A model generated the notes under the pieces. That model was not told where the DNA came from, searched no databases, and worked only from the letters and a program-made list of their open reading frames with translations. From Candidatus Eiseniibacteriota bacterium (GTDB lineage Bacteria; Eisenbacteria; RBG-16-71-46): 64,000 nt of DNA. How positions within the stretch are numbered: position 1 is the stretch's first letter; every line of letters begins with the position of its first letter. The stretch is taken from contig JBGPFC010000008.1 of the NCBI GenBank assembly GCA_041483195.1, positions 44,977 to 108,976 of the forward strand, written 5' to 3'. The translations under genes and the position numbers were made by a program. Positions 1 to 64,000 of this stretch are shown here, in pieces.

Positions 1-516
1 GCCGAACAGCTTCGCGGCATCCGCGACCCGCCCCTCGCCGAGCAGCGCGCGGATGCGGGTGCTGCTCACGGCGGACCCGCCCATCTCGACCAGCGGCACC
101 GCATCGACTTCGAACCCGCGCGTCGCTCCGATCTCGCGCAGTCGCTGGACGTTTCCCTCGCGCCTGCGTCCCAGCGCAAAGTTCTCGCCGACCACCAGCG
201 CGAAGGGCCGGTACGGCGCCACCAGATGCCGTTCCACGAATTCTTCGGGACCGGTGGCCGCGAGCTCCCGGGTGAACGGCAGCACGACCAGCTCGTCGAC
301 TCCCAGCGCGCGCAGACGCTCGCGCTTCTCGGGCATGGGCGTGAGCGGAGGCTCCGCGCGGAAGTCCGGCCTGAGCACGAGGTCCGGATGCGGATCGAAG
401 CTCAGGACGATGCAGCGCCCGCCCGCGGCGCGTGCCCGCGCGATCGCGCGCTCGAGGATCTGGCGGTGGCCGAGATGCACCCCGTCGAACACGCCGACCG
501 AGAGGGCGGCGCTCAC
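1..516 (-). CDS. ribF: Bifunctional riboflavin kinase/FAD synthetase (5' part; runs off the window start)
   Basis: Manual translation from GTG at 516 (GTGA overlap with the truB stop): MSAALSVGVFDGVHLGHRQIL...VVGENFALGRRREG...VSSTRIRALL. These are the FAD synthetase HxGH and SSTxIR motifs; usual position after truB. Confidence 0.93.
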   Translation of the reverse strand, partial: MSAALSVGVFDGVHLGHRQILERAIARARAAGGRCIVLSFDPHPDLVLRPDFRAEPPLTPMPEKRERLRALGVDELVVLPFTRELAATGPEEFVERHLVAPYRPFALVVGENFALGRRREGNVQRLREIGATRGFEVDAVPLVEMGGSAVSSTRIRALLGEGRVADAAKLFG

Positions 517-1493
517 GCCCGCCCCTCGCGCACCGTCCATGGAAAGACCACATGCGGGCAGAGACGGATCGCTCCCGGTTCGTCCGGATCGAGCTCGAGC
601 TCGCCCAGCGCGAGCGCCTCGCCCTCCGGCCCCCGCACGACCACGCTGCGCGGGCCCGCGGAGAGCGGCGCGTCGCCAGAGGCCTCGCGAGCGATCCGCG
701 GGCGGCCGCCGAAGCCGACGGCCCCCGCCTGCTCGGCGTCGAGCGTCACGTGCGGGAGCGTGGCGAGGGCCAGATCGAGCGCGATGCCGCAGCGCTCCCA
801 TACCTCGTACGGCGAGAGCGTGTCGAGCTCGCGCAGCGTCACCGAACGCTCGAGCCCGAACGGTTCGCTGCGCAGCCGCCGCAGCGCGGCGAGCGCGGCC
901 CCGGTGCCGAGTCGCTGACCCAGATCGTGCACCAGCGTACGCACGTAGGTCCCGCCCGCGCAGCGCACGCGAAAGCTCGCGTCGGGCAGGGCGAACGCCA
1001 GCCACTCCCACGATTCGACCCGCACCCGCCGCGGCGCGCGATCGACCGTCTCCCCGCGTCGCGCGAGACGATAGAGGCGCTGGCCCTGGACCTTGATCGC
1101 CGAAACCATCGGGGGCACCTGCTCGATGTCGCCCGTCAGCGTCAGCGCCGCCTCCCGAACCGCGGACGCCTGCACCGTGACCTCGTGCCGCTCGAGGACG
1201 GCCCCCGTCAAGTCCTGGCTGTCGGTCACGATCCCGAGCCGGAGCCTGCCCTCGTAGGTCTTCTCGCCGCCCTGCCACACCGAAGCGCAGCGCGTGGCGG
1301 CCCCGATCGCGACCAGCAGCAGTCCGCTCGCGGCGGGATCGAGCGTGCCGAGATGCCCCGCCCCCTTCGCCCGCAGGCGGCGCCGCACGCGCTCCACCAC
1401 GTCGTGCGACGTGACGCCGGTCGGCTTGTCGATCGCGAGCAGCCCGGAGCGCGGGCGCGGGGCGTCCCCGGGCGGCGCGTCCGAACCCGTCAC
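513..1493 (-). CDS. truB: tRNA pseudouridine(55) synthase TruB
   Basis: GLLAIDKPTGVTSHDVV, GHLGTLDPAASG, PPMVSAIKVQG and GTYVRTL motifs. Start set at GTG 1493; the ORF-track extension overlaps rbfA. Confidence 0.95.
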   Translation of the reverse strand: MTGSDAPPGDAPRPRSGLLAIDKPTGVTSHDVVERVRRRLRAKGAGHLGTLDPAASGLLLVAIGAATRCASVWQGGEKTYEGRLRLGIVTDSQDLTGAVLERHEVTVQASAVREAALTLTGDIEQVPPMVSAIKVQGQRLYRLARRGETVDRAPRRVRVESWEWLAFALPDASFRVRCAGGTYVRTLVHDLGQRLGTGAALAALRRLRSEPFGLERSVTLRELDTLSPYEVWERCGIALDLALATLPHVTLDAEQAGAVGFGGRPRIAREASGDAPLSAGPRSVVVRGPEGEALALGELELDPDEPGAIRLCPHVVFPWTVREGRA

Positions 1494-1510
1494 GCGCGCG
1501 CCGGCGGGCC

Positions 1511-1882
1511 TCACCGCTCCTCCTCGTCCTCGAGCGGCTCGCCGTGCTCGAGCCGGCGGAGGATCTCGTCCACCCGCGCGCCGCGCTCGACCGATTCGTC
1601 CAGGATGAATCGGATCTCGGGCACCTCGCGCAGGCCGAGCCGCGGGCGCAGCTCGTGGCGCACGAATCCGGCGGCGCTCTTCAGCGCATCGAGCACCCGT
1701 TCGCGCTCGGCGCCGCTCTTGAGCGTGCTCACGTACACGCGCGCGAACGAGAGATCCTGGGTCACCTCGACGTCGGTGATGCTCACCATGTCGTCGAGCC
1801 TCGGATCGCGCAGGCGGCGCTCGAGAATGTCCGCGACCTCGCGCCGCATGAGCTGGGCGATGCGCTCCGGACGGATTCTCAT
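1511..1882 (-). CDS. rbfA: 30S ribosome-binding factor A
   Basis: MRIRPERIAQLMRREVA...RDPRL...ITDVEVTQDLSFARVY...PEIRFILDES; operon context. Confidence 0.95.
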   Translation of the reverse strand: MRIRPERIAQLMRREVADILERRLRDPRLDDMVSITDVEVTQDLSFARVYVSTLKSGAERERVLDALKSAAGFVRHELRPRLGLREVPEIRFILDESVERGARVDEILRRLEHGEPLEDEEER

Positions 1883-2160
1883 TGGAGTTCCTCCTGCCAG
1901 TCGACGAGCTGGGCGCCGGGGGCGCCCTCGACCAGATTGCGCACGGACTGGAGCATCTCGCCAATCTGGCGGCGCTCGCCCGAGATCACCGCGACACCGA
2001 GTGCCGCGCGTTGCCACAGATCCTGGTGATCCACCTCGGCGACCGCCGCATGGACGCGCTGGCGGATGCGCTCCTTCAGGGAACGCACGACCGATCGCTT
2101 GTCCTTGAGCGATGCGCTCCCGGGAAGGTGAAGCTCGATGCGGACGATGCCCACGAACAT
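1879..2160 (-). CDS. DUF503 (YlxP-like) protein
   Basis: MFVGIVRIELHLPGSASLKDKRSVV...VAEVDHQDLWQRA; canonical position between infB and rbfA. Confidence 0.9.
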   Translation of the reverse strand: MFVGIVRIELHLPGSASLKDKRSVVRSLKERIRQRVHAAVAEVDHQDLWQRAALGVAVISGERRQIGEMLQSVRNLVEGAPGAQLVDWQEELQ

Positions 2161-2180
2161 CGGCGCATGGGCCCGCGCGG

Positions 2181-4472
2181 CTACCCCAGCGTGCGGGCCA
2201 TCTCCTCGATGGTGAAGGCCTCGATGACGTCTCCGGTCCGGATATCGTTCATGCCTTCGAGCGAGATTCCGCACTCGAATCCGGTCGCGACTTCGCGGAC
2301 GTCGTCTTTGAAGCGCTTGAGCGTGCCGATCCGGCCGGTCCACACGACGTCGCCGTCGCGGCGCAGCCGGACCTTCGCGGTGCGCGGCATGTTGCCGGAC
2401 ATCACCATGCATCCCGCCACCATGCCGGCCTTCGAGAGCTTGAACAGCTGGCGCACTTCCGCGGTCCCGAGCACGACCTCCCTGAGCTCGGGCTTGAGCA
2501 GACCCTCGAGCGCCTGCTTCACGTCCTCGACCGCCTTGTAGATGATGTCGTAGAGACGGATCTCGACCTTCTCGCGCTCCGCGAGTTCGCGCGCGCGGCT
2601 GTCGGGCCGCGCATGGAATCCCACGATGATCGCGCCGGACGCCGCGGCGAGGAGCACGTCGGACTCCGTGATCTGGCCCACCGCCTGCCGGATGATGTGG
2701 ATCTGCACTTCCTCGTTGCTGAGCTTGGTGAGCGATTCGGAAAGCGCCTCGACCGAACCGTCGACGTCGCCCTTGATGACGAGCTTGAGCTCGTTGAGCT
2801 CGCCCTGCGTCATCTGCGCGTAGACATCGGTGAGCGCGATCGCCTTGGCCGCGCGGAACTCGTGCTCGCGGTGCAGCGCCTGGCGCTTGGTCGCGATCTC
2901 GCGCGCCTCGCGCTCGTCCTCGAACGCCGCGAAGATGTCGCCGGCGGCCGGCGTGCCGCTCCAGCCCAGCACCTCGACCGGGGTCGAAGGGCCGGCGTCG
3001 CGCACCTGGCGGCCGCGTTCGTCGAACATCGCCCGCACCCGGCCCGAATGCTGGCCGGCGACGAACGCGTCGCCGACGTGCAACGTGCCGTTCTGCACCA
3101 GCATGCTCGCGACCACGCCGCGCCCCTGCTCGACGCGCGCCTCGAGCACCACGCCCTTGGCGCGGCGGTCCGGATCGGCCTTGAGATCGAGCAGCTCCGC
3201 GGAGAGCAGGATCATCTCGAGCAGCCGCTCCAGGTTCGTGCCCTTCTTGGCCGAGATCTCGACGCACACGTACTTGCCGCCGAACTCCTCGACCACCACG
3301 CCGTGCGCCGCGAGCTCCTGTTTGACCAGGTCGGGCCGCGCGGCGGGGAGATCGATCTTGTTGATCGCGACGACGATCGGCACGTTCGCGGCCTTGGCGT
3401 GATCGATGGCTTCGATCGTCTGCGGCATCACGCGATCGTCGGCGGCGACGACCAGCACGACGATGTCGGTGACCTGCGCCCCGCGTGCGCGCATCGCGGT
3501 AAACGCCTCGTGGCCGGGCGTGTCGAGGAAGCAGATCTTCTGGCCACCCGGCAACTCGACGTCGTACGCCCCGATATGCTGCGTGATGCCGCCCGCCTCT
3601 CCGGCGATGACGTTGGTCTTGCGGATGTGGTCAAGCAGCGACGTCTTCCCGTGGTCGACGTGGCCCATGACCGTCACCACCGGGGCGCGCTTGGACAGGT
3701 GTTCTTCCGACGCCGTCTCCTCCGGCGTTTCCTCTTCGACCCCGCCGTACTCCGACTGGAACTCCACGCCGAACCCGAACTCGTCGGCCACCGTGAGGAT
3801 CGAGTCCTTGTCGAGGCGCTTGTTGATGGTCGCCATCAGCCCGAGGCGCATGCAGGTCGCGATGACCTCCTGCGGCTTCACTTCCATCAGGTTCGCAAGC
3901 TCCGCGACGGTGATGAACTCGGTCGCGCGGATGACCTTGGCCTCCTCGGCGACGGCCTCCCCGTTCTCGTCCTCGCGCCGGCGATGGCGGCGCCGCGCGC
4001 TGCCCGCATCGAGGCTGGCGAGCGTCTTGCGCACGCTGTCGATCACGAGCTTCTCGTCGACGACCTTCTTCTTCTTCCGGTCCCTGCGCCGCATGCCCCG
4101 CGGCTCCGCGGAACGCGCCGGCGGCGGCGCGGGGCGCGAGGCCGAGGCGGTCGCAGCGGGCGCGGGCGCCGGGCGGGCGGCGGCGGCCGCGGCCTGGGCG
4201 GCGAGCGCGGCGGCCGCGGCGCGAGCGCGTTCCTCACGCGCGCGCTGCAGCTCCTGCTCGTGCTTGCGCGCCTGCTCCTCGCGGACCACCGTCTTTTCCT
4301 GGGCCATTTCGGCCTGGACCTTCTGGACGGTCTCCGGGAGCAGCGTGCTCATGTGATTCTTCACCTCGACGCCGAGGCGGCGCACGATCTGGAGCACGGC
4401 CTCGCTCGACATGCCCAGTTCCTTCGCCACCTCGTACACACGAGGCTTCTTCGATTCGGTGGCCCTAGGCAT
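2181..4472 (-). CDS. infB: Translation initiation factor IF-2
   Basis: [11 protein letters not shown]-domain; G-domain [24 protein letters not shown]; C-terminal ECGI motif. Confidence 0.98.
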
Positions 4473-5850
4473 TCGCCTCTCCATCGCTCGCCGCCGCGCT
4501 GCTCGCCGCCGGGGCGCCGGGCGCGTCCGCCGCCGGCCGCTCGGGCTCGGCGCCGGCTTCCATCTCCGGCGTGAACTCCATCTCGCCCGGCGCGTCGCTG
4601 GCGGGCGGGTGGGCGGCGACGTACTCCTGGCCGACCGTCAGCAGCCGCTCGGCGGTCTTCTCGCCGATGCCCGGGATCTCGATCAGCTTCTCGAGCGGGG
4701 TCGCGAGCAGCTCCTGCACGGTCTCGATGCCGGCCGAGATCAGCTTCTCGGTGGTCGCCTCCCCGAGCTCGAGCTTCTCGACCTCGATGCGGCTGGCACG
4801 CTCGACGTCCTGGCGCTTCTTCTCGTCGCTCTTCGAGATCAGGTCGATCTTCCAGCCGGTGAGCCGCGCCGCGAGGCGCGCGTTCTGCCCGCCCTTGCCG
4901 ATCGCGAGCGACAGCTGATCGTCGGCGACCACCAGCACCATGCGCTTGTCGGGTTCCGAGACGCGCACGTCCATGACGCGCGCCGGCGACAGCGCGCGCG
5001 ACACGAACACCGCCGGATCCTGCGACCACGGCACGATGTCGATGCGCTCGCCGCCAAGCTCGCGCACGATGCTCTGCACCCGCGAGCCCTTGAGCCCCAC
5101 GCACGAGCCGACGGCGTCCACGCGCGGGTCGGTCGAGTACACCGAGATCTTCGAGCGGGATCCCGCCTCGCGCGCCACCGCCTTGATCTCGACGATGCTG
5201 TCTGCGATCTCGGGCACCTCGCCCTCGAACAGGCGGCGCAGGAAATCGGGATGGGTGCGCGAGAGGATGACCTGCGGACCCTTGACCGACTTGTCGACAG
5301 CGATCACAACGGCCCGGACGTAGTCCCCCTGGCGGTGGTACGACCGCGGAATCTGTTCGCGCGCGGGGAGGAAGCCCTCGGAGTGGTCGAGCTTCACGAT
5401 CACGTTGCCGCGATCCACCTGCTGGACGACGCCGCGCACCAGCGTTCCGATCTTGTCGGAGTACTCGCGGAACACCCGCTCGCGCTCCGCCTCGCGCACG
5501 CGCTGGATCAGCACCTGCTTCGCGGTCTGCACGGCGTTGCGGCCGAATTCGGCGATCGCCAGCGGGAAGGTGAGCACCTCGCCGACCCGGACGTCGGACT
5601 TGTAGGCGCGCGCCTCTTCGACGGTCATCTGCACGGCGGAGTCCTCGACGGTCTCGACCACAACGCGCCGGATCGCGACGCTGATCGCGCCGGTCTCGTT
5701 CGCGAACTTGACCTCGACGTCCGCGGTGGGCCCGTACTTCTTCCGCACCGCGCTCGCGAGCCCGGCTTCGAGGGTCTCCACGAGCAGCGCCCGATCCACG
5801 CTCTTCTCGCGCGTGATCTGGCTCAGGGCGTCCAGGATTTCGTTGTTCAT
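4465..5850 (-). CDS. nusA: Transcription termination/antitermination factor NusA
   Basis: MNNEILDALSQITREKS N-domain, S1, KH (AREAGSRSKI, AIGKGGQNARLA) and C-terminal HhH (IPGIGEKTA). Confidence 0.97.
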   Translation of the reverse strand: MNNEILDALSQITREKSVDRALLVETLEAGLASAVRKKYGPTADVEVKFANETGAISVAIRRVVVETVEDSAVQMTVEEARAYKSDVRVGEVLTFPLAIAEFGRNAVQTAKQVLIQRVREAERERVFREYSDKIGTLVRGVVQQVDRGNVIVKLDHSEGFLPAREQIPRSYHRQGDYVRAVVIAVDKSVKGPQVILSRTHPDFLRRLFEGEVPEIADSIVEIKAVAREAGSRSKISVYSTDPRVDAVGSCVGLKGSRVQSIVRELGGERIDIVPWSQDPAVFVSRALSPARVMDVRVSEPDKRMVLVVADDQLSLAIGKGGQNARLAARLTGWKIDLISKSDEKKRQDVERASRIEVEKLELGEATTEKLISAGIETVQELLATPLEKLIEIPGIGEKTAERLLTVGQEYVAAHPPASDAPGEMEFTPEMEAGAEPERPAADAPGAPAASSAAASDGEANA

Positions 5851-6335
5851 CGAGCTCTCCCCCGCGAGCGCACGGCGCTCCACGGATCCACGACCAGGCG
5901 TGCCGACTTGACCTCGGCCCACTCGAACCACGTCACGATGCCGTCTTCCATCCGGATTCCGGCGCGACTGTCGTCGGGCGCGAGCAATTCGCCTTCGAAA
6001 TTGCGCCGCCCGCCGCGCGCCTCGCGCAGCTCCACCGCCGCACGCTGTCCAGCAAACCGTGCGATCGCATCGAGCGTCCGCAACGGCCGATCCATACCGG
6101 GAGAGCTGACCTCCAGATCGTAGCTCCCCGGCATGGTCTGGTTCATTTCCAGACAATCCGACAGCCGCCGGCTGAACGCCGCGCAGTCGCCGACCGTAAC
6201 CCCTCCGGGCTTATCGAGCAGCACCCGGATGACCCGGCGCGAACCGCGGACGGCGAACTCGACGTCGACGAGCTCGATCCCCGACTCTTCGGCCAGCGGT
6301 CCCGCCAGCTGGCGAACCTCTTCTCGGACTTCCAA
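5847..6335 (-). CDS. rimP: Ribosome maturation factor RimP
   Basis: DKPGGVTVGDC and YDLEVSSPGMDRPL motifs; first gene of the nusA-infB operon; TTG start. Confidence 0.95.
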   Translation of the reverse strand: MEVREEVRQLAGPLAEESGIELVDVEFAVRGSRRVIRVLLDKPGGVTVGDCAAFSRRLSDCLEMNQTMPGSYDLEVSSPGMDRPLRTLDAIARFAGQRAAVELREARGGRRNFEGELLAPDDSRAGIRMEDGIVTWFEWAEVKSARLVVDPWSAVRSRGRAR

Positions 6336-6353
6336 TTTCGCTCCCGCACCGAC

Positions 6354-6385
6354 AAAAAACGGAGTGGTCGCGCCAGCCCCACTCC
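6354..6385 (-). promoter_or_regulatory. rimP leader terminator-like hairpin (attenuator candidate)
   Basis: Minus strand GGAGTGG-N11-CCACTCC-GTTTTTT just upstream of rimP, downstream of a TTGCCG-N18-TACTCT promoter-like motif (6394-6423). Confidence 0.7.
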
Positions 6386-6452
6386 TGGCGGCCAGAGTAC
6401 ATGAATCTGGCCAGGAACGGCAAGTGCCAACCCCCCTGGGCCGGGGAGGCCC

Positions 6453-7364
6453 CTAGCGGCGCGCCAGCGCGCTACGGTAGACGAGCCAGATCGCCACCCG
6501 GGACACTTCGGCGAGGCTCGCCGCCGAGGTCTGGTCGGGCAGATCCAGGTGCGTGTGCCAGGCGGGGTAATCGAAGTCGATGATGTCGACGGCGGGCAGC
6601 CCGCGCTCCAGCAGCGGGATATGGTCGTCGGTCAGCGCGTGCCGGGGCTCCGCATGGAAGTCGTGCGCGGCCGTCGCGCGTGCCCCTTCCAGCACCAGTG
6701 CCACCAGATTCGACGCGCGCTCGGCCGACTGCACCTCGGGGTAGATGGCCAGGTCGCGGTCCCCGACCATGTCGAACAGGAACGCGGCGAGCGGCCGGCC
6801 GGCGGCGCCGGCTGCTGGGAGCCGGGCCGCGTAGCCGCGCGCGCCGAGGCAGAATGCCTGCGGCTTCGTCGCCTCGCCCTGATCCTCGCCATCGAAGAAC
6901 ACCAGGTCGACGCCCCGCGCGGGTGGACGAAGGTGCATCGCCTCCGCGACCTCGAGGAGAACGGCGACGCCCGATCCGCCGTCGTTCGCTCCGGGCAGCG
7001 GGTCACGCCGATGCCCGGGGTCCGGATCCTGATCGCACCACGGCCGCGTGTCGTAGTGCGCGCACAGCGCGACGCGTCGACCGGCATCGGGTCCGAAGCG
7101 CGCGATGAGATTGCAGAGCTCGATCGGCCGTCCGAGCGTCGAGTCGATGAACGCCTGCCGCTCGATCCGCCCGCCGAGGCGCTGAAGCTCGCCCACCAGC
7201 CATTCGACGGCGGCCGCGTGCCCCGCGCTTCCCGGAACGCGCGGCCCCATCTCGACCTGGTGCACGATCCGGCCCTGCGCTCGCGCGCCGTCCGCGACGA
7301 TGGGGGCCGAGCACGAGCCGAGCGTGAGCGGGATCAGCGTGAGGCACAGCAGGATCGATCTCAT
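6453..7364 (-). CDS. M28-family Zn lipoprotein, glutaminyl-peptide cyclotransferase-like
   Basis: Lipobox LGS-C; motifs AHYDTRP, GANDGGSGVAVLLE, FFDGED, DMVG, DDHIP and WHT resemble Bacteroidota-type glutaminyl cyclases. Confidence 0.85.
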   Translation of the reverse strand: MRSILLCLTLIPLTLGSCSAPIVADGARAQGRIVHQVEMGPRVPGSAGHAAAVEWLVGELQRLGGRIERQAFIDSTLGRPIELCNLIARFGPDAGRRVALCAHYDTRPWCDQDPDPGHRRDPLPGANDGGSGVAVLLEVAEAMHLRPPARGVDLVFFDGEDQGEATKPQAFCLGARGYAARLPAAGAAGRPLAAFLFDMVGDRDLAIYPEVQSAERASNLVALVLEGARATAAHDFHAEPRHALTDDHIPLLERGLPAVDIIDFDYPAWHTHLDLPDQTSAASLAEVSRVAIWLVYRSALARR

Positions 7365-7370
7365 GGGACC

Positions 7371-10300
7371 TCAGAAGCTGAAGGAAGCGCGGAATTCGAC
7401 GCGCACGTTGCGCGAGGTGATCTGCCGCTGGAGATCGCGATTCTGTCCGAAGCCCAGCACCAGCCCGCCGGTGACGCTGTTGCTGAAGGAGTAGTCGCCG
7501 CGGCCGTTCAAGGAGAGCCGGTCCTGGTCGATCGGAAGCTGCGCGCGCCTCGATCCGACGGTCACCGTCTCGCCGCTGGTTCGCGAGTACACGCCGGTGA
7601 GCCCGAGCGACACCGCGCTCTTCACGGTTTTTTCCCGGCCCAGGATCTTGACCTTCTGCCCTCGCGAGTAGGAGCGGCTCAGGCTCAGGTTCACGTCGGT
7701 GTTGCGGTCGGTGCGCGTCGAGCGAAAGAACTGGAAGTTGTCTCGCACCGTGACTCTGCGCTCGATCTTGAGCTCGGCGCGCGTGGCGTTCTTGAAATCG
7801 CCAGAGAGGCTGAGCAGCGGCTGCCACTGGCTGCTGGTCGAGACGCTGGTGGGGGTCTGGTCGCCGGTTCGATAATCGGTGAGGGTCGAGCGGCTGAACG
7901 CGGTCCTGATCCGCGGGCTGGCCAGCACGCGGTCGATGCGAAGCAGGTTGGGAATCCGACCGTATTCGAAATCCAGGTCCGGGAAGCGCGACGTCACCGA
8001 GCGCGTGGAAACGCCATTCATCTGAGTGCGGCGCGTCGTGTACTCGCCGCGAGTCATCACCGTCGCGTCGAGCACGAGACCAAGGCGGGTCCGCGCCGAG
8101 GCGCGCCAGTCCATCGAACGGTTCGAGCTGTTGCCGAACTGGGCATGCATGCCGCTGCCGGACCCGGTCGAGAGGCCGGGGTCGTCCGAGAGTCCCGCGA
8201 GATAGCCGACGCTGGGGATCCCGGTCAGTCGCGAGTAGCCGCTCGACTTGTTGTACGCGGCCTCGGTGCTGATCGCGCCCAGCCGCGCGAGCATGCTCCG
8301 CCAGGAGATCGCCGGCGCGCGGGGCACCTTCCGCGAGGTGTCACCGAGCGCCGGCCGCCCCGCGCGCGCTCCGCCGAACCGGTCGAAGGGAACCGCCCAG
8401 GTTCCCGAGATCGACTGGTTGTTTCCGATCGAGCGCACGCTCAGGTCGGGCGACAGCTCGGGGCGATTGTCCTGCGAGTAGTTCGATCCCCAGCCGAACG
8501 ACGGACTGAGCCATGGACCCTTGTTCACGACGTAACGCGCGTCCATGTTCTGCCGCCAGGTCACGACGCGGCCGAAGTTGATGGGCCCGATCTTCTCGCG
8601 CAGCGCCGGCGCGAGCATGAGATTGCGCAGTGCCTCGAAGTGATGGTGGAGGAACTCGAAGGGGCGGGTGTCCGCGCCGAAGTTGACGGAGGCCGCGCGC
8701 CCTGCGACGGAATTTCGCAGCAGGAGACCGCCGTCGCGGGTCCGGTCGAACGCGCGACTCTGGCTGCTGGAGACGGCGTAGTTCCAGTAGAAACGCTCGG
8801 GCAGTGGATAGAATCGGGCCTTGGTGAGCGGCAGCGGGATCGCGAGCAGGCTCCGGGGCGCGATCCCGTAGTTCACAGCAGACGACTTCGACGTCGAGGT
8901 TCCCACCGAGGTGGGATTGCGGCTGTCGGTCTGCGACCGGCTATGGCTGACGGTGACGCCGCCCAGGGTGTAACGCAGGATGGGATTCGCGCGATCGCTC
9001 CACTGCCGGCGATAGCTGGTCGCGAGGCTGCGCGTCTCTCCGCGGGTCTCGCTCGCGGCCTCGAATGCCCCGGTGCGCAGGATGTCGTCGCCCGCGTTGA
9101 AGCGCGGCTTCGATGAGCTGCGCGCGTAGTTGAGCGCGAGCGGCAGCACGATGCCGGTGGCCTCGAAGAACCGGTGAAGGTCGATGCTGGTCCCCATGTT
9201 GAGCTGGTCGGAGGAGCTGCCGCTGCCGCGGCTCTCTCCCACGCTCTGGAAATTGGCATCGCGCGCGTTCCACGACAGGTTGTAGCTGGCCAGGTTGGCG
9301 AGGCGGCCGTTCACCTGCATGCGCTTCGCGTAGCCCGCGTCCTTCGCGACATCCGTCGCCCGCAGCTCGTCGAACAGCACGCGGCCTCCCGGCATGACGT
9401 GGAGCGGGCTCCGGTTCGCGTTGATGATCCCGAACGAAACGCGGCGCAGGCGTGTGAACGAAGGGCGCCCCTTGATGATGATCGAGTCGTTCCCGGCGGG
9501 ACCGGGCACGCGATACATCGGGTCGGTCGTCGGGAAGCCGAGCTTGAGGTTCGAGAGATCGGTGAGCTTGAGTCGCACCTCCTGCCACGGAATGCGGGTC
9601 GAATCGGGATCGATCGGCAGCCGGGCCTTGTACTCGTAGTAGTTGCGACCCAGCTCGTCCGACGCGAAGCGCACGAAGTACTGGATGTTCTCCAGCGAGT
9701 CCGCGAGCGCCGCATAGTCTTCGAAGCGCGAGCCCCCGATCCAGAAATTGAGCGAGCCGTAGCGGCTGTAGTTCTCGTCGATCGAAAACGTCTTGAAGAC
9801 CTCGAGCGTGTCGTCGGGGGCCAGCTGGGTGAACTCCAGGCCCAGCGACTGTTCGCGCCGGCTGAGCGGCAGGCCGCCGCTGCGATCGGTGCCGGGATCG
9901 AAGGGCGCCGTGTATTCGTCAGCGTTGTCCACGTTGTTCAGCGAGTTGAGCGTCAGCGTGGTTTCGAACTGCTCCTGGTCGGGCGTGAGCGGTGTGCCCT
10001 GCCAGCGGCTGCCGACGATCTCGAGACCGCCCAGCATGAGCAGCGGGCGGGCCGCGGGATCGGGATCCACCAGCGAGTCCACCCACACCCGCACGTGGCG
10101 CGCGAGGGTGAGATCGGGGGCGCCGAACTTGACTCGCAACGCGTCGTTGATCGGGATCCGGTAGCGCCGCCACCCGTTGTCGGCCCGCACCGGATTGCGC
10201 GGGGGCGGGGACACGAAGTCGCGCCTCACGTCGGTCTCGAGATAGGTGTCGCACGTGTCGCACAGGTCCACGGAGTACTCGAAGTAATCCTCGGCGGTGT

Positions 10301-13300
10301 CGATGTTGTTGTTGAGGTTGAGGTCCTCGGTGTCGGGAACCGGATTCAGCGTGTGATTGTTCTCGGTGCCGTTCGCGAAGCGGAACCGCGCCGGATCCAT
10401 GTCCTCGGGCGGACCTTCGGGGACCGCGCGAAAATCATCGCCTTCGGGATCGGAGGACCCCGCGGTGCTCAGATCCCGGATCGGGACGCCCTTCGCGATC
10501 TCCTCGCTGTCGAGCTTGCCATCGAGCCCGGTGTCCTCGTCGTTGCGGTCCGTCACCGTCAGCTGGTGGTCGGGCGGCGAACCCTGGTCTTCGGTCTCGA
10601 GCCGGCCGTCGGGCAGCACGTCGGGCGAAGGCATCTGGTCTTCGCTCACCACGCCCAGGTCGATGTGGAGCTTCACGTGCCGGTTGCGCACGCGGGTGAG
10701 GTCGTCGAAATCGTTGACCCAGAGCTCGATGAACTGGGAGCGCGACAGATCCAGGCCGACCTGGTCGAGCGGAAAGGTGAGCCCGGCCCACAGGAAGTCC
10801 GTCGACTGGGACGTGAGCGGCCGCCGCGGAATGGACAACGCGAGCACCTGATGCGCGGTCTGAGCGCCCTGGGCGTCCGAGAGATTGGGCTTGAGGTCGC
10901 GTTCCTTGATCGCGGCCGGGGGCGAGAACCAGTGGATCTCGGCCTTCCGGCGGCGCGGCACGAGCAGGGTGTCGGTGAGCGGAATCTCGAACCCGCCGCT
11001 CTTGAGGCTCGGCACGCTCGACAATTCCCAGCGCTCCGGGCTCATCGAGACCGTGACGGCGTCGCGCACGCCTTCCATGTCGTCGATGTAGACCACGTTG
11101 CGCGTGTTGGGATTGGGGTACGAAGCGCCCATCTCCGCCTGCACGCTCAGATCGGAGGGCGCCGTCGTTCGCACGCCCGGCAGCCGGTCCACCAGCCGCG
11201 TCACCCACTCGGGATGAAAACCCCAGGCGGTGTTGAGATCGCCGATCAGGCTGCGCGACGGCTCCTCGCCGAGCCGCGGCCGCAGGTCCTGCGCGCCCTT
11301 GCTCTCGTACATGAACGCGCCGCCGAAGCTCTTGTCCCGGCCCTCGAGCCGGAACGCGTTCCCGACCAGCGTGCGCCCCGCCTGCTGGAAGAGCGGGGCG
11401 TACGAGTAGTCGATGTTGAGCTGGTCGGCCGGACCGAGCTGTCGCTTCAGGACGACGCGACCCAGGTCGTAGTCGATGGTGTAGTCGCGATCCCGGACCA
11501 GCGCCTGGCCGTTGATCGTCACGACGTCCGAGCCCTCGATCAGGGTGCCGCGGCCCAGGTTGATCTCGCCCTGCGCGCGCGCCGCCGTGAACTCCGCGTC
11601 GATGTAGTAGCGGGTATCGAGCGAGCGCTGCAGGTAATACTGATCGTAGATCGCGGCGTTCGCCCCGTTCGAGCTGTCCGGCGGCCCCACCAGCGAGTCC
11701 CGACGGTTCAGCGCGTTGCTGACGAACTGGTCGAACGGATACCGCGGGTGAACACGGCCGTCGGTCCCCAGGAAATTGTGCCCCACGCGCGGGGCGAACG
11801 GGCGGAGATCGAAGAAGAACAGCGTCCCGTTCTCGAAGTCCACGAACAGCTGCCGGCTGTCGGTGGTGGCCGCGGCGCCGTCCACCTTGCCGTCGTGCCC
11901 GGGATCGAGCGTCCCGCGCGTCTGGTCGAAATTATCGAGACCCAGCACCTCGATGTACGGCACCGCGCTGTCGCCGCGCGAGCGGATGAACGTCACCGGC
12001 GGGTCGTCGACGCCCTTGCGGATGGTGAGCGTGAAGCTGGCCGGGTCGATCCGCTGGCCGGCCAGCTGGTAGAAATTGTGAAGCTCGAGATCGCGGGTCG
12101 AGACGAAGACGTTCGTGGTGTCGAAGTTCCCGGAGTCGTCGGGCCGGATGACGCTGGCGGGCGCACGCAGCAGCTTCATGAAGCGGCGCTGGGCTCCGTC
12201 CGCCTCCACCGAGTCCTGTCCTCCGACCGGAAACTCCGGGCCGGGCGTGCCGCCGGGCCCGATGCGCCGCGCGTTGTAGGTGATGGCCAGACGCTGCTCG
12301 CCGGTCACGGCGCGGTGCATGCGGATGATCTTGTAGAACGGGTTGTAGACGTTGTCGAGAATCTCGTAGTCCTGATCGGCGCCGGGATGGAGCGGCGCAA
12401 AGACGCCGCGCACCGAGGTCGAGTCGTTGCAGCCCGGGCAGGTGAGACCGAGATCGACGAAGGCCCGCCCCGCGACCGAGTTCTGGTCGTTGCTGTAGTT
12501 GTAGTCGTCGAGGTAGAGCTGCACGCTGGTGTTCGGGATGTCGAGCAGATCGAGGTTGGGATCGTAGAGAAAGAAGTAGACGCCCTTCATGTAGTCGAGG
12601 TCGGCGAGCGTCTGGGTCTGCCGGGACGCTCCCCCCGAGTACGCCGCGCGCTCGCTCTTCCCCTCCTGCTTGCTGGCGAGCACCGTGAAGTCGAGCGGCC
12701 CGAGACGCATCGCGGTCTTCACCCCGAACAATCCCTCGTTCTTGCCGCTGTAGGAGACGTATTGCGTGCCCGGCAGCGAGAGGTTCGTGTTCCCGAGGTC
12801 GAGCGCCTGCACGACGTCGTCCTCGTCGCCCTTGTAATTGATCGCGATGCGGTTCGCGAGCGGGATCTGAATGCCCGAATTCTGAAGCAGGTTGACGCGA
12901 ATGCGGTCGGAGAGCTGGCCCTCGAGCTGAATGTTGAGGTCCTGCTGCATGTCGAGCGATGGGAACAGCGATGGCTTGCGCCCGAGCGGACCGAGCTGCT
13001 GGTTCGTCCAGTTGCTCTGCCCGGAGAGCCGGATGTTCTCCGATCCCGACACGTTGAGCGCGGGGCCCCCGGGGCCCAGCAGGCTCTGCACCTTTCGCGG
13101 GAGCGGCGAGGGGAGCTTGAACGAGAGCCCCCCCGGCGCGGCGGAGGCGGCCGCGGTGGGCGCCAGGCTCGAGGTGCGGATCGCCAGAGCGGAGCGTTCC
13201 AGCCATTGTCGCTGGAAGCTGCGCTGGGTGAGATCGGCGCTGTAGAACTGCAGCGGCTCGCGCATCCCGTCTCCGATCCGCGCCGAGCCCACCTCGGAGA

Positions 13301-13583
13301 ACGCGTTCACCGTCCCAGAGTCGGGATCGAAACCGATGCGGAGCTGGCGCGGGTCGTACTTCAACTTGAGCCCCCGCGGCGACGGCTGGAGCGACGGCAG
13401 CGTCGGCCGCACCAGGTGGTCCTCCAGTGCCAGGCGGGATGAGGTCTTCCACTGCGGCGGCAGGGTGTCGGCCGGCGCCGGGGGCGTTCGCTTGAGCTTG
13501 ATCCCGTGAAGCCAGGGCAGGCCCGGCACGCCCGACAGCCCCAGAATCAGCGTGACGGCCGGCAGCGTCAGGGAGGTCAGCAT
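7371..13583 (-). CDS. sprA: SprA/Sov-like giant outer-membrane beta-barrel (type IX secretion translocon homologue), 2070 aa
   Basis: SprA signatures: LEGQLSDRIRVN...INYKGDEDDVVQALDLGNTNLSLP...GLFGVKT, EGSDVVTING...DYTIDYDLG, YIDDMEG, DLGVVSED, EDTGLDG, DTEDLN; amphipathic beta-strand C-terminus ending in Phe. Confidence 0.9.
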   Translation of the reverse strand: MLTSLTLPAVTLILGLSGVPGLPWLHGIKLKRTPPAPADTLPPQWKTSSRLALEDHLVRPTLPSLQPSPRGLKLKYDPRQLRIGFDPDSGTVNAFSEVGSARIGDGMREPLQFYSADLTQRSFQRQWLERSALAIRTSSLAPTAAASAAPGGLSFKLPSPLPRKVQSLLGPGGPALNVSGSENIRLSGQSNWTNQQLGPLGRKPSLFPSLDMQQDLNIQLEGQLSDRIRVNLLQNSGIQIPLANRIAINYKGDEDDVVQALDLGNTNLSLPGTQYVSYSGKNEGLFGVKTAMRLGPLDFTVLASKQEGKSERAAYSGGASRQTQTLADLDYMKGVYFFLYDPNLDLLDIPNTSVQLYLDDYNYSNDQNSVAGRAFVDLGLTCPGCNDSTSVRGVFAPLHPGADQDYEILDNVYNPFYKIIRMHRAVTGEQRLAITYNARRIGPGGTPGPEFPVGGQDSVEADGAQRRFMKLLRAPASVIRPDDSGNFDTTNVFVSTRDLELHNFYQLAGQRIDPASFTLTIRKGVDDPPVTFIRSRGDSAVPYIEVLGLDNFDQTRGTLDPGHDGKVDGAAATTDSRQLFVDFENGTLFFFDLRPFAPRVGHNFLGTDGRVHPRYPFDQFVSNALNRRDSLVGPPDSSNGANAAIYDQYYLQRSLDTRYYIDAEFTAARAQGEINLGRGTLIEGSDVVTINGQALVRDRDYTIDYDLGRVVLKRQLGPADQLNIDYSYAPLFQQAGRTLVGNAFRLEGRDKSFGGAFMYESKGAQDLRPRLGEEPSRSLIGDLNTAWGFHPEWVTRLVDRLPGVRTTAPSDLSVQAEMGASYPNPNTRNVVYIDDMEGVRDAVTVSMSPERWELSSVPSLKSGGFEIPLTDTLLVPRRRKAEIHWFSPPAAIKERDLKPNLSDAQGAQTAHQVLALSIPRRPLTSQSTDFLWAGLTFPLDQVGLDLSRSQFIELWVNDFDDLTRVRNRHVKLHIDLGVVSEDQMPSPDVLPDGRLETEDQGSPPDHQLTVTDRNDEDTGLDGKLDSEEIAKGVPIRDLSTAGSSDPEGDDFRAVPEGPPEDMDPARFRFANGTENNHTLNPVPDTEDLNLNNNIDTAEDYFEYSVDLCDTCDTYLETDVRRDFVSPPPRNPVRADNGWRRYRIPINDALRVKFGAPDLTLARHVRVWVDSLVDPDPAARPLLMLGGLEIVGSRWQGTPLTPDQEQFETTLTLNSLNNVDNADEYTAPFDPGTDRSGGLPLSRREQSLGLEFTQLAPDDTLEVFKTFSIDENYSRYGSLNFWIGGSRFEDYAALADSLENIQYFVRFASDELGRNYYEYKARLPIDPDSTRIPWQEVRLKLTDLSNLKLGFPTTDPMYRVPGPAGNDSIIIKGRPSFTRLRRVSFGIINANRSPLHVMPGGRVLFDELRATDVAKDAGYAKRMQVNGRLANLASYNLSWNARDANFQSVGESRGSGSSSDQLNMGTSIDLHRFFEATGIVLPLALNYARSSSKPRFNAGDDILRTGAFEAASETRGETRSLATSYRRQWSDRANPILRYTLGGVTVSHSRSQTDSRNPTSVGTSTSKSSAVNYGIAPRSLLAIPLPLTKARFYPLPERFYWNYAVSSSQSRAFDRTRDGGLLLRNSVAGRAASVNFGADTRPFEFLHHHFEALRNLMLAPALREKIGPINFGRVVTWRQNMDARYVVNKGPWLSPSFGWGSNYSQDNRPELSPDLSVRSIGNNQSISGTWAVPFDRFGGARAGRPALGDTSRKVPRAPAISWRSMLARLGAISTEAAYNKSSGYSRLTGIPSVGYLAGLSDDPGLSTGSGSGMHAQFGNSSNRSMDWRASARTRLGLVLDATVMTRGEYTTRRTQMNGVSTRSVTSRFPDLDFEYGRIPNLLRIDRVLASPRIRTAFSRSTLTDYRTGDQTPTSVSTSSQWQPLLSLSGDFKNATRAELKIERRVTVRDNFQFFRSTRTDRNTDVNLSLSRSYSRGQKVKILGREKTVKSAVSLGLTGVYSRTSGETVTVGSRRAQLPIDQDRLSLNGRGDYSFSNSVTGGLVLGFGQNRDLQRQITSRNVRVEFRASFSF

Positions 13584-13719
13584 GGAAGCCCCAAACTATA
13601 CGCGCCTCCGAGGATGGAGGCGCAGGGGGCGACCGTAGCAGGCCAAGCTTCAGCGGTCAAAGCCTTTACGGGCAAATGTGTTCGCTCCAGAGCCGGCCGA
13701 TGGGGTAGTGTGCGCGATC

Positions 13720-15087
13720 GTGCGCATCCTTCGTACCTACATACTCCGACTGCATCTGGTTCCCTTCCTGCTCGGGTTCGGCGTCGTCACGTTCATCCTC
13801 GAGATGGACGTGATGTTCGACTACCTCGACCTCGTGGTAAACCGGGGGGTCGCGCTGGGTGTGGTGGCCCAGTTGTTCCTGCTTTCGCTCGGCTACATCA
13901 TCGCGCTCTCGGCGCCGTGCGCGGTGCTGATCGCCGTCCTGATGACCTTCGGCCGCCTGTCGCAGGACAACGAGATCACCGCGCTGCGAGCCAGCGGCGT
14001 CAACCTGGCGCAGGTGCTGATCGGCCCGCTGCTCGCTGCGGTCGCCCTCCAGTTCGGGCTCACCTACTTCAACAACCGCGTGCTGCCCGAGACCAATCAC
14101 GCGTTCGCCAATCTGCTGATCGACATCGGGCGCATGCGCCCCACCGTTCGCCTGCAGGAGGGCGTGTTCATCACCGACTTTCCCGGTTACAACCTGCTGG
14201 TGCAATCCGTGAACGGCCGCACCAACGAGATGAGCGGGGTGACGATCTACAAGCTCAATCCCGGTGTGCCGCCCACCACGATCCTCGCGAAGCACGGCAC
14301 GCTCGAGTACACGCCGGACGGAAAGACCGCGGTGCTGCGGCTGCGTGACGGCGAGATCCACGAGATCCCGTCGGAAGAGGGTGGATCGCGACGCTACCGG
14401 CGGATGGTGTTCAAGACCCACGTCATCTACATCTCCGGCGCCGGCGGGCTGCTGGAGCACACGGTGCGCGACTCGCGCAGCGACCGCGAGATGACGACCG
14501 ATGCGCTGATCGATGAACGCGCCAGCATGCGCGAGCAGTACGATCGGGCGATCGCGCTCCGTCGCGACCGGCTTCGGCAGATGGGCGCGCCCGGACCCGT
14601 GATCGACGCGCTCGCGCCGGAGCGGCTTCCGTGGAGCGGACAGGTGCGCGCGACCTGGGCGGCGCTGGTCTCGCGCGAAGACCCGCTCGAGCGGTTCGCG
14701 AGCGCGCAGCCGGCGCTCCGTACCGAGATCGACCTGTGGCGGGTGGAACGCTCCGCGCTGAGACGCCGGATCGCATCGCTCTCGGTGGAGATCCAGAAGA
14801 AGTACTCGCTGCCGGCGGCGTGCGTGGTGTTCGTGTTGCTCGGGGCGCCGCTCGGGATGCGCGTGCGGCGCGCCGGCCCGGCCGTGGCGTTCGTATCGAT
14901 CGCGTTCTTCCTGTTCTACTACCTGTGTCTGATCGGCGGCGAGGAGCTCGCCAACCGGCTGTTGCTGCCGCCCTGGCTCTCGATGTGGCTCCCCAACCTG
15001 GTGCTCGGCGCGTGGGGCCTGGTCGCGACCCTGCGCACCTGCGAACTGTGGCGCCCGCGCGCGCGCCCGGCGGCACGGCCCGCTTGA
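13720..15087 (+). CDS. lptF: LPS export ABC transporter permease LptF (with a large periplasmic insertion)
   Basis: VRILRTYILR, FGRLSQDNEITALRASG and EIQKKYSLPAAC...LGAPLG (YjgP/YjgQ family); GTG start at 13720. Confidence 0.9.
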   Translation: MRILRTYILRLHLVPFLLGFGVVTFILEMDVMFDYLDLVVNRGVALGVVAQLFLLSLGYIIALSAPCAVLIAVLMTFGRLSQDNEITALRASGVNLAQVLIGPLLAAVALQFGLTYFNNRVLPETNHAFANLLIDIGRMRPTVRLQEGVFITDFPGYNLLVQSVNGRTNEMSGVTIYKLNPGVPPTTILAKHGTLEYTPDGKTAVLRLRDGEIHEIPSEEGGSRRYRRMVFKTHVIYISGAGGLLEHTVRDSRSDREMTTDALIDERASMREQYDRAIALRRDRLRQMGAPGPVIDALAPERLPWSGQVRATWAALVSREDPLERFASAQPALRTEIDLWRVERSALRRRIASLSVEIQKKYSLPAACVVFVLLGAPLGMRVRRAGPAVAFVSIAFFLFYYLCLIGGEELANRLLLPPWLSMWLPNLVLGAWGLVATLRTCELWRPRARPAARPA

Positions 15088-16163
15088 AGATCCTCGACCG
15101 CTACGTGCTCCGCGAGTTCATGGGCTACGTCGCGCTCGGGCTGGCGGGCTTCATCGTCATCTTCGTGGTGGTGGATCTCTTCGAGAAGATCGACGTCTTC
15201 CTGGATCATCGCGCGCCGTTCGAGTTGATCGCGCGCTTCTACCTGTACCGCGCGCCGGAGGTGGTGGTGCAGGTGCTGCCGGTCGCGCTGCTGCTCGCCA
15301 CCTTTCTCGCGCTCGGCCAGCTCAACAAGTTCGGTGAGCTCACGGCGATGCGCTCGGCGGGCCTGCCGCTCATGCGCATCCTCACCACGGTGTTCGCGAG
15401 CGCGCTCGCCGCGGCCGCGATCTCGCTCCTGCTCGGCGAACTGGTGGTGCCGGCCGCGAACCGCGAACGCGACCGCATCTACGACGAGCAGATCCAGCGC
15501 CTCAAGCGCGATCTGGTGACCGAGCGCGCCGACGTGACCTACCTGGGGAACGGCGGTCGGATCTTCTACATCCGCCTCTACCTCGTGCTCGAGAAGCGCA
15601 TGCACGAGGTCGCGCTCCAGGAGTTCGCGCACGGGGACCTGGTACGGCGCATCGACGCGGCCGAGGCGACCTGGGACGGACATCAGTGGGTGTTCGCATC
15701 GGGCTACATCCGCCGCTTCGAGGCGGGCCGGGAGATCGCGACCCCGTTCCAGCGCCTTCCGGCCCCCGATCTGGGCGAGACGCCGGACGATTTCGCCAAG
15801 GAGAGCCTCAAGCCCGCCGAGATGAACTACCTCCAGCTGCGCCGCTACATCGTGCGGCTGCGCGCGAGCGGTTTGCGGGTCGCAAACTACCTGGTGGACC
15901 TCCATCTCAAGCTCGCGTTCCCGCTCTTCAACATCATCGTGGTCATGATCGGAGCGTCGGTGGCCACCCGGCTCCGGCTCCAGAGCCCCGCGCTCGGCTT
16001 CGGGCTCTCGGTGTGCATCGCGTTCGTGTTCTGGGGCAGCATGCAGCTCGGCAAGGCGCTCGGCCACAGCGGCATGATGCCGCCGTACGTCGCGGCCTGG
16101 TTCAGCGACGTGTTGTTCGGCGCGGTGGGCGTTGGGCTGCTCGCGGACGCGCAGCGGAACTGA
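15084..16163 (+). CDS. lptG: LPS export ABC transporter permease LptG
   Basis: TTG start overlapping the lptF stop; LKILDRYVLREF, LNKFGELTAMRSAG, LHLKLAFP. Confidence 0.9.
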   Translation: MKILDRYVLREFMGYVALGLAGFIVIFVVVDLFEKIDVFLDHRAPFELIARFYLYRAPEVVVQVLPVALLLATFLALGQLNKFGELTAMRSAGLPLMRILTTVFASALAAAAISLLLGELVVPAANRERDRIYDEQIQRLKRDLVTERADVTYLGNGGRIFYIRLYLVLEKRMHEVALQEFAHGDLVRRIDAAEATWDGHQWVFASGYIRRFEAGREIATPFQRLPAPDLGETPDDFAKESLKPAEMNYLQLRRYIVRLRASGLRVANYLVDLHLKLAFPLFNIIVVMIGASVATRLRLQSPALGFGLSVCIAFVFWGSMQLGKALGHSGMMPPYVAAWFSDVLFGAVGVGLLADAQRN

Positions 16164-16175
16164 GCGCTGCCGCGT

Positions 16176-16892
16176 TCAGATCTCGAAGGCGCGATCGATC
16201 CCATCGAGCGTCGCGCAGCGCTGGACGTCCCCGGCGAATGACGCATGGAGCGCACGCAGCGTGCGCGCGTGAGACGCGCCCTGCACCAGCGTGCGCACCG
16301 CCGTCGCGTCCCGCGGAGCGAGCGCGAGCGCCGCGCGCGCCGCCCCGCCCTCGATCGATGCCCCCCGGGCGGCGAGCGCGGCCGCGATCATCCCGGCGCA
16401 CGCCGCATCCTCGATCGCGAACCGTCCCTCCTTGCCGGCACAGAGCAGCAGCACGAAGCGCTCGCCCGCGAGCGCGCGCAACACGGCCGCCACGTTCACG
16501 AACGCCGCCAGCAGCCGCCGCCTGCATCCCGCCGCAGCGAGCAGCGCGAGCGAGCCGTTGGTCGACGCGAAGATCAGCGTGCGGTTCGCGACGACCTCGG
16601 CCGCGTACTCGGCCGGAGAGTTCCCGAGATCGAATCCCGGGATGCGCAGGCCCTGGCGTTCGCCGCACAGCAGCGCCCCGGGCTCGCGCGCCCGGATCGC
16701 GAGCGCGGCCTCCGGGCTCGCGACCGGAATCACGGCCCGCGCGCCGTTGTCGAGTGCCACGCTCAGCGTGGTGGTCGCGCGCAGGACGTCGATGACAACG
16801 GCCGTCGTGGTGCGCGGATCGCGCGGCCAGTCCCGAGGCGGCGCGGCGCGACGGGGTAAGGGTCCCGGCGCGAATTCGGCCCGGACGCGCAC
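16176..16892 (-). CDS. comB: 2-phosphosulfolactate phosphatase family protein
   Basis: VVIDVLRATTT, LCGERQG, FDLGNSP, STNG and EDAACAG motifs. Confidence 0.9.
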   Translation of the reverse strand: MRVRAEFAPGPLPRRAAPPRDWPRDPRTTTAVVIDVLRATTTLSVALDNGARAVIPVASPEAALAIRAREPGALLCGERQGLRIPGFDLGNSPAEYAAEVVANRTLIFASTNGSLALLAAAGCRRRLLAAFVNVAAVLRALAGERFVLLLCAGKEGRFAIEDAACAGMIAAALAARGASIEGGAARAALALAPRDATAVRTLVQGASHARTLRALHASFAGDVQRCATLDGIDRAFEI

Positions 16893-16900
16893 CGCGCCGC

Positions 16901-18268
<1,368 letters not shown>

Positions 18269-18278
18269 TCGCCCCCGG

Positions 18279-19478
18279 TCAGCCCATCCGGCCGGGACGA
18301 GACGCCCCGGCCGGCGTGGCCAGACCCGGGGACGCAGGCGAGGCGCCGCCCTTGTCGCGCTCGCCGCCGGTGGTCGCGGCGTCCACGGGCTGCCACATGC
18401 GATCGGAGGTGGCCGAGATGCCCTTGAGCTTGAGTCCGAGCTCGTTCGGATTCGAGCAGTTCTTGAGCGCCTCTTCCTCGGTGATCAGCCCCTCGCGCAG
18501 CAGGTGCAGCACCGATTGATCGAAGGTCTGCATTCCATACTGGGTGACGCCCTCGGCGACCAGGGCCCCGAGCAGCGAGACCTTGTCCGCATCGAGAATG
18601 TACTCGCGAATGGTGGGCGTGTTCACCATGACCTCGACCGCCGGCACGCGTCCCGCGCCGTCCGCGCGCGGGATCAGTCGCTGCGAGATCACGGCGCGCA
18701 GATTCGAGGCGATCGACAGGCGCACCTCGTCGTGCTGGTGGGGCGGGTAGAACGAGACGACGCGCTGGAGCGTCTGGACCACGTCGGTGGTGTGGAGCGT
18801 CGACATCACGAGGTGGCCGGTGTCGGCCGCCATCAGCGCGCTGCTCATGGTCTCGAGATCGCGGATCTCACCGACCAGGATGATGTCGGGGTCCTGGCGC
18901 AGCACGTACTTGAGACCGGCATGGAACGAGTGGGTGTCGAGCCCGACCTCGCGCTGGTGAATGAACGACAGGCGATCGCGGTGGAGGAACTCGATCGGGT
19001 CCTCGACCGTGATGATGTTGCGGTTGGTGACCTTGTTGATCGAGTCGATCATCGCGGCGAGCGTGGTGGACTTGCCGGACCCGGTGCGGCCGGTGACCAG
19101 GATCAGGCCGCGCGGCGTGAACGCCAGCTCGCTCACCACTGCCGGCAGATGCAGGTCCTCGAGGGTCGGCACGTCGACCGGCACGTGGCGCAGCGCGAGG
19201 GCCGGCGTGCCGCGCTGCATGAAGATGTTCGCGCGGAAGCGCGCGAGACCCGAGACTCCGAACGCGAAATCGATCTCGCTGTGGGTCGTGAAGTGCTGCC
19301 GCTGCTCTTCGTTGAGCAGCTGATTGCAGACATCGCGGAGATCCGCAGCGTTCGGGGGCGGCTCGTCGAGCGTGTAGAGTACGCCGTCGACGCGCACCAC
19401 CGGGGGCGTGCCGGTCTTGAGATGGAGATCGCTGGCCCGGGCGGCGATCATCTTTTCGAGCACGCTGCGGATGTTCAT
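18279..19478 (-). CDS. pilT: Type IV pilus retraction ATPase, PilT/PilU family
   Basis: ASDLHL, Walker [52 protein letters not shown]. Confidence 0.9.
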
Positions 19479-19509
19479 CCCGATCTCCCTGCCAGCCGGC
19501 TCGTCCCGA

Positions 19510-20091
19510 TCAGGCCGGGTCGACCAGGAACAGCTTCTGGCCGAACTCCACCGGATGGGCGTTCTCCACCAGGATCTCGACCACCCGTCCGCGCACTTCC
19601 GACTCGATCTCGTTCATGAGCTTCATGGCTTCGATGATGCAGACCGTCTGGCCCACCTCGACCATGCTGCCCACTTCTGCATAGAGATCGGCGTCGGGCG
19701 CGGGCGCCCGGTAGAAAGTCCCGACCATCGGAGACGTGATCGCGACGAGCCGCTCGCTTTTCGCGGGAGCCGCGGGGGCGTTCGCGCCCGGGGCGTGCCC
19801 CGCTCCTGCCGTCACCGGAGCGGGGGATTGACCGGCCGCGCCCGCGGCCGGAAACGCCACGGATACCGGAGCGCCTGGTTGGGCGGAGATTCGAACCGCC
19901 CTGCCGCCGGAACTGACCTCGATCTCACCGATGCCGGTGCGCTGAACCAGGCGGATGAGCCGACGAAGCTCCGCGAAATCGATGCCGCCTGGCATCGCGC
20001 TTCCGGCGTTATCGTCGCGGTTGGGAGTCGACTTGACCGGTTTGCTGGTGCGCGCGGCGCGGCGCGCGCGCTTAGGTCTCGCGGGCGGCAC
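19510..20091 (-). CDS. accB: Acetyl-CoA carboxylase biotin carboxyl carrier protein
   Basis: SPMVGTFY and [10 protein letters not shown] biotinylation motif; the start could alternatively be ATG 19995. Confidence 0.95.
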
Positions 20092-20524
20092 GGGTGAGGT
20101 GCCCCGCCAGCGCCCGAAGCGCCAGCCGGTAGCTGTCGGCGCCGAACCCCTGGATCACGCCCAGGGCGACACCCGACACGGTGGATGCATGACGGAAGCT
20201 CTCTCTCGATTGGGGATTCGACACGTGCACCTCGACCACCGGCAGACCGGCCGCCGCGACCGCATCGCGCAGCGCGACGCTGCCGTGGGTGAGCCCTCCC
20301 GGGTTGAGCAGGACGCCGTCGGCGTGCGTCCTGGCATCGTGGAGCGCGTCGATCAACACACCCTCATGGTTGGACTGGCGACAGGTGACCTCGCAGCCGA
20401 GCTCCGCGCCGAGACTCTGAAGTCCGCGATCGATGCTCTCCAGCGTGGTGTGGCCGTACACTTCCGGCTCGCGGGTACCCAAGGCGTTGAGATTGGGGCC
20501 GTGCAGGACGAGGATGCGGGGCAT
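20072..20524 (-). CDS. aroQ: Type II 3-dehydroquinate dehydratase
   Basis: [37 protein letters not shown]. Confidence 0.96.
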
Positions 20525-20550
20525 CGAGCCTCGACGATCGCCGCGCCCGC

Positions 20551-21654
20551 TCAGGCGCAGGCGCCAGCTTCAAGCAGCGCCGCCTGCACGAGGCGGCCGG
20601 ATATCAGGCGCGGCACGCTAGCATGGCCCACCCGAGGCGTCAACACCCAGCGCACTCCCGAAGCGCTTCGCTTCTTGTCCTGTCGCATCGCGGCCAGCAG
20701 GCGGGACAGCGGCGTCGGCGGCATGCGGCGTGGAAGCCCGAGCGCATCGAGCACAGCTTCGAGCCTCGCACGCGCGGCGGGATCGAGGCCGGCCACGCGC
20801 ACCGAGAGTGCGGCGGCGACTCGCATCCCGATCGCGACCGCCTCGCCGTGCAGCGGTCCGCGGTAGTCCCGGCTGGCTTCGATGGCGTGTCCCAGCGTGT
20901 GCCCGAAGTTCAAGGCCGTCCGCCCGCCGCGCCGGCGTTCGTGCTCGTCCCGCCGCACGACGCGGGCCTTCGCGCGGATGGCGCGTTCGATCGCGCCAGC
21001 GAGCGCGTCGGGCTCTCCCGCCGCGAGCGCGACGAGATGCCGCTCGATCCAGGCGAACAGGCGCGGGTCCACCGCCATGCCGGCCTTCACGACCTCCGCG
21101 AGACCCGCGCGGCGCTGCCGCGCCGGTAGCGTGGCGAGCAGGTGCGGATCCACCAGCACCCCGACCGGCTGGTGAAACGCGCCCGCCAGATTCTTCCCGG
21201 CGGGGAGATCGACCGCGGTCTTCCCCCCGACGCTGCTGTCCACCTGTGCGAGCAGGGTGGTCGGCAGGGCGATCCAGTCCACGCCCCGCAGGTAGGTCGC
21301 GGCCGCGAACCCGGCGAGATCGCCGATCACGCCGCCGCCGAGCGCGACGATCGCGTCCTCGCGATCGAGACCCAGCTCCGTGAGGCGGTCCCAGAGGCGC
21401 GCCAGCTGCGCCGATCCCTTGGTGCGCTCCCCGGGCGCGAGCACGATCGCGGTCGCCGTGAGTCCCGCGCCCCGGAGCGACCGCAGCGCCCGCCCCGCGT
21501 GGAGCCGCGCGACGTTGCGATCGCTCACCACCGCGAATCTCCGCGCGCGCGTGACGAGTCGCGCGAACGACCCGAGCCGGACGAGCCCGCCGGGATCGAT
21601 GCGCAGACGCGAACGCCGGGACGCGGACGGATATCGGATGACGAGATCGGCCAT
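20551..21654 (-). CDS. aroB: 3-dehydroquinate synthase
   Basis: [48 protein letters not shown]; ATG at 21654. Confidence 0.95.
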
Positions 21655-21695
21655 CGGCGCACTATACACAACCGGTTGCCGCGCGGGATCGCGCG

Positions 21696-22907
21696 CTACG
21701 GGCGCGACGGCGGAGCGGGCGGGGTCTTGAGTTGCTGGAGCTCCCGGTGGAGGCGCTGGATCTGCCGCTCGATCTCGGCGATGCGGCTCGGAGTGGGCTT
21801 CGAGTCGGCGGGAGCCACCGCCTCCGCCGCCCACTGCGGCATGGAATGCGGGGACTCGCCGAGCACGGCGCGGCCGACGTGCTGGATTTCGTCCCGCACC
21901 CAGACGAGATCGACGGTCGTGCCGGGCGGCGTGGATGCGACCCAGCGCGCGAGCTGGCCCGGGTACTCGACGCGCTCCCGGTCGAATCCCACGATGAGGT
22001 CGCCGCGCCGGAGCGCGAGCCGGGCGGCAGGCCCCGCGGGTTCGACGGTCTCGACGAGCGCGCCGATCGGCACGCTCAGGCCCGCCTCGGTCTCGCTCTG
22101 GACGCTCGCGCCACTGGTGCTCACGCCCAGGTATCCGTGGTGCACGCGTCCGTCGCGCCTGAGGCTCTCGTACACCGGACGCACGTTCTCGACGGGCAGC
22201 ACGAAGCTCATGCCCGCGGGGCGTCGCTCGCCATCGGGCGCGGCGCCGGCGCCGGGCACGCCGAGCTCGCCCTGGATGATGCCGACCAGCTCGCCCCGCG
22301 TGTTGAGCGCGGCGCCCCCGCTATTGCCCGGATAGACGGTGTTGGTGAGCTGCAGCAGCGCCATCCGCGGCTCGGGATAGCGATACGCGACGTACCCGAC
22401 GGACTGCGTGGGCTGCGCGCGGTACGAGGTCCCGAGCGCGATCGCCCAGTCACCCACCTGGGGCGGGCGCTCCTCCGCGAACCGAATCGGCGGAAGGCGG
22501 AGCTGGGGCACGCGGAGCAGCGCGAGATTGAACACCGGATCGACCCCGACGATGTCGGCGTCCACCTGAAGCCCGTTCACGCTGCGCACCAGGACCCGAT
22601 CCGCGCCCAGCACCACGCTCGCGGTGGTGAGGATCAGGTTCTCGTCGACGGCGACGCCCGATCCGACGCGGGTGTGCAACCGTTGCTCGGCACCGTGGGT
22701 GCGCGAGGCGGCCACCGCGACCGCCCGTTGCGCGAAGACGGAGACCACCGAGGCGCGTGCGGCGAGGGTGATCTGATCGACGTCGGTCTGAAGCGCGGAA
22801 AGAGCGCCCTGCGCGAATCCGGGCGCGGCATACACCAGCCCGATCCCGAGGCACAGAGACGCCAGCGTGCGGCGCACCGGCGTCACCCAGCGGAACCGGC
22901 GTCGCAT
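21696..22907 (-). CDS. HtrA/DegP-like S1C protein with PDZ domain (degenerate catalytic triad)
   Basis: Signal peptide, GSGVAVD, PGNSGGA, PDZ (GYLGVS, GPAARLALRRGD) and C-terminal coiled coil; the His and Asp positions are substituted. Confidence 0.85.
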   Translation of the reverse strand: MRRRFRWVTPVRRTLASLCLGIGLVYAAPGFAQGALSALQTDVDQITLAARASVVSVFAQRAVAVAASRTHGAEQRLHTRVGSGVAVDENLILTTASVVLGADRVLVRSVNGLQVDADIVGVDPVFNLALLRVPQLRLPPIRFAEERPPQVGDWAIALGTSYRAQPTQSVGYVAYRYPEPRMALLQLTNTVYPGNSGGAALNTRGELVGIIQGELGVPGAGAAPDGERRPAGMSFVLPVENVRPVYESLRRDGRVHHGYLGVSTSGASVQSETEAGLSVPIGALVETVEPAGPAARLALRRGDLIVGFDRERVEYPGQLARWVASTPPGTTVDLVWVRDEIQHVGRAVLGESPHSMPQWAAEAVAPADSKPTPSRIAEIERQIQRLHRELQQLKTPPAPPSRP

Positions 22908-22918
22908 GCGATGGCTCC

Positions 22919-23542
22919 TCAGAACGAGATCACGGCCTTCTCGCCCTGCACGCCATTCGGCGATCGCGACACCGTCGCACGGCCGCGATGAAGCGTCACG
23001 GGGTCGAGGATGAATTCGACGTCCTCGCTGTGATCGAAGAGGCTGTCGGAGATTGCGGCGCCCGACGCGTTCGCCAACAGCTGGCGGCCGGCCGCGGGCG
23101 CGCTCTGATCAAGCCGCGCGGAACCACGCGCGGCGACCGGGCTCACGATCTCGGGCTCGCGCAGCGCCCGCACGGAATTCCCGGTGGGGAGGGTGCGGTG
23201 GCCACGCGGCAACGCGCCGAGCCATGGGAGGACGAGCGACACCACGAGGGCCGCGAGCGCGGCGGCCGCCGTGATCGAGACCCAGTGCGGGCTCGCGGCC
23301 GGGAAGCGATCGGGCGCCGGAGCCACGCGCCGCGTGCGCGCCAGCACCCGGTCGAGCAGATCGGGGGCGGCTTCGAGGCGGGGCAGTGCGCCCGCGATCT
23401 CGACCGCCCGCGAGAATTCCTCGTACTCCTGCCGGCACGGGACGCATGCGCCGAGGTGCGCTTCCAGCCACTCGCGCTCGGCCTGCGTGGTCTCGTCGTC
23501 CCAGTAGGATCCAAACAGCCGCCGGGCCTGCCCGCATTTCAT
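22919..23542 (-). CDS. zf-HC2 anti-sigma factor (single TM)
   Basis: MKCGQARR...EAHLGACVPC (HxxxCxxC) plus a TM helix; ATGA overlap with the sigma factor stop. Confidence 0.88.
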   Translation of the reverse strand: MKCGQARRLFGSYWDDETTQAEREWLEAHLGACVPCRQEYEEFSRAVEIAGALPRLEAAPDLLDRVLARTRRVAPAPDRFPAASPHWVSITAAAALAALVVSLVLPWLGALPRGHRTLPTGNSVRALREPEIVSPVAARGSARLDQSAPAAGRQLLANASGAAISDSLFDHSEDVEFILDPVTLHRGRATVSRSPNGVQGEKAVISF

Positions 23543-24174
23543 GAGGAACCTTCCCGTCGAAGCAGCGGTTGAAGTTTTCGCTTCAGCATGCTCCGCGCAC
23601 GGTTGATGCGCGAGCGCACCGTGCCGCCCGGAATGCTGAGCACCTGTGCAATCTCCTCGTACGGCAACCCCTCGATATCGCGCAGCACCAGCGCCAGCCG
23701 GTATTTCTCCGGCACCGTCGCGATCGCGAGCCCCATCGCCTCCTGCAGCTGCTCGCGCTCCATCCGGCTCTCGCGGCCCTCGGTCGGATCCGCCAGCTGA
23801 ATCGCGCTGTCCTTGAGCGCCTCCTGGAGTGCGTCCAGGCTGAACCAGTTGCGTCTTCGTACTCGCCGGCGAATCTCGTTCTTCGCGAGGTTCGCCGCGA
23901 TCGTGAAGAGCCACGTCGAGAACTTGGAGCCGCGCCGGTAGTTTCTCCGGTGGACGAACACACGCACGAACACCTCCTGCGTGATGTCGTCTCCGCATTC
24001 GCGATCGTTCAGCACCCGGCCCACCAGGTTGATGACGCGACCTTGAAAGCGGCGGACCAACTCCGAGAACGCGCGCTCGTCATCCTCCGCGACGCGTCCC
24101 ATGAGATCCTCGTCGGAGAGGCTCAGGATGGTCGGTGCGGCGGTATCACGATCGGGCGCCACGGGCTCAGTCAC
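23539..24174 (-). CDS. ECF sigma-70 factor (RpoE-like)
   Basis: DDITQEVF, FSTWLFTIAAN, YEEIAQVL..PGGTVRSRINRAR. Confidence 0.93.
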   Translation of the reverse strand: MTEPVAPDRDTAAPTILSLSDEDLMGRVAEDDERAFSELVRRFQGRVINLVGRVLNDRECGDDITQEVFVRVFVHRRNYRRGSKFSTWLFTIAANLAKNEIRRRVRRRNWFSLDALQEALKDSAIQLADPTEGRESRMEREQLQEAMGLAIATVPEKYRLALVLRDIEGLPYEEIAQVLSIPGGTVRSRINRARSMLKRKLQPLLRREGSS

Positions 24175-24215
24175 CCTCGTGTGCTACCCCGGGGAGCGGG
24201 GGCAGTTCCACGGCG

Positions 24216-25886
24216 TTAGGGAAGGCCATCGAGCTTCGATCTCACCCGGAGATTGCCGTGATCCGCGGCCAGGCTCCGGCGGTACTGATCGCGGGCCAAC
24301 TCGATGAGGCGCATGTCTTTGTAGACATCTCCCAGGTGCTCGTACACGACCGGGTCTCCCCCGCTCAGTCGGATCGCGCGCTCCAGCTCGCGCCGCGCGT
24401 CCTCGAGACGACCGAGCCGATAGTAGACCCATCCCATCGAGTCCACGTATGCCCCGTTGTCCGGCTCCCGCTCCACGGCCCGCCGGATGAGCGCCTCGGC
24501 CTCGGGAAGATCGCGATCGTGATCGGCGAGCAGGTAGCCGAGAAAATTGAGCGCAGAGGGACTGTCGGGCCTGGCTGCGAGCACATCGCGCGCCGCCCGC
24601 TCCGCACCCGCGAGGTCACCGAGTTGCTCGCGACAGTACGAGAGATCGAGCCCGATCTCGACTTCGGCGGGAAAACGGCGCAAAGTTTCGCTCCAGATCT
24701 GGGACGCCTCGGGGAAGTGCTTCTGCGTCTGCTCGATCCGCCCGAGCAGCAGCCGTGGCCCGAGCGAGTCGGGGGCCATCTCGATCGCGCGTCGCGCCGC
24801 CGCCAGTGCCGGCTCATTCTCTGCCGCCACCGCATGGGCCCGCGCCAGGAGCATCGGCCCCCGGTAGTCGTTCGGATGGCGTCGCGACCAGCCGTCGGCG
24901 AGCTGGACCGACTCGCGATTCCGCCGGTTCCGGGCCAGCACGTCGAGACGCCGGTCCAGATTCTCGGGATCGTCCGGCCCCAGCCGCGCGATGCGGTCGA
25001 GCAGCTGAAATCCCTCGGTCGATCGACCGAGCCTGAGCGCGAGATCGGCCTCGACGGCCAGTGCGTCAGCATCCTCGGGTCGCGCGCGCGTCACCCGCTG
25101 GGACTCCCGGTAGGCGTCCGCGAAGCGCTTCTCGTCGATCAGGAGCGCCACGAGCCGCTGGCGCGTCGCATCATCGCCATCGTGGATCTTCAGGTGGCGC
25201 TGATACAGATCGATCGCCTCGCGCGGATGGCCGAGGCCCTCTTCGATCCAGCCCTGCAGGAAGAGAACCCCGGGACGGAGCGGATTGCCTGCGGCCGCCT
25301 GGGTGAGCGCCGACTTCGCGGCCGCGAAACGCCCCAGGCGCGCCTCGGCCGCCGCGAGTTGGAACCAGGACTCGCCGTCCTCCTCGTCGAGCGCGACGAT
25401 GCGACGGTAGGCCCTGGCCACCACGTCGAATCGATCCAGTTCTTCGCCAATCCGGCCGAGCGTCTTGAGATATTCGACGTGATCGGAGTCGGCGGCGACC
25501 GCGGCTTCCAGCGCGTCCAGCGCCTCAGCCGAACGGCCCAGATTGAAGAGCGCGGAGCCTTCGAGCCACAGCGCGCGCGGGTCTCGCGCATCGATCGTCA
25601 GCGCTCGCTGTGCGAACTCGAGCGAACCCGACGCGTCACCCAGCCGCGCGGCCGTCTCGCTCAATCGTCGCGCAGTCGCGATGGATCGCGGGTCGAGAGA
25701 GAGGGCACGATAGTACTCGCCCAGCGCATCGGTCCCGGCGCCACGCTCTTCGAGCAGCCGGCCCTGCGCGTATCGGCGCAGGGCCTCCTCGCTCGGAAAC
25801 TGTGACGCCGCGGCGGCGGTGTCGCCGCCGGGCGCGGGGCTGGTGGTCGCGGCGCTGACCAACAGGCTGAGTGCGATATGCCACAT
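24216..25886 (-). CDS. Exported tetratricopeptide-repeat protein
   Basis: Signal peptide from ATG 25886, multiple TPRs, C-terminal ALNFLGYLLAD...YVDSMGWVYY...EHLGDVY block. Confidence 0.88.
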   Translation of the reverse strand: MWHIALSLLVSAATTSPAPGGDTAAAASQFPSEEALRRYAQGRLLEERGAGTDALGEYYRALSLDPRSIATARRLSETAARLGDASGSLEFAQRALTIDARDPRALWLEGSALFNLGRSAEALDALEAAVAADSDHVEYLKTLGRIGEELDRFDVVARAYRRIVALDEEDGESWFQLAAAEARLGRFAAAKSALTQAAAGNPLRPGVLFLQGWIEEGLGHPREAIDLYQRHLKIHDGDDATRQRLVALLIDEKRFADAYRESQRVTRARPEDADALAVEADLALRLGRSTEGFQLLDRIARLGPDDPENLDRRLDVLARNRRNRESVQLADGWSRRHPNDYRGPMLLARAHAVAAENEPALAAARRAIEMAPDSLGPRLLLGRIEQTQKHFPEASQIWSETLRRFPAEVEIGLDLSYCREQLGDLAGAERAARDVLAARPDSPSALNFLGYLLADHDRDLPEAEALIRRAVEREPDNGAYVDSMGWVYYRLGRLEDARRELERAIRLSGGDPVVYEHLGDVYKDMRLIELARDQYRRSLAADHGNLRVRSKLDGLP

Positions 25887-26042
25887 CGCATCGAGGGTAA
25901 CACGCGCCGCGTTCGCGCCGGAAGCGGCACGGCTGGTTCGCGCGCCCGAGACTCTGATGAGTGGAAAAGTTCTGCCATGACGAGAATTCGCGAAGGTGGT
26001 ATGAATGGACGGGACGTCCCCTCGGGTCGCAGGCAGGTGGCC

Positions 26043-27449
26043 ATGCAAACCTCAGAGCCCCAGGCGCGCATTCTCGTCGTCGACGACGAGCCGCAGACCG
26101 CGGTCGCCATCGAGCGGATGGTCGCGCACTTCGGTCACGATGTGGTGGGAGCCGACTCCGCGGAAGCCGCGATCCGTCACTTCACCGGGTCGTCGATCGA
26201 CGTCGTGCTCACCGATCTCAACCTGGGACGAACCGACGGACTCGAATTGCTCCGCCGCATGCAGGAGCACGATCCCACCGTCCCGGTCGTGCTCATTACG
26301 GGGTACGCCACCGCGAATTCGGCCATGGAGGCGATTCAGGCCGGCGCCTACGACTACCTTCCCAAGCCCCCCACGCTCGAAGCGATTGGCGCGCTGCTCC
26401 GGCGTGCGATCGAGAAGAAACGAAACACCGAGGCGAATCGGCGGAGCGAGCTGGTTCCCGAAGTGCCCGGTCTGCTCGACGAGATCGTCTCGGGCAAGTC
26501 ATCCCGCATGCTCGACGTCTACAAGGTGGTCGCGCGGGTTGCCATGGCCCGAAGCAGCGTGCTCATCCTCGGGGAAAGCGGAACCGGGAAGGAGCTGGTC
26601 GCGCGCGCCCTCCATCGCAGGAGCCCGCGCGCCGACCGCGACTTCGTCCCGGTCAACGTCTCGGCGATCCCGGAAGGGCTGCTGGAGAGTGAACTGTTCG
26701 GACACGTGCGGGGAGCCTTCACCGGCGCATCGTCCTCGCGCCGCGGCCTCTTCGATCAGGCCCACCTCGGCACGCTGTTCCTGGACGAGATCGGCGATCT
26801 CACCATCACGTTGCAGGCCAAGCTGCTGCGCGTGCTCCAGGAGCATCGCTTCAAGCCGGTCGGCAGCAACGAGGAAACGGAAGTGGACGTGCGCGTGGTC
26901 GGCGCGACCCATCGCAATCTCGAGGAGATGGTGCGGCTGGGGCGGTTTCGCGAGGATCTCTATTACCGGCTCAACGTGGTGTCGGTCTCGCTCCCGCCGC
27001 TGCGCGAACGGCGCGAGGACATTCCGATCCTGATCGAGCATTTCCTGCGCAAGTACTCGCAACAGACCGGGCGGCCCGCACCCGGAGTGTCGCCCGAGGC
27101 GATGCGCCGCGCGATGGACTTCCCATGGCCCGGCAACGTCCGCCAACTCGAAAACGTGATCGAGCGCGCGGTGGTGCTCTCCACACAGGGAGTGATCGGA
27201 CCCGAGGCCATGCCGCCGCGCCTGCCCTGGAGCGGCGGAGCGATCGCGGTGGATCGGGCCGAATTTCCGAGCCTCGACGAGATCATCCAGCGCTACGTCG
27301 AGGAGGTGCTCGCTCACACCGGGGGCAATCGTACGCGCGCGGCCATGATTCTCGGCATCTCCCGGCGCACGCTCCACAGGATGGCAGAGCGCGAGCGTCA
27401 GGGGGCCACGCGTGGCAGCGACGACTTGACCCACATCGGGCAAGACTGA
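26043..27449 (+). CDS. Sigma54-dependent response regulator (REC-AAA+-HTH; NtrC/AtoC family)
   Basis: ILVVDDE receiver, GESGTGKE, ELFGHVRGAFTGA, FLDEIG, WPGNVRQL, Fis-type HTH. Confidence 0.95.
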   Translation: MQTSEPQARILVVDDEPQTAVAIERMVAHFGHDVVGADSAEAAIRHFTGSSIDVVLTDLNLGRTDGLELLRRMQEHDPTVPVVLITGYATANSAMEAIQAGAYDYLPKPPTLEAIGALLRRAIEKKRNTEANRRSELVPEVPGLLDEIVSGKSSRMLDVYKVVARVAMARSSVLILGESGTGKELVARALHRRSPRADRDFVPVNVSAIPEGLLESELFGHVRGAFTGASSSRRGLFDQAHLGTLFLDEIGDLTITLQAKLLRVLQEHRFKPVGSNEETEVDVRVVGATHRNLEEMVRLGRFREDLYYRLNVVSVSLPPLRERREDIPILIEHFLRKYSQQTGRPAPGVSPEAMRRAMDFPWPGNVRQLENVIERAVVLSTQGVIGPEAMPPRLPWSGGAIAVDRAEFPSLDEIIQRYVEEVLAHTGGNRTRAAMILGISRRTLHRMAERERQGATRGSDDLTHIGQD

Positions 27450-27630
27450 CGCTCAAGTTCCAACACTCTCCTGCTACCCAAGTTGTAGCGGCACCCGCGC
27501 CGGGCTGGGACATTTCGGCGCTGCGACGCCAGACGACACGGCCCGCCCGGGAATAGATTGGCCGAGCGCGAGTCCCGCAACCCTTTACCATACGAAACGA
27601 TGAGAACTACGGCCTGCGATTCTCCATCGC

Positions 27631-27646
27631 TGGCATGTGAGTTGCG
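27631..27646 (+). promoter_or_regulatory. Sigma54 (-24/-12) promoter
   Basis: TGGCATGTGAGTTGCG gives an exact GG-N10-GC; IHF-like CAA-N4-TTA at 27578-27587; directly downstream of an enhancer-binding-protein gene. Confidence 0.8.
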
Positions 27647-27656
27647 GCTATCTTCT

Positions 27657-27877
27657 CTATGGGGTGGACAGTCTTCCCCGCATGGACGCGGGTACGTTTG
27701 GCAACCGAGCAGACGCCGCATGAGAAGTTGGGGCCACAGACCGAGGCGCGGCGGCGCGCAGGTTGCGATTGTCTGTCGTCACCGTGTGAGGGGCACGGAG
27801 AATCCGAGGGGCCTGTCCCGATCGCGTGTGGCGGCAGTTTGGGAGCGGGGGGCGAGTGCCCCCCGCTTCATTTTCTT
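27657..27877 (+). ncRNA. Candidate sigma54-dependent small RNA (about 220 nt)
   Basis: Bounded by the -24/-12 promoter and a plus-oriented intrinsic terminator; no credible CDS; several hairpins, including CCCGC-ATGGAC-GCGGG. Confidence 0.6.
27842..27877 (+). terminator. Rho-independent terminator
   Basis: GGAGCGGGGGGC-GAGT-GCCCCCCGCTTC followed by ATTTTCTT. Confidence 0.8.
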
Positions 27878-27900
27878 GTGACCCTCGGCCGCTCCGCGAG

Positions 27901-29619
27901 CTAGTCGTTCCGGGGCGCGCGTCGGGCCCGGCCGGGTCGGCGACCGTATGCCCCGGGCGCCGGTTTCGCGATCGCGGGTGGCGCTTCGCGCATGGCGGGC
28001 GCGGCCGGCTCATGCGCCGGCGAGTCCTCGTGCTCGTCCACGTCCTCGGGCGCTTCCGATCCGGTCGATTCTTCCGGCGTGGCCTCCGGCGCGTCCTCGA
28101 ACCTGACGGGTTCCGACAGGTCGGGCACGGCCTCGGGATGAAACTCCTCCTCGACTGGGGACGGCTCGATCGCATACGGATCGACGTGACGCTCCTCGAT
28201 CGGGCCCTCCGGTCTGCCCACTTCTTCGAGCTCGTCCTCCTCGTAAGCCGGCGGAACAGGTTCGATCTCGCGCGGCTCGACTTCCGGCGGCTCGATCGCG
28301 CGCCGACGCGGAGCCACCGGCGCCCGTAGCGGCGCCCGCAGCGGCGCACGTTCGACCACCGCCTCGCGCTCGACCACCGGCGCACGCTCGACTACCGGCG
28401 CGCGCTCGACCACCGGCTCCGCGCTCTCCACCATCGGAGCTTCGTCGCCACGCGGCCTCCGACCGCGACCGCCGCGTCGTCCGCGGCGCCGGCGCCGGCG
28501 CATCTCATCGCTCTCATCTTCGGTCACGACCTCGGCCTGCGATTCGACGGCAGGCGCGGGCGTGGTCACGTGCCCTTCCCGCGATTCACGGACGCGCGGC
28601 TCACGCTCGCGAGGTTCGCGCTCGCCTCCCTCTCGGGCCGGCCGCTCGCCCCGCTCGCTGCCCACGCGATCGAGCGCGTCGCGTGCCGCGGCCTGCTCCG
28701 CCTCCTTCTTGTTGTTGCCCTTGCCCTCGCCGAGCGCCCGCCGCCCGACCAGCACCTCGACCATGAAGTGCTTCGAATGATCGGGGCCCATCTCACTGCG
28801 GATCCGATAGACCGGATGCGTGCGGAACGTGCTCTGCACGTACTCCTGCAGGTGGCTCTTGTAGTTCGTGTGCCGCTTGTCCGCGACGATCTCAGGCGCG
28901 TCGCGCAGCAACCACCGCTGGATGAAGGCCCGAGCTGCCTCGAACCCCTGATCCAGGTAGATCGCGCCGATCACGGATTCGAATGCGTCGGCCAGGATCG
29001 AGAGACGCTGCCTCCCGCCCGATTCGATCTCGGAGTGGCTCATCAGCACGAAACGCCCGAGGCCCATCGCCAGCGCGCGTCGCGAGAGGATGGCCTTCGA
29101 CACCAGCAGCGACTTGGTCTTCGTGAGCTGGCCTTCGTGCTCCGTGGGATGTTGCCGGTACAACGACTCGCTGGTCACCAGTCCCAGCACCGAGTCGCCC
29201 AGGAACTCCAGACGCTCGTTGGATTCGCGGGGACCCTGCCCCGTCACGCTCAGGTAGGAGCGGTGGGTGAGCGCGAGCTTGAGCAGCTCGAGCCGATTGA
29301 AGGTGATGCCGTAGTGGCGCCCGAACTCGGCGAGGATGCGGGCTTCCTGCTCGCTGGTCCCGATTCTCGCGGCGCGCTGCTCAGGGGCGCGGCGCGGCGG
29401 CGCGAACAGCGACCGCAGCCAGCTCCATAGCGAGAATCCCCGGCGGGGCGGCGGCGGTTGCGGTCCGCGCGGCCGGCGCCTGCCCCCGCGGCGGCGGCGT
29501 CCTACGTCGCGGCCTTCATGGCCAGAGTCACGTTGTGTCCCCCGAACCCGAACGAGTTCGAGAGAGCGGCCCTCACGCGCAGCGCGCGGGCCTGGTTGGG
29601 AACGAAATCGAGGTCGCAT
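27901..29619 (-). CDS. rnc: Ribonuclease III with long disordered extensions (start uncertain)
   Basis: ALTHRS, NERLEFLGDSVL, ADAFESVIGAIYLDQG, dsRBD (NYKSHLQE...KKEAEQAAA). The only upstream ATG (29619) overlaps fabF. Confidence 0.9.
   Translation of the reverse strand: MRPRFRSQPGPRAAREGRSLELVRVRGTQRDSGHEGRDVGRRRRGGRRRPRGPQPPPPRRGFSLWSWLRSLFAPPRRAPEQRAARIGTSEQEARILAEFGRHYGITFNRLELLKLALTHRSYLSVTGQGPRESNERLEFLGDSVLGLVTSESLYRQHPTEHEGQLTKTKSLLVSKAILSRRALAMGLGRFVLMSHSEIESGGRQRLSILADAFESVIGAIYLDQGFEAARAFIQRWLLRDAPEIVADKRHTNYKSHLQEYVQSTFRTHPVYRIRSEMGPDHSKHFMVEVLVGRRALGEGKGNNKKEAEQAAARDALDRVGSERGERPAREGGEREPREREPRVRESREGHVTTPAPAVESQAEVVTEDESDEMRRRRRRGRRGGRGRRPRGDEAPMVESAEPVVERAPVVERAPVVEREAVVERAPLRAPLRAPVAPRRRAIEPPEVEPREIEPVPPAYEEDELEEVGRPEGPIEERHVDPYAIEPSPVEEEFHPEAVPDLSEPVRFEDAPEATPEESTGSEAPEDVDEHEDSPAHEPAAPAMREAPPAIAKPAPGAYGRRPGRARRAPRND
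28310..28420 (-). repeat. Imperfect 18-bp and 12-bp coding tandem repeats in the rnc C-terminal tail
   Basis: Encodes EPVVER-APVVER-APVVER-EAVVER-APLR-APLR. Confidence 0.75.
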
Positions 29620-30749
29620 TGAGGATCCAGTTGTTCGAGGTTGGTCGTCGGAGGGACGATCCCGCGCGCCAGGGTCAGCGCCGTCACCACGGCTTCGAGT
29701 CCGCCGGCGGCACCCAGCAGGTGGCCGGTCATGGACTTGGTCGAGCTCATCATCAGCTTGCGCGCGTGCTCGCCGAACACCCGCTTCACCGCCACGACCT
29801 CGATGGGGTCGCCGGTGGGAGTCGAGGTGCCATGGGCGTTGATGTAGAGCACGTCTTCCGCCGGGATGCCGGCGTCTGCCAGCGCGCGCTGCATCGCGCG
29901 CGCCGCGCCGTCACCATCCGCGCTGGGCGCGGTGATGTGGAATGCATCCGCGGATGCGCCGTAGCCGCTGAGCTCGCAGAGAACCGTCGCGTTGCGGCGC
30001 CGGGCGTGGTCCTCGGTCTCGAGGACGATCACGCCCGCGCCTTCGCCGATGACGAAGCCGTCACGATCCTTGTCGAACGGACGGCTGGCTCGCTGCGGGT
30101 CGTCGTTTCGTGTTGAGAGTGTGCGCGCATTGCCGAATCCAGCCAGCGCCATCGGCGTGATGGTGGATTCGCTGCCGCCCGCGAGGATCACGTCGGCATC
30201 CCCGGCGCGCAAGAGGCGCAGCGCTTCGCCGATCGCGTGTGCGCCCGATGCGCACGCCGAGACCGTACAGAAGTTGGGTCCCTTGAGACCGAACTGGATG
30301 GACACCTGCCCGGCGCCCATGTCCGAGATCATCATCGGGATGAAGAACGGGCTGACCCGGCCCGGACCGCGTTCGACCAGAATGCGGTGCTGGGTCTCGA
30401 AGGTTTCCATTCCGCCGATCCCCGAGCCCACGATGACGCCGATGCGATCGCGGTTCTCGGCATCCAGATCGAGCCCGGAGTTCCGGATCGCTTCATGGCA
30501 GGCGACCACCGCGTACTGAACGAAGCGGTCCATGCGCTTCGCGTCCTTGCGGTCGATCACCCCTTCCGTCGAGAACCCCTTCACTTCGCACCCAAAGCGG
30601 GTGCCGTACTCCGAGGTGTCGAATCGAGTGATCGGACCGGCGCCGGACACTCCGGCGATCAGCTGCTTCCAGAACGATTCGGTGTCGTTCCCGAGCGGGG
30701 AAATCACACCCGCCCCGGTGACGAACACCCGCCGCTCATGACTGGACAT
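29502..30749 (-). CDS. fabF: 3-oxoacyl-ACP synthase II
   Basis: VSACASG, NAHGTST, GHLLGAAG, NSFGFGGHN. Confidence 0.97.
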   Translation of the reverse strand: MSSHERRVFVTGAGVISPLGNDTESFWKQLIAGVSGAGPITRFDTSEYGTRFGCEVKGFSTEGVIDRKDAKRMDRFVQYAVVACHEAIRNSGLDLDAENRDRIGVIVGSGIGGMETFETQHRILVERGPGRVSPFFIPMMISDMGAGQVSIQFGLKGPNFCTVSACASGAHAIGEALRLLRAGDADVILAGGSESTITPMALAGFGNARTLSTRNDDPQRASRPFDKDRDGFVIGEGAGVIVLETEDHARRRNATVLCELSGYGASADAFHITAPSADGDGAARAMQRALADAGIPAEDVLYINAHGTSTPTGDPIEVVAVKRVFGEHARKLMMSSTKSMTGHLLGAAGGLEAVVTALTLARGIVPPTTNLEQLDPQCDLDFVPNQARALRVRAALSNSFGFGGHNVTLAMKAAT

Positions 30750-30845
30750 TGATGGTCGGCTCTCCGTTGCCTCGAGTTCCGCCCGCGCGCGGCGCAGCCA
30801 CTACACGTTGCCGGAACGCGCGGCGCTCGCTGCGGATCTCCCGCC

Positions 30846-31094
30846 CTAGGACTGGGCGGCGGCGTGTGACTTCAAGTAGTTCATCGCGTCGCCGACGGTC
30901 TTGAGCTTGTCGGCGTCCTCGTCCGGAATATCGATCCCGAACTCTTCCTCGAGCGCCATCACCAGCTCGACGATGTCGAGCGAATCGGCGCCCAGGTCTT
31001 CGATGAACTTCGCGTCCGGGGTCAACTGCTTGGCCTCGACTTCGAGTTCCTTGGCGATGATCTCCTTCACCCGGTCTTCACTGAATGTCGCCAC
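30846..31094 (-). CDS. acpP: Acyl carrier protein
   Basis: [20 protein letters not shown]; GTG start with an AGGAGG Shine-Dalgarno. Confidence 0.97.
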
Positions 31095-31139
31095 CTGATT
31101 CACCTCCTGTTGTGGTTCGAGAAGTGCCATTCCATTCGA

Positions 31140-31919
31140 CTACATCACCATTCCGCCGTCCACCGTCCACACCTGCCCGGTGACGTACGAAGCGCGCGGC
31201 GAAGCGAGAAACCCGACCACCTCCGCGACTTCCTCGGGCCGGCCCAGTCGCCCGAGCGGAATGCGTCCCAGCAAGGCGGTCTTCACCGGTTCGGGAAGCG
31301 AGGCGGTCATCTCGGTCTCGATGAAGCCGGGACACACCGCGTTCACCGTGATCGCGCGCCCGCTCAGTTCCCGGGCCAGCGACACCGTGAGGCCCAGCAG
31401 CCCCGCCTTCGAGGCCGCGTAGTTGGCCTGCCCGGGGTTTCCGATCAGGCCGACGACCGACGAGACGTTCACGATGCGGCCGTAGCGCGCCTTCATCATG
31501 GGGCGCACCACCTCGCGACAGCAACGGAAGGCGCCGGTGAGGTTGGTCTCGAGCACCTCGTGCCACTGCGCGTCGGCCATGCGCATGAACGCGCCGTCGC
31601 GCGCGAGGCCCGCGTTGTTCACGAGCACGTCGACCCGCCGCAGCTCGGCGAGCGCGGTTCCGAACGCCGATTCGACCGAGGCGGTATCGGAGACATCGGC
31701 CGCGAACGCGCGCGCCGGGTGCCCCGCGGCCCGCAGGCTCTCGACCGCGGCGCCCGCACGCTCCTGATTGCGGCCGAAGATCGCGACCGTCGCGCCGCGC
31801 GCGCCCAGCGTCCGGGCGATGGCGAGCCCGATCCCGGTCGCGCCGCCGGTGACGAACGCCACCTGCCCCGCGAGCTCCCGGCCGGCCACGGTCGCGGCGG
31901 CGCCGAGCGTTTCGGACAT
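31140..31919 (-). CDS. fabG: 3-oxoacyl-ACP reductase
   Basis: [28 protein letters not shown]. Confidence 0.95.
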
Positions 31920-32875
31920 CAGGCCCTCCCCGCGGCCGGAAGCGCGGCGTTGAGCGCCGCCAGCGTCGCGCTCAGCGACTCCGGGTCGTCGACGTTCCAC
32001 GAGGCTGCATCGCGGTCCAGCGTGCGCAACAGGCCGCGCAGCACGCGGCCGGTGCCGACCTCGACGAAACCCTGCGCCCCGCCCGCGAGCACCAGGCGCA
32101 TCGATTCCTCCCAGCGCACGGCGCCCAGCAACTGGCGCTCGAGCGCCGAGCGGATCTCGTCGGCGCGGCGCACCGGCGCGGCATCCACGTTCGTGATGAC
32201 GGGGCAGCGCGCGTCGCGCAGCGGCGTGTCGGCGAGCGCGGCGGCCAGCCCCAGGGCGGCGGACGCCATCAGCGGCGAATGGAACGCTCCGCTCACCTCG
32301 AGCCGAATCGCGCGCTTCGCGCCCCGCGCGCGCGCGATCTCGCACGCGCGCTCCACGCCCGCGACTTCCCCCGAAATCACGATCTGCCCGGGAGCGTTGA
32401 GGTTCGCCGCCTGCACGACTCCGGCCGCCGACGCTTCCAGGCACAACGCGTCCACCGCCGTGCGATCGAGCCCCAGGATGGCCGCCATGGTGCCGGGGCG
32501 CTCGATTCCTGCGCGCTGCATGAGCTCGCCGCGACGACGCGTGAGGCGCAGCGCGTCCTCGAAGGCAATCGCACCCGCCGCGACGCATGCCGAATACTCG
32601 CCGAGACTGTGACCCGCCACCCAGTCGGGCCTGAGCCCCGCGGCCTCCAGCAGCCTGAACGCCGCGACGCTGTGCGCGAGGAGCGCGGGCTGTGCGTTCA
32701 CCGTCATGCGCAGCTCGGCTTCCGGGCCTTCCCAGCACAGGCGCGACAGCGGGAAGCCGAGCGCGCGGTCGGCCACTTCGAACGCCTCGCGAGCGAGCGC
32801 GTACTGCGTGGCGAGCGCGCGACCCATTCCGACGGCCTGCGCGCCCTGGCCCGGAAACACGAACGCGAGCTTCAC
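31919..32875 (-). CDS. fabD: Malonyl-CoA:ACP transacylase
   Basis: FPGQGAQ, GHSLGEY, VSGAFHS. Confidence 0.96.
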
Positions 32876-33939
32876 TCGCCCGCCCCTCGCGCCGCGGTGG
32901 CGGGCTCGGCGAGCCGGGATGCGATCCGGGTCCTGGGGGTCCAGCGCGCCACCGAGGCACCCCAGGTCACGCCGCCCCCGAACGCCATGAAACCCACGAG
33001 ATCGCCCTGCTTGAGCCGGCCTTCGCGCACCACCTCGTCGAGACTGATCGGGATCGACGCAGAGGACGTGTTGCCGTAGCGGTCGATGTTGACGATCACT
33101 TTCTCGGGCGGCGTGCCCAGCCGTTCGCGCACCGCGTCGATGATTCTCAGGTTGGCCTGATGCGGGATGATGAGGTCCAGCTCGTCTGGCGCGAGCCCCG
33201 CCACATCGAGCGCGCGGCGCATGCTGTCTTCCATGGCGCGCACCGCCACCTTGAACAGCTCCCTGCCGCGCATGTGAATGAAATGATCCCGCGCCTCGAC
33301 GGTCGCCGCCGAGGCCGGCGTGCGTGATCCCCCCGCCGGCACCTCGAGCACGCCGCCGAGTTCCCCGTCGCTCTGGATCACGATCGCGAGCAGCCCGTCG
33401 CCGGGGGCGCACGGACGCAGCACCGCCGCCCCGGCCCCGTCGCCGAACAGCACGCAGGTATTGCGGTCGGTGTAGTCCGTGATGCGCGACAGCGTCTCGA
33501 CCCCGATGACTAGCACGGTCTCGGCCTGCCCGGTGCCGATCATCCCGCGCCCGATCGAGAGCCCGTACATGAACCCGGTGCACGCCGCGAACACGTCGTA
33601 GGCCGCGGCGCGGCGCGCGCCCAGCGCGGCCTGCACCGTGCACGCGCAGGATGGCAGGACGCGGTCCGGGGTCGTGGTCGCGAGCACGATCTGATCGACG
33701 TCCATCGGCGTCAGCCCCGCGCTCTCGAGCGCGCGCCGCGCCGCGATCAGGGCGAGGTCGGAGGACGCCTGCTCGGGGGCCGCGATGCGCCGCTCGCGAA
33801 TCCCGGTGCGCTCGAGGATCCACTCGTCGGAGGTCTCGACCATTTGTTCCAGCTCGCGATTCGTGAGCACGCGATCGGGCACGTACATGCCGGTCCCCGC
33901 GATGGTCACCCCGCGCAGCGCGTCAGGCCGCGGTGTCAT
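32872..33939 (-). CDS. fabH: 3-oxoacyl-ACP synthase III
   Basis: [27 protein letters not shown]. Confidence 0.96.
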
Positions 33940-34948
33940 GGTCCGCCTCGATCTCTTCCCGGATGTGCTCGTTCACGCGCTGGTCGACGAAGCGCGTCAG
34001 CGTGCGAATGGCGCTGCGAAACGCCCGCGCGCCGCTGCGGCCGTGACCGATGAAGCAGACGCCGTTGACGCCCAGCAGCGGCGCGGCGCCGAACTCTTCC
34101 CAGTCGATCTGCGCGCGGAGCCGGCGCAGCGCCGGCATCATGAACAGCGCGCCCACCCGGGCGAGGAGGTCGCGGCGCAGTTCCTCGCGCACCTTGTGCG
34201 TGAGCAGACCGACCACGCTCTCCGCGGTCTTCAGCACGACGTTGCCCGTGAATCCGTCCGTCACGACCACGTCGCAGCTGCCCTTGAACACGTCGCGGCC
34301 TTCGACGTTGCCGATGAAGTTGAGGTGCTGTGCGCGGCGCAGGAGCGGCAGCGTTTCCTGGACCAGACCATTGCCCTTCGAGTCTTCTTCGCCGATCGAG
34401 AGCAACCCGACCCGCGGGTTCTCACGCCCCAGCAGGTAGCGCGCGTAGACCGATCCCATGTGGGCGAACTGCACCAGGTAGGACGCCTTGCACTCGGCGT
34501 TGGCTCCGACGTCGAGCACCACCGTGCCGCCGGCGGGATTCGGCATGAAGGCGGCGAGCGCGGGGCGCGTCACCGATTCGAGCCGGCCGAGACCGAGCAG
34601 CGCGGTCGCGACCACCGCGCCGGTATTGCCCGCGCTGAAGATCGCATCCACGCGGCCTTCCTTGTGGAGTTGTGTGAGCATGCCGAGCGAGGTGCGGCTC
34701 TTGCGGCGCGCAGCCGCCACGGCTTTCTCGTCCATCTCGATCCGCTCGGGGGCGTGCACGACCTCGATGGGAAAGCCGCCGGCGCGCGCGTGGCTGAGCG
34801 CGGGGCGGATCTCGCTTTCGTCGCCGACCAGCGTGACGCGAAAACGGCCCGGCATCTGGCGAAACGCCAGGACCGTGCCCTCCGCCACCACCGAGGGGCC
34901 GAAGTCCCCCCCCATCGCGTCAATGCCGATGTGCGGGAGGTTGGCCAT
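33923..34948 (-). CDS. plsX: Phosphate acyltransferase PlsX
   Basis: IDAMGGD, SAGNTGA, DVGAN, DGFTGNVVLK, GHGRS. Confidence 0.96.
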   Translation of the reverse strand: MANLPHIGIDAMGGDFGPSVVAEGTVLAFRQMPGRFRVTLVGDESEIRPALSHARAGGFPIEVVHAPERIEMDEKAVAAARRKSRTSLGMLTQLHKEGRVDAIFSAGNTGAVVATALLGLGRLESVTRPALAAFMPNPAGGTVVLDVGANAECKASYLVQFAHMGSVYARYLLGRENPRVGLLSIGEEDSKGNGLVQETLPLLRRAQHLNFIGNVEGRDVFKGSCDVVVTDGFTGNVVLKTAESVVGLLTHKVREELRRDLLARVGALFMMPALRRLRAQIDWEEFGAAPLLGVNGVCFIGHGRSGARAFRSAIRTLTRFVDQRVNEHIREEIEADHDTAA

Positions 34949-34965
34949 GGATGGCGCCGGTCACC

Positions 34966-35148
34966 CTACTCTTCGCGCGGCGGTGTGATCTCTTCGCCGT
35001 CGTAGTAGCCGCAGTTGGCACAGATGCGGTGCGGCTGCTTGGGGCTGCTGCAGTGGCTGCAGGCATTGAGGCCCGGAGCCTTGAGCTTCCAGTGCGTGCG
35101 CCGCTTCTTGCCGCGCGTGCTCGAATGCCGCCGCTTCGGTACCGCCAT
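34966..35148 (-). CDS. rpmF: 50S ribosomal protein L32 (Zn-ribbon type)
   Basis: MAVPKRRHS...CSHC...HRICANCGYY. Confidence 0.97.
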   Translation of the reverse strand: MAVPKRRHSSTRGKKRRTHWKLKAPGLNACSHCSSPKQPHRICANCGYYDGEEITPPREE

Positions 35149-35196
35149 GAATTCATCCTCCCTCGCGCCGCGCGGTCACCCGCCGCTCTCCGGCGC

Positions 35197-35664
35197 TCAG
35201 CTGTGTGCGCAGGGCTCCAGGTTGCGGTCCGCCCCACAGACGGGGCACAGACCCCGGCAATCCTCGCGACAGTGGGGCGCGAGCGGTAGCTCGAGCAGCA
35301 ACGTCTCGCGCGCCTCGTCGCTCATGTCCAGGTGCCGGCCGTCGTGGAACTTCATGTAGTGATCCCGTTCGAGCGCCTCTTCCTCGAAGCGCCGGCCCGA
35401 ACTGGATCGCTCGGCGTAGAGATCGAGCTGCGGCGTCACATGCAGCTCGAACCCACGCAGGCAGCGCACGCACTCGAGCGCGGCCACGGCATCCAGCCGG
35501 CCCCGTACCGAGACCTGCTCGCCGTTCTTTTCGACCTCGAACGTACCCCGGACCCGACCCGACCACTCCGCTTGCGGGAGGCCCAATTCGGCGGCCTCGC
35601 ACTCGAGACCCAGCCGATGCCAGCCGGGGGAGAGTGCCGCGAGGTCAATCGAAAATGCGGACAT
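35197..35664 (-). CDS. yceD: DUF177/YceD family protein
   Basis: ECVRCL and CREDCRGLCPVCGADRN; upstream of rpmF. Confidence 0.92.
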   Translation of the reverse strand: MSAFSIDLAALSPGWHRLGLECEAAELGLPQAEWSGRVRGTFEVEKNGEQVSVRGRLDAVAALECVRCLRGFELHVTPQLDLYAERSSSGRRFEEEALERDHYMKFHDGRHLDMSDEARETLLLELPLAPHCREDCRGLCPVCGADRNLEPCAHS

Positions 35665-35769
35665 ACAAAATGAGCCCGCCAGAGCGGGGCCCGGAATGTG
35701 GGCAACCTAACACAGCCCCCGGCTTTCGTCTAGACGAGCGGGCCCGCCAAGCTGACCGCCGCGAGCGCA

Positions 35770-36192
35770 TCAGCGCGAGAGCGCGGCGACCCCGAAAAAC
35801 AGCTTCACCTCGCGCTCGCCGCTCGCGGGACCGTCCGAGGCGTGCACCGAATTGCGCCCCTTGCTCTCGGCGTACAGCTTGCGGATGGTGCCCGCCGCCG
35901 CTTGCTCCGGATCGGTCGCGCCGATGACCTCACGCAGGAAGGCGACCGCGCTCTCGCGCTCGAGGCAGGTCAGCATCACGGGGCCAGAGGTCATGAAGTC
36001 GACCAGCTCGTTGAAGAACGGCTTTCCCAGGTGTTCGGCGTAGAAGGTCTGGGCCTCCTCGCGGGTCATGCGGCCGAAGCGCGCTTCGACGATGCGGAAC
36101 CCGCGCTCCTCGACATGGGCGAGGATCTTCCCAATCAGGTTTCGCTGGACCGCATCGGGTTTGACGATGAACAGGGTGCGCTCGACTGCCAA
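35770..36192 (-). CDS. ndk: Nucleoside diphosphate kinase
   Basis: ERTLFIVKPDAV, FMTSGPV, NSVHASD. Confidence 0.96.
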   Translation of the reverse strand: MAVERTLFIVKPDAVQRNLIGKILAHVEERGFRIVEARFGRMTREEAQTFYAEHLGKPFFNELVDFMTSGPVMLTCLERESAVAFLREVIGATDPEQAAAGTIRKLYAESKGRNSVHASDGPASGEREVKLFFGVAALSR

Positions 36193-36235
36193 GGTGCTCT
36201 CCTTCGGGTTGTGGGACTCCGTTCGGAGTCCCGTA

Positions 36236-37318
36236 TCAGGGCGTGCCGGGGCGTCTCCGGGGACGGCGCTTGCGGGCCGCGGCCGCTTTGGTGCGCGCGC
36301 CGCGCGCGGTGGCCCCCACGCGCCCGCGCCGCGAAGCCGACCGCGGACCCGACGCGCGTGGCCGGGTGGCGGACGCTCGCCGCGCTGGCGCGCCGGGCTT
36401 CGCGGCGACGCGCGCGCGATGACGCCGTCGCTCCAGCGCTTCCGCGATCAGCGATGGGATTTCGGATGGAATGCGGGCGACCGGGACGCCGGCGGCCGCG
36501 AAGGCCGCCATCTTCTCCGCCGCCGTGCCGGTCCCGCCCGAGATGATGGCGCCCGCGTGACCCATGCGCTTGCCGGCCGGGGCCGTCTGCCCGGCGATGA
36601 AGGCGACCACCGGCTTCTTCACGTGGCGGCGGATGAAGAGCGCGGCCTCTTCCTCATCGGTTCCGCCGATCTCCCCCATCAGTACGATCGCCTCGGTGTG
36701 CGGGTCGGCTTCGAACAACGCGAGCGAGTCGATGAAGTTCGTGCCGATCACCGGATCGCCGCCGATGCCGAGGCAGGTGCTCTGTCCGAGCCCGGCGCGG
36801 GTGAGCTGGTGGACGACCTCGTACGTGAGCGTTCCGCTGCGCGACACCACGCCCACCGGCCCGGGCTTCGCGATGTGCCCGGGCATGATGCCGACCTTCG
36901 ACAACCCGGGCGAGAGCAGCCCCGGACAGTTCGGTCCCACCAGCCGCGGCCGCCCGTTGCCGTTGCGCTCGCGCAGCCGTGCGATGTGGTGATAGGCCGC
37001 CGTCGCGTCGCGCACCGGAACCCCCTCGGTGATGCACACGATCAGCGCGAGTCCGGCGTCGGCGGCCTCGAAGATGGCGTCGGCCGCGAACGGGGCGGGC
37101 ACGTAGATGACCGACGCGTTCGCGCGCGTCGCGGCGACGGCCTCGGCGACGCTGTCGTACACCGGGACGCCGTGCACGCGCTCGCCCCCCTTGCCGGGCG
37201 TGACCCCGGCCACGACGCGCGTGCCGTATGCGAGCATCTGCTCCGTGTGGAACGCGCCGTCGCGGCCGGTGATGCCCTGCACCACGAGTCGCGTGCTCTT
37301 GTCGACGAGGATGCTCAC
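36236..37318 (-). CDS. sucD: Succinate-CoA ligase subunit alpha (with a basic C-terminal tail)
   Basis: [34 protein letters not shown]; GTG start at 37318. Confidence 0.96.
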
Positions 37319-38475
37319 GCGCCCACCTCCTGCGCCTTCGCGATCACGGCGCGCACACCCTCGTCCATGCTGGTCGTGGCCGAGAGTCCGTGATCCGCGA
37401 GGATCTTGCGCGCCAGCTCCTCGTTGGTGCCGGTGAGGCGGATGACCAGCGGCACCTCGAGCGGAGATTCGGCGAGCGACTGGACGATGCCGTTGGCGAC
37501 GTCGTCGCAACGCGTGATGCCGCCGAAGATGTTGAAGAGGATCGCCCGCACCCGCGAGCCCCGCTCGCCGTCGCGCGCGTCGGTGGTGATGATCCGGAGC
37601 GCGGCCGTCACCTTGTCCGGGTTCGACGAGCCGCCGATGTCGAGGAAATTGGCGGGCTCGCCCCCGTAGTGCTTGACCAGGTCCATGGTCGCCATGGCCA
37701 GACCCGCCCCGTTCACGACGCAGCCGATGTCGCCGTCGAGCTTCACGTAGGAGAGTCCCTTCTCGCGGGCGAGCCGCGCGCCCGCCGTCTCCTCGTCCGG
37801 ATCGCGCCAGGTGGCCCAGTCGCGATGCCGGAAGTCGGCGTTGTCGTCGAGGATCACCTTGGCGTCGAGGGCGACGACCCTGCCCTCCGGCGTGATCGCG
37901 AGTGGATTGATCTCGGCGAGCTGGCAGTCGGCCTCCTGGTACACGCGCCACAGCTTGAGCAGCACGTCGGCCGCCTGCTGCACCAGCTTGCCGTCCTTCA
38001 GCACCGGCTGAAACAGGGCGCGCGCCTCGTAGGGCCTGAGGCCCTCGAGCGGAATCGGGCGCCTGAGGATCTTCTCGGGAGCGGTGCGCGCGACCTCCTC
38101 GATCTCGACTCCGCCCTCCGCCGACAGCATGATGAGCGGCAGCTTGCGGCTGCGATCGAGCACGATCGAGAGGTAGAGCTCGCGCGCGATCTCGGCGGCC
38201 TGCGCCACCAGCACCTTCCGCACCCTGAGCCCCTTGATGGTGAGCGCGAGGATGTCGCGAGCCTTCTCGAACGCCTCATCGGGCGAGTGCGCGAGCTTCA
38301 CGCCGCCCGCCTTGCCGCGCCCTCCCACCAGAACCTGGGCCTTGATCACGACCGTCCCGCCGATCGAGGCCGCCACGTCGCGCGCCTCCTCGGGAGTGCT
38401 CGCGACCTGCCCGGGCAGCACCGGCAGGCCGAAGCGGGCGAACAACTCCTTTGCCTGGTACTCGTGAAGGTTCAT
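37315..38475 (-). CDS. sucC: Succinate-CoA ligase subunit beta
   Basis: [40 protein letters not shown]. Confidence 0.97.
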
Positions 38476-38509
38476 GTCTCCCTCGGTCCGCGGGCCGCCC
38501 GCCTGGCGA

Positions 38510-39994
38510 TCAGTTGTTGTCGATCTGGGCCCGCTGCAGGCGGCCGCTGAAATCCACGTAGATGCTCTTCCACTCGGTGAAGGGGTCGAGCATGGTGTGA
38601 CCCGCTTCGCGATGGCCGTTTCCGGTGCCGCGCGTCCCGCCGAACGGCAGATGGGTCTCGGCGCCGGTGGTGCCGTGATTGACGTAGACGATGCCGGTGT
38701 CGAGATCCCGCATCGCGGTGAATGCGCGATTGACGTCGGCCGTGAAGATCGAGGACGAGAGCCCGTAGGCCGATGCGTTGTTGACCTCGACCGCATGCTC
38801 GAGCCCGCGCACCTTCACCATCGCCAGCACCGGGCCGAAGATCTCTTCGACGGCGATGCGCGCGTCGGGCGCGACGCCGGTGAAGACGGTCGGACGGTAG
38901 AAGTGACCCTTCGCGAGCGCGGCGTCCGATGGACGCTCGCCGCCGGCCTCGATCCGCCCGCCCTCGGCGAGCCCGATCCGCACGTAGCTCTCCACCGTCT
39001 GCACCTGCCCCGCGTTGATGAGCGGGCCCACCTCGGTCGCGGGATCGAGTCCGTCTCCCAGCCGCAGCTGTTTCGCGCGCGCGGCCACCCGCTGCGCCAG
39101 CTCGTCGTGCACGCGCTCGTGCACCAGCACCCGGCTGCACGCCGTGCACCGCTGGCCGGTGGTCCCGAACGCGCTCCAGACGATGGCGTCGGTCGCGAGT
39201 CCGAGATCGGCGTCCTCCATCACGATCACCGCGTTCTTGCCGCCCATCTCGAGCGAGACCCGCTTGCCCAGCTTCCCGGCGCGCTCGTTGATCGAGAGCC
39301 CGACCTCGGTCGAACCGGTGAAGGAGATCACGTGGATCCCGCGATGCTCGACCATGGGATGGCCGACCTGCGATCCGCTGCCGAACACGAGATTGAGCAC
39401 GCCCGACGGGAGCCCGGCCTCCTCGAAGATCTTCGTGAAGTGGAATGCCATCTCGGGCGTGTCCCCGGCGGGCTTGAACACCGCGGTATTGCCCGCCACC
39501 AGCGCCGGCATCAGCTTCCACGAGGGAATCGCGAATGGAAAATTCCAGGGGGTGATGATCCCGGCGACGCCGACCGGCGCGCGGACCGACATCGCCCACT
39601 TGTTCGGCATCTCGCTCGGGGTGGTGACGCCGTACATGCGACGCCCCTCGCCGGCCGCGAGGTAGGCCATGTCGATGCCCTCCTGCACGTCGCCGCGGGT
39701 CTCGGCGAGCACCTTGCCCATCTCGCGCGTCATCGCGCGAGCCAGCTCTTCCTTGCGCGCGCGGATGATCTCGCCCGCGCGGTAGACGATCTCCGCGCGC
39801 TTGGGCGCCGGCGTGAGGCGCCATCCGCGGTAGGCGGCGGCGGCAGCCTGCACGGCGTCGTCCACGTCTTCGGGACCGGACGCCGGAAAGCTCCCCAGCG
39901 CCTCGCCGGTGGCCGGGTTGTGATTCACGAAGGTCTTGCCGGAGCGCGCGGAAATCCAGCGCCCCCCGAGATAATTCAGGAAGGTGTCAGGCAT
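38510..39994 (-). CDS. NAD(P)-dependent aldehyde dehydrogenase
   Basis: ITPWNFP, FTGSTEVG, EMGGKN, GQRCTAC, EEIFGP, PFGG. Confidence 0.93.
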   Translation of the reverse strand: MPDTFLNYLGGRWISARSGKTFVNHNPATGEALGSFPASGPEDVDDAVQAAAAAYRGWRLTPAPKRAEIVYRAGEIIRARKEELARAMTREMGKVLAETRGDVQEGIDMAYLAAGEGRRMYGVTTPSEMPNKWAMSVRAPVGVAGIITPWNFPFAIPSWKLMPALVAGNTAVFKPAGDTPEMAFHFTKIFEEAGLPSGVLNLVFGSGSQVGHPMVEHRGIHVISFTGSTEVGLSINERAGKLGKRVSLEMGGKNAVIVMEDADLGLATDAIVWSAFGTTGQRCTACSRVLVHERVHDELAQRVAARAKQLRLGDGLDPATEVGPLINAGQVQTVESYVRIGLAEGGRIEAGGERPSDAALAKGHFYRPTVFTGVAPDARIAVEEIFGPVLAMVKVRGLEHAVEVNNASAYGLSSSIFTADVNRAFTAMRDLDTGIVYVNHGTTGAETHLPFGGTRGTGNGHREAGHTMLDPFTEWKSIYVDFSGRLQRAQIDNN

Positions 39995-40209
39995 GGGTCT
40001 TCTCCAGGGCGGGGCGCGCGGCCGCGGTCAGGGCTCGATCGGGAGACCGCTTCAGGAAGGCGTGCATGCACCCAGCCAAAAGGACGGGATAAGGTACTGG
40101 CGCGCCACGCGCGACGCAAGCATGAACGGTCCACCTATCCGTCCGCTACGCAGGCTCGCGCCTCTACGTGCCCCCGAAGACAGCGTACGCGGTAAAGATT
40201 CCCCGGGCT

Positions 40210-40419
40210 CTACTTCTTGTCCGCGTCGGCGGTCTTCTCGGACGACGGACCCGCCGCCGAGCCGTCGGTCCTCCCAGGCGATGGACCGGTGGCCGAGCCG
40301 CCTTTCGGTGGGCGCGGATCTCTTGGTCCGGATGTCGGCTGATATCCGAATCTTCCATGCCGTGGAGCCGTCGGTGCCGGTCTCGGACCTTTGTCCTTGC
40401 GATTGATCTTGTCGCTCAT
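40210..40419 (-). CDS. Small disordered peptide with GYQP...PPKGGS motifs
   Basis: ATG 1 nt after the DUF6338 stop, with a GGAGG Shine-Dalgarno at 40426-40430; 69 aa. Confidence 0.6.
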   Translation of the reverse strand: MSDKINRKDKGPRPAPTAPRHGRFGYQPTSGPRDPRPPKGGSATGPSPGRTDGSAAGPSSEKTADADKK

Positions 40420-40420
40420 C

Positions 40421-41014
40421 TCAGTCCTCCGCTTCGAAGAACTCCATGAACTGGCAGTCCTCCATTCTCAAGACCATCCCAAAGTTCCCTTCAACTCTCT
40501 CCACAAACTGGCGTTGCGTGTTCACCCGCCAAACATCTTCGACGTAGACCTCTTGCGGCACGGGATAGGACGAGGCGAATGACCGCACGCCAAAGTAACC
40601 GCCGAATCGTTCACCATTCTTCATGTGGAAGAGCATCCAGCACGCCCGCCTCTTCGAGAAGAAGTAGTCCCACGCGGATCGGAAGGGGTGCTGAATCCAG
40701 CGGGTTGCGAATCGGGACATTCGAATGTGAAACACGAGAATGGCAAGTGTGGCTGGCGAAAGCACAAGAATTAGTAGCGTGGCGATAGCGAATCGAACCG
40801 GGTGTTCAGTCAGCGCGCGACTCGCAACAAGCCATGCGACAAGCCAGAACCACAGCCCTAAATTGAGCATGCTGAAGGTGATCGCCTCGAGGATCGCGGC
40901 GCCAGGGTCTCTCGACTCTGAGGGCACGAGGAGGTCGTAGGTCTTGAGCGCTACGAACCCCGGCACAACGAAGGCGACGAAGAGTTGGAGGCTCTTGAAG
41001 GTAAGCTCGGGCAT
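40421..41014 (-). CDS. DUF6338-like membrane protein
   Basis: FVVPGF N-terminal TM, three TM helices, then AWDYFF...NGERFGGYFG..SFASSYP...YVEDVW; visibly more AT-rich than the flanks. Confidence 0.8.
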   Translation of the reverse strand: MPELTFKSLQLFVAFVVPGFVALKTYDLLVPSESRDPGAAILEAITFSMLNLGLWFWLVAWLVASRALTEHPVRFAIATLLILVLSPATLAILVFHIRMSRFATRWIQHPFRSAWDYFFSKRRACWMLFHMKNGERFGGYFGVRSFASSYPVPQEVYVEDVWRVNTQRQFVERVEGNFGMVLRMEDCQFMEFFEAED

Positions 41015-41111
41015 GATCCCTCCCTACACGGGGGGCGAAGTATCTACTCAACGTCCCGAGGGAGCAGGATACACGAACGGCGAATGAATCAGATCTGGCT
41101 CGCCGAGTGCT

Positions 41112-41600
41112 CTACTCCTCCAGCGCCGACTTGCCTTCGACGATGCGCCGCACCAGCGCGGAAGTGCTGAGGCCCTCGCGCAGCGGGACGCTCACCACCC
41201 GGCCGCCGCGCGACTCCACGAATTCGCGGCCCACGATCTGTTCCACCGCCCAGTCGCCGCCCTTCGCGAGCACGTCGGGCGCGACCTCGCGGATCAGGCG
41301 CTCGGGAGTGTCGTCATCGAAGATCACCGCCAGATCCACGCACGCGAGCGCCTCGAGCAGCCGGGCGCGCTCGCCCTGCGGCTGAAGCGGCCGAGTCGGC
41401 CCCTTCAGCCGCCGCACCGAGGCATCGGAGTTGACTCCCACCACCAGCCGGTCGCCCAGCGCGCGCGCCGCTTCGAGGTACTCGACGTGGCCGACGTGGA
41501 GCAGATCGAAGACGCCGTTCGTGAAGACGATGCGCTCGCCAGACAGGCGCCAGCGCTCGATCGCCTCGCGCGCCTCGCGCGGCAGGACCGGCTCGGTCAC
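41112..41600 (-). CDS. rfaE2: D-glycero-beta-D-manno-heptose 1-phosphate adenylyltransferase
   Basis: FTNGVFDLLHVGH, NSDASVRRLKG, KGGDW; GTG start at 41600. Confidence 0.94.
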   Translation of the reverse strand: MTEPVLPREAREAIERWRLSGERIVFTNGVFDLLHVGHVEYLEAARALGDRLVVGVNSDASVRRLKGPTRPLQPQGERARLLEALACVDLAVIFDDDTPERLIREVAPDVLAKGGDWAVEQIVGREFVESRGGRVVSVPLREGLSTSALVRRIVEGKSALEE

Positions 41601-42604
41601 CCGGCGCGCTCCGCCAGCGAGCGCAGCAGCTCGTCGCGCGTGCATGACGCCGTGCCGACCTCGCGGATCACGACGCCGGCGGCGTGGTTCGCGAGGAAGC
41701 ACGCGGCGGGCAGTTCGGCGCCCGATGCGAGCCCGAGCGCGACCACGCTCACCACGGTGTCGCCCGCCCCGGTCACGTCGAACACCTCGCGCGCGACCGT
41801 CGGGAGATGCGTGATCCGCCCGCCCCGCTCGAAGAGGCTCATGCCTTCCGGGCCGCGCGTCACCAGCACCGCGCCCGCGTCGAGCCGCCGCTGCAACCCC
41901 CAGCCGACTTCGAGCAGGCTCGCCTCGTCCACGATGCGGCGGCCCTGGACGTAGCCCGCCTCGTACTGGTTCGGGGTGAGAATGCTCGCGCCGCGATAGG
42001 CGTCGATGTGGCTCTCCTTGGGATCGACGCACACCGGGAAGTCGTGGCTCCGCGCCAGCGAGAGCGCTGGATCGAGCGTGCCCGGATGGATCAGGCCCTT
42101 GCCGTAATCGCTCACCACCAGCGCCTCGCAGCCCGGAAGCTCGTCCGCCAGCGCGCCGATCGCGCGCGCCAGCGCCTCGCCGCCGAGTTCGGCCCGCGAT
42201 TCGCGATCCGCGCGCACCACCTGCTGAGAGTGCGCGATGATGCGGGTCTTGACCGTGGTCGGCCTCGTGGCATCGACCACGACCCCGCGCGGATCCACCC
42301 CGCGCGCGGCGAGCGCGCGAGCGAGCGCGCGCCCGTCGTCGTCGTCTCCGACAACCGCGATCAGGATCGGCTCCGCGCCGAGCGCGCGGAGGTTGGCTGC
42401 GACGTTGCCGGCGCCGCCCAGCGTGAAGCTCTCCTTCTCGATCTCGACCACCGGCACCGGGGCTTCCGGCGAGATGCGTTCGACTCGCCCCCACAGGTAG
42501 CGGTCGAGCATCAGGTCACCGAGCACCGCGACGCGGCGTCCGGCAAAGCGGTCGACGGTGGCGCGGAGCGCGCCGAGATCGAAGTGCGTCGAGGTCTCTG
42601 GCAT
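41597..42604 (-). CDS. rfaE1: D-glycero-beta-D-manno-heptose 7-phosphate kinase
   Basis: GDLMLDRY..G.VERISPEAPVPV, SDYGKG, DVTGAGDT. Confidence 0.94.
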   Translation of the reverse strand: MPETSTHFDLGALRATVDRFAGRRVAVLGDLMLDRYLWGRVERISPEAPVPVVEIEKESFTLGGAGNVAANLRALGAEPILIAVVGDDDDGRALARALAARGVDPRGVVVDATRPTTVKTRIIAHSQQVVRADRESRAELGGEALARAIGALADELPGCEALVVSDYGKGLIHPGTLDPALSLARSHDFPVCVDPKESHIDAYRGASILTPNQYEAGYVQGRRIVDEASLLEVGWGLQRRLDAGAVLVTRGPEGMSLFERGGRITHLPTVAREVFDVTGAGDTVVSVVALGLASGAELPAACFLANHAAGVVIREVGTASCTRDELLRSLAERAG

Positions 42605-42613
42605 GGGCGGCGG

Positions 42614-42697
42614 ACGCTACACCGCGCGCGAAACGCGGTCAAAATGCGCGGCACCGCGCGCGCGCGGCTTGACGCTCGCGGTCCCCGCCCCTAGCGT
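42614..42697. promoter_or_regulatory. Back-to-back sigma70-type promoters for rfaE1 (-) and the GNAT gene (+)
   Basis: Minus: TTGACC-N17-TAGCGT (42642-42614), 9 nt before ATG. Plus: TTGACG-N17-TAGCGT (42669-42697), 7 nt before ATG. Confidence 0.7.
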
Positions 42698-42704
42698 CGG
42701 CGCC

Positions 42705-43631
42705 ATGTCCATCATGCTCGAATCCTGTCGCGGCGCCGACCTCGGCGCGCTGCGCGCGCTGATCGCGGAACCCTCGATCGAGAGCGAGTTCGCCTTCGTG
42801 CAGGCGCCCGGCGAGCTCGAGCACAAGCTGACTTCGAACTTCTGCGTCCCGGAGGCTTCGCTGCTCGCGCGCGCCGCGGGCGAGCCGGCGGGGATCTGCG
42901 TGACCTACCTCCTCCCGCGCGCGAACGGCGGCTCGTGGGCCGCGCTGCGCGTGGCGGTCGCCGCGCGGCATCGGCGGCGGGGCATCGGCCGCGCGCTGTT
43001 CGACGCCGCGCGCGCGGCGCTCGCCGCGCGCGAGATCCCGGGCGGGCTGCGCGAGCTCGCGCTCGGCGCGTGGCGCCCGAACGCCGAGGGCACCGCGTTC
43101 GCGGCGTCGCTGGGCTTCCGCCACGCGCGCTGCTTCTGGCGCATGGAGCGCGCGCTCGAGCCGGTGCCCGATGCGCGCTGGCCGGAGGGCGTCACGCTGC
43201 GCGTCTTCGACGGGAGCGAGCGTGCGATGGAAGATTGGACCGAGGCGTACAACGATTCGTTCGCGGAACACTATCACTTCGTTCCGGGCACCATGGAGCA
43301 CTGCCGCGAGATCGTCTCAGATCCGACGTTCCTTCACGACGGGGTCGCCTTCGCGTACCGCGACCGGCGCTGCGTGGGGTTCTGCCGCAACCAGCGTGAG
43401 GGGCGCGCCGGCGTGATCGGCGCGCTCGGCACGGTGCGGGCCGCGCGCGGGATCGGCCTCGGCCGCGCGCTGTTGCGATGGGGCGTCGGCTATTTCGCGG
43501 CCCGCGACTACGACCGCGTGGAGCTGCTCGTGGACGGCGAGAACGAATCCGCGCTCGCGCTCTATCGCTCGGAGGCGTTCGCCGTCGCGCGCACCCGCGA
43601 CATCTGGACGCTCGAGCCGCTACCGCGCTGA
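42705..43631 (+). CDS. Tandem GNAT acetyltransferase (MshD-like fold)
   Basis: Two acetyl-CoA motifs (RRRGIGRAL and RGIGLGRALL) and NESALALY. Confidence 0.85.
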   Translation: MSIMLESCRGADLGALRALIAEPSIESEFAFVQAPGELEHKLTSNFCVPEASLLARAAGEPAGICVTYLLPRANGGSWAALRVAVAARHRRRGIGRALFDAARAALAAREIPGGLRELALGAWRPNAEGTAFAASLGFRHARCFWRMERALEPVPDARWPEGVTLRVFDGSERAMEDWTEAYNDSFAEHYHFVPGTMEHCREIVSDPTFLHDGVAFAYRDRRCVGFCRNQREGRAGVIGALGTVRAARGIGLGRALLRWGVGYFAARDYDRVELLVDGENESALALYRSEAFAVARTRDIWTLEPLPR

Positions 43632-44207
43632 TCCGAAATCGAAGCGCTGCCGGCACCACACGGCGATCGGCTTTCCATCCTTGAGCGCGGGATAGAACCG
43701 CATGGCGAGCGCGCAATCGCGGGCGGCCGCGACCAGTGCAGGAGATTCGCTCCCGCCGGCCCAGCGCGCGTCGGTCACGGCGCCGTCCTCGCCGACGCGC
43801 ACGTCGAGATCGACCGAGGCCGGCCCACCCTCCTCGGTGCGGGCGATCCGCGCGCGCGTGCGCGGGATGGGCGGCTTGAGTCCCTCGTCCACCACCAGCG
43901 CCGGCGCCGGCAGCGGCTCTGCGCTCACGGTGTCCGGCTCCGCGGCGGGAAGGCCGACGGCGATCGCGGCGGGAGGCGCCGGGGTCACGCGCTGCATCCA
44001 CACGCGCACGGTTCGCGGCGGAGCGACATGGAGCGGGACGCCCCGTCCGCTGTCGCTCATCACCTCCACCGGGAGCGACATGGAGCGCGCCTCGGGGATG
44101 CGATGCCGGTCGCAACCGGCGATCGCAGCCGGCGCGAGCCAGAGCCCGATGGCGAGCCCTAAGCGAATCGCGATCGCGGGCGGCGCGGGTGATGGAATCT
44201 GTCGCAT
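43620..44207 (-). CDS. TonB C-terminal-domain protein, possible lipoprotein
   Basis: Hydrophobic N-terminus ending AIAG-C, Pro/Ala linker, TonB_C-like V.VGEDGAV...MRFYPALKDGKPIAVW. Confidence 0.7.
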   Translation of the reverse strand: MRQIPSPAPPAIAIRLGLAIGLWLAPAAIAGCDRHRIPEARSMSLPVEVMSDSGRGVPLHVAPPRTVRVWMQRVTPAPPAAIAVGLPAAEPDTVSAEPLPAPALVVDEGLKPPIPRTRARIARTEEGGPASVDLDVRVGEDGAVTDARWAGGSESPALVAAARDCALAMRFYPALKDGKPIAVWCRQRFDFGSAR

Positions 44208-44318
44208 CCCGTCACGCTAGGCGCGGCGGAACGCCGGGGCAAGGCGACGCGCGGCAGGCACGGCGGGCCGCTTGTTTCGCGGGCTCGGACTGTTCTAGAG
44301 TGCGTGAGGAGTCGAGCC

Positions 44319-44444
44319 ATGAAGAACTCGCCGCTCACCCCCCGTCCCGGCACCGCGTGCGAGACGTGCGCGCCGGCCCGGGTCTGCCGCACGCGCCCCG
44401 GCGCCGGGTGCCGTGCGCCGCGCGCCGAATCGAGTGGCGCATGA
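44319..44444 (+). CDS. Putative 41-aa Cys-rich micropeptide (CxxC-x5-C-x7-C)
   Basis: GAGGAG Shine-Dalgarno at 44306-44311; MKNSPLTPRPGTACETCAPARVCRTRPGAGCRAPRAESSGA*; ATGA overlap with the next gene. Confidence 0.5.
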   Translation: MKNSPLTPRPGTACETCAPARVCRTRPGAGCRAPRAESSGA

Positions 44445-45454
44445 CGCCCCGCGAGCGGGTATGGGCCGCGTTGCGCGGCGAATGGGTGGATCGCCCGCCG
44501 ATCTCGTTCTGGGGTCACGTCTACCACCGCGAATCGTCGGCGGACGAGCTGGTGGCCGCGACGCTCGAGCGCCAGGCCACGTACCTCTGGGATTGGGTGA
44601 AGCTCAACCCGCGCAAGCACTATCACGTCGAGCCGTGGGGGGTGCGCTACCGCTACAGCGGGCGCCCCGACGAAAAGCCCGTGCTCGACGCATGGCCGGT
44701 GCGCGAGCCCGGAGACTGGTCCGCGATCACGCGCCGGGCGCACGATCAGGGCGCGCTCGGCGAGCAGATCGAGGCGGTGCGCCTGCTGCGCCGCTCGCTT
44801 CCCGCGGACGTTCCGCTGGTCGCGACCGTGTTCACCCCGCTCGCGATCCTGGGCGAGATGGTCGAGCATCCCGCGACGCTCTCCGCGCACATGAGCAGCC
44901 ACCCGGAGCGGGTGCGCGCGGCACTGGACGCCGTGACCGAGACGTTCGAGCCGCTGGTGCGCGCGCTGTTGCGGGCGGGCGCGGACGGCATCTACTTCGC
45001 GACCGTGGACTGGGGCTCGCGCGACCTCATGACGCCCGAGCGCTACCGCGAATGGGCGCGGCCCTCGGATCTGCGGCTGATCGGCGCGGCCGCCGGGGCG
45101 CCATTCAACGTCCTGCACGTCTGCAAGCGCAACAATCTGCTGTTCGAGGTCGCCGACTACCCGGTGAGCGCGCTGTCGTGGGCCGCGACCGATCCCACCA
45201 ACCCCTCGCTCGCCGCGGCGCTGCAGCGGACGCGTGCGGCGGTGATGGGCGGGATCTCGCACGACGACGCTTTGCTGGCGCCCGGTCCCGAGCGCGCGCT
45301 GGACGAATTTCGCGCGGCGCTCGCGGCGACCGGCGGACGCCGCTGGCTCGCGGCCCCGAGCTGTTCGATCCTGCCATCGACCGCGCCGGGCCATCTGGCC
45401 GCGCTGCGCGCCGCGGCCGAGGAAGCGCTCGCGCCCGCCCGAGGCACGGCATGA
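44441..45454 (+). CDS. Uroporphyrinogen decarboxylase-superfamily (URO-D/CIMS-like) protein
   Basis: MTPRERVWAAL..E.VDRPP, TVFTPL, GADGIYFA, LHVC, MGGI, APSCS; lacks the HemE RQAGR motif. Confidence 0.82.
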   Translation: MTPRERVWAALRGEWVDRPPISFWGHVYHRESSADELVAATLERQATYLWDWVKLNPRKHYHVEPWGVRYRYSGRPDEKPVLDAWPVREPGDWSAITRRAHDQGALGEQIEAVRLLRRSLPADVPLVATVFTPLAILGEMVEHPATLSAHMSSHPERVRAALDAVTETFEPLVRALLRAGADGIYFATVDWGSRDLMTPERYREWARPSDLRLIGAAAGAPFNVLHVCKRNNLLFEVADYPVSALSWAATDPTNPSLAAALQRTRAAVMGGISHDDALLAPGPERALDEFRAALAATGGRRWLAAPSCSILPSTAPGHLAALRAAAEEALAPARGTA

Positions 45455-46065
45455 ACGCCGCGCTCCCGCTCCGGCTCCGGGCGGCGCTAGCCCTCGCGCT
45501 CTGCCTCGCGGCGACTTTCGTGTCGTCCGGGGTCGCGCGCGCGCAGTCCGGCGAAAAGACTCCGCCGCCGCCGGCGCCGCGTGCGCCGGAGATCGTGGCG
45601 CGCACGCCGCAGCCGCACGTTCATGTCTACGGACAGGTGATCATCGGCGAGCGGGCGCCGGATTTCAGCCTCGACGGCGCGGACGGACGGATCATCCGGC
45701 TCGCGCGCTTCAAGGGCGACTGGGTGCTGATCGTGTTCGCGGATCGCAAGGAGACGCTCGCGCCGCTCGGATCGATCGACGAGGAGCTGCGCGGGCTCGG
45801 GGTGCGCCTCCTCGGGGTGTGTCACGAGAAGTCGCATACCCTGCAGACCTTCGCGGCGCGTGACAGCCTGCACTTCGCGCTCGGCGCCGATTTCAGCACC
45901 GAGGTCTCCGCGCTCTACGGGCTCTTCGATACGCAGCGCTCCGTGATCAGCCCCGGATTTCTCCTGATCGATCGGGAGGGCATCGTGCGAATGGCCCTGC
46001 TCGGTCAGAATCTGCCTCCCGATCACATCGCGCGCCTCGCGCGCTACGCGGTCACCGGGCTCTAG
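45451..46065 (+). CDS. Exported peroxiredoxin/redoxin-fold protein lacking the peroxidatic Cys
   Basis: Signal peptide (ARA-Q), GERAPDFSL, FKGDWVLIVF, FLIDREGIVR. Confidence 0.75.
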   Translation: MNAALPLRLRAALALALCLAATFVSSGVARAQSGEKTPPPPAPRAPEIVARTPQPHVHVYGQVIIGERAPDFSLDGADGRIIRLARFKGDWVLIVFADRKETLAPLGSIDEELRGLGVRLLGVCHEKSHTLQTFAARDSLHFALGADFSTEVSALYGLFDTQRSVISPGFLLIDREGIVRMALLGQNLPPDHIARLARYAVTGL

Positions 46066-46203
46066 CGTCTCGGCATCGTCGGGCCACCCGCGCCCGACAC
46101 GGCGGAATGCACGCCGCGACCCGCGCATCATGTAATTCGCCACGCGCGAGACCGCGCCGCGCGTGCGACGCGCTCATGCTCGCGCGATTCCGGCCGCGCC
46201 ATC

Positions 46204-46231
46204 TCAAGTCGTCTCCCTCCCGCGCCGATAA
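46204..46231 (+). promoter_or_regulatory. Sigma28 (FliA/WhiG)-like promoter
   Basis: TCAAG-N15-GCCGATAA upstream of the second redoxin gene. Confidence 0.65.
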
Positions 46232-46288
46232 TTCCCGCACGCGCGACCCTGAGGTCTCGGGTCGACACCCAACGACTTGGAGGGATTC

Positions 46289-46903
46289 ATGAGGTTTCCG
46301 GGCTTCCTGCTGGCCACCGCCGTGGCCACCACCATTTCAGTGCAAGGGGGGGACAACGTCGGCAATGAACCGGCCCCCACGGTCGAGCCGCCGGCCGCTC
46401 AGAGCCTGCGGCTCAAGCCGCCCGAGCCGCCGAGCGCCGACATCGATGTCGGAGACGCTGCGCCCAACTTTTCGTTTCAGACCGAGGACAATCGCTGGCG
46501 GAGACTGCGCGAGCTGTTGCTGCAGAATCCGGTCGTCATCGTGTTCGGCGCAGACGACGCGGAGCTGCGCGCGCTCGACCGCCAGCGCGACGCGCTGCTC
46601 AAGCTCGGGGTGCTGCCGGTCGCGGTGCTCGACGTTCGCAACGGCAGCGCATGGTCCGCCGCGCATCGCCTCGCGCTGCGCTACCCGGTGATTCCCGATC
46701 CGCGTCGCGTGATCGCCGGACAGTTCAACACCCTCGATCCCGACGACCAGAGCACCCTGCCCGCGTGGTTCGTGATCGATCGTCGCGGACTCGTGCGGGC
46801 CGTGCGGCGCGGGGCGATCTCCGTCGAGCGCTTTCCCCGGCTCGTCGCCGGCGCCCTCGGCCTGCCGGCGCCCGACGCCAGCCTGCCGACCCACTCACGC
46901 TGA
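46289..46903 (+). CDS. Exported cysteine-free redoxin-fold protein
   Basis: Signal-like N-terminus, VGDAAPNFSF, PVVIVF, WFVIDRRGLVR; no Cys; GGAGG Shine-Dalgarno. Confidence 0.75.
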   Translation: MRFPGFLLATAVATTISVQGGDNVGNEPAPTVEPPAAQSLRLKPPEPPSADIDVGDAAPNFSFQTEDNRWRRLRELLLQNPVVIVFGADDAELRALDRQRDALLKLGVLPVAVLDVRNGSAWSAAHRLALRYPVIPDPRRVIAGQFNTLDPDDQSTLPAWFVIDRRGLVRAVRRGAISVERFPRLVAGALGLPAPDASLPTHSR

Positions 46904-46919
46904 GCGCAGGACCCTTTCG

Positions 46920-46956
46920 ACGAACGCCCGCCCCCGACATGGGAGCGGGCGTTCGT
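46920..46956. terminator. Hairpin between convergent genes (probable terminator)
   Basis: ACGAACGCCCGC...GCGGGCGTTCGT inverted repeat; weak U-tract. Confidence 0.55.
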
Positions 46957-46983
46957 GTGCGGGCGCCGGACTCGGATTCGCGT

Positions 46984-49338
46984 TCAGGCGGCGCGGCCCC
47001 GCGCGCGGAGGGTGTCTCCGAGCTGACGGAGCACGCGGTCGAGGTCCTCCATCGAGAACGGCTTGGCCATCACCATGTCCACGCCATGGGCCTGGGTCGT
47101 GACCTCCTCGAGCTGGAAACCCCAGCCGGTCACCATCACCACCGCGACGTCCGGGCGCCGCGATTTCACGGCGAGCGCGAGATCCCAGCCGTTCACCTCG
47201 GGCATGCCGAGGTCGGAGAACACGGCGTCGAATTCCATGCCCGCGAAGCGCTCGAGCCCGGCCGCTCCGCCCAGCGCCACCTCGACGTCCTGACCCATCA
47301 GCCTCAACAGGTCGGCGGTCACCGAGAGCACCGGTTCCTCGTCGTCGACCACCAGCACCCGCAGTCGTGGTAGCGGACCGCGGGGCGGCGGCGGCGCCTC
47401 GGTCTCGGCCGGCGCGCCGGCCGGGAAGCGCAGCGTGAATTCGGTGCCGAGGTGGCGCTCGGACTCGACCGTGATCGATCCGTGGTGCCGCGTCACGATC
47501 CCGTATGCGACCGAGAGCCCGAGGCCGGTACCCTGCACGGTCTTGGTCGTGAAGAACGGATCGAAGATCTTCCCGCGGGTCTCGTCGTCCATGCCGATGC
47601 CGGTGTCGCGAATGCTCACCCGCACTTCGCCACCCTCGGACTCGGTGGCGATCCGGATCTCGCCGCCCCACGGCATCGCGTCCACCGCGTTGAGGACGAG
47701 GTTGGTGAACACCTCTCGCAGCTCTGAGCCGTTGCCAGCGATCGGCTGGCTCGCCGCCAGATCCAGCTCGACGTCGAGCGTCACGCCGTTGCGCTTCGCC
47801 CCCGCCTCCCACGCGGGGCGGGTCAGCTCGACCACCTCGCGCAGCACCTCGTTCACGTCGAGCGCCTCGAAGCGCTCGTCGTGGCGCACCCGCGTGAACT
47901 CCTGGACGCGCCGCACGGTGTGGGCCCCGTCGAGCGCCGCCTGCTCGACCACCTGCAACTGCCGGCGCGATTCCGGCTCGTTCGCGGTCTGGAGCAGGAG
48001 CTGGGTGCGGCCGAGGATCGCCGCCAGGATGTTGTTGAAATCGTGCGCCACGCCGCCCGCCATCTCGCCCAGCGCGTTGAGCTTCGCGGACTGCACCAGC
48101 TGAGCCTGGGTCTCGCGCAGCTCGACGAACGCCGCGCGCATGTCCTCGTAGAGCCGGGCGTTCGCGATCGCCGCGCTGCACTGCCCCGCGAACAGCGTCG
48201 CCAGCTCGAGATCCTCGCCGACGAACGAGCGTCCGCCGGTGCGCACCAGGGTGATGACGCCCACGACCTTCTCGCGGGTGACGAGCGGCGCACACAGCAG
48301 CGACGAGCGCTCTTCCGGCGTGCCCGGCACCTGGACCGCGCGGGGATCCTGCTCCGCCCCGTTCACGATCTCGCCGCGCCCGGCGAGCGCGACCGCGCCG
48401 GTGATCCCCTCGCCCATCCGCAACCGCACCGCCATCATCTCGTCGCGGTAGCGTTCGACGTCGCACACCACGGGCCGCAGCATCTGCTCGGCTTCGTCGA
48501 ACAGGAACACCGTGCACTCGTCGGTCTGGATCACCTCGCGGACCTGTTGCGCGATGGTCTCCAGAATCGTGTTCAACTCGAGCGAGTTGACGACCGCGTG
48601 GCTCACGGTGAGGAGCGCTCCGAATTTCTCCTTCTGGCGCTTCTCGTGCTGGAGCAGCTCCGCCATCGAAGGATCGGCGAAGGCCTGCTCCGGCTTCCGG
48701 GCAAGCACCAGGTACCAGCCCGCGAGCGCGCCCGCGTGGACCAGCTGCACTCCGGTCGCGAGCAGCTCGTCGGCGGGCGCGAGCGCGAGCCGCACGCGGC
48801 CCAGCTGGACGCGAGCGCCCAGCGGGCTGTCCGCGCGCAGCTGGCGCTCCACCCAGTCGCGGCACTCGGCGTGCAAGAGATCGTTCAGCGCCCGGCCGCG
48901 CAGCGCCTCGGGCGCGGCCCCGTAGCTCGCGGTGAACGCCTGATTCGAGAACCGCACGTGGCGCTCGCGGTCGAGAATGAGCAGCGGCGCGGGAACCGTG
49001 TCGATGAGCGGCGCGAGCGAGTGCTCCAGCACGGGCCAGGGGTCGGTCGCGGCAGGCAGGCCGCGCGAGATCTCGGGTGGGAGGATCAGGGTGAGCATCG
49101 CGCGCCCGATCACGCAGGGGTCAGCCCCCATTCCCGCCCAGCGGCGGGCCGCCTCGAGAATGACGGTGCGAGCTGGCCGCGCGCGGCTGCTCGCGAGGGC
49201 GCCCGATAAAGCCGAGAGCAGCGCCTCGCTCTCGGCCTGCGCCCGGTCAGGCCCCAACGCGAGCGCAAGCTCACGCGCCAGGCCGTGCTCCAGGGCGTTC
49301 CGGTGCCGGCGAATGAGACGGACGAGTGAGGGGGTCAA
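46984..49338 (-). CDS. Soluble hybrid sensor histidine kinase (helical N-domain-PAS-GAF-HisKA-HATPase-REC)
   Basis: GVAHDFNN H-box, NLVLNAVDAM, DTGIGM, FFTTK, GTGLGL, C-terminal VLVVDDE receiver. Confidence 0.92.
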   Translation of the reverse strand: MTPSLVRLIRRHRNALEHGLARELALALGPDRAQAESEALLSALSGALASSRARPARTVILEAARRWAGMGADPCVIGRAMLTLILPPEISRGLPAATDPWPVLEHSLAPLIDTVPAPLLILDRERHVRFSNQAFTASYGAAPEALRGRALNDLLHAECRDWVERQLRADSPLGARVQLGRVRLALAPADELLATGVQLVHAGALAGWYLVLARKPEQAFADPSMAELLQHEKRQKEKFGALLTVSHAVVNSLELNTILETIAQQVREVIQTDECTVFLFDEAEQMLRPVVCDVERYRDEMMAVRLRMGEGITGAVALAGRGEIVNGAEQDPRAVQVPGTPEERSSLLCAPLVTREKVVGVITLVRTGGRSFVGEDLELATLFAGQCSAAIANARLYEDMRAAFVELRETQAQLVQSAKLNALGEMAGGVAHDFNNILAAILGRTQLLLQTANEPESRRQLQVVEQAALDGAHTVRRVQEFTRVRHDERFEALDVNEVLREVVELTRPAWEAGAKRNGVTLDVELDLAASQPIAGNGSELREVFTNLVLNAVDAMPWGGEIRIATESEGGEVRVSIRDTGIGMDDETRGKIFDPFFTTKTVQGTGLGLSVAYGIVTRHHGSITVESERHLGTEFTLRFPAGAPAETEAPPPPRGPLPRLRVLVVDDEEPVLSVTADLLRLMGQDVEVALGGAAGLERFAGMEFDAVFSDLGMPEVNGWDLALAVKSRRPDVAVVMVTGWGFQLEEVTTQAHGVDMVMAKPFSMEDLDRVLRQLGDTLRARGRAA

Positions 49339-49378
49339 CGAGACTCTCCGCGGGCCGAAGGTGGGTCGTCGGTGCGAG

Positions 49379-49406
49379 GTATCGTCAGGAGCCGCCGGGG
49401 GCTTGA
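49379..49406 (-). promoter_or_regulatory. Sigma28-like promoter of the hybrid kinase
   Basis: Minus strand TCAAG-N15-GACGATAC. Confidence 0.6.
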
Positions 49407-49623
49407 TCGCTTTGGGTGTTCGCGGGCGCCGGAACCGGGCCGTTGGGCGACCGCCATGCGGTCCCCTGGGCGCATGAAATGATCTCTTGCGAATGACGGC
49501 CCCGCACGCCTAACGTCATCGACGTGAGCAGGGCGGGACCGGGCCGACCCGGTTCCGCCCTGCTCTCTTTTCTCCGCAACGACCGGGGCAATCTCGACAC
49601 GAAGGCCCCTGGGAGAAGATGCG

Positions 49624-51876
49624 ATGAAGCTCGATCGTCGGGCGGCCGCGGTTCTCGCGGTCGCGGTCATGTTGCTCGCGGCGGCGTGCGCCCGCCGTGC
49701 GAAAACCATCGTTGTCGCGAATCGACCCCCCGAGATCAGTCTGAAGAGCAGCTCGCTCCCACCCGCGCGCGCGGGCGAGGTCAGCCGCCTGATGCGCTGG
49801 ACCGCGAGCGATCCCGAAGGGCGGATCGATCATTACCTGTACGCGGTCGATCCGCGTGCGATGGATCGCGCGGACGACGGATGGACGCGGACCGACGAGA
49901 CCTCGTACGTGATGAGCGTGCCGGCGCACGACGCCGCGACCCTGCCCTCGGGACGCAGCGGCCACCTGTTCGCGGTGCGCGCCGTGGACGCGGGGGGCGC
50001 GCTCTCGGCGCCAGCGTGGGTGGCGTTCGGGGATTCGTCGGCGACCATCCCGCCGACGGTCCAGATCCTCTGCCCGCGACCCAGCGACTTGGCTCGCGCG
50101 TACCTGCCGCCGTCGTTTCGAATCAACTGGGACGGCATCGACCCGGATGGAGTCTTCACTCAGAAACCGGTGAAGTACAAGTACCGGCTCTTCACCGACA
50201 ACGGCCCGGACTTCAATCTCTCGACGATTCGGGCGCGACCCGACTCGGTCCGGCGCTTCTACGCTCCCCAGTTCGCGGACTGGGACTCGGTCGGGGGTGA
50301 TTCGACCTCGGTCAGTTACTCCAATCTGACCATCGATGCTGAGTACATCTTCGTGGTCGTGGCGTTCGACGAGGCGGGCGCCTATTCGCCGGTGTTCTCG
50401 TTCAGCACCAACATGCTCTACTTCCGTGTGATCCAACCGAATTCGCTCGGCCCCCCGCTCACCATGTTCGGCTCGGGGTTCTCCTACACGTATGCCACCG
50501 GAAGCATTCCGCCGAATCCGGCCCCGGCACTCACCGTCGATGAGCCGGCCGACCAGCCGCTGACGTTCAGCTGGTTCGCGATGCCGTTTCCCTCTTCGTG
50601 CGACGGACTGCTCCGGTATCGCTGGGCGCTCGACATCGCCGACATCGGTGACGAGACCCCGCGCTCGAACGAGGCCACGGACTGGATGCACTGGAGTCAG
50701 TGGAGCGACGCCGCGACCTCCGCCACGGTCGGCCCGTTCAATCCGCCGGGCTTCAAGCGGCAGAGTCATCAGTTCTACATCGAGGCCGATGACCCGGTGG
50801 GATTGCGCAGCCTCGGCACGTTCGGGTTTCGCGTGAGCCGCGCTCCGTTCGACGACGATCTCCTGATCGTGGACGACACGCGCTATCTGCCGGATCAACG
50901 GACATTCCCCACCCCGTGCATGAACGCGCCGATCGGAGCGTGGCCCACCGCGGCGGAGCTCGACACCTTCCTCTATGCCCGCGGCGCATTCCCCTGGCGC
51001 TGCTATCCCGCGGGCACGATGAGCACGCCGGGGATCTTCAACGGCTATCACTACGACACGCTCGGCACGCGCGGACTGCCGGGCGTGGTGCCTTCGCTGC
51101 TGGTGCTGAACCGCTACCGCCACGTGCTGTGGCTGGTCAACAACGCCGCCGCGAGCAACTTCAAGGCACCGACCGATCCCACCGACCCGACCACCGCGAT
51201 GCGCTACATGTCGGAGCCGGGCAGGATCAACGTGCTCGCGGCCTACGTCGCCCAGGGCGGGCAGCTCTGGCTCGCGGGCGCCGGTGCGGGCAGCGCGAAT
51301 CTCAGGCCGTGGAACAAGACCAACAACGACGCAGTTCCGCCGACGCTGGCTCTCACGTTCTCGAATGCGAACGGCGAGCTGGTCCCCGGGCGGTTCATTT
51401 ACGACGTGAGCCACTGGCGGTCGGAATTCAAGCAACTGCGCGCGACCGTGCAGATCAATCGCAGCCTGGGCCGGCTCACCGGCAGCCCGGGACTCTATTC
51501 GCTGCTTCCGCCCAAGATGGAGACCAAGTCCGTGGCCACCGATCCGCTCCCGCCGCTGCGGACCAGCTCGAATTTCTACCAGACCCAGTCCGACATCGAA
51601 TTCCTCAGTCTCCCGAATATCATCATGGAAGGCGGCGGGGCGGTGCTCGACACGCTGTACGCGGCGGCCGGCGGCACGCTGCCATTCGGCCAGATCGCGG
51701 CGAACATGACCTACTATCACGGTTCCGAGAACGCGCCGCTGGTCTTCACCGGGTTCAACCTCTGGAACTTCCGGCGCGCGGAGTGCATTCAGCTGGTGGA
51801 TTTCGTGCTGCAACAGGTCTGGGGTCTCAGCCGCGACCCCGATCCGCGGCTCGCGCAGCCCGTCACGCGCAGGTAG
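49624..51876 (+). CDS. Large lipoprotein with several Ig/FN3-like domains and a C-terminal alpha/beta domain
   Basis: Lipobox LAAA-C; repeated W...DPDG...Y.Y...F.V.A.D beta-sandwich pattern; LLIVDDT...HVLW...GGQLWLAG alpha/beta domain. Confidence 0.8.
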   Translation: MKLDRRAAAVLAVAVMLLAAACARRAKTIVVANRPPEISLKSSSLPPARAGEVSRLMRWTASDPEGRIDHYLYAVDPRAMDRADDGWTRTDETSYVMSVPAHDAATLPSGRSGHLFAVRAVDAGGALSAPAWVAFGDSSATIPPTVQILCPRPSDLARAYLPPSFRINWDGIDPDGVFTQKPVKYKYRLFTDNGPDFNLSTIRARPDSVRRFYAPQFADWDSVGGDSTSVSYSNLTIDAEYIFVVVAFDEAGAYSPVFSFSTNMLYFRVIQPNSLGPPLTMFGSGFSYTYATGSIPPNPAPALTVDEPADQPLTFSWFAMPFPSSCDGLLRYRWALDIADIGDETPRSNEATDWMHWSQWSDAATSATVGPFNPPGFKRQSHQFYIEADDPVGLRSLGTFGFRVSRAPFDDDLLIVDDTRYLPDQRTFPTPCMNAPIGAWPTAAELDTFLYARGAFPWRCYPAGTMSTPGIFNGYHYDTLGTRGLPGVVPSLLVLNRYRHVLWLVNNAAASNFKAPTDPTDPTTAMRYMSEPGRINVLAAYVAQGGQLWLAGAGAGSANLRPWNKTNNDAVPPTLALTFSNANGELVPGRFIYDVSHWRSEFKQLRATVQINRSLGRLTGSPGLYSLLPPKMETKSVATDPLPPLRTSSNFYQTQSDIEFLSLPNIIMEGGGAVLDTLYAAAGGTLPFGQIAANMTYYHGSENAPLVFTGFNLWNFRRAECIQLVDFVLQQVWGLSRDPDPRLAQPVTRR

Positions 51877-52001
51877 TCGCCCGCTTGACGCGCTCCCGGC
51901 GCGCGACCTAGCTTTTCGCGCGTCGGCTCCCGCGCGCCAGCGGCGCGCCATGTCGCGCCATTTCGCCCTCGCGCATCACTCCGCCCCCGCGGAGCACGAT
52001 C

Positions 52002-53513
52002 ATGTTGAGCTGCGTGCGCACCGCAGCGTTGTGGGGCGTCGAAGCGTTTCCCGTCGAATGCGAGATCGACGTCGGCCCCGGTCTGCCGGGGTTCATCATG
52101 GTGGGTCTCCCGGATGCGAGCGCGCGCGAGGCGCGCGAGCGCGTGTGGCCGGCGCTGCGGAACTCCGGCTTCAGCCCGCCCGATCGCCGCGTCACCGTGA
52201 ATCTCGCGCCCGCCGAGCGCCGCAAGGAGGGCGCGTCCGCCGATCTCGCGGTCGCGCTCGGCATGCTGGTCGCGACCTCGCAGGCGCCGGGAGTTCGCCT
52301 CGATGGCGTCGGCGCGATCGGCGAACTGGCGCTCGACGGCGCGCTGCGCGCGGTGCGCGGCACGCTCCCGCTCGCGGAAGCGCTGTGGCGGGCGGGCGCA
52401 ACCACTCTGCTGTGCGCGACCGATGCCGCGCCCGAAGCCGCTCTGGTGGCGGGACTCACCGTGCATGCCGTCTCGCGGCTCGCCGAGGCGGTCGACTGGC
52501 TACGCGGCGGCGAGCTTCCGATCGCATCGCCCGCGCCGCCCGATGCGGAAGCCGAGCGCGCGGAAGGCCTCGCGGAGGTGCGCGGACAGGCGATCGCGCG
52601 CCGCGCCCTCGAGATCGCGGCGGCAGGCGGGCATCATCTGCTGCTGGTCGGTCCGCCCGGCGCGGGAAAGTCGATGCTCGCGCGGCGCCTGCCCGGCATC
52701 CTTCCACCGCTCGAGCCCGACGAGGCGCTGATCGTCACGCGGCTGCATTCCAGCGTGGGCCTCCGCCCTCCGGGGCGCGGCCTGATGCGCGGGCGGCCCT
52801 TCCGCGCGCCGCATCACTCGCTGTCGCGCGCGGGGCTGGTCGGCGGCGGCAATCCGCTGCGGCCCGGCGAGCTCTCGCTCGCGCATCTCGGCGTGCTCTT
52901 TCTCGACGAGCTGTCCGAATATCCGCGCCTGCTGCTCGATGCACTGCGCGAGCCGCTCGAGACCGGAAGCGTGTGGCTCTCGCGTGCGTCGGGGTCGGCG
53001 CGGTTTCCGGCCCGGGCGCTGCTGGTCGCAGCGATGAACCCCTGCAAGTGCGGCTGGCTCGGTCATCCCAAGCGCGGATGCAAGTGCACGCCCACCGATC
53101 TTGCGCAGCATGCCGCGCGCGTGAGCGGTCCGGTGCTCGATCGGATTGATATTCAGATCGAGGTGCCGGCGCTGACCTCCGCGGAGCTGCTCGCGGCGTC
53201 AGCTGGCGAATCGAGCGCCGCCGTGCGCGAGCGCGTGATCGCGGCGCGGGCGATCCAGCGTGCGCGGGGCGCGCTCAATGCGGCGCTGCCCAACGCGGCG
53301 CTGCGAGAGTGCTGCACGCTCGACGACACGGGGCGTCGCCTGGTCGCCGATGCCGTGGATCGCGGCGGGATGAGCGCCCGCGCGGTGCACCGCGCGCTGC
53401 GGGTGGCGCGCACCATCGCGGACCTGGCGGGCGAGGAACGCATGAGCGCGCTGCGGATCGCCGAGGCGCTTCAGTATCGCGCGTACGAGGCGCGGAGGTT
53501 CGCGCCACGTTGA
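52002..53513 (+). CDS. comM: YifB/ComM Mg-chelatase-like AAA+ ATPase
   Basis: VGLPD, VNLAPA, GPPGAGKSMLA, PFRAPHH, FLDEL, AAMNPCKCG, SGPVLDRID. Confidence 0.93.
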   Translation: MLSCVRTAALWGVEAFPVECEIDVGPGLPGFIMVGLPDASAREARERVWPALRNSGFSPPDRRVTVNLAPAERRKEGASADLAVALGMLVATSQAPGVRLDGVGAIGELALDGALRAVRGTLPLAEALWRAGATTLLCATDAAPEAALVAGLTVHAVSRLAEAVDWLRGGELPIASPAPPDAEAERAEGLAEVRGQAIARRALEIAAAGGHHLLLVGPPGAGKSMLARRLPGILPPLEPDEALIVTRLHSSVGLRPPGRGLMRGRPFRAPHHSLSRAGLVGGGNPLRPGELSLAHLGVLFLDELSEYPRLLLDALREPLETGSVWLSRASGSARFPARALLVAAMNPCKCGWLGHPKRGCKCTPTDLAQHAARVSGPVLDRIDIQIEVPALTSAELLAASAGESSAAVRERVIAARAIQRARGALNAALPNAALRECCTLDDTGRRLVADAVDRGGMSARAVHRALRVARTIADLAGEERMSALRIAEALQYRAYEARRFAPR

Positions 53514-53613
53514 GCGAGGCGTCGGGTATTGACCGCTCCGGCGCGCCGGGTCTAGTCTGCGCTCTCCGAAAACTTTGCCACACAGTCGACGGCCCACATG
53601 AATGGAGGACGTC

Positions 53614-54474
53614 ATGCAGCTGGAGATCAGCGATGGCACCCCGTGGTGGCTGAGTCCCGACATCTGGGTGACCGAGACCATCGGAGGGACCACGACGGTC
53701 GTGTCGCAGCCCGAGGTGGGTAAGACCTACCGCGTCTGGGCCAAAGTCGAGAACATCACCGTCGGCACCCCCATGGATGCCGTGGACGCCGTCGTTTCCT
53801 TCTACTGGGCGGATCCGTCCACGGTGGTCACGCTCGCCACCGCGACGCTGATCGGCACGGCCACCGTGACGTTGCCCCCTGGGAACACCGATGTGGAGTG
53901 TCCGATCGACTGGAGCCCGAGCTGGGTCAACAACGGTCACGAGTGCCTGGTCGCGACCGTGGATCATCCGGCCGACCCCATCACGCCGCCGCTCGGTGGC
54001 GCCGCGGCCTTCGATCCCCCGAATCACCGGCAGATCGCCCAGCTGAATCTCAGCGTTCTGCTGCCACTGCCCGGGCCGCGGCCGTGGATGATGATCTATC
54101 CCTTCGGCGCCGGATTCCCCGGCGAGCGGCGCCACGGCAAGGCGCGGCTCAAGGTGCGCAGATTGCCGCTCGCGGGACAGGAACGCCTGCTGCGGGCGCG
54201 CGGCTTCAAGCGGCTCCCGGCCGAGATGAACGGCATCCGCAAGTTCGGGATTCAGCCGTACAACGCAGGCGACTGCGTGAAAGAAACCGGCCGCCCCTCG
54301 TTGCCCCTGTCGGAGAAGCTGCGCGGGCTGCGGGGCATGGCGCTCGCGGTCCAGCTTCCGCGAAAGCCGCAGGCCGGGACCGCGGCGCTGTTCGTGGTCG
54401 AGCAGCTCGACGGGAAGCGGGCCGCGGGCGGTGTCGGCCTCCTCATCTTCGCGGGGCGAGGGAAGTCGCGCTGA
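53614..54474 (+). CDS. Hypothetical beta-rich protein (SPDIWV...HECLVA domain)
   Basis: ATG at 53614 with a GGAGG Shine-Dalgarno; TTGACC-N18-TAGTCT promoter at 53529-53558; no signal peptide. Confidence 0.75.
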   Translation: MQLEISDGTPWWLSPDIWVTETIGGTTTVVSQPEVGKTYRVWAKVENITVGTPMDAVDAVVSFYWADPSTVVTLATATLIGTATVTLPPGNTDVECPIDWSPSWVNNGHECLVATVDHPADPITPPLGGAAAFDPPNHRQIAQLNLSVLLPLPGPRPWMMIYPFGAGFPGERRHGKARLKVRRLPLAGQERLLRARGFKRLPAEMNGIRKFGIQPYNAGDCVKETGRPSLPLSEKLRGLRGMALAVQLPRKPQAGTAALFVVEQLDGKRAAGGVGLLIFAGRGKSR

Positions 54475-54710
54475 GAGGGCGCGGCTCGGCCGCTCTCTTC
54501 GATCAGCCGCTCGAACATCGGCGCCCAGATCGGCGAAGCCCCCGGCCGACCCCGGGGGCTCGACTTGGTCTGGGCCTCCGTGCTCCAATGGGGAGGCTCA
54601 TCCGGCGCTTCCGATCCCGGATTGAAATGACCCCGAAGTATCGAGCTCCGCGCGCAAGCGTTCCGCGACCGACGATCCCCACGGGTGGGCGCGACGACGT
54701 GAGGGGTACG

Positions 54711-55610
54711 ATGCGAATCGTTCATCGATTCCGAATCCTGATCGCCGCGGCATCGCTGTTCGTCCATGCGCCCCGCGCCGCGGCGCAGGAGCCGATGCGG
54801 TACATCTACGACTCCCCGGAATCGAAGCTCGACAAGCGATACGAGTACCACTGGGAGATTCTGAGGACGGCGCTCGAGCGGACCCAGGGCAGATACGGCA
54901 CCTACGTCATGGAAAAGTCGGTCTCCATGCCCGAGCAGCGCCAGTCGTTCGAGCTGAAGCACGCGACCGGCAAGCTGACGGTGATGTACCTCGGAACCAA
55001 TCCCGAGTTCGAACGCGACCTGATTCCGATCCGCATCCCGGTCGACAAGAACCTCGGCGGGTATTGCGTGTTCCTCATTCGAAAGGACGAGCAGAGCCGA
55101 TTCGACGCGATCCGGACGCTCGAAGACCTGAAGCGCTTCACGTACGGCCTCGGCCTGGGCTGGATCGACGTCGAGATCCTGAGGCACAACGGCTTCAAGG
55201 TCGTCACCGGCTCCGACTACGACGGGCTCTTCTCGATGCTCGCCAACGGACGGTTCGACATCTTCCTGCGGGCGACCGTCGAGGTCCTCGACGAAGTCGC
55301 GCAGCGCATCGACAAGATGCCCGATCTTTCGATCGAGCAGAACCTCCTGCTCTACTATCCGCTGCCGATGTACTTCTGGTTTTCGAAGACGCCGGAGGGT
55401 GAGCGATTGGCGTCCCGGGCCCGGGAGGGAATGCTCGCGATGATCCAGGACGGCACCTACGACCGGATCTTCTTCAAGTACCAGAAGTCCAAGATCGATC
55501 GGCTCGACCTGCGCCATCGCAAGCTCTTCCGCATCGAGAATCCATTCCTGGTTCCCGAGACGCCCTTCGCGGACAGGCGACTGTGGTTCGACCCCACGGC
55601 GGCCCGATGA
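54711..55610 (+). CDS. Periplasmic substrate-binding protein (type 2 PBP, family 3-like)
   Basis: Signal peptide (AAA-Q), LIPIRIPVDKNLGGY, GLGWIDVEIL..NG, LFSML..GRFD, MIQDGTYDRIF. Confidence 0.82.
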   Translation: MRIVHRFRILIAAASLFVHAPRAAAQEPMRYIYDSPESKLDKRYEYHWEILRTALERTQGRYGTYVMEKSVSMPEQRQSFELKHATGKLTVMYLGTNPEFERDLIPIRIPVDKNLGGYCVFLIRKDEQSRFDAIRTLEDLKRFTYGLGLGWIDVEILRHNGFKVVTGSDYDGLFSMLANGRFDIFLRATVEVLDEVAQRIDKMPDLSIEQNLLLYYPLPMYFWFSKTPEGERLASRAREGMLAMIQDGTYDRIFFKYQKSKIDRLDLRHRKLFRIENPFLVPETPFADRRLWFDPTAAR

Positions 55611-55683
55611 GGCGCGGCGCACGTGATCCGGCTCCCCTGACGCGCCGGTTCACCCCCCTGATGCGCCGCATCGGGAGTTCCCG

Positions 55684-57924
55684 ATGATCCCCCGCAAGAG
55701 TTCCGTCGCGGTGCTGGTGATCACCGTGCTCGTGGTGGCGGCGACGCTTCTGATGGGAGCGCTGGGGGCGTTTTCGTACCGGGCCGACAGCGAGCGGGAG
55801 TGGCGCGAGCTGCGGGTCCGAACGAACCGCGTGGCAGACCAGCTGTCGGTGGGCCTCGCGCTTCCCCTCTGGAACTTCGATCGGGCGCAGGTCGACAAGG
55901 TCATCGAGAGCGCGATGACCAGCCCCGAAGTTTACGCCGTAGTGGTCCGCCAGAACGACGTCTCGTCGCCGGGGGGCGTGATCGTTCATGGGCGAATCCG
56001 GGATGCGGCGTGGCACGTCGTGGCCACCGACCGCGAGCTGGCGGCCGGGGAGCTCCTGCTCGCGGAACGGCAGATCACCGCATCGGACGCCTCGCTCGGC
56101 TCGGTGCGTGTGTTCTCCACGCCGCGCTTTCTCGAGGAGAACCTGCGCCGCGGCCTCTACTCCCTCGAGCTCCGGATCCTGATCCTCGACCTGATCCTGA
56201 TCGTCAGCCTGTTCGCGATGCTGTGGTGGATCGTGATCAAGCCGCTCCAGACGGTCGAGCAGTACGCGGTCGCGGCGAGCTCGGGGGAGCGCATCGGCGC
56301 GGGAGCGCGCGCGCGGCGGTTCCACGGCGAGCTGGAGAGCCTGCGATCGTCGATCGAGAAGACCATCGATCTGCTGGACGCGCGATTCGCGGCGCTCGGG
56401 AAGAACCAGGCCATGCTCACCTCGGTGCTGAACTCGGTGCCGCAGTCGATCTTCTGGAAGGATCGCGACGGCGTGTACCTGGGTTGCAACGAGGTGTTCG
56501 CCGGCGCCACCGGCCTGGGAGGTCCGGCGGCGGTCGTCGGGAAGACCGACTCCGATCTTCCGTGGCCGCGGGAGGCTGGCGAGGTCTATCGCGCCGACGA
56601 CTCGGAAATTCTGCGGACCGGGCGGCCGCGCCGGCACGTCATCGAACCGCTTCGAGAGGCCGGCGGGAAACAGCTCTGGATCGACACAACGAAGGTGCCG
56701 CTGCTCGATGGGGACGGCAGGCCGTACGGGATCCTCGGCGTGTACGACGACGTCACCGAGCGAAAGCGCGCCGAGGAATCGCTTGCCGAGAGCGAGGAGC
56801 GCTTCCGATCTGCGATGTTCAACTCGGCGATCGGCATGGCCCTCGTCGCGCCGGATGGCCGCTGGCTCGAAGTCAATCCCGCGCTGTGCCGGATCGTCGG
56901 CTACGCGCGCGCGGAGCTGCTCGCCACGAACTTCCAGGCGCTGACCCACCCCGACGATCTCGACGCCGATCTCGATTTCGTGCGCGAGCTGCTGGCGGGA
57001 ACCCGCTCGACCTACGAGATGGAAAAGCGCTACATGCACCAGGACGGGGCCATCGTCTGGATCCGGCTCAACGTCTCGTTGGTGCGCGATGCGGCGGGCG
57101 ATCCGGTGCATTTCATCTCGCAGATGCAGGATATCACGGAGCGGCGGCGGGCCGAGGAAGCGATCCGGACGATGAACGCCGAGCTGGAGCGGCGCGTGCG
57201 CGAGCGAACCCTCGAGCTCGAATCCGCGAACCGCGAGCTCGAGGCGTTCTCGTACTCCGTCTCCCACGACCTGCGCGCCCCGCTGCGCGCGATCATTGGG
57301 TTCTCCCGGATCGTGATGGAGGAGTACGGGGCGCACCTGCCCCCGGAGCCGACCCGGCTCCTCGGCATCGTCGAGGACAACACCCGCCAGATGGGCAGCC
57401 TGATCGACGACCTGCTGGCGTTTTCCCGGTTGGGCCGCCAGCCCCTGACCCGGGAGGAGGTCCACCCGGGAGCGATCGTCGAATCCGTCGTGCAGCTGCT
57501 GCGTGCTGGCGAGCGGCCCGAGCGGGTCGTGGAGGTGTCCATCGATGAGCTTCCGCCGTGCGAGGCCGACCCGGCGCTGCTGCGACAGGTATTCACGAAC
57601 CTGCTGTCGAATGCTTTCAAGTACACTCGGCGCCGCGATCCGGCGAGCATACGGGTCGGCTCGTTCGCGAGCGCGACCTCGGGAGATCGTGTGTATTTCG
57701 TCGAGGACAACGGCACCGGATTCGACATGCGCTACGTCGACAAGCTGTTCGGCGTGTTCCAGCGCCTGCACAAGTCGGATGAGTACGAGGGCACGGGCGT
57801 CGGCCTGGCCATCGTCCAGCGGATCGTGCATCGGCACGGCGGACGCGCCTGGGCGGAGGGGCGGATCGAAGGCGGGGCCAAGTTCTACTTCACGCTCACG
57901 GGAGGCGCGGATGGGGGTCGCTGA
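55684..57924 (+). CDS. Membrane sensor histidine kinase with two PAS domains
   Basis: Two TM helices, PAS/PAC twice, [37 protein letters not shown]. Confidence 0.93.
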
Positions 57925-58360
57925 TGGCGGGATCGTCGAGGTGCTGCTGGTCGAGGACAACCCCGCCGACGTGGAGTTGACCCTCAGGGCGTTGCGCAAG
58001 AATCAGCTGGGCGGCTCCGTGCAGGTCGTGCACGACGGGGCGGAGGCGCTGGACTTCCTGTTCGGCGATGGGGCCTACGCGGGCCGCGACCCGCACCACG
58101 TCCCCAGGGTGATCCTTCTCGACCTCAAGCTGCCCAAGGTGGACGGGCTCGAGGTGCTGAAGCGGATCAAGGCCTCTCCCGCGACGCGGGCGATCCCGGT
58201 CGTGGTGCTCACGTCGTCGCAGGAGGACCGGGACCTGAGCGAATGCTACCGCCTGGGCGTCAACAGTTATATCGTGAAGCCCGTGGATTTCGAGCAGTTC
58301 ACCGATTCCGTCAGGCAGCTCGGACTCTACTGGCTGCTCCTCAACAAGGTTCCAAACTGA
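57911..58360 (+). CDS. Single-domain response regulator (Rcp1-like)
   Basis: [40 protein letters not shown]. Confidence 0.92.
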
Positions 58361-58373
58361 CGCCGGAGCCGAC

Positions 58374-59918
58374 ATGCCCACCCCGCTGAGAGCGCTCGTC
58401 GTCGAAGATCGTCCCTCCGACATCGAACTGATGACGCGGGTGCTGCGCGCCGACGATTTCGTCCCCGAAATCGTCGCCGTGGAGACCGAGCGGGACTACC
58501 TGACGAATCTGAGCCGGGGATGGGACGTCATCCTCTCGGATTACTCGATGCCGCAGTTCAATGCGACCCGGGCGCTGTCGCTGCTCCAGGAAGCGGGCCT
58601 CGACATTCCGTTTCTGGTCATCACCGGGAGCATCAGCGAAGAGGTCGCGGTCGAGTGCATGAAGCAGGGGGCGACCGACTATCTGCTCAAGGATCGGCTC
58701 ACGCGCCTGGGGCCGGCGGTGCGGCGCGCCCTCGCCGAAAAACAAATGCGGCAGCAGCGCCTGGAAATGGAGGCGCAGCTCCGGCAGTCCCAGAAGATGG
58801 AGGGAATGGGCCGCCTCGCGGGCGGCATCGCGCACGATTTCAACAACCTGCTGACGATCATCTGCGGCTACACGGAAATGGTGCTGTCGAGACTCGAGCC
58901 CGAGAGCGAAGCCGTGGATTACCTGCGCCAGGTGCAGGGCGCGACCGACCGGGCGCGGAACCTGACCCAGCAGATCCTCGCGTTCAGCCGCAAGCAGATG
59001 CTCGAGACGCGGGTGATCAACCTGAACGCGGAGGTCTCGTCGATCGAGAGCATGCTCCGGCGTTTGATCGGCTCCGACGTCGAGATCGTGACTCACCTCG
59101 ACCCGCTGCTCGGCAACGCGAGGGCCGATTCCGCCCAGGTCCAGCAGGTGCTGCTGAACCTCGTCGTGAACGCGCGCGACGCGATGCCGCAAGGCGGAAC
59201 GCTCACGCTCCAGACGGCCAACATCGTGCAGGACGATGCCGCGGCGTCCCGCCGGCCGGAGCTGCCGGCGGGCGAGTACGTGATGCTGGCCGTCCGTGAC
59301 ACCGGTTCCGGAATGCCCCCCGACACGCTCAGCCACGCGTTCGAGCCGTTCTTCACCACCAAGTCGGCGGGCCAGGGCACCGGCCTCGGCCTGGCGACCG
59401 TGTTTGGAATCGTGAAGCAGCACGGCGGACACGTGGCGGCCGTCTCCGAACCCGGCCGGGGAACCGTCATTCAGATTTATCTCCCCCGCACGCACGAGGC
59501 CTACGACGAGCCCGAGCTCATCCCGGCCCCGCGTTCGGCGGGCCGGCACTCCGGGACCATCCTGCTCGTGGAGGACGAAGATTCCATCCGGAGCATGATC
59601 GCGAGGGTGATCGGCAAGGAAGGGTATCGGGTGCTCGAGGCCGAGAACGCGCGTCACGCCGAGCAGATCGCGTCAGAGTACTCGGGCCCGATCGACCTGC
59701 TGCTGACCGACGTGATCCTCCCGGGGATGCGCGGCACCGAGCTGCACCGGCGGGTTCGCGCGAATCGGCCCAGCCTCAAGGTGCTCTACATCTCGGGCTA
59801 CTCGGACAACGTGATCGTCGAGGACCAGGACGCCATACCTTCTGAGTGCTTCCTGCAGAAGCCATTCCGGCTCGGCGATCTGAATCAGCGCATCGATCAG
59901 TTGCTCGATCATCCCTGA
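58374..59918 (+). CDS. Hybrid histidine kinase (REC-HisKA-HATPase-REC)
   Basis: N-terminal receiver, [26 protein letters not shown]-terminal receiver. Confidence 0.93.
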
Positions 59919-59978
59919 TCCGCCGTGCCGGCCGCCCGGCGCGCTTCGGCCCAGCGGCGGGTCCGGCCCGAGGCCCAC

Positions 59979-61001
59979 ATGCTGAGACTCGCGCTGCTCG
60001 CCGTCCTGGTGGTGGTGTCGTCGCCTCCCGCGCGGGGCGCGGCCGCCCCGGATTCCACTTCGGCGGTCGCAGAGCTCGGGCGCGAGGCCGTGGCCCTGCG
60101 GCCGCTCGCGAAGTCGCGGCTCGTGAGACGGTTTCTCGCGGCGAGCGCCGGACTCCCGTCGATCGCACCGCGCACGCTCACCTACGATTCTTCGCGCACG
60201 CGCTACTACAACGAAAGCGAGGCGACCGCTCTGCCCGACACGGCGCGCGCGCACATGCTCCAGCGCACGCTGGATGAGAGCTTCTACTACACCACGCGCT
60301 ACGGCTCGCCGCTCGCGTACTCGCGCGCGCTCGAGTTGCTCGCGGCGCATGGGCTCGCCGACATCGGGGGCCGGCGCATCGCCGACTTCGGCTATGGCAC
60401 GGTGGGGCATCTGCGCCTGCTCGCGAGCCTCGGGGCGGACGTGCACGGGATCGAGGTGGACCCGCTGCTGCGGGCACTCTATTCCTACCCGGGCGACCAG
60501 GGCGCGATCGAAGGCGCGGGCGGCAGGCGCGGAACGCTCACGCTCCACTCCGGCCGCTTCCCGGCCGAGCCCGAGATCACGGAGGCGGTCGGCGGCGGGT
60601 ACGACCTGTTCCTCTCGAAGAACACGCTCAAGAACGGGTACCTTCATCCCGCCCGGCCCGTGACCCCCCGCATGCGGGTTCAGCTCGGCGTCGACGACAC
60701 GTCGTTCGTCCGCCACCTCGCCGGCATGCTCCGGCCGGGCGGGCTCGTCATGATCTACAACCTGTGCCCGGCTCCCGCGCCGCCCGACCAGCCGTACATT
60801 CCATGGGCCGATGGCCGATGTCCGTTCGCACGCGCGCTGTGGGAGAGCGCGGGCTTCGTGGTGCTGGAGTTCGACCGCGACGATTCCCCCGCGGCGCGCG
60901 CGATGGGGCATGCGCTGGGCTGGGATCGAGGCGAGAATCCCATGGACGTCGAGCACGACCTGTTCGCCACCTGGACGCTGGTGCGGAAGAGAGGCGGGTG
61001 A
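59979..61001 (+). CDS. Exported protein with a class I SAM-methyltransferase-like fold
   Basis: Signal peptide MLRLALLAVLVVV; motif I-like IADFGYGTVG; LRPGGLVMIY. Confidence 0.7.
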   Translation: MLRLALLAVLVVVSSPPARGAAAPDSTSAVAELGREAVALRPLAKSRLVRRFLAASAGLPSIAPRTLTYDSSRTRYYNESEATALPDTARAHMLQRTLDESFYYTTRYGSPLAYSRALELLAAHGLADIGGRRIADFGYGTVGHLRLLASLGADVHGIEVDPLLRALYSYPGDQGAIEGAGGRRGTLTLHSGRFPAEPEITEAVGGGYDLFLSKNTLKNGYLHPARPVTPRMRVQLGVDDTSFVRHLAGMLRPGGLVMIYNLCPAPAPPDQPYIPWADGRCPFARALWESAGFVVLEFDRDDSPAARAMGHALGWDRGENPMDVEHDLFATWTLVRKRGG

Positions 61002-61413
61002 CGCTCTTCCGGTGATCGCGTCGGCCGCCGAGCGCTGCGGACCCGATGCGTTCACAGGGGCCGAACCCGGTGGCCGGCACAATCGCGCGCGGCTCGGGTT
61101 CAGGGTCGCCACACAAAGTTTATCAGCGCCGAAACCCGCCACGCTTCGATTCAGAGTGCCTCGAGATCACGGCGCGCTCGTCCAAAATCAGCGATGCGGG
61201 GCACTCGCTTCCGAATTTGTCCTTCCCTTCGGCGGCTCGCGCCCCGTACCCTGATGTCAGAATATTGCGAGATGCGGTTTTCGTCGTCTCCGCCGCGGGC
61301 CCGGAGCGACGATGTGGTGCTGCCCTCCCAACCACATGAGTTTAGGAGTCCGTGCACGGAGCCACCCCAGGCTCATGCATGTCATTCGCGGTTCACCACA
61401 GCCGGAGGAAAGT

Positions 61414-64000
61414 ATGACACCCAGGACACTGCGGCGCACCTCGCTCACTGTTGCGCTGGTGGCGGCCATGGTCGCGCTGGTCGCGACGTACGCCCCCCGT
61501 TCCGCCACGGCGCAAGACACCGGCCCCATCTACCTCAGGGGAAACCAGGCTGTTCAGGACGATCGCATTCAGCTGCTCCGCGAGGAGTTCCGTGAGCGGC
61601 AGAAGGAAATCCGCGAGCAGACCGAGCGCGCGAAGCACGCGAAGCATGCAAAGCAGGCGCACGGACGGAAGGCCGAACAGTCCACCACGAACGATGACTA
61701 CGCCGGCCGCAGCGCATCGCTGGCGCGTTCCGCTTCGCCATTCGGCATCGATCGCATTCTTGTCGCCCCGACAAACGTCAAGGCCAACGACAAGACCGGC
61801 GATGCTGTCGGCGCCGGACAGGCGGAGCAGAGCAGCGCGTTCCTCGGCCTCAACGGCCTGTGCGCGTGGAATGACGGCCAGGGTTTCAACCTGACCCCGC
61901 AGGACGTGCAGGGCTACGGCTGGTCGAACGACGGCGGTGCGACCTGGACCGACGGCGGCATTCCGCTCAAGAGCGGCACCATCGCGACCTGGTCGAGCGA
62001 TCCGTCCGTCACGGTCAACGAAAAGACCGGCGACTTCTACTACACAGGGCTCACCACGAACACGGGCACCAACAACAACGGCGTCGCGGTGGCGCGTGGC
62101 CATTTCACCGCCGGCGTGTTCGGGTGGGACGCGACGACGCAGGTGGCCGCCGGCCCCGGCGCCAGCCAGGGATTCGACAAGGAGTGGATGTGCGCCGATT
62201 CGTCCAACGGCAACCTCTACGTCACCTGGACGCTGTTCGTCCCCGGTGCTGACAACATTTTCTTCTCGCGCTCCACGAACAACGGCGCCACCTGGAGCGC
62301 TCCGCTCCAGATCAACGGCACGTGGGAAAGCGGCCTGGTATCCGGCTCGCGCCCGATGGTGGGACCGAACGGTGAGGTCTACGTCCAGTACACCGCGATC
62401 GGCCCGGTGGATGCCGACTCGGTCAAGATCGCCAAGTCCACGAACGGCGGCGCCAGCTTCTCGCCGGCGGTGGTGGCCATGACCGAGTACGACAACTACT
62501 TCACCGGCGGGCCGGGATTCAATCGCCCGCGCGCGGTCACGTTCGCGTCCGGGGCCGTGGATCGCAGCACGGGCCCGAATCGCGGCCGCGTGTACATGAC
62601 GATCCAGGACTGCGTGAACTTCTACGGCGATGGATTCTTCATCAACAGCGGCAGGAGCGAGGTCGAGGTCAACAACGGGTTTGCCAACGCGACACCGTTC
62701 ACGATCGGTCAGACGCTGCGTGGCTCGCTGACCCTTGTGACGGACCAGGACTGGTTCAGTTTCCCCGCGACGATGGGGACGACTTACCTCTTCTACGTAG
62801 ACTCGCTCCGGACCACAAGCCTCAGATACCAGATGCGTCTCTACTGCCCGAACGACACGACGATTCTGTCACGCCTCGCATCCAGTGGCGCCCAGGCCAC
62901 CACTAGCGCGCAGAATTCGCACTCCCTGATCGTGTGGACCGCCCCGACCACGAATACCTATTACCTGCGCATGATCCCGTTGACGGTGAGTGCCGTCAAC
63001 GGCGGCTACCGCATCCTGACCGGCACGCATGCGCCGAGCGGGTCGGACGTCGCCCGCGACACGCGCGACGTCATGATGTCGTCTTCGGCCAACGGCGTGA
63101 CGGGGTGGAGCCCCCGGGTGCGCGTGAACGACGATCTGGCGCTGTACGACAACTGGCTGCCCGAGGTGGCGGTCCCGTGCGACGGCAAGCCATACATCAT
63201 GTGGTTCGACTGGCGGGACACGCCGGCCTCATGCTTCGGCGGTACCAATATCTACCTCTCGCGCTCGACCGACGCCGGCGCAACTTGGGCGGCGAATCAG
63301 ACGGCCACCACTGCGACCACCGCCAACTGGACGCAGGTGGCCAGCAACATCGCGCCGAACCAGGGCGACTACAACGGCATGTACGGCGGCGACTGCGTCG
63401 CCCTCTCCATGGCCGACGGCCGCCTCGGCGACGCCGACGTGTTCACCGCCCGGATCACCACCGGGTTCACGCTGAGCGGCTGCCCCGGCGATCAGGTGGT
63501 GGTCGCGTCAACGACCTTCAGCGGCGGCGTTACCGTGAACAACCTGAACCAGATGTTCGGCAACACCTACACGTACACGGTGTCGGTGGATCGCAACTGG
63601 CCCGGCTTCCCGGCGACGAGCAACGTCTCCACGGGAGCGCTCGGATCCGGCGCGATTCCCATCTCCATCCCGGTTCCGGACTCCGCGGCGCACCTCGAAG
63701 TCGTGAGGGTGTGCGTCACGGTCTCGCAGGATGGCGCGTGCGTGTCGCAGTGCTGCTTCAACCTCACGGTGACCAACCCGACCACCGGAGCGCTGGCGTC
63801 GCTCGCAAGCTCGAGCGCCGAACCCGGCCACGTGAGCCTGAGGTGGTTCGTGCAGGGCTCTTCGGCGGTGAAGGTGTACCGCACCGAGGACGGCGCGGGC
63901 TGGACTTCGCTGGGCATGGTCTTGCCGAGCGCAGGCTACGTGAACTTCGAGGACACGAACGTCCGCGCGGGGATTCGGTACGGGTATCGCCTCGGCATTC
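61414..64000 (+). CDS. Large secreted BNR/Asp-box beta-propeller protein with PPC-like insert and Ig-like domains (runs off the window end; probable T9SS-like cargo)
   Basis: Absent from the ORF track because there is no stop in the window. ATG 61414 with GGAGGA; signal peptide ...RSATA-Q; Asp boxes SNDGGATW, STNNGATW, STNGGASF, STDAGATW; EVEVNN...DQDWFSF; terminal VSLRW...VYR...FED...YGYRL domain. Confidence 0.88.
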   Translation, partial: MTPRTLRRTSLTVALVAAMVALVATYAPRSATAQDTGPIYLRGNQAVQDDRIQLLREEFRERQKEIREQTERAKHAKHAKQAHGRKAEQSTTNDDYAGRSASLARSASPFGIDRILVAPTNVKANDKTGDAVGAGQAEQSSAFLGLNGLCAWNDGQGFNLTPQDVQGYGWSNDGGATWTDGGIPLKSGTIATWSSDPSVTVNEKTGDFYYTGLTTNTGTNNNGVAVARGHFTAGVFGWDATTQVAAGPGASQGFDKEWMCADSSNGNLYVTWTLFVPGADNIFFSRSTNNGATWSAPLQINGTWESGLVSGSRPMVGPNGEVYVQYTAIGPVDADSVKIAKSTNGGASFSPAVVAMTEYDNYFTGGPGFNRPRAVTFASGAVDRSTGPNRGRVYMTIQDCVNFYGDGFFINSGRSEVEVNNGFANATPFTIGQTLRGSLTLVTDQDWFSFPATMGTTYLFYVDSLRTTSLRYQMRLYCPNDTTILSRLASSGAQATTSAQNSHSLIVWTAPTTNTYYLRMIPLTVSAVNGGYRILTGTHAPSGSDVARDTRDVMMSSSANGVTGWSPRVRVNDDLALYDNWLPEVAVPCDGKPYIMWFDWRDTPASCFGGTNIYLSRSTDAGATWAANQTATTATTANWTQVASNIAPNQGDYNGMYGGDCVALSMADGRLGDADVFTARITTGFTLSGCPGDQVVVASTTFSGGVTVNNLNQMFGNTYTYTVSVDRNWPGFPATSNVSTGALGSGAIPISIPVPDSAAHLEVVRVCVTVSQDGACVSQCCFNLTVTNPTTGALASLASSSAEPGHVSLRWFVQGSSAVKVYRTEDGAGWTSLGMVLPSAGYVNFEDTNVRAGIRYGYRLGI

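Follow-up and report, generated by a model that had tools for sequence, protein, structure and literature searches.

The question raised by this locus is whether a SprA-type translocon encoded beside a glutaminyl-cyclase-like lipoprotein marks a type IX secretion system (T9SS) outside the Bacteroidota, and whether maturation of its cargo is coupled to export. For the Bacteroidota, the GldLM/PorLM motor and the PorKN ring are counted among the core parts of the system, and models that scan genomes require them before calling a T9SS. The window (the whole 64,000-nucleotide stretch of Candidatus Eiseniibacteriota DNA that was analysed) has a GC content of 0.66-0.73 and contains the following features.

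5847..6335, minus strand: rimP (RimP_N, 79.9 bits)
6453..7364, minus strand: glutaminyl cyclase (QC) gene, ATG start, 303-aa lipoprotein, M28 fold
7365..7370, minus strand: sprA/QC spacer, GGTCCC, 6 nt separating the stop codon of sprA (TGA) from the start codon of QC (ATG)
7371..13583, minus strand: sprA, ATG start, 2070 aa, hydrophobic N-terminus, C-terminal end ...EFRASFSF
13584..13677, no strand: divergent sprA-lptF intergenic region, 94 nt, containing a G+C-rich hairpin
13678..15087, plus strand: lptF, LPS export permease (LptF_LptG, 260.6 bits), divergent from sprA and 94 nt from its start
15099..16163, plus strand: lptG, approximate start (14631 is where the listed ORF opens; LptF_LptG, 272.8 bits, residues 157-504 of the 510-aa ORF)
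61312..64000, plus strand, running past the window end: 5' part of a type-A C-terminal domain (CTD) cargo gene, with the CTD just beyond it (C8:109054-109290, 34.2 bits)

In addition, nusA, infB and rbfA were identified by a Pfam scan of the window. The earlier note had described a SprA homologue followed after 6 nt by an M28 lipoprotein, divergent from lptFG and with no gld or por genes nearby, and the open reading frames, the junction letters and the Pfam scan agree with it on each point: no Gld or Por family was found among the 34 window ORFs scanned or in rimP. The junction reads TTC TGA / GGTCCC / ATG, and a ribosome-binding site (GAGG) overlaps the sprA stop codon 5 nt before the QC ATG. 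The G+C-rich hairpin (13601-13624, minus strand) lies 18 nt before the sprA ATG and is the one terminator-like site, against 0.2 expected. None was found in 5700-7600, which includes the sprA/QC junction, nor between QC and rimP. The two genes form a tight unit, which we infer to be co-transcribed.

Published accounts place type IX secretion elsewhere. According to Abby et al. 2016 (PMC4793230), 60 of the 97 Bacteroidetes genomes surveyed carry a T9SS, which was found in no clade besides, and the part of PMC11495043 available from a search on Eisenbacteria and secretion systems does not mention T9SS. A literature search found no paper joining "Eisenbacteria" with "type IX secretion", and the matches listed for SprA with glutaminyl cyclase concerned Alzheimer's disease, other medical topics and biotechnology, with none on T9SS. 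Taken together, the results given below make it very probable that a type IX outer-membrane core, with the known motor undetected and a QC genetically attached, occurs outside the Bacteroidota and serves a pathway of the kind proposed here.

The identity of the translocon is clear from several comparisons. The 2070-aa protein scored 523.6 bits against TIGR04189, the SprA/Sov equivalog (cut-off 200; 516.6 bits in a six-frame search), and 100.4 bits against Pfam SprA_N, and matched the solved SprA structure (PDB 6h3i_A) at E 1.4e-39 by sequence comparison. A structure model was built for residues 1080-2070 (the C-terminal 991 aa, the N-terminal half lying outside the model), with a pLDDT of 81.5 and long strands. 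Its top four Foldseek matches were the SprA chains 8gl6_A, 8gl8_A, 6h3i_A and 6h3j_A (E 2.5e-36 to 2.1e-29, TMq 0.46), and the next match reached only E 2e-5. The SprA-like giant barrel proposed from the letters of the window is thus borne out. The protein resembles SprA of Flavobacterium johnsoniae and Sov of Porphyromonas gingivalis (PDB 6H3I, 6H3J, 8GL6, 8GL8) in passing the equivalog cut-off, in a C-terminal-half fold matching SprA far above all other barrels, and in co-occurring with PorV-family barrels, PorU and CTD cargo. It differs from them in length (2070 versus 2403 aa), in its 21-23% identity to Bacteroidales SprA, in the position of its gene beside QC and lptFG, and in a host phylum where neither GldKLMN nor PorP was detected. 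The 34 close SprA loci are deposited as Candidatus Eisenbacteria (24), "uncultured bacterium" (8), "bacterium" (1) and Saccharimonadaceae (1), and the contig is accordingly not that of an ordinary member of the Bacteroidota or Rhodothermota.

Other type IX components were sought by profile searches of the genome from which the window comes (96.8% complete) and of a sample of 81 Eisenbacteria genomes, 78 of them at least 90% complete. SprA was present in 79 of the 81 genomes and in all 46 of 46 genera. The sortase PorU was found in the window's own genome (NF033707, 459.9-461.5 bits, cut-off 420) and in 81/81 genomes of the phylum at E<=1e-30, over the cut-off in 66. Four PorV/PorQ-family barrels of the own genome exceeded the NF033709 cut-off of 90 (182.9, 161.5, 188.9 and 167.6 bits); the PorV candidate scored 182.9 bits against this subfamily model, 61.7 against Pfam PorV (cut-off 27) and 116.9 against the equivalog NF033710, below its cut-off of 250. 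There were 101 matches to the type-A CTD model TIGR04183, 94 of them over the cut-off, and a CTD was found at the end of 110 of 2762 crude ORFs. The PorZ profile NF052228 gave weak matches (15.7-20.6 bits) to three proteins, in each case at the C-terminal end; a CTD is recognised in two of them. The presence of SprA, PorU, PorV-family barrels and CTD cargo supports the divergent T9SS-like pathway that had been proposed for this high-GC organism. The accompanying statement that motor and shuttle components are uncharacterised holds for the motor and ring (GldKLMN) and PorP, which were undetected, but not for the shuttle, which is recognisable as PorV family, as is the sortase; it is therefore just the GldKLMN motor/ring and PorP that are missing from view.

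The porU-porV cluster also encodes conserved proteins, namely a 206-aa membrane-type protein, an NHL propeller and a 1115-aa barrel. The last was considered as a half-size SprA, but kinship with SprA was not established and it is described here as a large outer-membrane barrel. BLASTP matched it to SprA over 54 aa (E 1e-5) and over 169 aa (E 1e-3), it scored 17.8 bits against TIGR04189, and hhalign aligned it with the SprA C-terminal half at E 0.16. Its model (pLDDT 66.9) drew SprA chains from Foldseek mixed with TonB-dependent receptors, MtrB and LptD, all at about E 1e-7 to 1e-6.

Searches for the motor, the ring and PorP gave consistently negative results. GldM, GldL_N and GldN were each found in 0/81 Eisenbacteria genomes at a threshold of E<=0.01 (Bacteroidales controls 2/2 for each), and a threshold of E<=0.1, applied to three genomes, still brought up neither GldL_N nor GldN. 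GldK was over its cut-off in 0/81 (Bacteroidales controls 7/7), and TIGR03513 and TIGR03517, searched for the GldL/GldM motor, had no match in the own genome. In three Eisenbacteria genomes searched for PorP, only G000 responded, with 16-17 bits on PorV-like genes, G031 and G054 giving nothing; two Bacteroidales controls scored 222.6 and 210.2 bits. A GldK lead in the own genome (contig C3, 50.5 bits) proved to be a generic PKD and FGE-sulfatase protein with unrelated neighbours, none of them L/M/N-like. As candidates for an alternative stator, G000 has three MotA/ExbB/TolQ genes; the one examined, lying 8 kb from a PorV paralogue, is part of a Tol-Pal-type cluster, with glycolysis genes between, and showed no link to the SprA system. 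What sets the system apart from the Bacteroidota T9SS is that GldK/L/M/N and PorP are undetectable in the genome and that GldK/L/M/N were found in 0/81 of the phylum. In the terms of the TXSScan model (PMC4793230), the system has in common with the canonical one SprA, PorU, a member of the PorV/PorQ family and type-A CTD cargo, but since GldK, GldL, GldM and GldN are undetected, that model would call no T9SS here.

Two readings of this apparent lack were weighed. The Eisenbacteria might possess a canonical T9SS whose GldK/L/M/N and PorP equivalents have diverged past recognition. All of the Gld/Por profiles were built from Bacteroidota, so that a very divergent or non-homologous motor would escape them, and those taken from NCBIfam are equivalog models, whose cut-offs are high. 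Even within the Bacteroidota, the periplasmic domains of GldM and the cytoplasmic tails of GldL vary, and the porU-porV cluster contains conserved proteins with no assigned function that could be counted in favour of a diverged motor. Nevertheless, profiles of the same origin readily find SprA, PorU and PorV in these genomes, despite a SprA identity of only 21-23%, whereas three independent families (GldL_N, GldM and GldN) have no match in 81 genomes, and the sole GldK-like match in the own genome is the generic protein described above. A hidden canonical motor is on these grounds unlikely, and the balance tips slightly towards Eisenbacteria running the outer-membrane core without the known motor, as the profile searches suggest.

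The second gene of the pair encodes a protein with a Peptidase_M28 domain (103.1 bits). Its N-terminus, MRSILLCLTLIPLTLGSC, consists of a hydrophobic stretch followed by L-G-S-C, which we take to be a lipobox, and the orthologues whose sequence includes the N-terminus likewise have a Cys after the signal peptide. The best PDB relatives were 3tc8 (E 1.1e-47), P. gingivalis QC (PgQC) 6qql (9.8e-47), 7cje (1.1e-46) and 6qro (9e-45), followed by 4fuu; animal QCs followed at E 1e-16 to 1e-11, with human QC (2afm) at 5e-13. The motifs GANDGGSG, FFDGED and DDHIP align residue for residue with PgQC, as AWHT also aligns, and FFDGED, DDHIP and AWHT are invariant in the orthologues. Residues H103, D105, D128, E160, D161, D198, D246, D247, H248, W269, H270 and T271 are invariant in 13 QC orthologues; the D of GANDGGSG, the E-D of FFDGED and the H of DDHIP, invariant across the 13, are presumed to have the metal-binding and catalytic roles assigned to them in the QC literature. 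The similarity to PgQC (PG2157; 6QQL, 7CJE), TfQC (6QRO) and Bacteroides thetaiotaomicron QC (4FUU) extends over almost the full length (E 1e-47 to 1e-39) with motifs common to both, and to the lipoprotein-type N-terminus, the lipobox and inner-membrane location of PgQC being taken from the available part of PMC5837995. The protein is therefore predicted to be an orthologue, or at least a homologue, of the Bacteroidota type II (animal-like) glutaminyl cyclase, with the corresponding activity, in line with the glutaminyl-cyclase-like M28 lipoprotein of the earlier note.

It is improbable that the protein is instead an M28 aminopeptidase trimming exported proteins. That assignment would fit the name of the Pfam family, the titles of the close PDB entries 3tc8, 3gux and 7d1b (leucine aminopeptidase or Zn-dependent exopeptidase), and the two-zinc positions of M28 aminopeptidases, which seem all to be occupied here (presumably H103, D128, E160/D161, D198 and H248). 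Those top relatives that have a biochemical name (6qql, 7cje and 6qro) are, however, glutamine cyclotransferases, the sequence of 4fuu is so named as well in 7d1d and 7d1e, every further match down to E 1e-11 is an animal QC, and the first aminopeptidase outside the structural-genomics entries, 2ek8, appears only at E 4.6e-7. The alignment of FFDGED, DDHIP and AWHT with PgQC, and their invariance, also argue for the cyclase.

If the protein is a QC, its substrates would be exported proteins with an N-terminal Gln. The cargo ORF at the window end (C8_106288_109302), which has no Pfam family, reads ...PRSATA/QDTG after its signal peptide. Across the genome, a protein was counted when Gln was the first polar residue to follow the hydrophobic core, a crude proxy that relies on rough gene calls and an in-house filter for signal peptides rather than on mapped cleavage sites. 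By this measure the enrichment in CTD cargo was moderate: Gln followed the signal peptide in 13/54 CTD proteins (24%) and 67/728 internal controls (9%; odds ratio 3.1, p 0.002), and in 73/510 non-CTD proteins (14%, p 0.006 against the 9% of controls); the difference between CTD and non-CTD proteins was not significant (p 0.07). Two home-made sets of cleavage-site rules, which by eye misplaced many sites, and an EM motif sampler, which converged on the hydrophobic core, had been dropped in favour of this statistic. The Eisenbacteria proxies are well below the Bacteroidetes average of 71% Gln after the signal peptide given in the available part of Bochtler et al. 2018 (PMC5837995), where the Q-rule is said to hold for proteins of all compartments, with no role in T9SS targeting. 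The QC probably serves Sec-exported proteins in general, and seemingly no more than about one in four CTD cargo proteins begins with Gln. The suggestion that cargo maturation is coupled to export is upheld as far as the conserved gene pair goes.

The synteny of sprA, the M28 gene and lptFG was compared across phyla. All Eisenbacteria loci long enough to show it have the order lptG-lptF, then divergently sprA-QC-rimP-nusA-infB: QC follows sprA in 28/28 Eisenbacteria-type loci extending past sprA, and lptF lies divergently upstream in 31/31 extending in that direction. Gene order is broadly frozen in the phylum, accC being likewise conserved around the locus, so that adjacency of sprA and QC within the phylum is on its own weak evidence of function. 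Of 34 distant metagenome loci in which 3 kb or more of sequence lies upstream of QC, 15 contain a giant SprA-like ORF whose end is 9-340 nt ahead of QC (QC 35-48% identical, SprA 20-28%, GC 0.43-0.71), and 19 have no sprA upstream of QC; in four distant loci (L138, L162, L168 and L171) QC lies divergently beside lptFG with no sprA between. The pair occurred in 0/7 Bacteroidales genomes, the two genes being on different contigs in 7/7, whereas they are 6 nt apart in the window.

These data bear on whether the adjacency reflects coupling at all. It may simply be an inherited order within an envelope-biogenesis neighbourhood (lptFG, sprA and QC), QC acting in general periplasmic maturation of Sec substrates as in Bacteroidota, a reading that deserves serious weight though it falls somewhat short of an even chance. 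It would account for the synteny of the whole region, including accC, across the phylum, for QC beside lptFG without sprA in several distant loci, and for the Gln enrichment in non-CTD proteins, and it accords with the compartment-wide Q-rule of Bochtler et al. 2018 (PMC5837995, available part). Set against it are the 6-nt spacer with a ribosome-binding site over the sprA stop and a Gln frequency in CTD cargo about 1.9 times that of the remaining signal-peptide proteins, a difference that is not significant. The pair moreover recurs at short gaps in lineages with no more than 20-28% identity in SprA and with GC contents between 0.43 and 0.71, a divergence long enough for an unselected order to have decayed.

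The proposed pathway, with QC acting on part of the cargo, would run as follows. Type-A CTD cargo (about 100 proteins per genome) would cross the inner membrane via Sec and lose its leader to signal peptidase I, after which a newly exposed N-terminal Gln, present in about a quarter of the cargo, would be converted to pyroglutamate by the membrane-anchored QC. Guided by its CTD, the cargo would then reach SprA together with a PorV-family barrel, and PorU would cleave the CTD, the cargo being released or anchored. We tentatively suggest that the SprA-PorV-PorU core, tied to QC beside lptFG, is an ancestral form of type IX secretion common to Eisenbacteria and several other lineages. Such a form would work without the proton-driven GldLM/PorLM motor and the PorKN ring, which may be later Bacteroidota additions, perhaps linked to gliding, and SprA secretion would be powered otherwise.

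Across the phylum the pore is present in 79/81 genomes and the sortase in 81/81, with no trace of the motor in the 81, and the genome of the window adds PorV-family shuttles and about 100 cargo proteins. Work on P. gingivalis reportedly saw the link between pyroglutamate and type IX secretion only as a phylogenetic coincidence; the conserved sprA-QC pair connects the formation of N-terminal pyroglutamate genetically with type IX secretion. If the interpretation is correct, CTD-dependent secretion would extend further among soil bacteria than is now known, the question would become how transport through SprA is energised, and the Eisenbacteria would be a natural minimal system in which to answer it.

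The sprA gene and the probable glutaminyl cyclase (QC) gene behind it have exactly the coordinates claimed in the earlier note, and the sequence confirmed the 6-nt gap between them, the divergent orientation of sprA and lptFG and, in a Pfam scan of 35 window ORFs, the lack of Gld or Por families nearby (0/35). The features of the window (GC 0.66-0.73) used here are:

5847-6335, minus strand: rimP, downstream of QC
6453..7364, minus strand: QC gene, 303-aa ORF with ATG start
7371..13583, minus strand: sprA, 2070-aa ORF (P0001) with ATG start
13601-13624, minus strand: 9-bp G+C-rich hairpin, then TATAGTTTGG
16901-18268: accC, biotin carboxylase gene
18279-19478, minus strand: PilT/T2SSE-type ATPase gene
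19510-20091: biotin carboxyl carrier gene
49624-51876, 53602-54474 and 59925-61001, plus strand: ORFs of 750, 290 and 358 aa
61312 onward: 5' part of a cargo gene, with its type-A C-terminal domain (CTD) located just beyond the window end

The minus-strand order is sprA, QC, rimP, nusA, infB, rbfA, ribF, and the sprA/QC junction reads TTC TGA GGTCCC ATG, with GAGG overlapping the stop codon. No terminator-like site was found between sprA and rimP, and sprA and QC may be co-transcribed. The plus strand carries lptF and lptG, separated by 94 nt from the start of sprA, and the hairpin, 18 nt before the sprA ATG, is the single terminator-like site in this 94-nt intergenic region (0.2 expected by chance). 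The PilT/T2SSE-type ATPase gene (T2SSE 160.8 bits) is found between accC and the biotin carboxyl carrier gene, and the three plus-strand ORFs show strong third-position GC bias and no Pfam family at E<=1e-5.

Against TIGR04189, the SprA/Sov equivalog with a cut-off of 200, P0001 scored 523.6 bits; its score for SprA_N of Pfam was 100.4 bits, and it matched the solved structure of SprA from F. johnsoniae (6h3i_A) at E 1.4e-39. Residues 1080-2070 were folded with an alignment of 31 relatives, giving a model with long strands and a mean pLDDT of 81.5, and in the comparison with Flavobacterium SprA proposed in the earlier note this C-terminal model best matched SprA chains, which were the top four Foldseek matches in the PDB (8gl6_A, 8gl8_A, 6h3i_A, 6h3j_A; E 2.5e-36 to 2.1e-29, TMq 0.46), with no other chain better than E 2e-5. 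A SprA scan over one genome per species gave 38 loci, 34 of which are 47-78% identical to P0001, mostly in full-length matches, and are titled Candidatus Eisenbacteria (24), "uncultured bacterium" (8), "bacterium" (1) and Candidatus Saccharimonadaceae (1); the other four are Bacteroidales, with only 21-23% identity. The locus titled Candidatus Saccharimonadaceae (L054, DATJGS010000010.1) carries the full Eisenbacteria-type block on a 302-kb contig (identity to the window: SprA 55%, QC 68%, NusA 85%, AccC 86%), and its title is probably a mislabel or binning error.

The 303-aa lipoprotein scored 103.1 bits on Pfam Peptidase_M28, and its closest solved relatives are Bacteroidota type II glutaminyl cyclases, namely 3tc8 (structural-genomics entry, E 1.1e-47), PgQC (6qql, E 9.8e-47; 7cje, E 1.1e-46), TfQC (6qro, E 9e-45) and 4fuu (also called glutamine cyclotransferase in 7d1d/7d1e; E 1.9e-39). 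Animal QCs rank next (E 1e-16 to 1e-11), and the first ordinary aminopeptidase, 2ek8, reached only E 4.6e-7. Alignment with PgQC is residue by residue in the segments GANDGGSG, FFDGED and DDHIP; residues H103, D105, D128, E160, D161, D198, D246, D247, H248, W269, H270 and T271 are invariant in 13 Eisenbacteria orthologues, and the Cys after the signal peptide is kept in those orthologues that include the N-terminus. The protein is a likely glutaminyl cyclase.

Gene order was compared by tblastn (E<=1e-8) in the 34 Eisenbacteria-type loci. QC follows sprA in 28/28 loci that extend beyond the 3' end of sprA, and all six loci lacking QC stop within sprA; nusA comes after QC in all loci with sufficient downstream DNA, and lptF/G are divergent and upstream of sprA in 31/31 loci reaching upstream, so that the sprA-QC-lptFG synteny which the earlier note proposed to test is kept in these loci. 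Because accC is conserved too, gene order is generally frozen in the phylum and sprA-QC adjacency within it is weak evidence alone; metagenome contigs were therefore scanned with the QC alignment, giving 80 loci (8 at 61-75% and 72 at 35-48% identity). Of the distant loci, 34 had 3 kb or more of upstream sequence, and in 15 of these a SprA homologue was directly upstream on the same strand; with a minimum of 1 kb the figure was 18 of 54. The SprA of these pairs shares 20-28% identity with P0001 and is close to full length where the contig extends far enough, the giant ORF ends 9-340 nt before the QC match, and the loci have a GC of 0.43-0.71. Their SprA is 20-27% identical to that of Bacteroidales and equally far from that of Eisenbacteria, and these loci represent other lineages. 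lptF/G are again divergent before sprA in eight of them. In Bacteroidales, by contrast with the 6-nt spacing in the window, SprA and a QC homologue (33-40% identity) were on separate contigs in 7/7 genomes. The retention of the pair throughout the phylum loci and in distant lineages agrees with the suggestion that cargo maturation may be genetically coupled to export. At least four of the distant loci (L138, L162, L168, L171; GC ~0.67-0.69 where computed) have lptF/G immediately divergent to QC and no intervening sprA, and thus a QC-lptFG link exists without SprA.

The genome containing the window (G000; 4.17 Mb, 93 contigs, 96.8% complete) has 101 matches to TIGR04183 (type-A CTD), 94 over cut-off, and a profile made with 30 of them matched 125 of 2762 crude ORFs, at the very C-terminus in 110 (median length 720 aa). 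PorU, like the CTD a family that the earlier note proposed to search for, was also found (461.5 bits, cut-off 420), with a PorV-family gene immediately after. Four PorV/PorQ-family proteins exceeded the NF033709 cut-off of 90 (182.9, 161.5, 188.9 and 167.6 bits), and none reached the PorV, PorQ or PorV2 equivalog cut-offs. Three further barrels of this family, on other G000 contigs, are:

C14:28315-29466 (L190): with a CTD cargo gene on one side and a 1533-aa protein on the other
C7:107688-109070 (L191): beside a GWxTD-domain protein
C11:55566-56699 (L192): flanked by an NHL protein and by a TonB-dependent-receptor-like barrel that includes a carboxypeptidase-regulatory domain

A second C25/PorU-like protein (L189, C11:80734-88505; 1643 aa, own CTD) scored 224.8 bits on NF033707, under cut-off, and 87.8 bits on the PorU2 model; a neighbouring gene encodes an 839-aa protein that contains a peptidyl-prolyl isomerase domain of the parvulin type, and a paralogue of this kind occurs in many phylum genomes.

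Profile searches of G000 for GldL, GldM and GldN gave no match, the sole GldK match (50.5 bits, cut-off 350) is a PKD and FGE-sulfatase protein with unrelated neighbours, and PorP reached only 16-17 bits, on PorV-like genes. Three MotA/ExbB/TolQ genes are present; the one near a PorV paralogue was considered as a type IX stator and rejected, as it belongs to a Tol-Pal-type cluster. In a sample of 81 Eisenbacteria genomes from 46 genera (completeness 90% or more in 78), SprA was found in 79/81 genomes and 46/46 genera, and PorU in 81/81 at E<=1e-30 (66 over cut-off). GldM (TIGR03517, E<=0.01), GldL_N (PF22827) and GldN (PF19841) were each found in 0/81 genomes and in 2/2 Bacteroidales controls, GldK (TIGR03525) was over cut-off in 0/81, with partial FGE-domain matches in 2/81 (controls 7/7), and PorP was not detected in the three Eisenbacteria genomes searched (controls 2/2). 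Leaving out G014, an unpublished genome, the counts are 78/80 for SprA, 80/80 for PorU and 0/80 for the Gld families. Because all profiles were derived from Bacteroidota, they could miss a motor that has diverged strongly, and one may be present; however, such profiles readily detect SprA, PorU and PorV in the same genomes, and we lean slightly towards the known motor being truly absent. The earlier description of motor and shuttle components as uncharacterised therefore stands for the motor, GldKLMN not being detected, and needs refining for the shuttle, since four PorV/PorQ-family proteins are recognised.

Outside the window, at C33:14883-30249 of G000 (L087, L088), a conserved cluster comprises porU, porV, an M6-like CTD protein, a small protein, an NHL propeller and an outer-membrane barrel, in an order kept across families of the phylum. 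Among ten loci compared, one ending after porU, porV follows porU in 9/9 reaching that far; the M6-like CTD protein is present in 8/9 (G000 copy 1202 aa; NF052323 112 bits, under cut-off), the small protein (true size ~206 aa, motif PGWGQ) in 9/9, the NHL propeller (314 aa in G000) in 6/7 and the 1115-aa barrel in 7/7. In the atlas, the clusters nearest to the small protein come from WOR-3, Fidelibacterota and Latescibacterota and consist of hypothetical proteins; in one of them, 10% of the members have DUF5683. The 1115-aa protein, which its model indicates to be a large outer-membrane barrel, has a short N-terminal motif in common with SprA (BLASTP E 1e-5); kinship is not established, as hhalign against the SprA C-terminal half gave E 0.16 and the fold search does not single out SprA.

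Home-made cleavage-site rules for signal peptides proved unreliable, and a cruder test was therefore used, in which the first polar residue after an N-terminal basic region and hydrophobic core was scored, with no Q-rule assumed. Gln was this residue in 13/54 CTD proteins (24%), 73/510 other signal-peptide candidates (14%) and 67/728 internal hydrophobic control windows (9%), the proteome baseline being 9% of seven polar types (D, E, K, R, Q, N, H). Fisher tests gave an odds ratio of 3.1 and p 0.002 for CTD proteins against control, p 0.006 for non-CTD against control and p 0.07 for CTD against non-CTD, and Asn, the comparison residue, was without enrichment (p 1.0). Gln enrichment is moderate and not confined to type IX cargo, and its frequency, from a first-polar-residue proxy and not mapped cleavage sites, is far lower than the mean of 71% given for Bacteroidetes by Bochtler et al. 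(PMC5837995).

Type IX secretion (T9SS) is variously described as exclusive to Bacteroidetes (in statements of PMC5790014 and PMC5445135) or assigned to the FCB superphylum (in the reviews PMC11205867 and PMC12398890); the TXSScan account, whose model includes GldK-N, places it in 60/97 Bacteroidetes genomes and nowhere else (PMC4793230), and Bochtler et al., on the basis of BLAST searches, mention that Chlorobi, Fibrobacteres and Ignavibacteriae may have a T9SS (PMC5837995). No literature linking Eisenbacteria with type IX secretion was found, though supplementary taxon tables might list such genomes, and among the matches listed for SprA together with glutaminyl cyclase nothing was relevant. 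NCBIfam already has models for PorU2, PorV2 and a "T9SS-dependent M6-like inactivated metalloprotease", so variants of type IX sorting are already known to its curators.

In the proposed order of events, cargo would pass through Sec and have its leader cut by signal peptidase I, membrane QC would cyclise an N-terminal Gln where present, the CTD would bring cargo to SprA with a PorV-family barrel, and PorU would take off the CTD. The SprA, PorU and PorV-family core is of a known kind; new relative to known T9SS are the lack of detectable GldKLMN and PorP and the QC link. With SprA, PorU, PorV-family proteins and CTD cargo found, the earlier proposal of a T9SS-like pathway outside Bacteroidota is supported, as is the interpretation of the locus as part of a type IX outer-membrane core in such a phylum, in which GldKLMN and PorP are not detectable and the core has a conserved genetic link to glutaminyl cyclase.

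Follow-up and report, generated by a model that had tools for sequence, protein, structure and literature searches.

What is encoded in the 450-bp gap (27450-27900) that lies, in a Candidatus Eisenbacteria genome, between the gene of a REC-AAA+-HTH sigma-54 activator (bEBP) and the convergent rnc gene? An earlier note, made from the letters of the DNA, had placed there a sigma54-dependent small RNA (sRNA) directly downstream of its probable NtrC-family activator. We examined the gap in the window, i.e. the whole stretch of 64,000 nucleotides analysed, and in related genomes. A conserved RNA core, a promoter with enhancer sites, the presence of rpoN, the GAFTGA motif of the bEBP and the co-occurrence of the two genes all support this proposal. 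We therefore consider it highly probable that the gap carries a non-coding sRNA gene driven by sigma-54 and the bEBP, leaving aside how the RNA acts. As judged from sequence comparison, the predicted RNA gene is single-copy, conserved and unannotated.

The source bacterium belongs to the uncultured Candidatus Eisenbacteria of soil and groundwater, a phylum of which we know of no cultured member. Its metagenome-assembled genome spans 4.17 Mb at 70% G+C and is 96.8% complete. Pfam confirmed the two flanking genes as the earlier note had named them, namely a regulator with Response_reg (65-171), Sigma54_activat (205-370) and HTH_8 (471-501) matches, and an RNase III whose gene is 74-90% identical to those of many Candidatus Eisenbacteria records. 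The bEBP translation holds, besides GAFTGA, a Walker A (GESGTGKE) and a Walker B (LFLDEIGD) motif, and it scores below every NCBIfam equivalog cut-off. Its true start is probably the ATG at 26043, since relatives align only from residue ~24-78 (most from 40-64) and since the earlier start overlaps a divergent TPR gene (24216-26048). This TPR gene is the upstream neighbour, and no histidine kinase adjoins the bEBP. The bEBP, one of 22 strong bEBP matches in the source genome, is an orphan response regulator and the probable activator of the RNA gene.

As for the partners that the earlier note had proposed to look for, rpoN is present in the source genome (Sigma54_DBD, 213.6 bits), together with three HU/IHF-family genes and csrA, but Hfq (PF17209) was not found in this 96.8%-complete assembly. 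FliW was not found alongside csrA.

Coordinates of the flanking genes and of the predicted elements of the RNA gene in the window
Feature	Position	Strand	Basis or remark
bEBP gene: REC, sigma-54 AAA+, AAA lid, Fis-type HTH	25878..27449	+	Pfam
Upstream enhancer site GCGACGACTTGACCC, -213 from the T of TGGCA, 8/10	27418..27432	.	degenerate GNGACA-N3-TGTCNC
Possible third enhancer site GGGCAAGACTGACGC, -193, 7/10 (manual count)	27438..27452	.	spans bEBP stop codon
Proximal enhancer site GGGACATTTCGGCGC, -124, 8/10	27507..27521	.	includes TGGGACA
IHF-like site CAA-N4-TTA, -53 from the first T of the promoter	27578..27587	.	motif; binding inferred
Sigma-54 promoter TGGCATGTGAGTTGC, TGGCAT-N5-TTGC (-24 GG, -12 GC)	27631..27645	+	pattern match
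Whole predicted sRNA, ~223 nt	27657..27879	+	ends predicted from promoter and terminator
Lineage-specific 5' leader, ~116 nt	27657..27772	+	start near 27657 estimated from promoter geometry
Conserved long bulged hairpin	27773..27837	+	BLAST, RNAalifold, pair counts
P1 helix of the conserved hairpin	27773-27780 with 27830-27837	+	alignment
Invariant UCCGAGGGGCC inside a 13-nt apical loop, inner helices below	27803-27813	+	invariant columns
Intrinsic terminator: 12-pair stem, GAGT loop, then ATTTTCTTGT	27842..27879	+	terminator scan
rnc gene, RNase III with ~250-residue C-terminal tail	27901-29619	-	Pfam

The conserved RNA core and its fold

A DNA search of 40 related genomes revealed that only the 3' part of the gap (27770-27886, ~100 nt) is conserved, at 77-84% identity. 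Matches were found in 11 of 24 other genomes of the family, representing ten further genera, and the conserved block always lies between a bEBP ortholog and a convergent rnc. A covariance model detected the block once in each of 34 out of 59 other family genomes, 31 of these hits having E <= 4.4e-11. When the model was run on 80 loci anchored on rnc from named Candidatus Eisenbacteria MAGs, 27 yielded a full-length copy. Elsewhere in the phylum, outside the family, the model gave weak matches (27-36 bits) in nine genomes. When a second model was run on 38 cassette-free or unmatched loci, the sole further copy was a diverged one (locus L033, 23.4 bits). Altogether, the RNA core is kept in 38 distinct Eisenbacteria loci.

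The core is a block of ~105 nt (27773-27879) made of a long bulged hairpin followed by an intrinsic terminator. Its structure was first predicted by RNAalifold from a structure-blind MAFFT alignment of 12 copies, which folds as a closing helix of 8-10 bp with inner helices, a 13-nt apical loop and the terminator hairpin. Little or no variation was seen in the loop sequence and in the P1 strands CUGUCG and CG-R-CAG. Across 33 distinct sequences, many of them related to one another and all aligned by fitting to the model, 94.9% of the cells are paired and 18 of the 34 pairs have changed on both sides. None of 500 shuffles matched the observed pairing and both-side change counts, and sliding the partners by 1-3 columns lowered pairing to 45-55%. 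The conservation in relatives that the earlier note had proposed to check holds for core, terminator and promoter, and covariation supports the fold.

The terminator itself, which the earlier note had described as a 12-bp GC hairpin with a U-tract on the plus strand only, was confirmed. Ten of the 12 pairs of its stem (27842-27869) are G-C, and both-side changes were seen at 10 of the 12 pairs among relatives. On the minus strand, no terminator-like site was detected in 27000-28400.

By contrast with the core, the leader is variable. From the estimated +1 to P1 it measures 10-139 nt in 37 loci and cannot be aligned between genera; a relative of the same genus has 18 nt where the window has 116 nt. 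This variability sets the minimal RNA at ~122 nt and indicates that the leader in the window is a lineage-specific expansion. The predicted sRNA ranges from 122 to 251 nt in relatives, and the single-sequence fold of the copy in the window reaches -108.3 kcal/mol (z = -2.37). Enrichment of k-mers in the leaders was dominated by close relatives and did not single out the loop motif.

Searching Rfam 15 at E <= 10, a check that the earlier note had suggested, returned two hits at chance level, asX1 (25.9 bits, threshold 70) and FinP (16.2 bits, threshold 45), and nothing else, so that no family reached its gathering threshold. Since no Rfam 15 family was matched, the RNA appears as a new family within a known type of design. 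On the strength of the alignments, it is a new structured RNA family with ~38 distinct predicted members, suitable for Rfam.

Promoter anatomy and the bEBP-RNA cassette

The -24/-12 promoter that the earlier note had read upstream of the RNA is present. A TGGCAY-N6-TG(C/A) motif precedes the core at 37 of the 38 loci, with TGC as its last bases in 36 and TGA in one, and the remaining locus is cut 74 nt upstream of the core. The TGGCAY-N6-TGC pattern occurs once in the 64-kb window (0.78 expected) and 49 times in the source genome (~42 expected). At the level of the source genome the match is therefore no more frequent than chance, and its significance rests on conservation among relatives.

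Upstream of this motif, we found 62 GNGACA-N3-TGTCNC palindromes with a score of 9/10 or more, spread over 34 of 37 loci; 0.52 were expected. Counted from the promoter's first T, they gather at -215, -194 and -125, in a rigid geometry. The most distal site of the window falls within the 3' end of the bEBP coding sequence, and most of its counterparts score at least 9/10 at -212 to -227. The middle site is weak in the window, and several relatives reach at least 9/10 at -191 to -196. Relatives of the proximal site attain at least 9/10 at -112 to -136, mostly at -124 to -127. The earlier note had listed two enhancer half-sites, of which TGGGACA (27506) belongs to the conserved -125 site, while TGCGACG (27522) is present but lies in no conserved site. 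Its IHF-like CAA-N4-TTA element is also there and occupies a fixed position: 18 of 37 loci have a YAA-N4-TTR at -54 to -48, where shuffling would give 0.8.

Among the 49 promoter matches of the source genome, that of the RNA is alone in having a pair of palindrome-like sites at the canonical spacing. Sites of 8-9/10 that are single or wrongly spaced accompany five others, about as many as chance would give. As a scan for other bEBP targets this has little power, given how degenerate the sites of the window are.

We then compared 61 loci with 3 kb or more of sequence past rnc. In 23 of them the RNA and the bEBP occur together, and in 36 both are absent. The two exceptions are L019, with the RNA only, and L033, where the first model detected the bEBP only; the latter has in fact the bEBP plus the diverged RNA copy found by the second model, whose loop still reads CCGAGGGG. 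L019 has kept RNA, promoter and palindromes, but its RNA and TPR genes are direct neighbours and enclose no bEBP gene, so the activator need not be encoded next door. The TPR gene follows rnc directly on the same strand in 22 loci that lack the cassette and in a further one with a weak match. In L016, a close relative (rnc 86% identical), no cassette remnant was seen. Based on these comparisons, the bEBP and the predicted RNA gene are a lineage-dependent unit of ~2 kb that separates rnc from the TPR gene and is encoded on the other strand. Their joint presence or absence argues that the two genes work together. Given the cassette-free relatives in which the TPR gene comes straight after rnc, the closeness of the RNA to rnc looks positional, reflecting the place where the cassette is inserted rather than the possible functional link that the earlier note had raised.

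Applying established knowledge of enhancer-dependent promoters to this conserved anatomy, we propose the following mechanism. Sigma-54 RNA polymerase would sit as a closed complex at TGGCAT-N5-TTGC (27631-27645), and the bEBP would bind the GNGACA-N3-TGTCNC palindromes ~125, 194 and 215 bp upstream, two of which lie in, or at the end of, its own coding sequence. Upon phosphorylation of the receiver domain, DNA looping over the IHF-type bend (~-53) might bring the bEBP to the polymerase, where it would spend ATP to open the promoter. Transcription would begin near 27657 and stop at the intrinsic terminator (27842-27879), yielding an RNA of ~223 nt in which the lineage-variable leader precedes the ~105-nt module with its G-rich invariant apical loop and terminator. 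It is from sequence features that we infer the transcription, its activation by the adjoining bEBP and the 5' end.

Comparison with known activator-sRNA systems

The closest layout is that of nla19-pxr in Myxococcus xanthus. Pxr is reported to be a 108-nt sRNA with multiple stem-loops encoded downstream of nla19, a sigma-54-dependent response regulator gene; pxr appears to be transcribed from a sigma-54 promoter in the 262-nt intergenic region, and a pxr construct took in the last 167 nt of nla19 (PMC5568312). The Eisenbacteria locus likewise consists of a regulator gene, an enhancer/promoter spacer of ~180 nt and a structured sRNA, and here too the putative enhancer sites extend into the regulator gene at its 3' end. 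The two systems differ in phylum (Eisenbacteria here, Myxococcota for nla19-pxr), and the Eisenbacteria RNA, with one long bulged hairpin plus terminator and a variable leader, is set apart from Pxr by description.

In Pseudomonas, crcZ lies right after cbrB, and CrcZ sequesters Hfq/Crc by repeated A-rich motifs. Unlike CrcZ, the Eisenbacteria RNA has no repeated motif and hfq was not found in the genome. Work on CbrB describes an NtrC-family regulator that activates a sigma-54 sRNA promoter through several upstream subsites, aided by IHF (PMC6296734). CbrB-CrcZ shares with our locus the logic of enhancer subsites, IHF and sigma-54, read here from sequence alone. CbrB is paired with the kinase CbrA and controls dozens of targets; the Eisenbacteria bEBP, instead, has no adjacent kinase, and no second promoter of the same site layout was seen in the source genome.

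Two further systems are worth comparing. Qrr sRNAs depend on Hfq, and GlmY acts as a decoy for RapZ; neither has an Rfam sequence or structure match to the Eisenbacteria RNA. Vibrio LuxO-Qrr and Escherichia coli GlrR-GlmY are response-regulator bEBPs whose main output is a sigma-54-dependent sRNA (PMC10162802, PMC4152352).

In full-text literature searches we did not find the name of the phylum together with sigma-54 or RpoN, and it co-occurred with "small RNA" only in one paper, on CsrA. The RNA family is new and the regulatory design is already familiar from nla19-Pxr and CbrB-CrcZ. The locus adds another independent case of a bEBP followed by its sRNA, beside those of Myxococcus and Pseudomonas, and suggests that this design is widespread or recurrent. 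Moreover, it represents a well-defined, testable module, in that it offers a binding-site consensus for an uncharacterised bEBP and a rigid promoter geometry, while the presence or absence of the cassette between close relatives provides natural contrasts for target finding.

Mode of action, rival explanations and candidate targets

How might the RNA act? A covarying stem capped by an invariant loop is what usually marks an effector site. The chances seem to us about even that the RNA acts in trans without Hfq, its loop UCCGAGGGGCC pairing with C-rich mRNA sites of the type ..GGCCCCUCGGA... Hfq-dependent sRNAs do not offer a ready parallel, as hfq was not found in the genome, though a terminator is present. 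More tentatively, and with the odds against it, we put forward a one-promoter regulon, in which the RNA would be the bEBP's only enhancer-dependent output and its G-rich 13-nt loop would seek C-rich sites free of Hfq. If this holds, the ~2-kb cassette would be a self-contained converter of protein phosphorylation into RNA-based regulation, which one Candidatus Eisenbacteria family has gained or lost as a whole at the site between rnc and the TPR gene. The G-rich loop would then mirror the C-rich-loop sRNAs of Firmicutes, and the family would be the first of riboregulators described for Candidatus Eisenbacteria.

A rather unlikely alternative, though the one with most to recommend it, is that the RNA binds or sequesters a protein, its loop and, in some lineages, a CGAGG-like 5' motif titrating this protein when the bEBP is active; the family CsrA, perhaps with altered specificity, or another protein would be the candidates. 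The genome has csrA and FliW, the usual protein antagonist, was not found; an A-N-GGA element next to the loop, CACGGA (27794-27799), is retained by 32 of 33 sequences (manual count); P1 and loop are absolutely invariant, beyond what pairing alone needs; and 15 of 37 loci have CGA[GA]N at the predicted 5' end, where 3.7 would be expected. According to a study on CsrA, Eisenbacteria homologs are mostly predicted to be non-functional in the standard GGA-reporter model, and such atypical CsrAs leave room for a different specificity (PMC13443453). The GGA motifs themselves speak against it. All four that the earlier note had counted are present (27666, 27684, 27797 and 27842), but four is no enrichment over the 4.9 expected from shuffles. 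Three of them lie in the lineage-specific leader or in the terminator stem, leaving a single conserved one, and the CCCGC-ATGGAC-GCGGG hairpin (27677-27692), which had been taken for a typical CsrA/RsmA site, exists but belongs to the non-conserved leader. The predicted sRNA thus lacks the many GGA motifs, mostly in hairpin loops, that distinguish CsrB/RsmZ-type RNAs, and one or two sites would be few for a sponge. Furthermore, 52 of 54 family genomes have CsrA, among them all 20 of those without the RNA; the RNA is therefore not its general antagonist.

The other readings concern the identity of the transcript, and we find each of them far less plausible. The conserved block might chiefly represent the terminator and 3' UTR of the bEBP mRNA, in which case any small RNA would arise by processing and have no promoter of its own. 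Transcripts of the bEBP gene probably do reach the terminator at 27842, as the sole terminator-like site between the bEBP stop codon and this hairpin is a weak one at 27751. Nevertheless, a plain terminator needs no 65-nt covarying hairpin with an invariant loop; the fixed spacing of promoter motif and palindromes (34-37 of 37 loci) and the IHF-like site (18 of 37) go unexplained if there is no promoter; and L019 has RNA and promoter without a bEBP gene, all of which makes this reading very improbable. Slightly less credible still is an antisense control of rnc by read-through past the terminator into the 3' end of the RNase III gene. The RNA gene ends only 22 nt from the rnc stop codon and the convergent layout is kept wherever the cassette occurs, but a strong 12-pair terminator with a U-tract stands ahead of rnc, inspection of the alignment brought up no anti-terminator alternative, and the cassette-free relatives have the TPR gene straight after rnc. 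Hardly worth entertaining, finally, is an mRNA for a small protein, i.e. the Cys-containing 81-aa ORF at 27659-27904. The frame is open and begins 2 nt after the predicted transcription start, yet it has no Pfam match and runs through the terminator. In relatives, where the leader measures 10-139 nt, the sequence for the N-terminal half of the ORF is missing or cannot be aligned, and its frame (frame 0) is interrupted in the core by stops in 20 of 38 loci, the figures for frames 1 and 2 being 18 and 30. The ORF is present but not conserved, in agreement with the earlier note, which had seen no credible coding sequence here.

Returning to the RNA acting in trans through its loop, we searched for possible targets. 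Exact complements of the loop are about as frequent in the genome as chance predicts, and the ones we inspected fall within coding sequence; one 11-mer match is non-coding (contig C4, position 25834), in a gap with no Rfam match (E <= 0.01) and between two ORFs without Pfam match. Against 1709 crudely called translation-start regions, strong loop duplexes were not in excess over those of 15 shuffled loops. A feedback pairing with the 5' region of the bEBP was rejected, the mean z over 23 loci being +0.24. The best duplex was with the mdh leader (-33.8 kcal/mol); we rejected this target, as the complementarity is not kept in 18 relatives (13 with the RNA and 5 without). The second best was with the leader of a GGDEF gene. 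We also observed that the mdh duplex overlaps a hairpin resembling the terminator of the upstream gene.

The 5' leader and closing helix of the RNA

The leader of the predicted small RNA (window 27657-27772) resembles that of its same-genus relative (L002/L015), ..GTGGACAG running directly into ACCGAGG.., with about 80-100 nt inserted in the window between GGACAG and ACCGAGG. Two similar words, GGACAG and CCACAG, border the insert, and the window leader has gained a GC-rich hairpin as well compared with this relative.

At -3 to +13 of the estimated RNA start, the motif CGA[GA]N was found at 15 of the 37 distinct RNA loci carrying the promoter motif against 3.7 expected, an excess that is overstated because the sequences are related. 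The motif at these predicted 5' ends is similar to the CGAGG of the loop. It is absent from the predicted 5' end in the window, where ACCGAGG lies internally in the leader.

The strands of P1, the helix closing the core hairpin, share the hexamers TGTCGC and GCGACA with the half-sites of the enhancer palindrome GNGACA-N3-TGTCNC (copies at window 27418 and 27507) upstream of the sigma-54 promoter, the P1 copies standing in everted order with about 50 nt between them. We also found GACAG again in 10 of the 37 leaders (3.4 expected). The likeness between P1 and the enhancer may be a coincidence; it may also reflect a second site of protein contact or an alternative way of pairing.

Features of the RNA and its genomic surroundings
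Feature	Location	Strand	Remarks
P1 strands of the RNA	window 27773-27780 and 27830-27837		invariant; CUGUCGYC and GRCGRCAG
ACCGAGG	window 27740-27746		internal in leader
RNase III gene (rnc)	window 27901-29619	-	about 250-residue C-terminal extension past the dsRBD
ECF sigma factor, zf-HC2 anti-sigma-like protein, HtrA-type protease with PDZ domain	window 21696-24174	-	beyond the TPR gene
csrA locus (L095)	own genome, contig C2 134976-137712		csrA, then PAS histidine kinase

Neighbouring genes and the csrA locus

The last Pfam domain of the window RNase III stops at residue 317 of 572, and the length of the remaining tail varies among relatives, in which 700-1900 nt separate the domain match from the RNA or the TPR gene that lies beyond it. 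The ECF sigma, zf-HC2 and HtrA-PDZ genes form an envelope-stress-type cluster. In the genome that holds the window, FliW was sought and not found; a further sigma-54 activator domain is encoded about 2 kb beyond the PAS histidine kinase of the csrA locus.

Relatives with divergent labels or gene order

At seven loci (L020, L026, L030, L060, L072, L088 and L091) the RNase III is 60-88% identical to that of the window, and the contig titles name other phyla, namely Limnocylindria, Udaeobacter, Saccharimonadaceae, Verrucomicrobiia, Methylomirabilota, Binatia and Dormiibacterota. Wrong binning or labelling of Eisenbacteria contigs is the probable cause; two of the seven (L026 and L030) also carry the RNA.

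L019 (5612-7877; record title Candidatus Eisenbacteria bacterium RBG_16_71_46) retains the RNA together with its promoter and palindrome-like sites. Here the TPR gene directly follows the RNA, with no gene for the sigma-54 activator (bEBP) in between. The gene for the activator may lie elsewhere, or the RNA may have been orphaned.
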